Shown piece after piece: positions 1-32,151 of a stretch of DNA of 32,151 nucleotides. Source of the stretch: a virus. How positions within the stretch are numbered: the first letter of the stretch is position 1; every line of letters begins with the position of its first letter. Under the pieces are notes generated by a model. That model had not been told where the DNA came from. It saw only the letters and a program-made list of their open reading frames with translations, and searched no databases. The stretch lies in IMG/VR virus record IMGVR_UViG_3300029387_000010; one strand, given 5' to 3'. A program made the translations under genes and the position numbers.

Positions 1-104
1 GATCCTGTGCGCCGCCGGATATAACACCGCAGTAGATAGTTCATTTGGAGATGATACAGAAGAAAAGACAGAAAAATTAGAAAAAGCAAAAGGAATCACG
101 AAAT
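1..104. repeat. Terminal direct repeat: 1-104 is identical to 32048-32151 (circular closure or terminal redundancy)
   Basis: Direct comparison: GATCCTGTGCGCCGCCGGATATAAC...AAAGGAATCACGAAAT occurs at both window ends, 104/104 identical. Confidence 0.97.
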
Positions 105-175
105 ATCCGAATCAAGTAGGACCGGCAGCGTGGAAAGCTGGACTGGAAATTCTATCAGCAGAGAAAACATTCTAA
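1..175 (+). CDS. Endolysin, C-terminal end (continuation of the ORF open at 31410..32151); PG_binding_1-like cell-wall-binding domain
   Basis: Codons from position 2 read ILCAAGYNTAVDSSFGDDTEEKTEKLEKAKGITKYPNQVGPAAWKAGLEILSAEKTF, stop TAA 173-175. This is in frame with 31410.. through the 104-bp overlap. The D..FG..T...V and VG..TW pattern is typical of peptidoglycan-binding repeats. Confidence 0.85.
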   Translation, partial: ILCAAGYNTAVDSSFGDDTEEKTEKLEKAKGITKYPNQVGPAAWKAGLEILSAEKTF

Positions 176-318
176 AAACTGATCGATGGCAGCAGTTGAC
201 AACGACACAAGAAATATGATAAGATTCAACATGTCTCATTTGTGTCTCAGATGGGACCTTAGAAACGGTGCGAATTCAATACATAGAGGGCGTTTGTATG
301 GGAACGGAGGGTGCGTAC

Positions 319-420
319 ATGGAAGAGCTTAAAAAAGAAATTACAAAATTAATTCAAACTGTAAATGATCATGAAAAGCTACAACTCATTTACAGATTTA
401 TAAAAAGGTTGATTGACTAG
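319..420 (+). CDS. Small hypothetical ORF (33 aa, MEELKKEITKLIQTVNDHEKLQLIYRFIKRLID), convergent with the repressor
   Basis: ATG 319 lies 7 nt after GGAGGG (306-311). Stop TAG 418-420 overlaps the repressor stop. An alternative in-frame ATG is at 298. No family recognised. Confidence 0.3.
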   Translation: MEELKKEITKLIQTVNDHEKLQLIYRFIKRLID

Positions 421-803
421 GCGCGCGGTGCCTGGTCTTTCTTTTTATGCGCGGCCTTTTCGGAAATCTTTTCCAGTAGTTCCCATTCTTCTTCATCCAG
501 ATCCGCAAGTGCTTCGATCAGCCTGCGGCGGTAAGAGTCTTCTTCATCTTTCAGCAGGTCGGCTGCAAAATCCGTAATCTTCTCACTTCTGGTTAATTCT
601 ATTTCTATTGGACCGTTTCCGGTTCGAAGCCACTCTTCGTTTATGTTGAATTTTTCACATATTAATGAAATGACAGCGTCACTTGGTGCGTTTTTTCCAA
701 CTTCGTAAGCTCCGATGTTGCCTCTGGCTATTTTTAATTTATCTGCAAATTCTTGCTGAGTTAATCCAAGATGCTTTCTTAATAATTTGATTCGTTCGTT
801 CAT
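417..803 (-). CDS. XRE/CI-like HTH transcriptional repressor
   Basis: N-terminus MNERIKLLRKHLGLTQQEFADKLKIARGNIGAYEVGKNAPS is a canonical HTH_3 (XRE) motif. AGGAGG RBS on the minus strand at about 811-816. Divergent from the early operon. Confidence 0.9.
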   Translation of the reverse strand: MNERIKLLRKHLGLTQQEFADKLKIARGNIGAYEVGKNAPSDAVISLICEKFNINEEWLRTGNGPIEIELTRSEKITDFAADLLKDEEDSYRRRLIEALADLDEEEWELLEKISEKAAHKKKDQAPRA

Positions 804-835
804 CGAGAGCCTCCTTTTCTTCTCTTTTCGAAATC

Positions 836-864
836 ATCATAACACACGGCGAGTGCTAATTCAA
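836..864 (-). promoter_or_regulatory. Candidate repressor-maintenance promoter (minus strand)
   Basis: Minus strand reads TTGAAT (864-859), 17 nt, TATGAT (841-836), preceded by TGT (extended -10). It lies about 20 nt upstream of the repressor RBS. Confidence 0.5.
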
Positions 865-895
865 TACAAAATGTTGGTAAATTACAAAAAATGTG

Positions 896-924
896 TTGAC
901 AAAGATAATTAACCAACCTATACT
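896..924 (+). promoter_or_regulatory. Candidate early rightward promoter
   Basis: TTGACA (896-901), 17-nt spacer, TATACT (919-924), about 30 nt upstream of the ATG at 955 (RBS GAGGTG). Confidence 0.65.
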
Positions 925-954
925 TGAAATATACCAACAAAGCGAGGTGAGAAT

Positions 955-1302
955 ATGAAATGTGATTACTGTGGAAGAGGAATCCGACGAGGAGAAGAAA
1001 GAGAACAAGAAGTAAGAGTAAGCGTCAGCGGTGGAAGAAAAACTGAGTTTTCCGAGGGAATGGAATTCAAAGAATACCGGTGCTGCTCTAGCGAATGCCG
1101 GATGAAGATGTTCGGCAGAGTGATTAATGCACTATCCGAAGAAGGATTACAAAGAAAAGAAATGGAAGAGGATAATCTGGCAGAACTGGAACAAAAAAAG
1201 AAACCGTCAAAAGTAACGGTTTCAGATGTAGCTTTGGCTATATCAATATTTGCATTAGCTTTTCAGGTGTTTTGCCATATCATACTCCCAAGATTGATTT
1301 GA
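955..1302 (+). CDS. Zinc-ribbon (TRASH/FCS-like C-x2-C ... CC-x3-C) protein with C-terminal transmembrane anchor
   Basis: MKCDYCGRGI...YRCCSSECRMKMF, followed by a charged linker and a hydrophobic tail ALAISIFALAFQVFCHIILPRLI. First gene after the early promoter. Confidence 0.65.
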   Translation: MKCDYCGRGIRRGEEREQEVRVSVSGGRKTEFSEGMEFKEYRCCSSECRMKMFGRVINALSEEGLQRKEMEEDNLAELEQKKKPSKVTVSDVALAISIFALAFQVFCHIILPRLI

Positions 1303-1657
1303 CAAAGTTAATTACTTGGGCGTGATGGATGGCAAATTCGATGAAAACACCAAGAGCCGCAATAAAAATAGATACCCATCCTTTAATGTCTGCTTCTTTC
1401 GACTTTTTCAGGGCAATATCGGAACATTTTTTTGCGGACTTAGCGATGTTCTTAGAATCATTAGCAAGTTTATCAGCTGATTTAGCAATGGACTTGATAG
1501 ATGCAACTTGCTCTTCAAGTGGAACTTTAACATCGTCTGCCAACTTTTTGAAGTTAGATTCTTCATAGCTTGGCGGCCGGCAGGTGGAAAGAAAATCGCT
1601 GTTTGATTTTACATAGTCTTGAAGAAGTTTTGATGTGGAATTCGTCTGGTTATTCAT
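1280..1657 (-). CDS. Tail-anchored membrane protein, hypothetical (candidate lysogen-expressed moron)
   Basis: ATG (rc of 1655-1657) lies 6 nt after AGGAGG (rc of 1664-1669), so the upstream 21 codons of the track ORF are unlikely to be coding. Lys/Ser/Ala-rich helical region, then hydrophobic WVSIFIAALGVFIEFAI. Confidence 0.6.
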   Translation of the reverse strand: MNNQTNSTSKLLQDYVKSNSDFLSTCRPPSYEESNFKKLADDVKVPLEEQVASIKSIAKSADKLANDSKNIAKSAKKCSDIALKKSKEADIKGWVSIFIAALGVFIEFAIHHAQVINFVKSILGV

Positions 1658-1705
1658 GGAATACCTCCTGAATTTAATACTTGGCATGAAAGCGCCTGTA
1701 ATTAA

Positions 1706-1734
1706 AGGATAGGAGTGCACAACATAAAAGTCAA
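1706..1734 (-). promoter_or_regulatory. Candidate promoter for the minus-strand gene 1280..1657
   Basis: Minus strand reads TTGACT (1734-1729), 17 nt, TATCCT (1711-1706). Confidence 0.35.
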
Positions 1735-1755
1735 TAGCAGGAAAGAGGTGAGAAG

Positions 1756-1911
1756 ATGAGTGAAAAAGAAAAACAGGTCATGGAACGTTTGGCTGAGAAT
1801 CTGAAAGATATGGACGATGAGGACAAGAACAGCCTTATTGAAAGAGCAGAAGGTATGGCTTACATGAACCGGAAGTGGAGAAAGAAACTGGAAACACAGG
1901 AAGTAACGTAG
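1756..1911 (+). CDS. Small hypothetical protein (51 aa)
   Basis: ATG 1756 follows AAAGAGGTGAG. Translates MSEKEKQVMERLAENLKDMDDEDKNSLIERAEGMAYMNRKWRKKLETQEVT, stop TAG 1909-1911. Below the ORF-track cutoff. Confidence 0.5.
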   Translation: MSEKEKQVMERLAENLKDMDDEDKNSLIERAEGMAYMNRKWRKKLETQEVT

Positions 1912-1922
1912 GGGGAGATTAT

Positions 1923-2180
1923 ATGAAATTAAAGAAAGTCGTAGGTTATGTGATGATGTGCTTACCAATAGCGTACATGATGACAGGAAGGTATATACCG
2001 TATGACTATCAAGTGATAGCACTGATTATATTATCAACTCTTGAAATGTGTCACATTTGGATTAGCGGGTATTATCTTCTGACAGGCATGAAACCAATAA
2101 TGATTTTGATCGAGAAAAAAACCAAGGATGAAAAAGTAACATGTAAGCAATCCTTACAAGTTGTAGGAGGTGAGATGTAA
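1923..2180 (+). CDS. Small membrane protein, hypothetical
   Basis: Internal ATG of track ORF 1875..2180, preceded by GGGGGAG. MKLKKVVGYVMMCLPIAYMM... contains two hydrophobic segments. Confidence 0.55.
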   Translation: MKLKKVVGYVMMCLPIAYMMTGRYIPYDYQVIALIILSTLEMCHIWISGYYLLTGMKPIMILIEKKTKDEKVTCKQSLQVVGGEM

Positions 2181-2407
2181 TGCTGGAATACCCGAAAGAA
2201 GTAATGAAGACATCAGAACTGGTAGAGATGGGATTCCCGGAGCAGATGCTCCTGAATGCCTACCGGGTAAAAGGTCAGACCTTTGCCCAAAAGGTGAATC
2301 CTACCAAGAGGAACAGCCCGATCATATTTTTTACAAAGCAATTTGAAAAATGGCGAGAGGAGCAACAGAGAATTGAAAACAGATCAATTCAGAGAGGGTT
2401 CTATTAA
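2180..2407 (+). CDS. Excisionase-like (Tn916 Xis/HTH_17-type) DNA-binding protein
   Basis: TSELVEMGFPEQMLLNAYRV...IIFFTKQFEKWREEQ resembles the Xis-type winged helix with the KxQFEK tail. ATG overlaps the previous stop. The function call is tentative. Confidence 0.5.
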   Translation: MLEYPKEVMKTSELVEMGFPEQMLLNAYRVKGQTFAQKVNPTKRNSPIIFFTKQFEKWREEQQRIENRSIQRGFY

Positions 2408-2484
2408 ACACGATTGCCATGACTGCAAACGCTATATGCGCTGCAATATGGTTGATCGCAAGAGAAATGAGAGGTGTGCAGATT

Positions 2485-2679
2485 ATGAAGAGAAGAAGAG
2501 TGCGAAAAATCGGATATAGCATGATTACAGCCGGAATGCTGGCAGGATGGTGTGTATGTGGTGTTTATGAGAGGTCTAATCCGAATGTATCACTCTGGCC
2601 GTACATTATTGCACTTCTGATCTGCATGGGAGTGACACTGATCGGAGATCAGGTAAGGAAGAGAGGTGAGGACTGGTGA
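2485..2679 (+). CDS. Small membrane protein, hypothetical
   Basis: MKRRRVRKIGYSMITAGMLAGWCVCGV...IIALLICMGVTLIG has two TM segments. The start was chosen at an internal ATG after GAGAGGTG. Confidence 0.45.
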   Translation: MKRRRVRKIGYSMITAGMLAGWCVCGVYERSNPNVSLWPYIIALLICMGVTLIGDQVRKRGEDW

Positions 2680-2687
2680 AAGAAAAG

Positions 2688-2849
2688 ATGTTTGAAGCCG
2701 CTGTAAAGCAGCGGAAGAGATATGAAATGCTGTCACCTGGCACATTGAGCCACCAGATCGAGCGGGAGAAGTTCGAAATGTTGTGGACCATTATCATAGA
2801 TGCCGGATACGGCGTGGAATATGAAAGCTATGAAAGAATTCATTCATAA
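2688..2849 (+). CDS. Small hypothetical protein (53 aa)
   Basis: Open frame from GTG 2676 or ATG 2688 to TAA 2847-2849 (MFEAAVKQRKRYEMLSPGTLSHQIEREKFEMLW...). It fills the gap between neighbouring genes. Confidence 0.4.
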   Translation: MFEAAVKQRKRYEMLSPGTLSHQIEREKFEMLWTIIIDAGYGVEYESYERIHS

Positions 2850-2868
2850 GCATAAGGAGGAAAGAAAG

Positions 2869-3135
2869 ATGATTAAAGCAGAAAACGGACAAGTTGAAGT
2901 CAGTGGAAGAAAAAAAGAAATCGAGAGAGATCTTATAGGGATTATCCGCACAATAAATATTTCGTGTACGGAAAAAGGGCAGAGCAAAGAAAAAATCAGA
3001 CAATATGTGATGGATGCCGTAGAGGTTGGATTGGAAAGCACATCTCAAGAGATACATATGCACGTGGGACCCGAGGAGCTTTTTGAGATGATGATGGAAG
3101 AAATGCTGAAAGATCTGGAGAAGGATAAAGAATGA
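2869..3135 (+). CDS. Hypothetical protein (88 aa)
   Basis: ATG 2869 lies 8 nt after AAGGAGG. This is the internal start of track ORF 2800..3135. Confidence 0.6.
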   Translation: MIKAENGQVEVSGRKKEIERDLIGIIRTINISCTEKGQSKEKIRQYVMDAVEVGLESTSQEIHMHVGPEELFEMMMEEMLKDLEKDKE

Positions 3136-3353
3136 GACGATTCAGCGAAGAACATGATCTGAGTCTATCAGATCTGAAGACTATCATATTCGATCGCGGT
3201 CGGAAGGAACTGGAAGCATACACACATGCAAAGGAAAGAGGATATTCCGATTATGATGTGGAGAACCAAAGACTCCGGTACATAGCGATCTGGGTTGTGA
3301 TCGAAGAAGCAGGTCTGGAAGAAGAGTTCGGACATTGGAAAGTGCAGAAATAA
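3132..3353 (+). CDS. Hypothetical protein (73 aa)
   Basis: ATGA start/stop overlap with the previous gene. Last gene before a non-coding, hairpin-rich gap. Confidence 0.6.
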   Translation: MRRFSEEHDLSLSDLKTIIFDRGRKELEAYTHAKERGYSDYDVENQRLRYIAIWVVIEEAGLEEEFGHWKVQK

Positions 3354-3357
3354 AAAA

Positions 3358-3381
3358 ACACATCCGTTAGAGCGGATGTGT
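3358..3381. terminator. 9-bp perfect hairpin at the end of the first early gene block
   Basis: ACACATCCG (3358-3366), loop TTAGAG, CGGATGTGT (3373-3381). The A-run lies 5' on the + strand, so the U-tract exists only for a minus-strand transcript. On the + strand it has no U-tract. Confidence 0.4.
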
Positions 3382-3392
3382 CCGTAGCTAGG

Positions 3393-3441
3393 CTACAAGA
3401 TGTAATACATAAAATACCTACATATATATTACATCTTGTAG
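3393..3441. repeat. 15-bp perfect inverted repeat with AT-rich 19-nt loop, directly upstream of the Rep gene (candidate origin)
   Basis: CTACAAGATGTAATA (3393-3407) and TATTACATCTTGTAG (3427-3441). The stem can extend by AGG/CCT with one bulge. The loop is CATAAAATACCTACATATA. Confidence 0.9.
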
Positions 3442-3458
3442 TCCTAAATGTCAAGTAA

Positions 3459-4385
3459 ATGCGGGGTGAAATGCCCCGTAAAACACTCGTTAAGAATATT
3501 AAAGTTAGGACAGAAAAGAAGATGTATATCCAGAAATATCAGACCTTCCGGAAGGGTGACGTGATTGATTATATCGAGATCCCAGATGGAAGATATGGGG
3601 CACGGGGATTGCCCCGGATGAAAAAGAAGAAACCCACGAAAGAACAGATAGCAGAGATTAATAAGCAGAATAAGGAGCGGAGATGCCGTGCGTACCTGAT
3701 GGAGTATTTCCGTCCAGGAGACACCTTCGCCACATGGACCTACAGACCTAGTGCCAGACCGCCGGACATGAAGTCAGCTCTAAAGGATTTCCAAAAGTCC
3801 ATCCGGAAAGTCCGGGAGGAATACAAGAAAAGAGGATATGAGTTGTTCTGGATCAGGAATATCGAAAAGGGAACTCGCGGAGCCTGGCACATCCATCTGG
3901 CAGTGAATGCCATACCGGGAACAGCAGAGATCCTGCGGAAAGCCTGGATAAAAGGTGGCATCTACATAGAGACCATCAGAGACTCGGAGAAATTCGGAGA
4001 TGACGACATGACCAGGTTAGCCGCTTATCTGACAAAGGACGCGAAAATGGGAGATAAAAAAGACGATGGATCCAGGGAGAAACCAAGACTCAAAGAATCA
4101 AGTTACGGTCATTCCCGGAATATGCAGCTCCCACCGGTGCGAAAGCGTAAGCTGCAGCATTGGAAAAAAGAAGTCAAACCGAAAAAGGGATACTACATAG
4201 CACGGATCTGGGAGGGAATCAATCCATACACCGGATTTAAGTACCGCAGGTACACCATGATCCGAATAGAAAGGAGACACGATGATGAAGGTTCAGATCT
4301 ACGTCACCACAACGCTCGCAGGTCCCGCCGTAAAAGACGGAAACTACGGAGCTGTCGTGGAATACATCACCCCAAAGGGGCATAA
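3459..4385 (+). CDS. HUH-superfamily rolling-circle replication initiator (Rep)
   Basis: Three ordered motifs: FATWTY (motif I), AWHIHLAVN (HUH, motif II), LAAYLTKD (Y-x-x-K, motif III). The start is uncertain (3459, 3471 or 3522). The basic C-terminal tail overlaps the next gene by 104 nt. Confidence 0.8.
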   Translation: MRGEMPRKTLVKNIKVRTEKKMYIQKYQTFRKGDVIDYIEIPDGRYGARGLPRMKKKKPTKEQIAEINKQNKERRCRAYLMEYFRPGDTFATWTYRPSARPPDMKSALKDFQKSIRKVREEYKKRGYELFWIRNIEKGTRGAWHIHLAVNAIPGTAEILRKAWIKGGIYIETIRDSEKFGDDDMTRLAAYLTKDAKMGDKKDDGSREKPRLKESSYGHSRNMQLPPVRKRKLQHWKKEVKPKKGYYIARIWEGINPYTGFKYRRYTMIRIERRHDDEGSDLRHHNARRSRRKRRKLRSCRGIHHPKGA

Positions 4386-4725
4386 AGAGATCCGCACTGT
4401 GACAGGGTTTGAAAAAAACACGACATGGCATCGAAGTGTCATCCTTGCCACGGTAAAAGCATTGAACATTTTGAAGGTTCCCTGTTCGGTTGAGGTCTAC
4501 ACGACATCCAATTTCGTGACGAACACGCTGAATTCGGGAAATGTAGAGAAGTGGAAACGTGCAGAGTGGCGCAAGTCCTCTGGAAAAGAGGTCAAAAACA
4601 AAGAATTATGGCAAGAATATGCCGATTTGGCAGAGCGTCACAAAATCCATGCCACACGCAGTAAAAATAACGAATATGTACGCTTACTTATGAAAATGTT
4701 CAAAGAAGATGCAGAAAGTAAATAG
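4282..4725 (+). CDS. RNase HI-fold protein lacking the catalytic DEDD residues
   Basis: AAGGAG lies 5 nt upstream of the start. VQIYVTTT...GNYGAVVEY...TTWHRSVILATVKAL...VEVYTTSNFV...KWKRAEWRKSSGKEVKNKELWQ parallels RNase HI (IFTDGS...GYG...TNNRMEL.A...STDSQYV...W...GW......VKN.DLW). Confidence 0.75.
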   Translation: MMKVQIYVTTTLAGPAVKDGNYGAVVEYITPKGHKEIRTVTGFEKNTTWHRSVILATVKALNILKVPCSVEVYTTSNFVTNTLNSGNVEKWKRAEWRKSSGKEVKNKELWQEYADLAERHKIHATRSKNNEYVRLLMKMFKEDAESK

Positions 4726-4766
4726 CAAAACGGCAGGGAAATGCCGATAATCCTTAAAAATACAGA

Positions 4767-5366
4767 ATGGGAGAGGTAGTGAATGTGATTAAAAATAAAG
4801 AGGAAATATTGCCGGATCTGATCAAGAAATATGAATCCGGTAAAACATTGTTGGAGCTGGGACATGAATATAAGCTTGCTCCAAAGACGATAAGCGGATG
4901 GCTAAAGGCTTGCGGCGTGAAAATGCGTATTAGCGGCAGCAGAAAGATAGAGATCGATAGAGAATTGCTTCAAAGAATGGCAGATGAGGGAATGTCGCAG
5001 GTAGAGATATGCGAAAAATTAAACATATCAACCAGTACAATGTCCGTCAGAATGAAAGAATACGGCATCAAGATCAACCGGGATGCAAGGAAAAAACGGA
5101 AAATAGAAGAAGAGCCTATGGAAGAAGAACCGGTGATTAAACCAGGCAAACCCAAAAAGAGATGCAGATCCTGTGTATTCCGAGCCGCAAGAAATGCAGT
5201 CAATGGCTGCAATTATTCATCGATCATCGAAAGATGCCGATTGCAGAAGCCGGAAGAATGCACCTTTTACGAAAGAGGAAGACGCATCGACCCAAAAAGC
5301 GCGCGAGCGAGTAAAAAGAGAGCGGAAGTGTGGGCAGAGTTGGAGAAGATAGGTGATCAAGCATGA
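4767..5366 (+). CDS. DNA-binding protein with two HTH modules and a C-terminal Cys cluster
   Basis: GKTLLELGHEYKLAPKTISGWLK and GMSQVEICEKLNISTSTMSVRMK are HTH-like. The C-terminus is CRSCVFRAARNAVNGCNYSSIIERCRLQKPEECTFYE. The true start may be a GTG a few codons in. Confidence 0.65.
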   Translation: MGEVVNVIKNKEEILPDLIKKYESGKTLLELGHEYKLAPKTISGWLKACGVKMRISGSRKIEIDRELLQRMADEGMSQVEICEKLNISTSTMSVRMKEYGIKINRDARKKRKIEEEPMEEEPVIKPGKPKKRCRSCVFRAARNAVNGCNYSSIIERCRLQKPEECTFYERGRRIDPKSARASKKRAEVWAELEKIGDQA

Positions 5367-6556
5367 GCATGGAAGAATGGCGACAAAAGAAGATTCGACA
5401 AAGAGGACGGTTTACTGTTCTTCAGAGGTTAGATTATCCAGTGAAGCTTAGACGTCAGAGAAACAGAGCATGGGAGTTCTATGAAGAAATGCTAAGCCGG
5501 GATAGAAGCACACATGTCAGTGTAGGAGGATTGGACAGTATTACACTATATATTTGGCTAATGAGCATAGGACTTAAGATTCCAGGAATATCAGTATCGG
5601 TTCTGGAAGATAAGAGTATCCAGAAAGTACATAGAGCACTGGGGCTAGAAATCGTGAAACCTTATAAAAGCAAAGTTCAGGTGTTGAATGAGGTTGGATT
5701 TCCTGTGATCAGCAAGAAAATAGCCGGAAGAATCAATACTTTACAGAATCCCACAGAGAATAATAAAACAGTACGCCATGCGATCATAACTGGAGAATGC
5801 GGGGAACAGGGACATTTTGCCAAGAACAGCAGAATGCAGTTGCCACAGAAATGGTTAAAGCTGTTTGGCGGCTACGAAAATGAAAACGAAGGCGTCTGCT
5901 ACGGAAAACCGGATCCGGATATCAAAATATCTAACGAATGCTGCTACTGGCTGAAAGAGAAACCATGCGACGACTGGGCAAAGATTCACAACAGTGCACC
6001 GTATCTTGGAATGATGGCATCAGAAGGTGGGCAACGCGAAGAGGCACTGATTGAGCACGGCTGCAACTATTACGGAAAAACCGTGACAAGATCAGCGCCG
6101 TTTGCGATATTCCAGAGACAGGATATCTTACAACTGGCTTTAGACATGAATGTCTGGTATCACGACCACATAGAGCTATTCGAGGAACTATATCATGCAC
6201 AGCCTTACGGACGAAACCCAGACGGAAGTCCCAAAGAATATGTTCCTTTGGACAGCATTGTCCCGGAGATATACGGAAAGGTCGAAAAAACTGGCGACGG
6301 TGAATTATATACGACCGGAGCACAACGGACAGGCTGCAGCATGTGCGGTTTCGGCATCCACCTGGAAGAACGTCCGCACCGGTTTGACAAGTTGCGGGAA
6401 CGCAATGAGAAAGAATGGGAATTCTGGATGTATCGGTGTTGTACGGATTCAGAGACAGGAGAGAAGTTCGGTTGGGGAAGAGTGCTGGACTATATCGGAG
6501 TGGAATGGGAAGATGTACCGCCGAGGCAGATGACGCTAGAGGATTACATGAAATGA
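5363..6556 (+). CDS. PAPS-reductase/PP-loop ATP-pyrophosphatase family protein (IbrA/DndC-like)
   Basis: PP-loop-like VSVGGLDSITLY near the N-terminus, C-terminal Cys motif GCSMCGFG, and a size typical of phage PAPS-reductase-like proteins. It is paired with a ParB-like gene. Confidence 0.8.
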   Translation: MSMEEWRQKKIRQRGRFTVLQRLDYPVKLRRQRNRAWEFYEEMLSRDRSTHVSVGGLDSITLYIWLMSIGLKIPGISVSVLEDKSIQKVHRALGLEIVKPYKSKVQVLNEVGFPVISKKIAGRINTLQNPTENNKTVRHAIITGECGEQGHFAKNSRMQLPQKWLKLFGGYENENEGVCYGKPDPDIKISNECCYWLKEKPCDDWAKIHNSAPYLGMMASEGGQREEALIEHGCNYYGKTVTRSAPFAIFQRQDILQLALDMNVWYHDHIELFEELYHAQPYGRNPDGSPKEYVPLDSIVPEIYGKVEKTGDGELYTTGAQRTGCSMCGFGIHLEERPHRFDKLRERNEKEWEFWMYRCCTDSETGEKFGWGRVLDYIGVEWEDVPPRQMTLEDYMK

Positions 6557-6624
6557 GTTTAGATGTTTTTAAGAATTATGAATGTGATGGTCAGATAGAG
6601 ATATCCGACTTGAAAGGAGAAGAG

Positions 6625-7989
6625 ATGGAAAAATTAATATACATACCGGCTGAGCAGATACATGAGCATCCGGATAATCCGCGGAAAAACCTTGGAGATC
6701 TTGAAGAGTTATCGGAATCGATCAAAAAGAAAGGCATCATGCAGAACATGACTGTTATGATCGGACACTGGGATGAAAAAGGAAAATGGCAGCAGGACGG
6801 GTATACGCTGCTGATCGGTCACAGAAGATTTGCGGCAGGAAAGATGGCAGCAGTCAGCGAATTCCCTTGCAGAGTAATTGAAAAGATTGATTACAAAGAC
6901 CAGATTGGAATCATGATGGAAGAAAACATGCAGCGCAATGACCTTACTATTTGGGAAGAAGCGAACGGATTCCAGATGATGTTAGACCTGGGAGACACAG
7001 AGGACCAGATAGCAGAAAAGACCGGATTCAGCAAATCCACGATCAAACACCGTTTGAACATTGCGAAGCTTGATCAGGACGTACTGAAGGAAAAAGAACA
7101 GAATGACGGCTACCAGTTAACTTTGAAAGGTCTATACGAACTGGAAAAGATCACGGATATCGATAAGCGAAATGAAATATTAAGACAGTCTGGTAGTTCT
7201 GTAGATCTGGTGGCAAGAGCCAGATCGGCAGTTGTATCTGAGAGAAAAGAAAAGGTTAAGCAGAAGATCATATCTGCTTTGGAAGCGTCTGGCGCTAAAA
7301 AGATGTCCGATAAAGATGAAATGAGTGTCTGGGATAGCGGTAAATGGAAAAAGATCCAGGAATACAAAACAGATAATGATTTAGGAGAGATCGATGTGCC
7401 GGAAAGTGATGAACAGTTATATTGGCGGACCATTTGGTCGGGCATCGAAGTCTACAAAAAGAAAAAGCAGGTGAAAAAGAAAGAGACCAAAGCTGAAAGA
7501 CTGGAGAAAGAGCGGAAAGCCAAGCAAAAGCAGATTAAAGAGGTCATGAAAAAGATGGACGCCCGCCGAAAAGAGTTTATACGAGACATCATTTCTGGAA
7601 AGATTGATCCGGCAAAGAACGAACAGAGATTAAAAGATCATATCTGGATGATCTTGGTGGCGGTAGGATGCGGTGTTTATAGATATAGAATGTCTGAGGT
7701 ACTCCTGGAAAAAGATTGGTATGAATGTTCGACAGAAGAACGTGATGAGGCATTGAAAAAAGTGGACGAGCTCAGTATCATCCACCAGATGCTGATTACT
7801 CTGCATTATGCCATAAAAGCAGACTGTAATGAAGTATACGATTATATGTGCAGATACAAAAAAGGTAATGGGCAGATTCGCCTGGAAGCCTACCGGATTC
7901 TTGAACTATATGGATGGTACTTCGAACCTGGGGAAAAAGAGATTTTAGACGGAACATCTGAACTGTATGAGGGCGAAGCTGATGAGTGA
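6625..7989 (+). CDS. ParB N-terminal-domain (ParB/Srx fold) protein, IbrB/DndB-like, with long C-terminal extension
   Basis: IYIPAEQIHEHPDNPRK...LLIGHRRFAAG (GxRR box), then HTH-like DQIAEKTGFSKSTIKHRL. ATG 6625 lies 7 nt after AAGGAG. An alternative ATG at 6553 overlaps the upstream stop. Confidence 0.8.
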   Translation: MEKLIYIPAEQIHEHPDNPRKNLGDLEELSESIKKKGIMQNMTVMIGHWDEKGKWQQDGYTLLIGHRRFAAGKMAAVSEFPCRVIEKIDYKDQIGIMMEENMQRNDLTIWEEANGFQMMLDLGDTEDQIAEKTGFSKSTIKHRLNIAKLDQDVLKEKEQNDGYQLTLKGLYELEKITDIDKRNEILRQSGSSVDLVARARSAVVSERKEKVKQKIISALEASGAKKMSDKDEMSVWDSGKWKKIQEYKTDNDLGEIDVPESDEQLYWRTIWSGIEVYKKKKQVKKKETKAERLEKERKAKQKQIKEVMKKMDARRKEFIRDIISGKIDPAKNEQRLKDHIWMILVAVGCGVYRYRMSEVLLEKDWYECSTEERDEALKKVDELSIIHQMLITLHYAIKADCNEVYDYMCRYKKGNGQIRLEAYRILELYGWYFEPGEKEILDGTSELYEGEADE

Positions 7990-8332
7990 TTTAATGTTTC
8001 CGAAACCGAAATGGAAAAAGAAGAAAAAAAGACATCCACCGTCTATATTACCGTCAGATAAGCATATCTGCTTCTTGTGTGCCAGGAACGGTGATTACAG
8101 ACCTAAAATCACGGAAGAACATCATGTGTTTTTCGGATCTGGCTTAAGAGATGCCAGCGAAGAGAACGGATTCAAGTGCGATCTGTGTATTCCGCATCAC
8201 CGAACAGGACCAGAAGCAGTACATAACAACCAGGAAACCAGAGAATATCTATGTAGGATATTCCAACAGCAATATGAACGTACTCACACGCATGAAGAGT
8301 TCATGGAGCTGGTGCACAAAAATTATTTATAA
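7982..8332 (+). CDS. Cys/His-rich (HNH/Rap-NinG-like zinc) protein, putative nuclease
   Basis: Basic N-terminus FPKPKWKKKKKRH, then CFLC...EEHHVFFG...CDLCIPHH...VHNN. The start (7982 or 7994) is uncertain. The function is an inference from the motif pattern. Confidence 0.5.
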   Translation: MSDLMFPKPKWKKKKKRHPPSILPSDKHICFLCARNGDYRPKITEEHHVFFGSGLRDASEENGFKCDLCIPHHRTGPEAVHNNQETREYLCRIFQQQYERTHTHEEFMELVHKNYL

Positions 8333-8381
8333 ACAATATATCACGACCCTCCGGGAGACCGGAGGGAAGAAAGGAAAAGCC

Positions 8382-8528
8382 ATGGCATATAAAATGACAT
8401 ACACAAAGGCAGCAGACATCTTGGAACAGCATAAAGACTGGGGATGGAATGGACGAACCACAAAAGCCATAGACATGGCGATTGAATTACTCAGAAAAGA
8501 GGCAAAGAAAAATGGCAAAGATAGATAA
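8382..8528 (+). CDS. Small hypothetical protein (48 aa)
   Basis: ATG 8382 follows GGAGGGAAGAAAGGAAAAG. The upstream part of track ORF 8151..8528 overlaps the previous gene out of frame. Confidence 0.45.
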   Translation: MAYKMTYTKAADILEQHKDWGWNGRTTKAIDMAIELLRKEAKKNGKDR

Positions 8529-8895
8529 TTATATAGCCGGCCGTGAGGACGGATTACAGTTAGCTTTAAATATTGTCAAGAAAAAGGGAGTGAAGGGGCT
8601 GGAAGATGAAATCAGATTCCGGAATGCCACTCAGATTCATACCATGCTTGACAGAAAGAGCCTAGAGATTGCCACGAGAAAGATCAAGGAAATGACGATG
8701 GATACATTCACTATCTTGTGCGTGGCAACTCTCAGAGATGAATTTGATTTTGGCGCAAAGCGGTGTCAGAGGTTTGTTGACAGAATGAATTTAAAGGCTG
8801 AGTGTCTGATGGATGATATCGTTGGATGGCAGGACTTCATAGACAATATCGATGAAGAGATGGGGATTAAACTTAGAATCAGGAGGAACGACTAA
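8512..8895 (+). CDS. Hypothetical protein (127 aa)
   Basis: Internal ATG of track ORF 8482..8895 (MAKIDNYIAGREDGLQLALNIV...). Coding-like composition. No family recognised. Confidence 0.55.
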   Translation: MAKIDNYIAGREDGLQLALNIVKKKGVKGLEDEIRFRNATQIHTMLDRKSLEIATRKIKEMTMDTFTILCVATLRDEFDFGAKRCQRFVDRMNLKAECLMDDIVGWQDFIDNIDEEMGIKLRIRRND

Positions 8896-8958
8896 CGATA
8901 TGGCGCAACATTATAAAAAAGACAAAGGATAGCAAGGAAGAATGCAATTCGGAATCTT

Positions 8959-9201
8959 ATGGATCAGGGAATGACGAATATTGAGATTGCGGAAAAATTA
9001 AACATCCCAGAATCAACAGTAAGCTGGCACAGACGCACATACAGAGCTGATAAGGCGGTAGAATCTGCACCGAATGCAGACAGACACCTCTGTAAGACCT
9101 GTAAATATAAGGCAAAAGGCTCTGGCTGTGATTACTTCTGCAAGACAGACAAAGTCAGAGGATGCGATCCGGAATATTGTAATAAATGGGAGGAGAAGTA
9201 A
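8959..9201 (+). CDS. HTH plus Cys-cluster protein (paralogous in layout to the C-terminal half of 4767..5366)
   Basis: MTNIEIAEKLNIPESTVSWHRR is HTH-like. This is followed by CKTCKYKAKGSGCDYFCKTDKVRGCDPEYCNKWE. Confidence 0.6.
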   Translation: MDQGMTNIEIAEKLNIPESTVSWHRRTYRADKAVESAPNADRHLCKTCKYKAKGSGCDYFCKTDKVRGCDPEYCNKWEEK

Positions 9202-9377
9202 TGGTCAAAGTACTTATGATGGTGACAGCACTCGTACATGTTTTAATTACATCCATGGTATCAAGTGACATGGCAAAGGCAGCAGCCAGAGGAGAAAGAA
9301 TCGCAGGATTGAGCCTAAGTATAGCGTTTGAAGCACTTACGGCAATTTTACTGGAAACAGCGGCGTTAGCGAGGTGA
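9201..9377 (+). CDS. Small hydrophobic protein (58 aa)
   Basis: ATG 9201 follows GGGAGGAGAAG. Translates MVKVLMMVTALVHVLITSMVSS... Confidence 0.4.
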   Translation: MVKVLMMVTALVHVLITSMVSSDMAKAAARGERIAGLSLSIAFEALTAILLETAALAR

Positions 9378-9381
9378 GAAA

Positions 9382-9831
9382 ATGAAAAATAGAGAGAAAT
9401 ATGCAGAAGAGTTATTAAACGTAGCGTGCGCAGGAAAGAGAGCTGCGATTGACAAACAGACAATGCAGATTAGAGGCTGCGAAGGGCTTTCGTGCGGGAA
9501 TTGTCTGTTTAGTTGCGGCGATTGCGATACAAAACTAGCAGAATGGGCAGAATCAGAATACGTTGAGCCGGTGAAGATCTCGAAAAGAGACAGGACGTTT
9601 CTGGATTATATTGAAGGGTATAAATATATTGCAAGAGATGGTGACGGAGAATTATACGTATATATAACTAAACCAAAAAAAGGGCTATGGAATTGGGCAG
9701 ATGCTCGTTTCAAAAGTCTTGCAGGACTGGATATTGATTTACCGATGGTCAAATGGTCAGATGATGAACCGTGGAAGATTGAGGATTTGAAAAAGTTGGA
9801 GGTGTGTGATGAATATGGCGAAGATATTTAA
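9382..9831 (+). CDS. Hypothetical protein with Cys cluster (CEGLSCGNCLFSCGDCD)
   Basis: ATG follows GAGGTGAG. 149 aa. No family recognised. Confidence 0.6.
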   Translation: MKNREKYAEELLNVACAGKRAAIDKQTMQIRGCEGLSCGNCLFSCGDCDTKLAEWAESEYVEPVKISKRDRTFLDYIEGYKYIARDGDGELYVYITKPKKGLWNWADARFKSLAGLDIDLPMVKWSDDEPWKIEDLKKLEVCDEYGEDI

Positions 9832-10486
9832 AATCAGCGGATATCTGGTGGATCCGGACGATTTGTATAGATTAAGCGAAATAGAAGCCGGTATCAGCTA
9901 CGTCCTTGACGGCATGGTGCATCAGCATATCCACGTAGAAGAATCGGATATTGGAAAATGGGATGATGAAAGCCCACTTAACTATGATAACTGCGATCTT
10001 GCGGAATGCGAGAAGTATTTCAAGCGTAAAATCCCGGTTGATAACGATCGGAATGTTATAGCAGGACAAGTATACAGACATTTCAAAGGACATATAGTTA
10101 AAGTTTTGCACATAAGCCAAGACACAGAAGCACCGGGACAGTTTTACGTAGTCTATGAATGCGAAGACGGATCTGTATGGAGCAGACCTTACGGAATGTT
10201 TGTTAGCGAAGTGGATCACGACAAATATCCGGATGTGAAGCAGAAATACAGATTCGAACTGGTGGAAGATGCAGCGGAAAAAGAAGAGTTCGGAAGATGG
10301 GTTCCATGCAGTGAGAGACTGCCTAAAAAACCTATAATTGGCGAAGATGGCTATTTGGTTCAGCTATCATGCGTTGCACAACCGTTTTCGGCGTATTGGG
10401 ATGGATTCAAATGGACGGACGAAGAAGAAAAAGTGTTGCTTCCTATTGCCTGGATGCCATTACCAGAGCCATACAGGGAGGTGTAG
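9809..10486 (+). CDS. DUF1653-like plus DUF551-like fusion protein
   Basis: YRHFKGHIVKVLHISQDTEAPGQFYVVYECEDGSVWSRPYGMFVSEV matches the DUF1653 pattern. WVPCSERLPKK...WMPLPEPY matches the DUF551 pattern. ATG 9809 lies 6 nt after GGAGG. Confidence 0.65.
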   Translation: MNMAKIFKISGYLVDPDDLYRLSEIEAGISYVLDGMVHQHIHVEESDIGKWDDESPLNYDNCDLAECEKYFKRKIPVDNDRNVIAGQVYRHFKGHIVKVLHISQDTEAPGQFYVVYECEDGSVWSRPYGMFVSEVDHDKYPDVKQKYRFELVEDAAEKEEFGRWVPCSERLPKKPIIGEDGYLVQLSCVAQPFSAYWDGFKWTDEEEKVLLPIAWMPLPEPYREV

Positions 10487-10489
10487 GAA

Positions 10490-10918
10490 ATGAGAAGCTA
10501 TAGTATAGAGTTGCCTAGAGGCGTAATCGTAGATGTTTTTAACCTGACTAAAGACTTTGAAGAACAGATAATAGAGTCATTTAAAGGCTATACGGAAGAA
10601 ACAGCAAAAGAATACAGGTATTGTGACAAGCTTGGATATATTGATTGTTGTGTGCAACATCTGAATGGTGACAAGCGTTCTTACGATATCGTAAACAAAA
10701 TGGTTGAAGGACGTATTCTTTGTGAGTGGAGAGAACACGGAGAAATCATTGAGGAAGATGATATTTACTGTTTTGAGTTTATGGAAGAGTGCTATGACAG
10801 AGGAAAAAAAGATGCAAGGCTGTGTTCACACTTCGGCAGTGACGATCACCATATTTACGATCAGATTCAGAAAGTGCTTGTAAAAGTAATTACAATCGTA
10901 ATGAATTATGAGGAGTAA
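10490..10918 (+). CDS. Hypothetical protein (142 aa)
   Basis: ATG follows GGGAGGTG. Coding-like. No family recognised. Confidence 0.6.
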   Translation: MRSYSIELPRGVIVDVFNLTKDFEEQIIESFKGYTEETAKEYRYCDKLGYIDCCVQHLNGDKRSYDIVNKMVEGRILCEWREHGEIIEEDDIYCFEFMEECYDRGKKDARLCSHFGSDDHHIYDQIQKVLVKVITIVMNYEE

Positions 10919-10922
10919 AAAA

Positions 10923-11246
10923 ATGGATAGATTAAAAAGATTATCAATCGTCTTGTTGGCATCCCTGGCATTAACCGGATGCGCTGAGAAGCAGGAAGTG
11001 AAAGAACCGACACCGATCACGGTGGAAAAGCCAAACGTCAGAGATACCGTAGCTTTCAAGCGTGAGGTATCGGCAAGGGTTGAAGAGATCCTGTCCGGAG
11101 ATATTACTGTCACGGTATATCTGGATGATGCAGAGGACTTCTGCTACCGTGGACAGATTAAGGTAGTGAATAATGGATCAGATGGAACGGATCCGATTAT
11201 ATTTATCTACGCCGACCGGAAAGAATCGGAGAGCGAATGGTATTGA
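10923..11246 (+). CDS. Lipoprotein (signal peptide plus lipobox LTGC)
   Basis: MDRLKRLSIVLLASLALTGCAEK is a basic n-region, hydrophobic core and L-T-G-C lipobox. ATG 10923 lies 7 nt after GAGGAG. Confidence 0.7.
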   Translation: MDRLKRLSIVLLASLALTGCAEKQEVKEPTPITVEKPNVRDTVAFKREVSARVEEILSGDITVTVYLDDAEDFCYRGQIKVVNNGSDGTDPIIFIYADRKESESEWY

Positions 11247-11300
11247 CGGTACTGGAATACTTGGAACAGATAGGAATTAATATAAGGGGAGTGGTCGCCG

Positions 11301-11762
11301 ATGGACAAGAATGTGTTAATAGAATACGCAGATATGAAGATGGAGATCAAGGATCTCCGGAGACGGATTGAAGACAAACAGAATAGAATTGATAAGCTGC
11401 ATACTACAGTAATGTCTGATACGGTGACCATGGGAAAGAAGGGACGGAAGTCACTCGGAACCGTAAAGGTGACTGGAATACCAGACGGCATTATAACCAG
11501 AATGGAGACGGCTTTAGAGAAGAACCGGAAGCTCTTGGAGTTGAGAGAGGTAGAACTGCTGGAACTTCAGAATGACGTAGAGGAATACATAGAGACCATC
11601 CCAAAGAGCGAGATGCGGACGATATTGAGAGTGTACTATATCGATGACATGACATGGAACCAAGTGGCAATGCAGATGAATTACCTGCGACCATCCAACA
11701 AAGAGAAATATACAGCGGATGCCTGTAGAATGAAACATAACAGATTTTTTGAAAAAATTTGA
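11301..11762 (+). CDS. Putative late-gene transcriptional regulator (sigma-70 region-4-like HTH; RinA/ArpU/DUF1492-like position)
   Basis: C-terminus IPKSEMRTILRVYYIDDMTWNQVAMQMN...ACRMKHNRF resembles sigma region 4. It is the last gene before the packaging and structural operon. Confidence 0.55.
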   Translation: MDKNVLIEYADMKMEIKDLRRRIEDKQNRIDKLHTTVMSDTVTMGKKGRKSLGTVKVTGIPDGIITRMETALEKNRKLLELREVELLELQNDVEEYIETIPKSEMRTILRVYYIDDMTWNQVAMQMNYLRPSNKEKYTADACRMKHNRFFEKI

Positions 11763-11766
11763 AAAA

Positions 11767-11800
11767 CGTTCGCTCGCGTTCGCTAAAAAAATGTTATAGT
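11767..11800 (+). promoter_or_regulatory. Candidate late promoter: two CGTTCGCT direct repeats 10 bp apart plus an extended -10
   Basis: CGTTCGCT at 11767-11774 and 11777-11784. TG (11792-11793), one nt, TATAGT (11795-11800). There is no good -35, as expected for an activator-dependent promoter. Confidence 0.4.
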
Positions 11801-12038
11801 GTAAAAAACAAAAAGTGTATGGTGATACGAAGATGGTAGCAGATGACAGTCTACTCCATTTTTTTCTACCGAAAGGGCGAATGGAAACTCTATCGCAGGA
11901 AGCATTCGCAGAAAACTTAATCAGTGAGGGATGAGACGATGCCGTGATTGCGATAGTCGGCAAGTAGCTGATGCACGCTGGAAGTAATGAATTGACCGCA
12001 AGGGAGGTCTTAGGTAGTTTATAAAGCGTAAATAAGAT

Positions 12039-12070
12039 GGCAGCAGGCAGGAGCTTGGCTGCCTTTTGTT
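12039..12070 (+). terminator. Candidate intrinsic terminator just upstream of the HNH/terminase genes
   Basis: GGCAGC (12039-12044) pairs with GCTGCC (12058-12063), followed by TTTTGTT. The stem is short and the loop is 13 nt, so it is moderate at best. Confidence 0.4.
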
Positions 12071-12091
12071 GTGCAGAAAAGAGTGAATGAT

Positions 12092-12436
12092 ATGGGAAAC
12101 CCCAGAAGTGCAAATGGGAACCTCAGACGCAAGCACCGGGCAAGGTTGAAGGCTATAGGCGGAGAGTGTGGAATATGCAGAGGAAGACTAGGACCAATAC
12201 ATTATGATGAACCAAGCGACAGCGATCATCCGCTATCGTTTGTGATTGATGAGATCAAGCCGGTATCGAGATGGAGAGAGTTTGGCTATGCATCCAAAGA
12301 GGCGGCAGCGCAAGACTGGAATAATCTGCAACCGGCTCACTACTGTTGCAATGCAGTGAAAGGAAATAAAACGATGAAAGAAGTGACTGGAACACGAAAA
12401 AAGAATGACATAAATATTGTTGATGGTTTATGGTGA
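12092..12436 (+). CDS. HNH endonuclease (terminase-associated)
   Basis: CGICRGRL...DHPLSFVIDEIKPVSRW...NLQPAHYCCNAVKGNK shows HNH motifs with Cys pairs. It sits immediately upstream of TerS/TerL. The track start at 12071 is GTG. Confidence 0.85.
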   Translation: MGNPRSANGNLRRKHRARLKAIGGECGICRGRLGPIHYDEPSDSDHPLSFVIDEIKPVSRWREFGYASKEAAAQDWNNLQPAHYCCNAVKGNKTMKEVTGTRKKNDINIVDGLW

Positions 12437-12532
12437 CAACAGGGTGGCTACGTCACCCTCCCTTGGCCGTGGGCGACCCCAAACCGTCCAGCGCCGATTT
12501 ACACACAGGGAATTTTTGAAAGGTGGATTAAG
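12437..12532. other. Non-coding GC-rich gap between HNH and TerS: candidate cos/packaging recognition region
   Basis: Hairpin AGGGTGGC-TAC-GTCACCCT (12441-12459), then the GC-rich tract CCTTGGCCGTGGGCGACCCCAAACCGTCCAGCGCCG. The location is typical of cos in HNH-dependent packaging systems. Confidence 0.3.
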
Positions 12533-12802
12533 GTGGGCAGAATTAAGAAAATGTCTACGGTGACAACGTCAGGATCACGACTGGAACAGTTGAAGAATCT
12601 GTCGAAAGTCCTGGCGAAACAAATAGATGATTGCAATAATGACATGATTATTGGTCCGAAGTACCTCCCACAGCTTTCAAAACAATACAGAGAGACGATC
12701 AAAGAGATTGAAGAGATTGAGGGAGTTGACAGAGAAGATGACGAAATCGGTGAAATCCTCTCAGCAAGGAAAGCTGATGGGAAGCCAGACGCCGTCCGTT
12801 AG
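12533..12802 (+). CDS. terS: Terminase small subunit
   Basis: Small helical protein (RLEQLKNLSKVLAKQIDD...LSKQYRETIKEIEEIE) directly upstream of and overlapping TerL. GTG 12533 follows AAAGGTGG. Confidence 0.65.
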   Translation: MGRIKKMSTVTTSGSRLEQLKNLSKVLAKQIDDCNNDMIIGPKYLPQLSKQYRETIKEIEEIEGVDREDDEIGEILSARKADGKPDAVR

Positions 12803-14171
12803 AATAGTTCCGGAGTATGATTACACAGACGGAGCTGATGCAGTGAGAATACTTGCGGTTGGAAAACTGGTTGTAGATCCATGGCAGAGCGAAGTGCTGA
12901 ATGATTGGATGGGCCGCACTAATGAAGATATCTGGTCAGCACCGACATGCGGATTATCTGTGCCGAGGCAAAATGGAAAGACACTGGACACTTCCGGACG
13001 AATAGCATCTGGAATGGTCATGTATTCGGAATGGGTGATCTATACAGCACATCTTCAGAAGACGGCAACAGAGACTTTTATGGAATTGAAAGGATTGTTT
13101 GAAAGCAGGGGGCTAAGAAAGTATGTAAAAGAAATCAAGGCAGCACTCGGAAGAGAACAGATCATATTAAAAAATGGCGGAAGGGTGGTATTTGTAGCAC
13201 GTACCAGGAATGGCGGTCGAGGTTTGCATGGCGATTGCCTGGTATTTGATGAAGCGCAGGAGCTGACATCGGAACAGCAGGCATCTTTTTTGCCAGCGAT
13301 ATCAGCATCCAGGAATCCGCAGACAATATACCTCGGAACGCCACCAGATGAAAACTGCACAGGTACGGTGTTTAGGAAGATAAGGGAGCGAGCAAAGAAT
13401 GGAGAGAGTAGTTCGACAGCTTGGACGGAGTATTCCGTGGAAGAAATCGGAGACGTGACTGACAGAAACCGATGGGCAGATTGTAATCCGGCTCTTGGAA
13501 GACGAATGACAGAAACGACCATAGCTGCAGAGTGCGAGCAGATGGATGAAGATACATTTGCGAGAGAGCGACTTGGGTGGTGGTCTCCAATCAATAATGA
13601 TCAGGACTATGCCATTAATAAAGCCAAATGGGAGCAATGTGCATCAGAGATGAAAAAACCGGAGGGGAAAACAGCTTATGGAATTAAATTTGCCGCCGAT
13701 GGTTCGATGGTGGCATTATGTGGAGCGGTTTGCCCGGATGATGGACCGGCACGTATTTCGCTGATTGAGATCAAGGCAACCGACAGAGGGATCCAGTGGC
13801 TTGCGGACTGGCTGAATCAGAGATACACGAAAGCGTCCTGCGTGGTGATTGATGGTCGAAATGGCGTTGATTTTCTGATCGACAAGATAACATCGGTCTG
13901 GAAATATAAGAAATCAATCATAAAGCCATCAGCAAAAGATGTGATAGCAGCGGCGAGCCAACTGGTGCAGGAAGTTAATGAACAGACGGTGACGTGGTAT
14001 AAATACCAGGAGATATTAAAAGAATCTGCTGTTACGTCAGTAAAAAGACCGATATCGGGCGGATGGGGGTTTGGCGGTGATAATTCGATACCGATCGAAG
14101 CGGCGGCGTTGGCATTGTGGGGTTGCCGGACATCAAAGCGAAATCCGAATAGAAAGATGAGGATAGGATAA
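12777..14171 (+). CDS. terL: Terminase large subunit
   Basis: Walker A-like VPRQNGKT, Walker B CLVFDEAQ, and a C-terminal nuclease-like half. ATG 12777 lies 6 nt after AAGGA. The upstream part of the track ORF overlaps terS. Confidence 0.9.
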   Translation: MGSQTPSVRIVPEYDYTDGADAVRILAVGKLVVDPWQSEVLNDWMGRTNEDIWSAPTCGLSVPRQNGKTLDTSGRIASGMVMYSEWVIYTAHLQKTATETFMELKGLFESRGLRKYVKEIKAALGREQIILKNGGRVVFVARTRNGGRGLHGDCLVFDEAQELTSEQQASFLPAISASRNPQTIYLGTPPDENCTGTVFRKIRERAKNGESSSTAWTEYSVEEIGDVTDRNRWADCNPALGRRMTETTIAAECEQMDEDTFARERLGWWSPINNDQDYAINKAKWEQCASEMKKPEGKTAYGIKFAADGSMVALCGAVCPDDGPARISLIEIKATDRGIQWLADWLNQRYTKASCVVIDGRNGVDFLIDKITSVWKYKKSIIKPSAKDVIAAASQLVQEVNEQTVTWYKYQEILKESAVTSVKRPISGGWGFGGDNSIPIEAAALALWGCRTSKRNPNRKMRIG

Positions 14172-15604
14172 TGGAACTGAATTTTGGAATGGTAGTCGGA
14201 CTTCCGGAGGAAGAACAGAGCCAACTGAACGAAGTGAAATACATATACGATTACCATAGATCGGCTAACAGAAAGAAACGCCGGTACTATAATGGAAAAA
14301 TCACATTGAATGAAGTGAACCTTGGCATTGCATTGCCGTCAGGACTTGGACGATTGGAAATTGGATGTGCCTGGGGAGCAAAGACGGTAGATGTATTAGC
14401 TTCGCGGTCTATGTTCGATGGTTTCGTGACGGAGAATGGAACAAAGTCTGAAGATATGGATGAGATTATAAAGAGGAATCACCTGATCACGGAATATAAC
14501 AAAGCGGTGAAAGAAGAGCTGAAATACGGATGCTCATTTGCAGCTATTTCGGGAGAAGAAAGAGATGCGAAAGTACGATTTTATTCGCCACACTGTGCAG
14601 CGGCATCATGGGATGCGTATAATGGCAGAATCAAATGCGGATTCGCTTTCGAAGATGGGAGAAGAGATGAATCAGATTTTAATTGGTCTCCTGAACACGT
14701 GAATTTCTACACAGAAACAGATATATGGGAACTGGATCGAGAAGGTGGGACGTGGTATGCGACACAGCATCCGCATGAATTTGGAGAGCCGATGATGGTT
14801 GCTCTGATCTGGGACGCCACGCATGATAAACCATTTGGACAATCCAGGCTGAAAGAACCTATTCGAAGATTGATCCAAGGATATGTGCGGACAGTAGCGA
14901 ATGCGACGATTGGACTGGAATTTGCAACTTCACCGCAGAAATATTTGTTGGGTGTATCGGATGAGCAGTATGATATTCTGATTGCAGATAAGTTTAAGAG
15001 TTATGTTGGCAGCATTCTGCTGGGGACAAATAATCCGGAGACTGGTGAAAAACCGAATTTCGGGCAATTGTCGCAAGGAAACATAGAACCTCATGTACAG
15101 ATGCTCCGTATGCTGGCTACACAATATTCAGCCGCAACGGGACTGACTGTGACGGACGTTGGAGTAGTGAATGATGCCAATCCAACCTCCAGTGAAGCAA
15201 TCATAGCACAGTCACAGACCTTGATACTCATGGCAGAACAACTGAACAAGGCGAATGGAGATGGACTCTACAGAATAGCAAGAATGGCACTTGCGGTGGA
15301 GCTTGGAACAACTCCAGATGAATTGGAAGATGGAGCGCAAGACATTATTGCACATTTTAAGAATCCAGCCATGCCAAGTGTGGCATCTACTGCGGATGCG
15401 GCGATTAAGATTGCGACAGCGCGAGAGGGATTCGCACAGACGGATATATTCCTGGAAATGATCGGATTTGATCAGGCTGACATCCGAAGAATACGTGCAC
15501 AGGAGCAGAGGACGAAAGGAGCATCCATTTTGACGGAGGAATTTAAAGATGAAGATATCGACGAAGGCTTGGGTGGCGTACATAAAGAAGATGTCACAGA
15601 TTAG
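14171..15604 (+). CDS. Portal protein (SPP1 gp6-like)
   Basis: 477 aa, immediately after TerL (ATAATGG overlap). Size, position and acidic C-terminus are typical of portals. Confidence 0.88.
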   Translation: MELNFGMVVGLPEEEQSQLNEVKYIYDYHRSANRKKRRYYNGKITLNEVNLGIALPSGLGRLEIGCAWGAKTVDVLASRSMFDGFVTENGTKSEDMDEIIKRNHLITEYNKAVKEELKYGCSFAAISGEERDAKVRFYSPHCAAASWDAYNGRIKCGFAFEDGRRDESDFNWSPEHVNFYTETDIWELDREGGTWYATQHPHEFGEPMMVALIWDATHDKPFGQSRLKEPIRRLIQGYVRTVANATIGLEFATSPQKYLLGVSDEQYDILIADKFKSYVGSILLGTNNPETGEKPNFGQLSQGNIEPHVQMLRMLATQYSAATGLTVTDVGVVNDANPTSSEAIIAQSQTLILMAEQLNKANGDGLYRIARMALAVELGTTPDELEDGAQDIIAHFKNPAMPSVASTADAAIKIATAREGFAQTDIFLEMIGFDQADIRRIRAQEQRTKGASILTEEFKDEDIDEGLGGVHKEDVTD

Positions 15605-16529
15605 CGAGACGGCAGCTGATCTGATGCAGAAGTGGGTGCAGAAAAACGGATTCGGCAATGATAAAGCCCTATTGGATTACGCATTTGCACTTTCGCAGCA
15701 TTACGGACAGGCAATCGGAGCGTTGTCTTGTCAGATGTATGAGGCTACAGCGGCGGCGCAGGGTGCCGTAATTCCGACGGCTGAAATGGCAGAACTTCCA
15801 GAGTATGGAGAGGTGGCTAAAGCTATACACGGCACGATGAAGCAGTCACAGAACAATGTACCGGCGACAATTGCCAGACTGATAAAGCAGGTTGGGGCAG
15901 ATACGACATTGAAGAATGCCGGGAGAGATGGAGCGGAATTCGCCTGGGTACCACATGGAGACACTTGTGCTTTCTGTATTACACTTGCGTCCAGAGGGTG
16001 GCAGCGCATGTCAAAGCAAGCATTGAAAAAAGGGCATGCCGAGCACATACATGCACATTGCGATTGCGAATATGCTGTAAGGTTTGATGGAAAAAGCTCG
16101 GTGGCTGGATATGATCCAGAAAAATATGAGAGAATATATTACAATATGCCTGGAAAAAATTCACAAGACAAAATAAATTCTCTTAGGAGATTAATCAGCG
16201 GAAAGAATCCGTTGACATTGGATCAGGTGGAATTTATCATTGAATTAGAAGGAAATCCTGAGATTTTAGGTGGAAGGTCACCTCGACAATGGAAGAATTA
16301 CCTGGAATTTTTAGGGTTTGAGACAAAGCCACTTGGAGCAGGAAGCTTAAGAGGAATAAAATTCGAAGATGGTGGAGGCTATAGGATTAACTATAGAGGA
16401 GATGGGTATTTGCAGTATCATCCGGAAGGTAGACACCACAAAGTAGCATATTATAAAGTTTCGAACGCCAGAAATGGAACAAAGCGTTTTGACACGGAAG
16501 GAGTAGAGTTGGATGAAAGCAAACGTTGA
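15549..16529 (+). CDS. MuF/SPP1 gp7-like head morphogenesis protein with an extra C-terminal domain of about 110 aa
   Basis: FAWVPHGDTCAFCITLASRGWQ...HAHCDCEY is the MuF-type Cys/His signature. Residues from about 215 to 326 (...YLQYHPEGRHHKVAYYKVSNARNGTKRFD...) lie beyond the core. Confidence 0.8.
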   Translation: MKISTKAWVAYIKKMSQISETAADLMQKWVQKNGFGNDKALLDYAFALSQHYGQAIGALSCQMYEATAAAQGAVIPTAEMAELPEYGEVAKAIHGTMKQSQNNVPATIARLIKQVGADTTLKNAGRDGAEFAWVPHGDTCAFCITLASRGWQRMSKQALKKGHAEHIHAHCDCEYAVRFDGKSSVAGYDPEKYERIYYNMPGKNSQDKINSLRRLISGKNPLTLDQVEFIIELEGNPEILGGRSPRQWKNYLEFLGFETKPLGAGSLRGIKFEDGGGYRINYRGDGYLQYHPEGRHHKVAYYKVSNARNGTKRFDTEGVELDESKR

Positions 16530-16791
16530 AGCGATGAAAAATAAAATTGAAAAAAGAATTGCTGAAGAGAAAAAGCCTACGCTTGTAGAAAATAGAGTTT
16601 GTTTCAAAACAGTATCCGGAGGCTTTTTGAGGTTAGATGAAATATTTGGTGACAGTATAGTTATCGAATTTGCTGAAAACATGAGAGAAGCGAAAAACAA
16701 TAGGTTTGAAGATGGAGACATTTTCTTGCTGAAAGAATACAGTGAAGATGAGCTTGTTAACATTATTACGGAGGCTATTGAGACATATTAA
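16513..16791 (+). CDS. Small acidic hypothetical protein (candidate immunity partner of the MuF C-terminal domain)
   Basis: 92 aa. Overlaps the MuF gene end by 17 nt (translational coupling) and is followed by a terminator. Confidence 0.6.
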   Translation: MKANVEAMKNKIEKRIAEEKKPTLVENRVCFKTVSGGFLRLDEIFGDSIVIEFAENMREAKNNRFEDGDIFLLKEYSEDELVNIITEAIETY

Positions 16792-16822
16792 CCACTGATC
16801 AGAAATGGTTGGTGGTATTTTT
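16791..16822 (+). terminator. Intrinsic terminator-like hairpin plus T-run
   Basis: ACCACTGATC (16791-16800) pairs with GGTTGGTGGT (16807-16816), giving 10 bp including 3 G:U pairs. The loop is AGAAAT, followed by ATTTTTA. Confidence 0.5.
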
Positions 16823-16850
16823 ATACCTATTTTTCGGGAGGTGATGGAAC

Positions 16851-16919
16851 ATGGCTACATCAACAATGAATATTTTGATCATTTGTATTGCGGTATTTGC
16901 TATATGCAAATTCACATAG
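16851..16919 (+). CDS. Possible 22-aa hydrophobic peptide MATSTMNILIICIAVFAICKFT
   Basis: ATG 16851 lies 7 nt after GGGAGGTG (16836-16843), with stop TAG 16917-16919. It sits in an otherwise non-coding 230-nt gap. Confidence 0.3.
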   Translation: MATSTMNILIICIAVFAICKFT

Positions 16920-17024
16920 CAATTAAATGCAGATAATTTTAGCACGCAGAGATGCGTGTTATTTTTATGGCAACGCATGCCTTAAATGCGGTAACTATAA
17001 GCACTCAATCAGGAGGGAAACAAA

Positions 17025-17471
17025 ATGGCAGACGATAAAACATTTACTCAGGCTGAAGTGGATTCAATCATCGAGGGACGCCTCGCAAGAGAACATGAAA
17101 AATACGCAGACTATGACAGCTTGAAGGACAAGGCTGGTAAGTATGATGAGATGCAGGCAAAGGGAAAGACAGATCTTGAGAAAGAAAAAGAGAAGTCCAG
17201 CTCTTTGGAGGCTGAACTCAACAAGCTTAAAAAAGCTGACACTGTGAGACAGGCAAGAGAAAAAGTAGCAAAAGACACTAGCGTACCGGTGGAATTACTG
17301 ACAGGTGAGGATGAAGAAACCTGCAAGAAACAGGCAGAAGCAATTATGAAATTTGCGAAGCCGAAGAGCTATCCGGGAACTAGGGGAAACAGGGGACGTG
17401 CGACAGAACATCATGAAAAGGATGATGCAATGAGAGAATTTGCACGTCAGATTTTTGGTAAAGGAGAATAA
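17025..17471 (+). CDS. Capsid scaffolding protein
   Basis: MADDKTFTQAEVDSIIEGRLAREHEKY..., followed by a Lys/Glu-rich coiled coil. It is directly upstream of the major capsid gene (DUF4355-like pattern). Confidence 0.85.
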   Translation: MADDKTFTQAEVDSIIEGRLAREHEKYADYDSLKDKAGKYDEMQAKGKTDLEKEKEKSSSLEAELNKLKKADTVRQAREKVAKDTSVPVELLTGEDEETCKKQAEAIMKFAKPKSYPGTRGNRGRATEHHEKDDAMREFARQIFGKGE

Positions 17472-17476
17472 AGAGT

Positions 17477-18370
17477 ATGGCAGCATTAATTACATCAGAT
17501 TTTGAAATCCCGGCAGAGATTTCAACAGGAATTTTTGAAAAAGCGCAGAAGGGCTCGACCCTGGCGCAGCTGTCTGGGGCAAGACCTCAGAAGTTTGGCA
17601 AACAGCAGGTATTTGTACTGACTGCACCGCCAAAAGCGGAATTGGTAGGAGAAGCGGCACAGAAGTCACCAACGCCGGCGTCTTACTCATCAAAAACGGT
17701 TAATCCGTTCAAATTGCAGGTGACAATGAGATTTTCACAGGAAGTGCAGTGGGCAGATGAGGATACACAGATTGGAGTATTACAGGATCTGGCATCCAAT
17801 GCAGGTATTGCGCTTGGAAGAGCATTGGATCTCGTAGGTATTCATAAGATCAATCCGTTGACTGGCACAGTATCAGAACTTGTTAAAGAAGGTCTGATTG
17901 ATACAAAACAGTTAATTACACTTGTGGGTACAAAGTACGACGAAGCGGTAGAAGCAGCAGCGGGAACTGTAATCTCAGCCGGTTATACACCGACAGGAAT
18001 TGCAATGGATCCGGCGCTTTCGTTCGGACTGTCTACCATGAGAGATACAACTGGAAGAAAAATCTATCCAGAGCTTGGATTCGGGCAGAACATTACCAAC
18101 TTTGCAGGAATGAATGCAGCTGTTTCTGATACAGTATCAGCAAAGAATGAGATTAGCGTTGCATCTAAACTACTTGGGATCACAGGACAGTTTGATGCGT
18201 TCCGTTGGGGTGTGCAGAGATCCATTGGAGCACACCTAATTGAATATGGTGATCCGGACGGACTTGGAGACCTCCAGAGGAGCAACCAGGTTGCAATCCG
18301 TGCAGAGATTGTATACGGAATTGGAATCATGGACAGCAACGCATTTGCGAAAATTGTGAGTGGTGAATAG
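17477..18370 (+). CDS. Major capsid protein (HK97 fold)
   Basis: 297 aa, position after the scaffold, and a C-terminal pattern ...FDAFRWGVQRSIGAHLIEYGDPDG...AIRAEIVYGIGI typical of Firmicutes-phage major capsid proteins. Confidence 0.9.
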   Translation: MAALITSDFEIPAEISTGIFEKAQKGSTLAQLSGARPQKFGKQQVFVLTAPPKAELVGEAAQKSPTPASYSSKTVNPFKLQVTMRFSQEVQWADEDTQIGVLQDLASNAGIALGRALDLVGIHKINPLTGTVSELVKEGLIDTKQLITLVGTKYDEAVEAAAGTVISAGYTPTGIAMDPALSFGLSTMRDTTGRKIYPELGFGQNITNFAGMNAAVSDTVSAKNEISVASKLLGITGQFDAFRWGVQRSIGAHLIEYGDPDGLGDLQRSNQVAIRAEIVYGIGIMDSNAFAKIVSGE

Positions 18371-18371
18371 G

Positions 18372-18533
18372 ATGAAGTATTTGTATAAAAATACGGGCGT
18401 GGTAGTGGAGTCTAGCGTAGAGCTGGACCCCGCTATTTTTATGCCTTATAAAGAGCCCGAACCGGCGAAAGAAGAAAAGTCACAAGCAAAGACTCCTGCG
18501 AGAAAAACAGCAACAAGAACGAAAAAGAAGTAG
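18372..18533 (+). CDS. Small hypothetical protein with basic tail (53 aa)
   Basis: ATG 18372 lies directly after the capsid stop. Translates MKYLYKNTGVVVESSVELDPAIFMPYKEPEPAKEEKSQAKTPARKTATRTKKK, stop 18531-18533. Confidence 0.5.
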   Translation: MKYLYKNTGVVVESSVELDPAIFMPYKEPEPAKEEKSQAKTPARKTATRTKKK

Positions 18534-18541
18534 GTGCAAAT

Positions 18542-18919
18542 ATGGCTTATGCAACATTTGAAGATCTTATAAAACGCAAGCATTTGGAGACATCAGAAAT
18601 GGAGCGTTGCGATGCATTACTCGAAGATACAGCGATTATTATCGATGCGTACAATGCCAAAGCATCATCAGATGCAAAGAGGCTCGTATCTTGTAATATG
18701 GTAATCCGGGCAATTGGAAATTGCGATGAGAGCATCCCGATCGGAGCAACACAGGGAACGATGTCAGCGTTAGGCTATTCACAAAGTTGGACCAGTGCCG
18801 GTGGAAGCGGGGAATTATACCTAACAAAACTGGAAAAGAAGATCCTGGGAGCAGGAAACCACATCGGATTCTCGAATCCATATTCGAATATTCCGGATAA
18901 GGAGGTCTCGGATGATTAA
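18542..18919 (+). CDS. Head-tail connector (gp6/gp15-like adaptor)
   Basis: The N-terminus MAYATFEDLIKR...CDALLEDTAIIIDAY and the position after the capsid gene are typical of this family. Confidence 0.7.
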   Translation: MAYATFEDLIKRKHLETSEMERCDALLEDTAIIIDAYNAKASSDAKRLVSCNMVIRAIGNCDESIPIGATQGTMSALGYSQSWTSAGGSGELYLTKLEKKILGAGNHIGFSNPYSNIPDKEVSDD

Positions 18920-19244
18920 AGGAATGCCGGTTAAACTGTATGAACGGGTACTGTCTGGTACAGATGAATTTGACCATCCAGTGTACACTGAAACCCCGGT
19001 GATAGTTGAAAATGTGCTAGTGGCTCCGGCATCGACCACGGAGATTCTTGACACATTGAACCTGACTGGAAAGAAAGCAGTATACAACATTGCAATCCCG
19101 AAAGGAGATAGTCACACCTGGCAGGATTGCCGGGTAGATTTTTTTGGTCAGTCCTGGAGGGTGATCGGACTCCCGCAGCAGGGAATTGATGAGAATATAC
19201 CAGGTGCCTGGAATCAGAAGTGGATGGTGGAGCGGTATGAGTAA
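18912..19244 (+). CDS. Head closure protein (SPP1 gp16-like)
   Basis: 110 aa. Overlapping start. Conserved gene order in the head-tail joining block. Confidence 0.65.
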   Translation: MIKGMPVKLYERVLSGTDEFDHPVYTETPVIVENVLVAPASTTEILDTLNLTGKKAVYNIAIPKGDSHTWQDCRVDFFGQSWRVIGLPQQGIDENIPGAWNQKWMVERYE

Positions 19245-19464
19245 GAACAAGGTAAGAATCGAACTGAATCGCGCAGGTGTCAGAGAATTGATGCAATCGC
19301 CAGAAATGCAGGCGGTATTACTGGAACAGGCAAATAAAATAGCATCAGCATCCGAAACAGAGACTTATGTGGCTCAGACCAGAGCTGTTACAGCTGTGTA
19401 TGGGGATGATGGAAATAATGGATTGTTGAAGGCGGTTGGAAAACATGGTGGAAAAAACCATTAA
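19237..19464 (+). CDS. HK97 gp10-like head-tail joining protein (short)
   Basis: MSKNKVRIELNRAGVRELMQSPEMQAVLLEQANKIA matches the gp10-family N-terminal pattern. This is the internal ATG of the track ORF. Confidence 0.55.
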   Translation: MSKNKVRIELNRAGVRELMQSPEMQAVLLEQANKIASASETETYVAQTRAVTAVYGDDGNNGLLKAVGKHGGKNH

Positions 19465-19780
19465 GGATTATCTGCAAACTAGCCTGGGAATACCGGTTAG
19501 GCTAGAAGAGGAAGACAATCTCGGAAATGAATATGTATTGATTGAAAAGACTGGATCTGGCGCAGAAGACCATATCAAACGGGCGACGCTAGCTATCCAG
19601 TCTTATTCTATGTCCCTTTATGGGGCAGCAGAGCTCAATGAGCGAGTGAAAGAAGCAATGGGAAAAAGTATAGAACTGGATGATATCTGCAGGTGTGATT
19701 TAAACAGCGATTATAACTACACGGATACAAACCGCAAGAAATACCGTTATCAGGCGGTATTCGATATTGTCCATTATTAA
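19436..19780 (+). CDS. Tail completion/terminator protein
   Basis: 114 aa. Last gene before the tail tube gene. IKDYLQTSLGIPVRLE...YVLIEKTG...ATLAIQSYS is the typical pattern. Confidence 0.6.
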   Translation: MENMVEKTIKDYLQTSLGIPVRLEEEDNLGNEYVLIEKTGSGAEDHIKRATLAIQSYSMSLYGAAELNERVKEAMGKSIELDDICRCDLNSDYNYTDTNRKKYRYQAVFDIVHY

Positions 19781-19792
19781 GGAGGAAATAGA

Positions 19793-20350
19793 ATGTCAGA
19801 CGTGAAAAATGTAAGTGCTGCACAGCCGAAGGTTGGTGGCGCTATATTCCGGGCACCGGTAGGGACCGAACTTCCGACCGATGCTACAACTGAATTAAAT
19901 GCAGCATTTAAAGCGCTGGGTTATTGTTCAGAAGATGGAGTTACAAATTCGAATTCACCAGAGACAGACAACACGAAAGCGTGGGGTGGAGATGTGGTGC
20001 TGAATCTACAGACTAGCAAAGAGGACAGCTTTAAATTTAAACTGATTGAAGTGCTGAATGTGGACGTGCTAAAGGCGGTGTATGGAGACGAAAATGTGAC
20101 TGGTGATCTAGAAAGTGGGATTGTTATCAAGGCGAATAACAAGGAAGCAGAAGCGTGCGCATGGGTCATTGATATGATTCTAAAAGGAGCAGTGAAGAGA
20201 ATTGTAATCCCGTCTGCTTCAATTACAGAGGTTTCAGAAATTAACTATAAGGCAGAGGCCGTTGGATACGAAACGACAATCAAGGCGACTCCGGATGAAA
20301 CAGGACAGACTCATTATGAATATATCAAGAAAAGTGGAGGAGAAAAATAA
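19793..20350 (+). CDS. Major tail (tube) protein
   Basis: 185 aa, AGGAGG RBS, and N-terminus ...[37 protein letters not shown] typical of phi13/TP901-like tube proteins. Confidence 0.85.
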
Positions 20351-20616
20351 TGATTACAGGCATTACGGAAAGTGGGTTCGAATTCCAGCTGGATGAAGAG
20401 AATCTGGATAATTATGAGCTGCTGGAGAATCTCTGTGATATTGACAATGGAGATGCATCGAAAATTACAATTGCGGCGAATCAGCTGCTTGGCAAGGAAC
20501 AGATGAAAGCCCTGAAGGAGCATGTCAGAAATGAGAAAGGAAGAGTATCTGCGGCGAAGATGATCGAAGAGATCACGCAGATATTCAAGAATCAGTCAGG
20601 ACCAAAAAACTCATGA
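20350..20616 (+). CDS. Tail assembly chaperone (G-like)
   Basis: 88 aa, acidic, between the tube and tape measure genes. It ends just after a slippery heptamer. Confidence 0.8.
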   Translation: MITGITESGFEFQLDEENLDNYELLENLCDIDNGDASKITIAANQLLGKEQMKALKEHVRNEKGRVSAAKMIEEITQIFKNQSGPKNS

Positions 20617-20996
20617 TCCTCGCCCACATGATAAATACGGATGAAAATGCGTTGATCTGCGATCTGGCAGAAACGTATCACATCTATGATTATAAATCCC
20701 TACCATTGCACATGGTGGGGATTTTTGCATGTGGGTTGAGGCCTGATTCGAGAATCGGAATGAGGATATCTAACTCAAAGCTCACAACAGATCAGACAAT
20801 CCTCGCTCTAATCGCAGACAACACCAGAGCACTTGCTTGGTTGAACAGTGCGGATGGAGCAAAGGGGGTAAATAGACCAAAGTCTCTGATTGCGGCACTA
20901 CTTGATGGACAGACAGAAGAACGAGACATTGAAACATTTGAGTCCGGCCAGGACTTCGATGACGAGTGGAGACGACGGACAGGAGGTGATAAATAG
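20350..20996 (+). CDS. Tail assembly chaperone GT-like fusion product (via -1 frameshift at 20604-20610)
   Basis: The downstream frame is open from the slip site to TAG 20994-20996 and ends exactly at the tape measure start. This is the conserved G/GT arrangement of long-tailed phages. Confidence 0.65.
20604..20610 (+). other. -1 programmed ribosomal frameshift heptamer A_AAA_AAC
   Basis: Zero frame reads CCA AAA AAC TCA TGA. A -1 slip gives AAA AAA CTC ATG ATC..., which is the frame of ORF 20613..20996. Confidence 0.7.
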
Positions 20997-22864
20997 TGGC
21001 TACAGAACTTGCGAAAGCATATGTGCAGATTATTCCGTCTGCACAGGGAATCAGTGGAAAAATTCAGCAGGCAATAGACCCAGAGGCAGAACCGGCGGGG
21101 GCTTCGTTTGGAGGTAAATTAGTTGGAAAGTTAAAAGGGATTATTGCTACTGCAGCAATTGGAAAAGCGCTAGGATCAGCAATCAGTGAGGGAGCAAATC
21201 TTGAGCAAAGTCTTGGCGGAATTGAGACACTATTCAAGGATAGTGCTGACAAGGTTAAGGCGAATGCTGCGGAAGCCTATAGGACAGCCGGTATGAGCGC
21301 GAATGAGTACATGGAATTGACCACAAGTTTCTCCGCAAGCCTCCTATCAAGCTTAAGCAATGATACATCTAAGGCGGCAGATGTAGCAGATATGGCTATG
21401 ACCGATATGTCCGATAATGCCAATAAATTGGGAACCAACATGGAAGACATTAAGAACGCCTATCAGGGATTTGCGAAGCAAAATTACACGATGTTGGACA
21501 ACCTGAAGTTAGGTTATGGTGGTACCAAGACAGAGATGGAACGACTCCTTGCTGACGCTCAGAAAATCACTGGCGTGAAGTATGACATCAATAATTTGTC
21601 AGATGTGTATTCAGCAATCCATGTTATTCAGGGGCAGCTTGATATTACCGGAACAACTGCGAAGGAAGCGGCGACAACCTTAGCGGGATCGTTCGATTCC
21701 ATGAAGGCAGCAGCCAAGAATGTCATGGGAGAGATTGCGCTGGGAATGGATGTAAAACCGGCTTTGAATGCATTATCAGAGACGATTACTACATTTGTAG
21801 TGGGAAATCTTCTTCCGGCAGTATGGAATGTGCTATCAGCACTTCCGGGAGCACTTGTGAGCTTTATAGGAACTCTTATACCGCAGATTGTAACGGCATT
21901 GATGGAATTCGTACCGCAGGTGCAGGAACAAATTGTGGAAGCAGGACCACAATTCTATGAAATGGCAAGCAATATGATTAGTGGATTAAGCATCGGAATT
22001 CACACACAGCTCCCAAATTTGTTGCAGGATGGAGTCGAAATGCTTACAAATATCATAAACGGGATACTGCAGAATTTGCCGCAGCTTATAACGATGGGTG
22101 GAGAACTTATTATTCAGTTTTTGAATGCCATATTACCGGCATTACCGATGGTATTAGAAGCTGGCGCACAACTGTTGCTAAATATCGTAAATGGAATTAT
22201 CAATAATCTACCACAGATTGTCGTTGCAGTGGCGCAACTTATGATAAAATTTCGGGCAACAGTAGGTCAGCATCTACCACAGATTTTACAGACCGGAATT
22301 GAGATTATCGGAAAATTGGCAGCAGGACTCATCCGAGCAATACCGACACTGGTCGGAAAGATACCACAAATTATTACGGGAATAAAGTCGACGTTCTCGA
22401 ATGTCGATTGGGGATCGGTTGGTCATAATATTATCCGGGGAATCGCGAACGGACTTAAGAACGCAGGAAGCATGCTATGGGATGCGGTCAAAGGCGTTCT
22501 TGGAAGTTTCAAAGATAATGTGCTGTCATTCTTTGGAATTCGTTCTCCAGCACGCTGGGGCGTCTATGTAGGACGGATGATTGATGCAGGTTTCGCAAAA
22601 GGTGTTATCGGAGGTCTTCCAGCAGTGAATTCGGCAGTTGACCAGATACGTGCAGCAGCAATGAGCCCATTTGCGAACGCAAGCCTCAGCTATGACATGC
22701 AGGGGACAACAAACGTATCCAGAGATGCCGACCAGGAAACGGTTAATCGTCTGGATATTCTGATCGCGTTGTTACGAGCAATCCTAAATGGAAGAAACGA
22801 TGGAACATTTAGTGAGCGCGAGCTAGTCCGCGCACTGAGAGATATGGGGGTTGTATTTGCATGA
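20996..22864 (+). CDS. Tape measure protein
   Basis: 622 aa. GTG 20996 lies 7 nt after AGGAGGTG. Ala/Gly/Leu-rich helical protein with periodic LPQ(I/L) repeats in the C-terminal half. Confidence 0.92.
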   Translation: MATELAKAYVQIIPSAQGISGKIQQAIDPEAEPAGASFGGKLVGKLKGIIATAAIGKALGSAISEGANLEQSLGGIETLFKDSADKVKANAAEAYRTAGMSANEYMELTTSFSASLLSSLSNDTSKAADVADMAMTDMSDNANKLGTNMEDIKNAYQGFAKQNYTMLDNLKLGYGGTKTEMERLLADAQKITGVKYDINNLSDVYSAIHVIQGQLDITGTTAKEAATTLAGSFDSMKAAAKNVMGEIALGMDVKPALNALSETITTFVVGNLLPAVWNVLSALPGALVSFIGTLIPQIVTALMEFVPQVQEQIVEAGPQFYEMASNMISGLSIGIHTQLPNLLQDGVEMLTNIINGILQNLPQLITMGGELIIQFLNAILPALPMVLEAGAQLLLNIVNGIINNLPQIVVAVAQLMIKFRATVGQHLPQILQTGIEIIGKLAAGLIRAIPTLVGKIPQIITGIKSTFSNVDWGSVGHNIIRGIANGLKNAGSMLWDAVKGVLGSFKDNVLSFFGIRSPARWGVYVGRMIDAGFAKGVIGGLPAVNSAVDQIRAAAMSPFANASLSYDMQGTTNVSRDADQETVNRLDILIALLRAILNGRNDGTFSERELVRALRDMGVVFA

Positions 22865-23700
22865 TAGAAATCAAGTATGTATGCTCAAATGGAAAAGAGT
22901 ACAACCTGATCGGGGACCGGATGCGAGCGACATCCGGTTCTTTCCATGAGTATCAATGGAAGTCGATGACAACGGATCAGCAGATGGGTGTGGATGTTTA
23001 TGGATTTGAAAAAGAACCAAAAACATATCAGACCACGCTAACATTTCGTGGACCGCTGGAAGAGCGAAAAGCAAAGATGGACGAGCTGACCAATTGTTTT
23101 GAGTACGATGTTGTAAATCTCACTCCAGGACGAATATGGTTTGGAAGCTATTATATTGACTGCTATATTAATGAAATAACTACAGAAGTATCGTCTGTAA
23201 GAAATTGTTGGACGGATATGAAAGTTAGTGTTTATTGTCCATATCCGATGTGGACAATGGAGCAAACGAAAAGTTTTTATCCGGATGCGGCGGATAAAGG
23301 AGAACCTTACGAATATCTGGATTATCCGCATGATTATGCTTACGACTATTCGAAACCGTCATCCGGAACTGAACATTGGTATGTGGATCACTACAGAAGC
23401 AATAATTTCCGCATGACGATTTACGGACCGTGTGCGAATCCACGAATAATAATCAATGGACAAGTCTATCAGATTTACGACACACTGGAAGTGAATGAGT
23501 ATATTGTAATTGATTCGAGAAAAAAGACGATTATTAAGAGGCTTGCGAATGGAACGGAGCAAAATATCTTTTACAAGAAATCAGCAGGAAATTCAGTGTT
23601 TACGGAAATCCCTTCGGGCGATCTTTTGGTGAGCTGGAGCGGAGCATTTGGGTTTGATATTACGATATTCAAAGAAAGGAGCGTACCGAAGTGGATCTGA
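22861..23700 (+). CDS. Distal tail protein (Dit)
   Basis: 279 aa, ATGA overlap with the tape measure stop, canonical position. Confidence 0.75.
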   Translation: MIEIKYVCSNGKEYNLIGDRMRATSGSFHEYQWKSMTTDQQMGVDVYGFEKEPKTYQTTLTFRGPLEERKAKMDELTNCFEYDVVNLTPGRIWFGSYYIDCYINEITTEVSSVRNCWTDMKVSVYCPYPMWTMEQTKSFYPDAADKGEPYEYLDYPHDYAYDYSKPSSGTEHWYVDHYRSNNFRMTIYGPCANPRIIINGQVYQIYDTLEVNEYIVIDSRKKTIIKRLANGTEQNIFYKKSAGNSVFTEIPSGDLLVSWSGAFGFDITIFKERSVPKWI

Positions 23701-24698
23701 TAAAGACAAATCCGTATGGCATACAATTGGGGTATATCCGGAACGCTAACATAGATTTTGAAATAGGAGCAGATGAAAAGGACAGCATCAATGATTTTGA
23801 GATCGAACTGAAGCGTTGGAACTGGGATGGATCCATCGGATACGGAGCCAGGGTATTTTCGCCAGATACGGAATATGGTGGAATTGTTCGGGAAATCAGT
23901 ACAGACACATCGGCGAATATCATCCGTGCAAAGGGTGACACCTGGCGAGGCATGATGACCAAAAAAATCATACAGCCGTCGAGCGGGCAGGATTACGCTG
24001 TAGTGTCAGGGGAGCTTAATTCGATCATTAAAGCAAAGGTTGAAGCTGAGTTTCCAAGGCTATTTTACGGCGTCGAAACAGATACCGGTGTTAACGTGAC
24101 GAATTATCAGTTTGATAGATACTGTACGCTCCATAGCGGATTGACCAAGATGCTCAAATCTGTAGGATATCGTTTAGACATTAGATATCAGGAAGGCGAT
24201 GTCGGAATGCCCGGATATGTAAGGGTGAGAGCAGTTCCGATTAATGACCTGTCATCAGAGTACGAATTCACGAACGATAACAATATGAATTTCACAACCG
24301 ATGACAATCGACGCGGAATCAATCATCTAATCTGCCTGGGAAAGGGAGACCTAAAAGACAGGATAGTTGTCCACCTATACGTTGATCAGAACGGAGAAAT
24401 TTCGCAGACACAGCAGCATTTTACGGGTAGCGAAGAAATTGCAGCTATATACGATAGCAGCGGATCAGAAAAAAATGATTTGATCAAAAATGGAATCAAG
24501 GAGCTGGAGTCGAAAAAATCCAGTATGTCATACAACATGACTATGACAAAGCTGGAAGGGAATATCGATATAGGAGATATCGTAGGTGGAAGAGACTACC
24601 TGACGGGCATAAGCATGAAAAAGCCGATTGGCAGGAAGATTTGGACAATATCTTCTGGGAAAGAAAAGGTTGAATATAAATTGGAGGGTGATAATTAA
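23691..24698 (+). CDS. Siphovirus Gp37-like baseplate/tail-tip protein
   Basis: N-terminus ...GYIRNANIDFEIGADEKDSINDFEIEL...GARVFSPDTEYGGIVREI matches the ReqiPepy6 Gp37-like pattern. GTG start follows AAGGAG. Confidence 0.7.
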   Translation: MDLIKTNPYGIQLGYIRNANIDFEIGADEKDSINDFEIELKRWNWDGSIGYGARVFSPDTEYGGIVREISTDTSANIIRAKGDTWRGMMTKKIIQPSSGQDYAVVSGELNSIIKAKVEAEFPRLFYGVETDTGVNVTNYQFDRYCTLHSGLTKMLKSVGYRLDIRYQEGDVGMPGYVRVRAVPINDLSSEYEFTNDNNMNFTTDDNRRGINHLICLGKGDLKDRIVVHLYVDQNGEISQTQQHFTGSEEIAAIYDSSGSEKNDLIKNGIKELESKKSSMSYNMTMTKLEGNIDIGDIVGGRDYLTGISMKKPIGRKIWTISSGKEKVEYKLEGDN

Positions 24699-25664
24699 AT
24701 GGAGATTATTACTGGATATGTAGGAAAGAAGCATGTGACATCGGAACAGGAAAGAGACGTCAATCAAGGCATTGTAGGCCCAGGATCTTACGTATTGAAG
24801 ACGGGCATGCAAATGGAAGCAGAAGTTTCTTCTAACAATGAAATTAAGATCAGAGATGGAGTGCTGATGCATCAGGGATGCGCTGCATCAATTAAAAAGA
24901 ATACTTACGATTCATTAACCATCATCAATGGTAGTCAGGGCATGAAACGTATTGACTTAATTGTTGCCAGATATGAAAAGAATCGAGACGACGAAACAGA
25001 AAGCCTTAATCTGGAAGTCATCCAGGGAACACCGGCAGAGTCCAATCCGGCAGTTCCGGAATATACAGAGGGAAGTATTCAAGCAGGAGATTACATTGCA
25101 GATATGCCGATGTATCAAGTGATTATCAATGGATTAAACATTACAGAGGTAAAGCGATTGTTTGAAGTTGAACCGGATATCGACACTTTGAAAAAAGAGC
25201 TTGCTGAATTAAATGGCAAGATCAATCATAATTCCAACAAGCACATTCTGATCGGCAAATGGAGCAGCGCATGGAATCTTTCCGATACTCCCAAAAATAT
25301 CGGATCTAAAAAAGCCGCGATTGATAACGAATACTACAAGACCACCACCGGAGCGGATTCTGCCGTGACCGTCAAAAAGTCTGGGTTGTACTACGTATCA
25401 ATGTATGCGCAGGGATCAGCTGCTTCCGGTGCATCGGCATCCATACAGGCACAGGTTGTAGCAAGTGCCACAGTAGTAGATGATGCATACGTCCTGTTTG
25501 GAGCTGGCTATTCCTATAATGGATTAAGTGCGAACATCAACATAGGGCGCGTAGTGTTCCTACAAGCTGGAACAGTGCTCACGCCACAGCTTAAGAAATC
25601 CTCGGCATCTGGAGCTGCGTCAACCGCAGGAAGCTCTTACATGGAGGTTGTGCATATTTATTAA
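24699..25664 (+). CDS. Tail fibre/receptor-binding protein: constant N-terminal part (to about 25222) fused to variable cassette c1 (25223..25664)
   Basis: GGAGGGTG RBS. The crossover site AATTAAATGGCAAGAT lies at 25207-25222 (codons E-LNGK-I). The C-terminal 138 aa are 85/138 identical to the inverted cassette at 27542..27958. Confidence 0.85.
   Translation: MEIITGYVGKKHVTSEQERDVNQGIVGPGSYVLKTGMQMEAEVSSNNEIKIRDGVLMHQGCAASIKKNTYDSLTIINGSQGMKRIDLIVARYEKNRDDETESLNLEVIQGTPAESNPAVPEYTEGSIQAGDYIADMPMYQVIINGLNITEVKRLFEVEPDIDTLKKELAELNGKINHNSNKHILIGKWSSAWNLSDTPKNIGSKKAAIDNEYYKTTTGADSAVTVKKSGLYYVSMYAQGSAASGASASIQAQVVASATVVDDAYVLFGAGYSYNGLSANINIGRVVFLQAGTVLTPQLKKSSASGAASTAGSSYMEVVHIY
25207..25222 (+). 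repeat. Shufflon crossover site D (inside the fibre gene)
   Basis: AATTAAATGGCAAGAT. The identical 16-mer is at 27151-27166 (direct) and 27981-27996 (inverted). A 13-mer is at 25962-25974 (inverted). Confidence 0.9.
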
Positions 25665-25966
25665 GATAAGGTTATAGCACCAGCCGGTGAATAGTAGAAC
25701 AGTCCTGTAATCCGAAAGCGTCCGTTGACATTCTTGTTGAATACAGCGTATAGATTCTCACCTTGCCAAGTTACGCCCTCAGCATGTAAAGAGTCAGCAT
25801 TTCCGTCTCCATTCATGATGACGGCTCCTGAATTTTGCGGAGTAGCATCTGTTATCCCAAACAACGAATTGATCTTTGCAATGGTGGTTATCAATGCACT
25901 GGAGGTACCAGATCCATACGGAGTCATCGTGAAAAAAATGAACCGAACATTGTTCGCATAATTGCC
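25661..25966 (-). CDS. Start-less alternative fibre C-terminus, cassette c2
   Basis: The minus-strand frame is open from the LNG codons of site A: LNG-NYANNVRFIFFTMTPYGSGTSS...YYSPAGAITLS. The track ORF 25661..25927 is its 3' part. Its stop overlaps the c1 stop in TTAA. Confidence 0.75.
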   Translation of the reverse strand, partial: GNYANNVRFIFFTMTPYGSGTSSALITTIAKINSLFGITDATPQNSGAVIMNGDGNADSLHAEGVTWQGENLYAVFNKNVNGRFRITGLFYYSPAGAITLS

Positions 25967-25977
25967 ATTTAATTAAG
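25962..25977 (-). repeat. Shufflon crossover site A (inverted relative to D)
   Basis: TTGCCATTTAATTAAG is the reverse complement of CTTAATTAAATGGCAA. It shares 13 bp with D and 16 bp with B and C. Confidence 0.9.
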
Positions 25978-26027
25978 TAAGCGGATGACAATATGCTACA
26001 CTCAAATCAAAAAAAGGAGTGTGGCGA

Positions 26028-27014
26028 ATGGAGCAAAAGATCATGGAGGTAATGCGGCGGATGCAGGACATATTGTCAGAAGAACAGCTTCGAGAACTGC
26101 AGTCAGCTCTCAGAGTTACGTTTGATGGATGTGAGCTGCAATCAACGAATGAACTGATGGTGATGGATGATAGTTGGCAAGGGGATCTGGAAGATTTTCT
26201 GATGTCAAAAGCACTGGAAGGAAAGAGCAAGGCGACAATCATCCGGTATCGGTACGAGCTGGAAAGATTGCTATCGTACATCAATAAGGCAGTGGTCGAT
26301 ATTACAGACGCTGATATATCGAATTATATGAGGGCATACAAGAGAATTCGGAACATTAAAAACAGCACTCTTAAAGGTGTGCGGTCGATATATAGCAGCT
26401 TCTTTTCGTGGCTGCGTGATCGAGACCGGATCCGAAAGAATCCGATGGTGTTGGTGGAAGACATTAAGGTTCCAATCAGGGTGAGAGAGCCGTTCACGGA
26501 TGCGGAGCGAGAGAAACTTCTGAGAGAATGCCGGACGCTTCGGGATAAGGCTATAATGGAATTTCTATATTCCACAGCTGTCAGAGTTGGAGAATTGGTA
26601 AAGCTGAACCGGGGCGACATCAGATTTTCCGCAAAGGATCTGATTGTATGTGGTAAGGGCGACAAGGAACGAGTTGTTTATTTGAATGAACGTACTCACA
26701 TGTACCTGTTGGAATATCTGGAGAGTCGAACAGATACGAATCCAGCACTGTTCGTGTCGCTCAGATCACCGCATGAAAGACTGTCCGACAAAGGTGTAGA
26801 AGATATTGTACGTAGGACCGGAAGAAGAGTTGGCGTGAAAGCGTACCCGCATAAGTTCCGAGGTACATCAATTACCAATGCTCTCAATAGAGGAATGCCA
26901 TTGCAGGAAGCATCCTGTATGGCAGGTCATGTCAAATCAGACACAACATTAAGGTATGCTCAGTTGGATCAGGATTCAGTGAGATACCATCACAAGAAAT
27001 ATTTAAGTGCATAA
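26028..27014 (+). CDS. Tyrosine site-specific recombinase (XerC/D-integrase family), putative shufflon invertase
   Basis: Catalytic set in order: R (STAVRVGEL), K (GKGDKER), H-x-x-R (PHKFRGT), H (AGHVKSD), Y (TLRYAQ). ATG 26028 lies 8 nt after AAGGAG. The track start at 26019 is GTG. Confidence 0.9.
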   Translation: MEQKIMEVMRRMQDILSEEQLRELQSALRVTFDGCELQSTNELMVMDDSWQGDLEDFLMSKALEGKSKATIIRYRYELERLLSYINKAVVDITDADISNYMRAYKRIRNIKNSTLKGVRSIYSSFFSWLRDRDRIRKNPMVLVEDIKVPIRVREPFTDAEREKLLRECRTLRDKAIMEFLYSTAVRVGELVKLNRGDIRFSAKDLIVCGKGDKERVVYLNERTHMYLLEYLESRTDTNPALFVSLRSPHERLSDKGVEDIVRRTGRRVGVKAYPHKFRGTSITNALNRGMPLQEASCMAGHVKSDTTLRYAQLDQDSVRYHHKKYLSA

Positions 27015-27138
27015 CATACAAAAAATAAATGAGGAAAGGAGACTCCCCTTTAATCTCCGTGTTGTCGATACATCCGGCTAATGGTCGGGTGCTTTTGTTA
27101 TGCGCTTTTATATAGTAACTATTAACTTTAGATTCAAA

Positions 27139-27167
27139 GGAGTGGTTCTTAATTAAATGGCAAGATA
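27139..27167 (+). repeat. Shufflon site B: left arm of a perfect 29-bp inverted repeat
   Basis: GGAGTGGTTCTTAATTAAATGGCAAGATA is the exact reverse complement of 27980-28008. Confidence 0.95.
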
Positions 27168-27545
27168 CCGTTCTCGACCGTTCTGTACGATAACACTTCC
27201 GGAACAAAAACTGATGCCACATTGTCCGATAATGTAACGAACTACGAATACGTTGAAATATTCTATGGCAACGACCTAAATGATAATGATGCTTATGTGC
27301 CTATGCGTTCGATAAAAACGATACTGAAAGATGGATATGCAAGGGCGCGTTTACTATGGTTTGGCTCGACATCTGATTCTGCGAATCACCAGTTTTCCAG
27401 ATTGGCATTAGAATTACATGATAATACTATACATTTTGGTTCTGAGAATTTTGTTAATTTTTCATCGACCGCTGGGAGCGTCAAATGGAGCAACGCATCG
27501 ACGAAACATTTTAAAATATTTCGGGTAATTGGCTGGAAACATTAA
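27153..27545 (+). CDS. Start-less alternative fibre C-terminus, cassette c3
   Basis: The frame is open from TTA AAT GGC (27153): LNGKIPFSTVLYDNTSGTKTDATLSDNVTNYEY...VIGWKH. An in-frame TAA lies immediately upstream (27150-27152). The track ORF 27222.. starts at a TTG. Confidence 0.75.
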   Translation, partial: LNGKIPFSTVLYDNTSGTKTDATLSDNVTNYEYVEIFYGNDLNDNDAYVPMRSIKTILKDGYARARLLWFGSTSDSANHQFSRLALELHDNTIHFGSENFVNFSSTAGSVKWSNASTKHFKIFRVIGWKH

Positions 27546-27988
27546 GCAAGTTTTACAACTTCCATATACGAACTACCAGTTGTTGCAGATGCACCTGACG
27601 TATCAGATTTTCTTATTTGCGGTGAAAGAACAGTACCATTTTCAAGGCAGATAATTCGACTCATATTCACGTTCACGGAAAAACCATTATACGAATACTG
27701 AGAGCCGAAAAGCACGTAGTTATCATCAATGATCGTTCTATCTGCAATGACTTGCGCTTGAATACATGCTGATGCACCTTGGTTTGCGGCACCTTGTGCA
27801 TACATAGTCACACAGTATAAACCTGATTGCTTTATGGTTACGGTCGCATTTGCACCAGTTGTGGTTTTGTAACAATCATCATTAACAATTGGTTTGCTAG
27901 AGCCGATATTTTTTGCGGTTGTGGACAAGCTCCACGAGCTTCCCCACTTTCCGATCAATACATTATTTTTGCGATTATTTATCTTGCC
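27542..27988 (-). CDS. Start-less alternative fibre C-terminus, cassette c4 (homologue of c1)
   Basis: The minus frame is open from the LNG codons of site C: LNGKINNRKNNVLIGKWGSSWSLSTTAKNIG...SSYMEVVKLA. The only start is a TTG. Its stop overlaps the c3 stop in TTAA. Confidence 0.8.
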   Translation of the reverse strand, partial: GKINNRKNNVLIGKWGSSWSLSTTAKNIGSSKPIVNDDCYKTTTGANATVTIKQSGLYCVTMYAQGAANQGASACIQAQVIADRTIIDDNYVLFGSQYSYNGFSVNVNMSRIICLENGTVLSPQIRKSDTSGASATTGSSYMEVVKLA

Positions 27989-28008
27989 ATTTAATTAAGA
28001 ACCACTCC
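27980..28008 (-). repeat. Shufflon site C: right arm of the 29-bp inverted repeat
   Basis: TATCTTGCCATTTAATTAAGAACCACTCC. Its reverse complement equals 27139-27167. Confidence 0.95.
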
Positions 28009-28021
28009 GGAAAGGAGTGAT

Positions 28022-28393
28022 ATGAAACTCATATTTAATGATGCCACTGAACTGGTGGTCCAGTCTGCGGACATCCAATCAGATGGAGGACTTCTGATCA
28101 AGACGATCTCGGCGTCAGAGGAAGACTTGAAAACCATGTTCCAGGATCAGACAAAAACCAAGAAGATGGTTGTGAAAGAGCGTGAGTCCACACTTAGCGA
28201 ATATGAGAATTACACCAACATGGATGCCATTGTGAAGTACACAGCCGGCATTACTGGCGTGATTCTTTATAAGGTTGGTGAGACGCCGGCAGAAAAGATA
28301 GAAGCTCTTACGGCAGAGAATGCTGAGCTGAAAAAGGCTGTTGACATGCTCCAGGGGTGCATCCTTGAAATGTCCGAGCTGGTATATCAGTAA
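28022..28393 (+). CDS. Hypothetical tail-module protein (C-terminal LEMSELVYQ motif)
   Basis: AAAGGAGTG RBS. 123 aa. The C-terminal coiled segment is shared with 30471..30809. Confidence 0.65.
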   Translation: MKLIFNDATELVVQSADIQSDGGLLIKTISASEEDLKTMFQDQTKTKKMVVKERESTLSEYENYTNMDAIVKYTAGITGVILYKVGETPAEKIEALTAENAELKKAVDMLQGCILEMSELVYQ

Positions 28394-28449
28394 TGGTAAC
28401 TTTATTGACAAATTTATTCATATTATTACAAAATTCAGGAGGTAAAGAA

Positions 28450-28587
28450 ATGATGGCAATGTTATGGGCACAGCAGATTATGTTAGGAAAGAAGACTTAC
28501 GCACAGGTACCGAGACTCTTAAAGGATAAGGTGAAAGAGATCCTCGTCGATTCCGGAATGGAAGAACTTGTGACAGAGGAGCAGTAG
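28450..28587 (+). CDS. XkdX/CD1375-like small protein
   Basis: MMAMLWAQQIMLGKKTYAQVPRLLKDKVKEILVDSGMEELV matches the small-protein pattern ...I..GK.T...VP..L...V...L found after fibre genes in Firmicutes prophages. GGAGG lies 7 nt upstream. Confidence 0.6.
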   Translation: MMAMLWAQQIMLGKKTYAQVPRLLKDKVKEILVDSGMEELVTEEQ

Positions 28588-28588
28588 T

Positions 28589-29638
28589 ATGGACAATATC
28601 GTATCTGTAAAATTAGATTCCAGATACGCATCCACGCTGGGGGTATGGCAGTATGATTACGGTCAGGTGCTCCGGATCACAGGTCCGGAGCTTCCACCGG
28701 CAGTGGAAGTGCAGTTTTCGCTGGACGAGAAATCAGGAGAGACATTATCCAGAGTCGGCACGACGGTGGATGGAGTTACAGAGGTAAAGATTCCGGATGA
28801 GTTACTGGCGCACAGTGCGACCAGTGATTACCGGATCTATGCTTATATCTATCTGACAGATGAGACTTCCGGGAACACCAAGTATGAAATTACAATCCCG
28901 GTTAGAGTGCGAAGTAAGCCAACCTCTCCAACGGAAGATCCAGAGACGGATCCGGATCTATTTAGGAAGACGGTATCAGCGGTCAATGCATCCGCTGATC
29001 GTGCTGAGAATGCTGCAAGCTCTGCACGGGAAAGCGCGGAAGAAGCCAAAAAGTATGCCGAAGGCAAACAAGAAGATATAAAAAAGGCTGTATCTGATTA
29101 TATGAAAGAGAATCCTGTTAGTGCATCGGGAAAGCTGTCCGATTTACAGGAAGACGCTACACACCGTACTGTAACGGACACAGAGAAAGAGTCATGGAAC
29201 AGCAAGAGTGACTTTTCTGGGTCTTACAACGATTTAGAGGACAAGCCAACAATCCCCACAGTTCCAACCACCCTCCCAAACCCACAAGCACTAACCATTA
29301 CCTACGGCAACCAAACTCACACCTACGATGGCAGTGAAGCCCTTGCAATCACAATCGAGACAGGTGGCATCGAAAGAATAGAAAAGCTGTCTACAGACAC
29401 TACAGTTACATTAGAGCCTAACAAGCTCTATATCTTTCCAGAGATGTCAAGTCTTGCATACACCATCGGAGTGGGAACAGGAGAGGTGCATTTTATCTTT
29501 AAGAGCGGTGCGACAGCTACAAGGGTAGTACATCCAACCAACGTCAATATCGGTAGCTTTACGGTCGATGCGAACAAGATATATGAGGTATCTATATTAG
29601 AGGGGCTGTTGACTAGCCAGAATTGGAGTGTGAGCTGA
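28589..29638 (+). CDS. BppU-like baseplate upper/second fibre protein
   Basis: The N-terminal domain ...LDSRYASTLGVWQYDYGQVLRITGPELPPAVEVQF...VKIPDELL...YRIYAYIYL matches the BppU_N pattern. It is followed by an Ala/Glu coiled coil and a distinct C-terminal domain. Confidence 0.7.
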   Translation: MDNIVSVKLDSRYASTLGVWQYDYGQVLRITGPELPPAVEVQFSLDEKSGETLSRVGTTVDGVTEVKIPDELLAHSATSDYRIYAYIYLTDETSGNTKYEITIPVRVRSKPTSPTEDPETDPDLFRKTVSAVNASADRAENAASSARESAEEAKKYAEGKQEDIKKAVSDYMKENPVSASGKLSDLQEDATHRTVTDTEKESWNSKSDFSGSYNDLEDKPTIPTVPTTLPNPQALTITYGNQTHTYDGSEALAITIETGGIERIEKLSTDTTVTLEPNKLYIFPEMSSLAYTIGVGTGEVHFIFKSGATATRVVHPTNVNIGSFTVDANKIYEVSILEGLLTSQNWSVS

Positions 29639-30099
29639 TGGAGCGACGAAGAATGATGCTTATGGATGGACAGGAGGTAGAAAATATGGGTTGGAAAGAA
29701 GTAAAAACAGTAGTTGCACAGAATGATGGTGATGCATTATATGTAGACGGATTTGAAGCGGAAAGAATTAGAGTGACAGCGATGCTTGCGACCGTAACAG
29801 ATAATAAAGGACTTCGCTTTAACATTGCGAAAGATGCATATGAAAATTTCTTTAATATGGGAACAGCTGCTACAACAGAATTTAGACCGCTTCTATTTGA
29901 GCTTGGAGTTGTTGGGAATTATGCGATAAGCACAGCTTTTTGCTATCCCAAAGTTTCTGTTAGTACTAATGCACAAAATACAGTAGCAGGAGGAATGGAA
30001 TTACCAAATGGAGAAACACTTATAAAGCGACTCAGAATTAATTCAGCAAACGACAAATTAAAAGCAGGGTCTTGGTTGAGAATAGAAAAATGGGGATAG
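29638..30099 (+). CDS. Hypothetical protein (153 aa), tail-fibre module
   Basis: ATGA overlap with the previous stop. No family recognised. Confidence 0.6.
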   Translation: MERRRMMLMDGQEVENMGWKEVKTVVAQNDGDALYVDGFEAERIRVTAMLATVTDNKGLRFNIAKDAYENFFNMGTAATTEFRPLLFELGVVGNYAISTAFCYPKVSVSTNAQNTVAGGMELPNGETLIKRLRINSANDKLKAGSWLRIEKWG

Positions 30100-30134
30100 G
30101 AGTTGATACAAAAATGAACAATGCTAAAATGCTG

Positions 30135-30169
30135 ACAGCACAGCACAGCACAGCACAGCACAGCACAGC
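30135..30169. repeat. Pentanucleotide microsatellite (ACAGC)x7
   Basis: Seven perfect tandem copies counted directly. They lie between an ATG-initiated 19-codon ORF (30114..30173) and ORF 30182..30463. Confidence 0.97.
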
Positions 30170-30181
30170 TTAAGGCGTAGG

Positions 30182-30463
30182 TTGCTTGCAAGTGCGGTCA
30201 CAGAAAAAGACGATAACCTAATAGACCTAAACGCCTACAGCGAATCAGCCAATACATATGTACAGGACATTGCTATTGATAATGTAAAAACGTATTACGC
30301 ATATGATATTAGTTATATCGTCTGCTACAACAAATTTGGCAGTAATATGGGGTTAGCAACGATAGCGAGTGACGGAACGGTTGCCATGAAACCAGACACA
30401 ATAATGATAAGGGTAAATATTAGCAAAAACAAAAATCCGTATTTCGGATTAACAAAGAGGTGA
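30182..30463 (+). CDS. Hypothetical protein (93 aa), possibly phase-variable through the upstream repeat
   Basis: It has only a TTG start with a weak AAGG upstream. Its frame is open back through the repeat to 30128. Confidence 0.5.
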   Translation: MLASAVTEKDDNLIDLNAYSESANTYVQDIAIDNVKTYYAYDISYIVCYNKFGSNMGLATIASDGTVAMKPDTIMIRVNISKNKNPYFGLTKR

Positions 30464-30470
30464 TTAAAAA

Positions 30471-30809
30471 ATGCACGCAAAACTACAAAACGGATTTCTT
30501 CGAAGTGCACCCAAAACGATAACTTTGGATGGCAAGACTATCAACAATCCATTGCCGGAAGAACTGGAACAGCTAGGCTACAAGCCTGTGGTGTACACAG
30601 ATATGCCTACTGAGGTAACAGATGGTAAACACTGGGAATCGGAGTGGACGGAGGGAGAGACAGAGATTACGCAGGCGTGGAAGCTTGTGGAAGACACGGT
30701 CTATCCAGAGCCGGAACCGCTCCCAGAGGAAAGGATCACAAAACTGGAAGAACAGAGTCAGTTTCTCACAGAATGTCTTCTAGAGATGTCTGAGGCTGTA
30801 TATGAGTAG
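30471..30809 (+). CDS. Hypothetical protein (112 aa; C-terminal LEMSEAVYE motif)
   Basis: ATG follows AAGAGGTG. The C-terminal segment is paralogous to that of 28022..28393. Confidence 0.65.
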   Translation: MHAKLQNGFLRSAPKTITLDGKTINNPLPEELEQLGYKPVVYTDMPTEVTDGKHWESEWTEGETEITQAWKLVEDTVYPEPEPLPEERITKLEEQSQFLTECLLEMSEAVYE

Positions 30810-30833
30810 GGGTGACTATATGGAGATACGCGC

Positions 30834-30856
30834 AAGACCTTCGGGTCTTATTTTTG
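30834..30856 (+). terminator. Rho-independent terminator
   Basis: AAGACC (30834-30839), tetraloop TTCG, GGTCTT (30844-30849), then ATTTTTG. Confidence 0.75.
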
Positions 30857-30884
30857 TACGCAAAATTAAGAAAGGACGATTAAT

Positions 30885-31337
30885 ATGATGGAAAAGATTT
30901 TGTTTTTATTATCAAGTAACTCATTCATTCGGATTCTGCTGATTGCGGTGACATTGGACACGCTTCTGGGTGTTCTCCGGGCAATCAAGGAGCATAAATT
31001 CAATAGCTGCGTCGGCATCGATGGAGCAATTCGTAAGGCAGCTATGCTCTTCTCGGTATGCCTTTTAATGGCTACGGATGTGATCATGCATATTAATATA
31101 GTGGGCATGATTCCGGAGCAGTACATACAGGTCATTGGCATCCAGAAGCTTGGGATCTGTGAATTCTTCTGCCTGTTATTCATTTTATACGAAGCAGTCA
31201 GCATATTAAAGAACATGACGCTGTGCGGTCTCCCGGTGCCGAAAAAGATTAAGAGATGGGTACAGAAGTTTTTGGAGGACATGACAGAAGAACTTCCGGA
31301 AGACGCAGTGGAAGAATTAAAATCAGGGAGCGAGTAA
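30885..31337 (+). CDS. Holin (Phage_holin_4_1/TcdE-like)
   Basis: Multiple TM segments, the LDTLLGVLRAIKEHKFNS motif and YEAVSILKNMTLCGLPVP (compare NE..SI.EN....G.P), and an acidic C-terminal tail. It is directly upstream of the endolysin. Confidence 0.8.
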   Translation: MMEKILFLLSSNSFIRILLIAVTLDTLLGVLRAIKEHKFNSCVGIDGAIRKAAMLFSVCLLMATDVIMHINIVGMIPEQYIQVIGIQKLGICEFFCLLFILYEAVSILKNMTLCGLPVPKKIKRWVQKFLEDMTEELPEDAVEELKSGSE

Positions 31338-31409
31338 TCGCTTGCTTATAATGAAAATGATTGAGCATGGAGAGATCCGGGCTCTTTTTGCATGGAAAGG
31401 AGAAAAAAT

Positions 31410-32151
31410 ATGAGTCTAATATCAAACAGTGGTCATGATGAGAATGGCGGTTATCGCGGGGGAAAAGCTGGGGATCAGACCGGCACAGAATGGTATCTGA
31501 GATCCTGGTATGACAGACCGTGGAATTGTGTGATCAGACATCCAAATTCGAAGGTCAGAGAACTGATTGCAGAACTTGCCGTGAAAGCGGCGAAGAATGA
31601 CAAAATCGGGTATGACCAAGATGAAAGAGTTACATATTGGTCACAACTTCAGAAGGTTGGATATGATCCATCTAAGATAACCGTACCATGTGAGGAAGAC
31701 TGCTCAGCTGGAGTGATGGCGAATGTCAAGGCAGTAGGATATCTCTTAGGTATTGAAGCGCTGAAGAATGTACCAATCACAAGCACCTGGTACATGAGAG
31801 ATACTCTGAAGAATGCTGGATTTGAAATTCTAACAGCATCAAAGTATCTAAAGAGCCCAGACTATCTGAAACGTGGTGACATTCTATTGAATGATGCGAA
31901 GCACACAGCAACTAACGTAGGAGATGGAAAGTACGCAGGAGAATCAACTGGCACATCAAGCGGAACAGGAGGGAAAATAACCGTGAATGCAAGTATGCCT
32001 ATATTAAAGAAAGGAATGACTGGATCAGCGGTGCGAGTATGGCAGCAGATCCTGTGCGCCGCCGGATATAACACCGCAGTAGATAGTTCATTTGGAGATG
32101 ATACAGAAGAAAAGACAGAAAAATTAGAAAAAGCAAAAGGAATCACGAAAT
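31410..32151 (+). CDS. Endolysin, N-terminal cysteine-peptidase-like (NlpC/P60/CHAP-type) domain plus the start of the PG-binding domain; the ORF runs off the window end and finishes at 175
   Basis: ATG 31410 lies 7 nt after AAGGAG. There is no stop to 32151. Candidate catalytic Cys in EEDCSAGV and His in GDILLNDAKHTATNVG. The full length across the junction is 270 aa. It is absent from the ORF track because it is open-ended. Confidence 0.88.
   Translation, partial: MSLISNSGHDENGGYRGGKAGDQTGTEWYLRSWYDRPWNCVIRHPNSKVRELIAELAVKAAKNDKIGYDQDERVTYWSQLQKVGYDPSKITVPCEEDCSAGVMANVKAVGYLLGIEALKNVPITSTWYMRDTLKNAGFEILTASKYLKSPDYLKRGDILLNDAKHTATNVGDGKYAGESTGTSSGTGGKITVNASMPILKKGMTGSAVRVWQQILCAAGYNTAVDSSFGDDTEEKTEKLEKAKGITK

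Follow-up and report, generated by a model that had tools for sequence, protein, structure and literature searches.

A probable DNA-inversion shufflon supplying four alternative tips for the receptor-binding protein of a gut phage

The receptor-binding protein gene of a 32 kb gut phage of the Dorea/Lachnospiraceae type is followed by silent open frames that resemble alternative ends for the same protein, and the question is whether these ends are exchanged by a programmed DNA switch. The stretch analysed here (the window, 32,151 nucleotides, IMG/VR record IMGVR_UViG_3300029387_000010) had been predicted to hold a fibre shufflon with four in-frame C-termini and a central recombinase, and this is borne out in public assemblies by all four fusions and by isomers with breakpoints at the sites. 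It is highly probable that the locus is a multiple-inversion switch (shufflon) for the phage receptor-binding protein; by means of such inversion cassettes the tip of the protein can be any of four alternatives, and, judged from the public assemblies, the locus really shuffles. The site, frame and recombinase coordinates of the original prediction were all confirmed on the window sequence, and the features are collected in Table 1.

Table 1. Features of the fibre locus (positions refer to the window)
Feature	Position	Strand	Basis or remark
Receptor-binding protein (fibre) gene, N-domain and c1, 321 aa	24699..25664	+	ORF; phrog_25635 E 8e-125
Constant N-terminal domain, aa 1-170	24699..25208	+	helix 161-173 and a hinge of low confidence at its end
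Cassette c1, expressed in the assembly, head modelled as TNF/C1q-like	25220..25664	+	ORF, fold model
Cassette c2, silent, convergent with c1	25661..25961	-	reads in frame from site A; lacks its own start
Cassette c3, silent	27164..27545	+	fused elsewhere to the N-domain
Cassette c4, silent, homologous to c1	27542..27983	-	phrog_25635 positions 173-319, E 6e-58
13-mer AATTAAATGGCAA	25207-25219 (+), 25962-25974 (-), 27151-27163 (+), 27984-27996 (-)		exact matches
16-mer AATTAAATGGCAAGAT	25207-25222 (+), 27151-27166 (+), 27981-27996 (-)		exact matches
Site D, within the expressed gene	25202..25219	+	arm T-N-C-T-G-AATTAAA, then putative crossover hexamer TGGCAA
Putative crossover hexamer TGGCAA of site D	25214-25219	+	
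Site A, silent	25962..25979	-	arm and core as in D, except T at -1
Site B, silent	27139..27163	+	includes extended flank GGAGTGGTTCTT, common to site C
Site C, silent	27984..28008	-	29-nt perfect inverted repeat with B
Tyrosine recombinase, 328 aa, putative shufflon invertase	26028..27014	+	PF00589 1.9e-27, PF13495
Terminator-like hairpin, downstream of recombinase gene (candidate)	27071..27091	+	pattern scan
Conserved downstream gene (phrog_12931, function unassigned)	28022..28393	+	bounds the shufflon

Upstream of the fibre gene lie tape measure, Dit and Tal-like genes, and in 88 related loci the variable region stops, on its right, at the phrog_12931 gene. In the AF2 model (pLDDT 83.4) the fibre resembles the receptor-binding protein of lactococcal phage 1358, its best PDB fold match (4l92, E 1e-10), and carries a TNF/C1q-like head; site D falls at the modelled helix/hinge joining the two domains. 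Relatives keep the N-domain and diverge directly past AELN(G/S)(K/N), and at least 11 different C-termini occur on proteins with 99–100% identical N-domains. Read from the sites in the frame TTA-AAT-GGC, open frames run for 151 (c1), 103 (c2), 130 (c3) and 150 (c4) codons, as anticipated for long frames without starts of their own. The first two cassettes abut with overlapping stop codons and with no site in between.

Exactly four copies of the 13-mer AATTAAATGGCAA are present in the window, on strands + − + −; a search allowing one mismatch also returns four matches, against a mean of 0.08 in dinucleotide shuffles (0 of 100 shuffles reached four). The predicted 16-mer at three places, the inverted 13-mer at site A and the perfect 29-nt inverted repeat that pairs 27139-27167 with 27980-28008 (sites B and C) are likewise present. 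The 16-mer had been taken for the functional site, but the data point to another architecture, with one conserved arm followed by the hexamer TGGCAA and an unconserved arm inside the cassette. Conservation across 77 unique sites covers positions −5 to +12 and is lost from +13, where cassette-specific bases begin; polymorphisms at −1, +2, +3 and +6 are tied to the position, and homology of the window to three other contigs (L002, L128 and L271) ends at 25219-25222. From such alignments the crossover appears to map to the hexamer T(G/A)GCAA, with the exact cleavage positions predicted from sequence. A GAA (Glu) codon stands immediately 5' of the TTA-AAT-GGC codons at the expressed site D, and an in-frame TAA stands immediately 5' of all three silent sites, created at A by the T at −1 and located at 27150-27152 at B.

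In the mechanism that we propose, the constant domain of 170 residues would serve as the tail-tip anchor, followed by the helix and hinge and then by an exchangeable head. Sites D(+), A(−), B(+) and C(−) bound three invertible segments, S1 (c1 and c2, convergent), S2 (the recombinase gene) and S3 (c3 and c4, convergent). The recombinase would bind the conserved arm T-N-C-T-K-AATTAAA, and any pair of inversely oriented sites would exchange strands within TGGCAA. D x A would place c2 behind the N-domain, B x C would flip S3, D x C would bring S3 to the expressed position while inverting the recombinase gene, and A x B would return that gene to its usual orientation. Sixteen arrangements are possible, four for each expressed head; the silent cassettes are without a start codon, and the in-frame TAA, in this lineage, stays with the flank. 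A phage population would be expected to display four alternative receptor specificities, the heads presumably binding different receptors.

Each of the four heads occurs in public assemblies on an N-domain 99–100% identical to that of the window (N-c1 in P0008, N-c2 in P0086, N-c3 in P0060 and N-c4 in P0009). The c3 fusion stands on a 100%-identical N-domain in P0060 and recurs in L271 and L272, c4 is fused in P0009, L149, L124 and L226, and c2 is fused in L138 (99% aa) and, behind a window-type N-domain, in P0086, a truncated protein in a decayed prophage. Silent counterparts are also found: c1 lies beside a C-type flank in L138 and L271, c3 is silent at position A in L149, and each of the larger cassette families is found both fused and silent. 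The exact fibre protein of the window is present in 8 contigs that represent two non-redundant places.

Whole arrangements differ as well, with inversion isomers at 99% nucleotide identity and breakpoints at the sites, and the database check for other orientations that had been suggested thus recovered them in L271, L138 and L149, among others. The L271 scaffold comes from the same phage, being 99.76% identical to the window along the 6524 nt that lead to site D. Past site D it carries S3, direct, at the S1 position (99.64%) and S1, inverted, at the S3 position (99.35%), for the order D to c3, A to c4, B to c2 and C to c1, a linkage that rests on scaffolding because site A is joined there across a gap of 10 N. 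Together with contigs that end at the sites, this gap hints indirectly that alternative orientations may coexist in one clonal population. In L138 window positions 25204-25982 are inverted (98.97%), and in L149 S3 is inverted at the S1 position (99.06%) with the stretch from A through the recombinase gene to B direct (99.75%). Between L046 and L079 the flanks are direct (99.5% and 98.2%) and S1 is inverted at 99.88%; in the pairs L046/L064 and L010/L011, S1 and S3 have changed places and are each inverted while the recombinase gene stays direct; and the segment between A and B is inverted in L245/L244 and L248/L247. Near-identical isomer pairs in related phages represent D x A, A x B, and D x C combined with A x B, and B x C is implied by cassette orders there. 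The prediction that D x C installs c4 held in part: c4 is seen at D, but a single D x C event would turn the recombinase gene round as well, and since loci with c4 or c3 at D keep its usual orientation, a further A x B inversion would be needed. Products of A x B are seen, rarely, the recombinase gene being inverted in 2 of 43 loci, fewer than expected if A x B and D x C switching were free of bias.

It might be argued that such arrangements reflect evolutionary mosaicism, in which cassettes are rarely exchanged or inverted by general or illegitimate recombination at a short conserved junction, with no programmed switch, and in which the recombinase has another job, for instance in resolving dimers or integrating a plasmid-like prophage. 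We regard this as improbable, although it survives better than any other alternative. The window carries a replication initiator and a ParB-like gene and has no second integrase beside the shufflon recombinase, and two contigs of the exact phage (L279 and L280, 100% identical) are in the same cassette state, so switching may be slow. The two-cassette loci L015 and L023, which are without a recombinase, differ by an inversion at 99.4% whose breakpoint lies outside the core in a 45-bp repeat, and inversion may therefore be possible by another route; in addition, phages that are otherwise 99% identical differ by replacement of complete cassette pairs, which flanking homologous recombination could also bring about. 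However, the repeats are merely 13–29 bp long, and in three site clades the crossover is restricted to one hexamer even where flanking identity is longer. Among the 88 loci surveyed, all 20 with four strict-pattern sites carry the recombinase and those without it have at most two sites, and phages of the group that lack the gene indicate that it is not needed for the life cycle. Its closest annotated relatives, moreover, are in type I restriction hsdS inversion loci and not at attachment or dif sites.

There is reason to think that the recombinase encoded between the two cassette pairs is the inversion catalyst. It is Xer-like, with PF00589 and a SAM-like core-binding domain only (no arm-binding domain), aligns end to end with XerA/XerD, scores 1.4e-58 (below cutoff) against the NCBIfam XerA-type model, and retains the predicted R-K-H-R-H-Y set as R186, K213, H275, R278, H301 and Y310 in the XerD/XerA alignment. 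None of nine proteins scanned around the locus has a resolvase-family match, and the PF00589 protein is the sole recombinase of the locus. The layout + − recombinase + − also surrounds homologues of 37–67% identity beside unrelated fibre genes. That inversion is instead catalysed in trans by a recombinase of the host or of a co-resident prophage, the encoded one being accessory or inactive, would fit the two-site loci that have no recombinase between the fibre and downstream genes and are found in both orientations; we consider it very unlikely, given that the gene is kept with all catalytic residues at 59–100% identity across many lineages and always between sites A and B, and that the breakpoint of the recombinase-less pair is elsewhere.

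Gene callers do report separate small ORFs from internal ATG or TTG codons, as would be expected if the minus-strand and downstream frames were independent small genes (fibre chaperones, for example) and the repeats shared regulatory or translation signals. This reading, which the original prediction had set against its own, has very little probability: no start codon or ribosome-binding site is present at the conserved beginning of the frames, where conservation sets in precisely with the LNG codons, c4 (~62% amino-acid identity to c1) matches the C-terminal half of the whole-fibre family phrog_25635, and all four cassettes are found in frame with the N-domain. Assembly artefacts arising from the inverted repeats are a negligible explanation, for although a site is the end point of several contigs and the place of one scaffold gap, and a flank is copied in fold-back form at the end of contig L245, repeats of 13–29 nt are shorter than assembler k-mers, so that a junction appears only if reads carry it, and the same junctions recur across independent samples and pipelines (IMG/VR, ENA, Logan).

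The programmed switch that we favour can be set beside several known systems. Gin, Cin, Pin and Min of Mu, P1, e14 and p15B are serine invertases with a Fis-dependent enhancer. They too switch tail-fibre C-termini by site-specific inversion, with a change of host range and with Min as the multi-segment version, whereas the only recombinase of the present locus is a tyrosine recombinase.

The pilV shufflon of R64 shares with the window a tyrosine recombinase, multiple inversions, one constant N-terminal part and invertible segments that carry two convergent alternative C-termini. In the R64 sfx sites the core and one of the two arms are conserved and the other arm varies (PMC11852207), and the window sites have this same asymmetry. 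However, the recombinase is not an orthologue of R64 Rci (NC_005014 102002-103156; 23% over 239 aa, E 0.002) and, at 328 aa, is without the long C-terminal extension of Rci (384 aa); the protein concerned is a phage receptor-binding protein and not the pilus adhesin of an IncI plasmid, R64 has seven sites and four segments where the window has four sites and two cassette segments, and the recombinase gene lies inside the shufflon, unlike in R64.

In sequence the recombinase is closer to one between hsdS fragments on plasmid NZ_CP047413 (41% over 328 aa, E 2e-88). Homologues of this type, whose inversion activity is presumed, lie between partial hsdS genes on Ligilactobacillus salivarius plasmids, and inverted repeats of 16–20 nt link these fragments to the central part of the full hsdS gene. 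Type I restriction-modification hsdS invertons, such as the pneumococcal PsrA/CreX loci (PMC7672463, PMC7096588), resemble the window in placing a recombinase between silent half-genes and in swapping domains of a specificity protein, a likeness that rests on the L. salivarius plasmid recombinase and not on PsrA. The product is a virion receptor-binding protein in the one case and a DNA specificity subunit in the other, and the sites are unrelated.

The nearest parallel in function is Rin, a tyrosine-invertase shufflon of receptor-binding proteins in Bifidobacterium prophages (Mavrich et al. 2018, PMC6109161) that was reported again in Eggerthella lenta prophages (PMC8778435). Rin and the window both have a phage-encoded tyrosine recombinase without an arm-binding domain adjoining the receptor-binding protein gene, a constant N-terminus of ~168–170 residues with several exchangeable, promoterless C-terminal cassettes of ~100–150 residues, and short asymmetric repeats at the start of each cassette, and in both the evidence consists of natural inversion isomers. 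The receptor-binding proteins of both are related to that of lactococcal phage 1358 (PMC6109161 for Rin). The N-domain of the window is homologous to that of the receptor-binding protein of Bifidobacterium phage PMBT6 (28% over 174 aa, E 9e-14), whose locus we class as Rin-type because it has TTCCGTAACCC repeats and an embedded recombinase, and the alignment stops at ELAELNGK, the split point. Judged against that of PMBT6, the window recombinase is not a Rin orthologue (only 37 catalytic-motif residues align, E 0.043). The site is T-N-C-T-K-AATTAAA-TGGCAA in the window and TTCC(C/G)TAACCC in Rin, and a search of the window for the rix crossover site TTCCCTAACCC gave no TTCCSTAACCC match with at most one mismatch. 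The recombinase is central, on an invertible segment of its own, in the window and at one end in Rin; the window has two convergent cassette pairs without a site between partners, and the second direct site that follows the expressed Rin gene is absent. The hosts also differ, Lachnospiraceae (Bacillota) for the window and Actinomycetota for Rin. The novelty originally claimed was overstated, since a device of this type has been known from Rin since 2018; what is distinct from the published one is the recombinase, the site and the layout.

Comparative evidence supports reading this fibre locus as a tail-fibre shufflon, and the finding itself is real. The site coordinates, reading frames and recombinase of the original prediction were accurate on recheck of the window sequence (table), in which four recombination sites are designated D (+), A (-), B (+) and C (-), D lying inside the expressed fibre (receptor-binding protein, RBP) gene. 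When one mismatch was allowed the core matched four times in the window, against a shuffle mean of 0.08, and none of 100 shuffles reached four. The frames leading out of the four cores (read as TTA-AAT-GGC) remain open for 151, 103, 130 and 150 codons, and the codon directly 5' of TTA is TAA at the three silent sites and GAA at the expressed one.

Features of the fibre locus and fibre protein; nucleotide positions refer to the window, residues to the fibre protein
Feature	Position	Strand	Remark
Tape measure	20996-22864
Dit	22861-23700
Tal-like minor tail protein	23691-24698
16-mer AATTAAATGGCAAGAT	25207; 27151; 27981-27996	+; +; -	exact match in window
13-mer core AATTAAATGGCAA	25207-25219; 25962-25974; 27151-27163; 27984-27996	+; -; +; -	exact match
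Perfect 29-nt inverted repeat	27139-27167 / 27980-28008
Recombinase	26028-27014		PF00589 and SAM-like core-binding domain matches
N-domain, beta-rich	residues 30-153		pLDDT >90
Helix, then low-confidence hinge	residues 161-173; ~171-180		AlphaFold2 model
C-terminal beta-sandwich	residues 182-319		AlphaFold2 model

Among 77 unique sites from 25 loci a stretch from position -5 to +12 is conserved (T-N-C-T-K-A-A-Y-W-A-A-R-T-R-G-C-A-A), and the cassette side of the site is unconserved. Polymorphisms at -1, +2, +3 and +6 keep to their locus position while the cassettes move (position -1 is G at D, whereas it is T at the silent sites), and the first cassette-specific bases appear at +13. The extent of these position-bound polymorphisms, taken with the start of cassette-specific bases, places strand exchange within T(G/A)GCAA, which in the window is TGGCAA (25214-25219 and three copies), the cleavage positions being inferred from these boundaries. 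With a single conserved arm, a short core and a second arm that varies, the design is like that of the sfx sites of the R64 plasmid pilV shufflon, whose asymmetry is thought to limit the enzyme, Rci, to inversion (PMC11852207). A near-copy of the core, AATTAAATGGAGA (11/13; window 24692-24709, direct relative to site D), overlaps both the Tal-like stop codon and the fibre ATG; its hexamer differs (TGGAGA), and it is probably no site and could be a relic or a weak pseudo-site. A promoter scan performed no better than shuffles (10 vs 9.4 matches).

The recombination site encodes E170-L-N-G-K174, at the boundary between the constant domain and the head in an AlphaFold2 model of the fibre built from 45 homologues (mean pLDDT 83.4). 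The top PDB fold match of the model is the RBP of lactococcal phage 1358 (4l92, E 1e-10), and the head matches TNF/C1q-like jelly rolls, including 4-1BBL, RANKL, BclA and ExsFA. Sequences diverge directly after AELN(G/S)(K/N) in every protein of 80 IMG/VR relatives of the N-domain. A whole-fibre search returned 2916 relatives, and at least 11 different C-termini were found behind an N-terminus (residues 1-170) that is 99-100% identical to that of the window. When the four heads encoded by cassettes c1 (currently expressed) and c2-c4 (silent) were compared by tblastn with the 80 IMG/VR relatives almost no matches were obtained, since even 99%-identical phages carry other cassettes; cassette carriers were instead found through an exact-site metagenome scan and a full-length protein search.

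The claim that the gene has four in-frame alternative C-termini is borne out in public proteins, among which all four predicted fusions of N-domain and cassette occur with a 99-100% identical N-domain: c1 in P0008, c4 in P0009, c3 in P0060 (N-domain 100% identical) and c2 in P0086, which is truncated and lies in a decayed prophage. A protein search with c3 alone gave short gene calls only, either silent copies or one ambiguous 715-nt contig, and is superseded by P0060 and its scaffold. The proposed database search for other orientations of the locus likewise found isomers of both the same phage and its relatives. The scaffold encoding P0060 (L271) belongs to the same phage, with 99.76% identity over the 6524 nt leading to site D, and carries the c3/c4 segment (S3) directly in first position (99.64%) and the c1/c2 segment (S1) inverted in second position (99.35%). 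Its state, with D joined to c3, A to c4, B to c2 and C to c1, is reached from the window by the inversions D x C, A x B and D x A, with the caveat that the A junction is a 10-N scaffold gap (7340-7349) at which a sister contig, L272, stops exactly. In contig L149 the stretch from A through the recombinase to B (99.75%) and the downstream gene (99.84%) are direct, and S3 is inverted in first position (99.06%), so that c4 is expressed; in L138 window positions 25204-25982 are inverted (98.97%), joining c2 to an N-domain.

Relatives with other cassette sets provide further isomer pairs, in which S1 is inverted (L046/L079, 99.88%, between direct flanks of 99.5% and 98.2%; L002/L139) or S1 and S3 are exchanged and both inverted with the recombinase gene the same way round (L046/L064 and L010/L011). 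The segment from A to B is flipped relative to the fibre in L245/L244 and L248/L247. When cassette family is tabulated against position, each larger family has fused members as well as silent ones at A, B or C. Alternative junctions are seen repeatedly across IMG/VR, ENA and Logan assemblies, and since no repeat reaches the length of an assembler k-mer, the reads themselves must carry such junctions. The two contigs of exactly the window phage that were examined share a single arrangement.

Under the proposed mechanism inversion would take place between D x A, B x C, A x B and D x C, generating 16 arrangements (the cassette pairs come in two orders, and each pair, like the recombinase segment, in two orientations), with each head expressed in four of them. 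The sole route of c3 or c4 to the expressed site would be D x C, which would turn the recombinase gene as well, and A x B would then restore its orientation. Passage through D x C and then A x B fits the states in which S1 and S3 are swapped around a recombinase in its usual orientation, as well as the rarity of recombinase-inverted states (2/43), for which selection for co-transcription with the late genes is one guess. Three loci that lack the recombinase and have two cassettes beside a C-type flank (L138, L151 and L113) look like deletions between the directly oriented A and C, in which case inversion-only directionality may not be absolute; they could equally be ancestral. A separate pair of recombinase-less two-cassette loci, L015 and L023 (6480-7332 in both), are inversion isomers over 853 nt at 99.4% with flanks at 98-99%, in which arm polymorphisms move together with the cassette; the breakpoint is therefore placed in an inverted repeat of 45 bp (around AATAAGRATTTG) that lies further upstream, which points to a different site, a trans-acting enzyme or homologous recombination.

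Several other contigs carry irregular versions of the locus. Assemblies tend to break at the sites, with the 10-N gap at site A and a k141 contig end at that site, and by raw count the retrieved sequence ends within 150 nt of a site in 12 of 70 site-bearing loci; such breaks would fit mixed orientations within samples. A 1.6-kb contig (L278, 1-1623) has the N-domain fused to c1 on one strand and c2 with a different N-domain (69% nucleotide identity to that of the window) on the other, and looks like a merge of two same-sample phages sharing the c1/c2 segment in opposite orientation. In a prophage on a 207-kb contig (L273, 6001-8100) a window-type N-domain is joined to c2 and cut after ~40 c2 residues, beside a degraded, partial recombinase region (72% identity), as if a shufflon fixed in the c2 state were decaying, or as if hybrid assembly had introduced an error. 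On the reverse complement of L119 (5283-8523) the order is D, A, rec, B, A', rec'... up to the contig end, A' being an additional A-type flank and rec' a partial recombinase copy; this suggests that the recombinase-plus-cassette unit was duplicated in tandem, and the cassettes may number more than four. In L227 a c3-like head (89.5% nucleotide identity in the S3 segment) closes a 164-aa gene (1717-2211) whose N-terminus is short and unrelated and whose junction reads 'EINNNL', and a tyrosine recombinase (4123-5115) lies ~2 kb downstream beside an endolysin. The gene contexts of this head seem to differ widely.

The encoded recombinase is the putative invertase of the shufflon. Its residues R186, K213, H275, R278, H301 and Y310 align with the catalytic residues of XerD and XerA, it is Xer-like by NCBIfam (XerA-type, 1.4e-58, below the family cutoff) and by PDB matches to XerA and XerD, and it has no arm-binding domain. 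The nearest annotated relatives (41% full-length, E 2e-88) are recombinases flanked on both sides by partial hsdS genes of type I restriction systems, fragments that have inverted repeats in common with the full hsdS gene, and recombinases of such hsdS inversion loci act as invertases (PMC7672463, PMC7096588). Among 88 related loci with both fibre and downstream gene visible the recombinase is present in 29, with a gap of 2.2-2.8 kb and, in 20 of these, four matches to the strict site pattern; it is absent from the other 59, with a gap of 0.36-1.4 kb and at most two sites each. A main role as phage integrase or dimer resolvase was rejected because the enzyme is tied to multi-site loci and is missing from many related phages. 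The + - rec + - layout also surrounds 37-67% homologues in Lachnospiraceae genomes, with different core sequences and unrelated fibre genes, one of them encoding >900 aa. In an Atopobium locus (L174) a 42% homologue is flanked by four repeats, but the frames leading out of them are short and the locus was left out of the shufflon count; a 36% homologue lies on an Eggerthellaceae contig (L172) too short for interpretation. Two cultured Clostridia phages, Terrisporobacter phage TPELB_ph1 (L224, 3369-4364) and Clostridium phage phiCp-D (L225, 3444-4421), have an Xer-like 'integrase' (33-34% identity to the window recombinase) whose gene is preceded by the last tail gene and followed by the holin; in TPELB_ph1 a separate 527-aa gene is also annotated as integrase. 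These Xer-like enzymes may be unrecognised fibre-inversion enzymes or remnants of them.

The window is a siphovirus-type phage genome that encodes a repressor, a replication initiator, a ParB-like protein and a large terminase. Downstream of the Tal-like gene come the fibre gene and shufflon, then a conserved gene of 123 aa and, at a greater distance, a holin. The window is probably close to a complete genome, since contigs of 32,163 and 32,077 nt are 100% identical to it over 9-11 kb. Sequencing run SRR5056704 and the run behind ENA ERZ28636259 both yielded contigs with 100% identity to the window. A close relative (L003/P0102) lies in Dorea sp. AF36-15AT (N-domain 95%, recombinase 97%), and Lachnospiraceae genomes have recombinase homologues at 59-67%. 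The replication initiator (phrog_3584) and ParB-like protein (3459-4385 and 6415-7989) occur in a ~32-kb genome that has no integrase besides the shufflon recombinase in the whole window, and a plasmid-like prophage state is possible for this phage, although contigs of 200-385 kb hold some of its relatives.

To our knowledge very little has been established about which hosts gut Lachnospiraceae phages infect, and cultured representatives are few. A phage cycling through four heads makes host prediction harder and fragments metagenome assemblies at the locus, and swapped heads blur comparison among related phages. For engineering, the locus also supplies heads that are naturally interchangeable on a common scaffold, and its compact, asymmetric, inversion-prone site and small recombinase could serve as a synthetic-biology shuffling tool for Gram-positive hosts. 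A more speculative reading, which we consider doubtful, is that the recombinase and its four sites form a portable device of common ancestry with the restriction hsdS inversion loci, recruited to phage 1358-type RBPs independently of Rin (the tyrosine-invertase RBP shufflon of Bifidobacterium prophages), and that its sites serve both inversion within a genome and cassette exchange between co-resident phages, with Lachnospiraceae phages drawing on a community-wide pool of heads. This would fit the 11 or more heads on a single N-domain, the same heads on N-domains just 33-69% identical to that of the window, and the same layout at the unrelated fibre of >900 aa.

R64 is the classical tyrosine shufflon, and Gin, Cin and Min are serine-invertase fibre switches. 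The novelty attached by the original prediction to a phage fibre shufflon run by a tyrosine recombinase is overstated, for the kind is already known: the Rin shufflons were presented in their original description as the first tyrosine invertase system encoded by a phage (PMC6109161) and were subsequently found in Eggerthella lenta prophages (PMC8778435). In one literature collection, where absence is not proof, we found no paper on such a system in phages of Lachnospiraceae or other Bacillota. A search of GenBank phage DNA with the locus gave only weak, partial matches, and the best of them, Clostridium scindens phage phiCs5676-1, was set aside as having a fibre locus without a shufflon. Bifidobacterium phage PMBT6 served as the Rin-type proxy on account of its repeats and embedded recombinase: it carries TTCCGTAACCC within the RBP gene near codon 166, repeated directly 3' of the gene and further on, and an inverted copy adjoins the recombinase. 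Its N-domain is homologous to that of the window (28%, E 9e-14), with the alignment ending at the split point, whereas the recombinase shares only the catalytic motif (E 0.043) and the site and layout are unlike those of the window. The window recombinase is also just 23% identical to R64 Rci (NC_005014; E 0.002). The locus suggests that the same RBP design has been given inversion machinery at least twice, as Rin and as the Xer/hsdS-type recombinase seen here. The locus would work like Rin and R64; judged by the sequence of its enzyme or site, it belongs to neither.

What the first reader, a model, noticed from the sequence alone, without database searches (positions are those of the whole stretch)
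30114..30463. (ACAGC)x7 pentanucleotide repeat positioned as a translational phase-variation switch in the fibre module
Seven perfect ACAGC units (30135-30169) lie inside a 19-codon ORF that has a proper ATG (30114, with AGGAG 11 nt upstream) and stops at TAA 30171-30173. The downstream 93-codon ORF (30182..30463) has only a TTG start with a weak SD. Its frame is open backwards through the whole repeat to 30128. The unit length is 5 nt, so losing one unit (6 copies) or gaining two (9 copies) puts ATG 30114 in frame with the downstream ORF. The product would be a single protein of about 110 aa, MNNAKMLTAQHS...LRRRLLASAVTEKDD... Only one of the three frames leaving the repeat stays open. This is the classical layout of slipped-strand ON/OFF switches in bacterial contingency loci, here captured in an OFF or low state. 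It would be unusual inside a phage tail module next to an inversion switch.
Basis: partly seen in the sequence, partly recalled or inferred. Interest (0 to 1): 0.65.

Follow-up and report, generated by a model that had tools for sequence, protein, structure and literature searches.

The report
Repeat-driven on/off switch, phage tail gene
A run of seven ACAGC units at the start of a small tail-module gene of a human-gut (probably Blautia) phage is a genuine slipped-strand on/off switch: the same phage and its relatives carry 3 to 15 copies, only multiples of three read through, and relatives carry up to three such switches in a row, a layout not found in the phage literature searched here.

Summary
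(ACAGC)x7 lies at 30135-30169 inside a 19-codon leader (ATG 30114, stop TAA 30171). The 30170-30463 frame is fused only at 3, 6, 9... copies.

The phase-variation reading is strongly supported by comparative data:
- Among 42 distinct related loci from gut viromes and metagenomes the tract has 3-15 copies: 28 are out of frame and 14 in frame.
- Contigs with identical flanks to the window over 1000 nt have 7 or 8 copies. Other pairs with (near-)identical flanks show 8 v 11, 3 v 4 and 7 v 11.
- The downstream ORF is always intact and under purifying selection (dN/dS about 0.2), even between OFF loci.
- Database proteins of 109/110, 114 and 119 aa are the predicted 3-, 6- and 9-copy fusions.

The gene is the last member of an array of small proteins. 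All begin M-x-RRR and follow a fibre gene. The same leader and repeat precede at least five unrelated cargo domains.

Most relatives have a second tetranucleotide switch, and one has a third. These appear to work by translational coupling.

Function as a tail-tip adhesin is inferred from weak lectin-like folds and synteny. It is a new variant of a known kind.

The parts
30098..30102 (+). Shine-Dalgarno AGGAG of the leader ORF, 11 nt before ATG 30114
   Evidence: The same SD, spacer and ATG are conserved at the nucleotide level in relatives that carry different cargo genes.
30114..30173 (+). Leader ORF in its present OFF state: MNNAKML(TAQHS)2TA, 19 codons plus TAA
   Evidence: The leader MNNAKML/MKSNKIL/MVNSKIL and the repeat recur in 59 loci found by pattern scans and in further loci found by protein look-up.
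30135..30169 (+). (ACAGC)x7 simple sequence repeat, the slipped-strand switch
   Evidence: TRF and shuffles. Copy number is 3-15 in relatives, and 7 v 8 in identical phages.
30171..30180 (+). The two OFF-frame stops: TAA 30171-30173 for n=1 mod 3 and TAG 30178-30180 for n=2 mod 3
   Evidence: The TAA within TTAAG is the same stop that overlaps the ATG in the coupled tetranucleotide cassettes of relatives.
30170..30463 (+). Cargo ORF, family A: LRRRLL motif plus a 91-residue remainder. It is translated in full only when the repeat number is a multiple of 3. TTG 30182 is the gene-caller's fallback start.
   Evidence: Homologues of 114, 119 and 109 aa carry the leader in frame. dN/dS is 0.21. The AF2 model has pLDDT 78.5, is all-beta and has a disordered N-terminus.
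29638..30099 (+). Preceding array gene (153 aa, MERRRMML...). It is a paralogue by N-terminal motif only, and its ATG overlaps the fibre gene stop (TGATG).
   Evidence: The model is a lectin-like jelly roll with weak matches. The domain is the C-terminal end of a fibre-like protein, P0130.
28589..29638 (+). Fibre-like gene (349 aa, phrog_16164). Its C-terminal half, ending ...SILEGLLTSQNWSVS, is conserved upstream of every array.
   Evidence: Relatives have collagen-like fibre genes at this position.
30471..30809 (+). Small conserved gene (112 aa) that always follows the SSR-led gene. It is possibly an assembly factor.
   Evidence: Synteny in all loci long enough to show it. There is no family match. 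It shares a C-terminal motif with 28022-28393.
30885..31337 (+). Holin, which marks the end of the tail module (context)
   Evidence: phrog_199 and PF05105 on the identical gene in L061.

Best explanation
The ACAGC tract is a hypermutable simple sequence repeat in the 5' coding leader of a small tail-module gene of a temperate siphovirus from the human gut. The likely host is Blautia (Lachnospiraceae).

Mechanism:
- Slipped-strand mispairing during replication adds or removes 5-nt units.
- When the copy number is a multiple of three, ribosomes starting at ATG 30114 read through (TAQHS)n/3 into LRRRLL plus the cargo domain. This is ON: 114 aa at 6 copies.
- At any other number they stop at TAA 30171 or TAG 30178. 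This is OFF. The window has 7 copies and is OFF.
- The switch is heritable and is expected to be reversible.

The gene is the last of an array of small beta-sandwich proteins that follow a fibre gene. They share an N-terminal M-x-RRR-(M/L) peptide. I infer that this peptide docks them onto the conserved C-terminal domain of the fibre protein. The switch would then add an accessory adhesin to the virion or withhold it, hedging host range.

Shown here: the repeat, the frame logic, copy-number polymorphism between otherwise identical genomes, ON and OFF states in nature, purifying selection on the cargo, and the cassette architecture.

Inferred: within-population switching rate, virion location, the docking role of RRR, and receptor binding.
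For: 1. Anatomy.

2. The predicted ON proteins exist. P0001-P0008 are 114 aa ('MNNAKMLTAQHSTAQHSLRRRLL...', 6 copies). P0009 is 119 aa (9 copies). P0012, P0044 and P0047 are 109-110 aa (3 copies). The DNA was checked in L067/L068 (6 copies) and L069 (9 copies).

3. Copy number is 3-15 across 59 loci. After deduplication there are 42 loci, 28 OFF and 14 ON. For tracts shorter than 55 nt the count is 21 OFF and 13 ON, not different from the random one third (p=0.59).

4. The tract mutates far faster than its flanks.
- The window's own phage: L061 and L064 have 7 copies and L065 has 8, each with 0 mismatches in 1000 flanking nt.
- L001 (8) v L055 (11) and L010 (3) v L042 (4), each with 1100/1100 flanking nt identical.
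- L013 (11) v L050 (7) and L009 (ACAG9) v L031 (ACAG7), each with one flank mismatch.

5. The cargo ORF is intact wherever its sequence is complete, apart from one allele carrying an IS (L020). dN/dS is 0.21 for family A and 0.24 for family B. For OFF-OFF pairs it is 0.18 and 0.24.

6. Different repeat units, (AGTC)8-18 and (ACAG)7-12, occupy the same leader position in other relatives. In 425 kb of related DNA every 4-6-nt SSR of at least 4 copies sits at a cassette leader.

7. Relatives without a repeat start MSRRR, MERRR or MLRRR. Of 43 distinct array ORFs, 37 start M-x-RRR, and 5 of the other 6 are the SSR fusions. The codons for RRR differ between cassettes, so the conservation is at the protein level.

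8. Tail-tip role.
- Synteny runs TMP, Dit, minor tail protein, fibre genes, array, holin.
- The start of the first array gene overlaps the fibre stop.
- The neighbouring array domain is the C-terminal end of a fibre-like protein, P0130.
- The models are beta-sandwiches with weak matches to CBM-like modules of phage tail proteins and to galectin/LNS lectins.
Against: - No read-level data were available, so switching inside one population is not shown. Differences between assemblies could in principle have accumulated slowly.
- Values of exactly 11 copies (55 nt) are probably assembler k-mer artefacts or lower bounds. Several contigs break inside the tract.
- The OFF-frame stops lie 8 nt and 1 nt upstream of TTG 30182, which has an AAGG 6 nt upstream. 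Reinitiation could give some RRR-less product, so OFF may be leaky.
- The function rests on weak evidence. No fold match reaches E<=1e-3 for the cargo. There is no Pfam, PHROG or PDB sequence hit.
- The look-up by the exact 93-aa protein can only find OFF alleles, so that set is biased.
Confidence: 0.8

Rival explanations
1. The leader is a regulatory upstream ORF and the real product starts at TTG 30182. The repeat only changes where leader translation ends, and so tunes reinitiation. It would be a coupling switch or a dimmer, not a fusion switch.
For: - Both OFF frames stop just before the TTG, at TAA 30171 and TAG 30178.
- In relatives, tetranucleotide-led cassettes clearly use such a design. 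In one frame the leader stop overlaps the ATG of the M-x-RRR gene (ATGTTAA). In the other two frames it ends 33-43 nt upstream.
- Gene callers pick the TTG in OFF alleles.
Against: - A TTG product would lack the RRR motif that all paralogues and all repeat-free orthologues keep.
- In the ACAGC type the ATG of the coupled design has been replaced by repeat sequence, and the in-frame state reads straight through.
- In-frame alleles (3, 6, 9, 15 copies) are found at about the random one third, not avoided.
- The SD for the TTG is weak (AAGG).
Confidence: 0.12
2. The conserved leader and repeat is mainly a homology patch for recombinational exchange of cargo cassettes. The frame changes would be a tolerated by-product.
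For: - The same leader, SSR and TTAAGGCGTAGGTTG junction precede at least five unrelated cargo families: A (97 aa), B (124), C (122), D (128) and E (152).
- Cassette ends (…YGR*, containing GGGAGG) are also conserved.
- L055 and L001 have the window's backbone with different array genes, cargo C in last place.
Against: - A homology patch does not need a perfect repeat whose unit is not divisible by 3, nor stops in both other frames.
- It does not explain three different repeat units at one site.
- The tract differs between genomes that are otherwise identical, without any cassette exchange.
- The two roles are not exclusive.
Confidence: 0.05
3. This is a decaying pseudogene or an assembly artefact. 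The frameshift would be damage or a miscounted repeat, and the gene would be dead or really in frame.
For: - Short-read assemblers miscount long SSRs.
- Many contigs end in the tract or show exactly 55 nt of it.
- One relative has an IS3-family insertion in its cargo gene (L020) and one has a degenerate tract (L052).
Against: - A 35-nt tract lies well inside single reads, and three independent assemblies of the same phage give 7, 7 and 8 copies.
- The ORF is intact in the 30 OFF loci wherever complete, with dN/dS of 0.18-0.24.
- OFF states at 4, 5, 7, 8 and 10 copies recur in unrelated samples.
Confidence: 0.02
4. The repeat encodes a variable-length flexible linker, (TAQHS)n, and only in-frame length variation matters.
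For: - In-frame alleles with 1, 2, 3 and 5 TAQHS units exist.
- The N-terminus is predicted to be disordered.
Against: - About two thirds of natural alleles are out of frame.
- Tetranucleotide tracts at the same site encode different peptides (VSQS, TDRQ).
- Repeat-free orthologues lack any linker.
Confidence: 0.01

Closest known systems
Neisseria opa genes: CTCTT pentanucleotide coding repeats in the leader-peptide region, giving translational phase variation (from established knowledge)
   Same: - A pentanucleotide repeat lies directly after the start codon in the N-terminal leader.
- The mature protein is in frame only at every third copy number.
- Several paralogous genes per genome carry their own independent tract.
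- The products are surface adhesins.
   Different: - Here the element is in a phage of a Gram-positive gut anaerobe, not a bacterial outer-membrane protein family.
- The leader is not a signal peptide.
- The unit is ACAGC, or AGTC/ACAG in relatives.
- There is no sequence homology.
- The cassettes are arrayed in tandem behind a fibre gene.
Hypermutable polyG tracts in Campylobacter phage receptor-binding protein genes (Sorensen et al. 2021, Cell Rep 35:109214, cited in PMC12823448; see also PMC10877375)
   Same: - A phage-encoded SSR switches structural or host-recognition genes ON and OFF.
- It creates phenotypically mixed progeny.
   Different: - Those are homopolymeric G tracts inside gene bodies of lytic Campylobacter myoviruses.
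- Here 4- and 5-nt units sit in a dedicated, conserved leader cassette of temperate Lachnospiraceae siphoviruses.
- There are up to three per array, with two read-out modes (fusion and coupling).
Phage contingency loci in T2/T4: homopolymer runs of at least 6 bases (Gomez, Barrick & Waters 2025, bioRxiv, PMC12633550)
   Same: The concept is the same: polymerase slippage in phage genomes as bet-hedging.
   Different: - Those are short mononucleotide runs scattered through all gene classes, with mutant frequencies of about 1e-4 to 1e-3 in reads.
- They are not long multi-nucleotide tracts placed at one gene family.
- That preprint states that contingency loci had not been reported in phages before.
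Tail-fibre tropism switching by DNA inversion (Mu Gin, P1 Cin, shufflons) and by diversity-generating retroelements (Bordetella phage BPP-1)
   Same: - The presumed outcome is the same: stochastic, heritable alternation of host-recognition proteins.
- An inversion switch of this kind sits 2-5 kb upstream in the same window.
   Different: - The mechanism is recombinase- or reverse-transcriptase-dependent.
- It exchanges or mutates C-terminal fibre segments instead of toggling translation of a separate small protein.
Baseplate receptor-binding proteins of lactococcal siphoviruses: TP901-1 BppU adaptor plus BppL (from established knowledge; analogy only)
   Same: - Small proteins (about 100-170 aa) are encoded after an adaptor or fibre gene, downstream of TMP-Dit-Tal.
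- They have a short N-terminal anchoring segment and a beta-sandwich head.
   Different: - No sequence or significant fold match was found.
- Trimerisation and docking were not tested.
- The RRR motif is not a known BppL feature.

Membership tests
SSR-mediated translational phase-variable (contingency) locus | A perfect tandem repeat, with a unit length not divisible by 3, inside the 5' part of a coding region | tested here: met
   (ACAGC)x7 at 30135-30169, 21 nt after ATG 30114.
SSR-mediated translational phase-variable (contingency) locus | Gain or loss of units toggles between a full-length and a truncated product | tested here: met
   3, 6, 9 and 12 copies give 109-124 aa. Other numbers stop at TAA 30171 or TAG 30178. 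Natural 109/110-, 114- and 119-aa proteins exist.
SSR-mediated translational phase-variable (contingency) locus | Repeat-number polymorphism between otherwise identical or near-identical genomes | tested here: met
   7, 7 and 8 copies with 0/1000 flank mismatches. Also 8 v 11 and 3 v 4 with identical flanks, and 11 v 7 and ACAG 9 v 7 with one flank mismatch each.
SSR-mediated translational phase-variable (contingency) locus | Both ON and OFF alleles occur in nature, with the downstream ORF kept intact by selection | tested here: met
   28 OFF and 14 ON among 42 distinct loci. The ORF is intact wherever complete, and dN/dS is 0.18-0.24.
SSR-mediated translational phase-variable (contingency) locus | High-frequency, reversible switching within a clonal population | not testable with these tools
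   No reads or cultures were available. It needs amplicon or long-read counts, or fluctuation tests.
SSR-mediated translational phase-variable (contingency) locus | A phenotype that differs between ON and OFF | not testable with these tools
   It needs locked-ON and locked-OFF phages, with adsorption and host-range assays.
Phage receptor-binding / tail-tip protein | Encoded in the distal tail module, downstream of TMP, Dit and Tal and next to fibre genes | tested here: met
   TMP 20996-22864, Dit 22861-23700, minor tail protein 23691-24698, fibre-like genes, the array, then holin.
Phage receptor-binding / tail-tip protein | Recognisable homology or fold similarity to known RBP or carbohydrate-binding domains | tested here: inconclusive
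   - Cargo A model: best BFVD E=5e-3, PDB E=4.6e-2, beta-sandwich modules of tail proteins.
- Neighbouring array protein: galectin/LNS-like, E=1e-3 to 1e-2, TM 0.35-0.48.
- No sequence-family hit.
Phage receptor-binding / tail-tip protein | Presence in the virion and binding to a host surface receptor | not testable with these tools
   It needs virion mass spectrometry, cryo-EM and binding assays. The only indirect hint is that the tip158 domain is fused to a fibre-like shaft in P0130.
Neisseria Opa family | Homology to Opa outer-membrane beta-barrel proteins with a CTCTT repeat | tested here: not met
   No Pfam hit of any kind, a different repeat unit and a different organism type. It works like Opa but is not a member.

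The most novel reading that the evidence does not exclude
Temperate phages of gut Lachnospiraceae carry a tandem array of exchangeable tail-tip adhesin cassettes.
- Each cassette has a conserved RRR docking peptide.
- Up to three cassettes per genome are gated independently by their own tetra- or pentanucleotide repeat.
- The repeat is read out either by in-frame fusion or by translational coupling.
- Together with the tyrosine-recombinase inversion switch on the neighbouring fibre gene, this gives a combinatorial, heritable and reversible set of virion surface states.

This would be a phage 'phasome' for host-range bet-hedging, a layer of phage-host dynamics in the gut that is invisible in consensus assemblies.
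Probability: 0.5. Interest if true: 0.88.

Novelty: new variant of a known kind. Interest (0 to 1): 0.8.

Why it matters
- SSR contingency loci are a textbook bacterial strategy. In phages, the full-text searches here turned up only homopolymer tracts: Campylobacter phage polyG, and T-even poly-A runs in a 2025 preprint.
- This locus shows long multi-nucleotide tracts in a dedicated leader cassette. They recur on at least five cargo domains and at up to three positions per genome, in common human-gut phages.
- If the products are adhesins, gut phage host range is partly a stochastic population-level trait. Consensus genomes mis-annotate it: about two thirds of alleles look like 93-aa TTG-started or 'hypothetical' fragments.
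- It gives a directly testable system, because repeat counts can be read from existing metagenomic reads. The conserved 22-mer ACAGCACAGCTTAAGGCGTAGG can be used to mine more cases.
- It matters for phage annotation, for interpreting strain-level phage dynamics, and for engineering phages with locked receptor repertoires.

Tried and rejected
- GenBank phages, blastn 'distant' with 28500-31400: no match.
- GTDB representative genomes: no exact 22-mer match and no relative of cargo A. The host comes only from one named MAG (Blautia sp., P0058/L060).
- Pfam and PHROGs on cargo A, cargos B-E, the 153-aa neighbour and the 112-aa downstream gene: nothing usable.
- PDB sequence searches with the fibre gene, the 112-aa gene and the cargo A profile: nothing.
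- Fold searches: none below E=1e-3 for cargo A, and only marginal lectin-like hits for the neighbour. I therefore do not claim a fold family.
- hhalign of cargo A against the neighbouring array family: no homology beyond the N-terminal motif.
- A twin-arginine signal peptide for 'SLRRRLLASAV': rejected, because the hydrophobic stretch is only about 6 residues and is followed by TEKDD.
- RRR conserved as an internal SD sequence at the RNA level: rejected, because the arginine codons differ between cassettes while the amino acids stay.
- My first automatic ON/OFF call mis-assigned starts in the 'ML' leader type. It was corrected with an SD-spacing rule.

Full report
**1. The observation**

The window holds seven perfect ACAGC units at 30135-30169. 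TRF gives period 5, 7.0 copies, 100% matches and score 70. No other array in the 32 kb window exceeds 2.4 copies. A 20-nt probe of the repeat matches nowhere else, and none of 100 dinucleotide-preserving shuffles produced a match.

The coding layout is as described:
- ATG 30114 is preceded by AGGAG at 30098-30102.
- It opens MNNAKMLTAQHSTAQHSTA and stops at TAA 30171-30173.
- The 93-codon ORF 30182-30463 is in the one frame that stays open through the repeat, back to 30128.
- The third frame stops at TAG 30178-30180.

Rebuilding the region with 3-12 units gives fusions of 109, 114, 119 and 124 aa at 3, 6, 9 and 12 units. All other numbers give short peptides.

**2. Relatives: the predicted ON proteins exist and the tract varies**

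I searched the 5.8-billion-protein collection with the hypothetical 6-copy fusion. It returned 76 proteins.

| Length | N-terminus | Interpretation |
|---|---|---|
| 114 aa (many) | MNNAKMLTAQHSTAQHSLRRRLL... | 6 copies, ON |
| 119 aa (P0009) | three TAQHS units | 9 copies, ON |
| 109-110 aa (several) | one TAQHS unit | 3 copies, ON |
| 93 aa | MLASAVTEKDD... | OFF alleles called from the TTG, like the window |
| 99 aa | MSRRR, MERRR or MLRRR | no repeat at all |

Scanning IMG/VR and the metagenome collection with the junction 22-mer ACAGCACAGCTTAAGGCGTAGG gave 25 and 34 loci. Most of the metagenome records are labelled human gut.

- ACAGC copy number runs from 3 to 15, with every value from 3 to 11 seen.
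- I assigned the SD-ATG of each leader and removed duplicates. That left 42 distinct loci, 28 out of frame and 14 in frame.
- For tracts shorter than 55 nt the count is 21 to 13, which does not differ from the random one third (p=0.59).
- In-frame alleles are the 3-, 6-, 9- and 15-copy ones, plus one 5-copy allele (L053) whose tract starts with a variant unit (ATAGC).

Values of exactly 11 copies (55 nt) are suspect, as are contigs that end inside the tract. They probably reflect assembler k-mer limits. I treat them as lower bounds.

**3. The tract mutates much faster than its surroundings**

- The exact 93-aa protein of the window is on 11 contigs. Three of them have 0 mismatches to the window in 400 nt upstream and 600 nt downstream. 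Two carry 7 copies (samples SAMN05971706 and -707) and one carries 8 (SAMN05971708).
- Other pairs whose 1100 flanking nt are all identical differ as follows: L001 8 v L055 11, and L010 3 v L042 4.
- L013 11 v L050 7 and L009 (ACAG)9 v L031 (ACAG)7 each have a single flank mismatch.
- L001 and L055 also differ at a second repeat, (GTCA)17 v (GTCA)9.
- ON alleles were checked at the DNA level in L067/L068 (6 copies) and L069 (9 copies).

**4. The gene is alive**

The downstream ORF is intact wherever its sequence is complete, apart from L020, which carries an IS. Pairwise dN/dS is 0.21 for the window's cargo family (13 sequences) and 0.24 for the commonest other family (17 sequences). Between pairs that are both OFF it is 0.18 and 0.24. 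This rules out a pseudogene. It fits a gene that is used intermittently.

**5. What the gene belongs to**

The window is a siphovirus genome segment:

| Coordinates | Feature |
|---|---|
| 12651-18370 | terminase, portal, protease, major head protein |
| 19793-20350 | major tail protein |
| 20996-22864 | tape measure protein (TMP) |
| 22861-23700 | Dit |
| 23691-24698 | minor tail protein |
| 24699-25664 | fibre-like gene with an inversion module and a tyrosine recombinase (26019-27014) |
| 28589-29638 | second fibre-like gene |
| 29638-30099 | 153-aa array gene |
| 30114-30463 | the SSR-led gene |
| 30471-30809 | conserved 112-aa gene |
| 30885-31337 | holin |

In every related locus long enough to show it, the order is the same:
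- a fibre gene ending ...SILEGLLTSQNWSVS;
- an array of 0-3 further ATG-led small ORFs;
- the SSR-led gene as the last member;
- the 112-aa homologue.

Of 43 distinct array ORFs, 37 begin M-x-RRR. Five of the other six are SSR fusions that carry RRR after the leader. The arginine codons differ between cassettes, so the motif is conserved as protein.

The same leader, repeat and LRRRL junction are joined to at least five unrelated cargo domains: A 97 aa, B 124, C 122, D 128 and E 152. Contigs with the window's backbone (L001, L055) carry cargo C instead of A. The cassettes are therefore exchangeable.

**6. More switches in relatives, with a second read-out**

- In 425 kb of related DNA, every 4-6-nt SSR with at least 4 copies lies at a cassette leader: at -20 to -85, about -620, or -1209 nt from the LRRR codons.
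- Some loci have (AGTC)8-18 or (ACAG)7-12 directly at the window's position.
- Most have a second tract, and L016 has a third, in front of internal array genes.
- There the leader (MKYRITHNLVSQSVSQ...) is not fused. In one frame its stop overlaps the ATG of the M-x-RRR gene (ATGTTAA or ATGA). In the other two frames it stops 33-43 nt upstream.
- Ten alleles are in the overlapping frame and 12 are in the early-stop frames.
- I read this as an SSR switch acting through translational coupling. The ACAGC type looks like a derivative in which the spacer and the ATG were lost and the leader reads straight into codon 2 (TTA AGG CGT AGG against ATG TTA AGA CGG CGA).

**7. Function of the product**

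No sequence family matches.

- An AF2 model of cargo A has pLDDT 78.5. The first 12 residues, including RRR, are disordered and the rest is all-beta.
- It has no significant structural neighbour. The best are beta-sandwich modules inside phage Dit, neck-passage, tail-fibre and SGNH-hydrolase proteins (BFVD E>=5e-3, TM up to 0.66) and a tailspike (PDB E=0.046).
- The neighbouring array protein models as a jelly roll (pLDDT 80.8). Its matches to galectins, LNS domains and ERGIC-53 are marginal (E=1e-3 to 1e-2, TM 0.35-0.48).
- That domain, at 60% identity, is the C-terminal end of a 245-aa protein with a fibre-like N-terminus (P0130).
- The two array families are not homologous to each other.

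Position, overlap with the fibre stop, the conserved fibre C-terminus upstream and the variable lectin-like cargos together point to accessory tail-tip adhesins docked through the RRR peptide. This is an inference, at about 55% confidence.

**8. Mechanism proposed**

- Slippage changes the unit number.
- Every third number gives the full protein: leader, (TAQHS)n/3, RRR anchor and cargo.
- The other numbers stop within 12 nt after the tract.
- In a prophage the tract would drift during host replication, so different lysogens would release different virions. In lytic growth the progeny would be mixed.
- With two or three gated cassettes plus the inversion switch, one phage lineage could display many combinations.

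**9. Rivals**

- A TTG-started product fed by reinitiation is possible as a leak, but it would lack RRR.
- The homology-patch idea explains the mosaicism but not the frame logic.
- Pseudogene, artefact and linker-length readings are contradicted by sections 3 and 4.

**10. Comparison with known systems and novelty**

- The closest functional analogue is Neisseria opa (a pentamer repeat in the leader of a multi-gene family). It is not a member of that family.
- Full-text searches found SSR switching in phages only for homopolymers: Campylobacter phage polyG (Sorensen 2021, cited in PMC12823448; PMC10877375) and T2/T4 runs of at least 6 bases (PMC12633550).
- I found no description of tetra- or pentanucleotide leader cassettes in phage tail modules.
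- I rate it a new variant of a known kind, with interest 0.8.

**11. Host**

One relative lies at the end of a prophage, next to a tRNA-synthetase gene, on a contig of a Blautia sp. MAG. It has 8 copies and is OFF. GTDB representative genomes gave nothing.

Noticed in passing
window 25199-28008 (sites 25204-25229, 25962-25982, 27139-27167, 27980-28008; recombinase 26019-27014): There is a multi-site inversion (shufflon-like) switch on the first fibre gene.
- A 29-nt perfect inverted repeat flanks 27222-27958. That segment holds an alternative C-terminal cassette (27542-27958, minus strand, phrog_25635 residues 183-319) and a 107-aa ORF.
- Related TTAATTAAATGGCAAGAT sites lie inside the fibre gene and before the tyrosine recombinase.
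- In L055 the fibre N-terminus is joined directly to that alternative cassette, so both arrangements exist in nature.
   Followed up: partly
L001, L002, L004, L007, L011, L013, L016, L028, L034, L055 and others, about 620 nt (L016 also 1209 nt) upstream of the LRRR codons: Second and third SSRs, (GTCA)5-17 and (ACAG)5-10, lie in leader ORFs in front of internal array genes. In one frame the leader stop overlaps the ATG of the M-x-RRR gene, which suggests a coupling-type switch. The window itself lacks these.
   Followed up: yes
L052 around 900-955: A degenerate tract (ACAGCACAGCACAGCACACCACATCACAGCACAGCACTGC...) carries point substitutions. It is possibly a stabilised or 'locked' allele.
   Followed up: no
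L020 12590-14000: An IS3-family element (98-aa OrfA-like and 220-aa integrase-core ORFs) is inserted in cargo B of one relative. This is a permanently disrupted allele.
   Followed up: partly
window 28022-28393 and 30471-30809: Two small genes each follow a fibre module and share only a C-terminal motif (LEMSE-VY). They are possibly paired assembly factors. 28393-28587 is a CD1375-like (PF23792) small protein.
   Followed up: partly
L019, L033, L039, L045, L046, L054 (contig ends): Six independent contigs end exactly 55 nt (11 units) into the tract. This is the signature of a repeat longer than the assembler's k-mer, or of a heterogeneous repeat, so true copy numbers above 11 are probably common.
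   Followed up: partly
window 3459-7989: The replication and early region encodes a rolling-circle-type replication initiator (3459-4385), a PAPS-reductase-like protein (5363-6556) and a ParB-like protein (6415-7989). It was not examined further.
   Followed up: no
P0130 (245 aa, 1178-nt ENA contig): The domain of the 153-aa array gene (29638-30099) occurs at 60% identity as the C-terminal part of a protein with a fibre-like N-terminus (SAYQYAQEGGFTGT...). This shows that the domain can be covalently attached to a shaft.
   Followed up: partly
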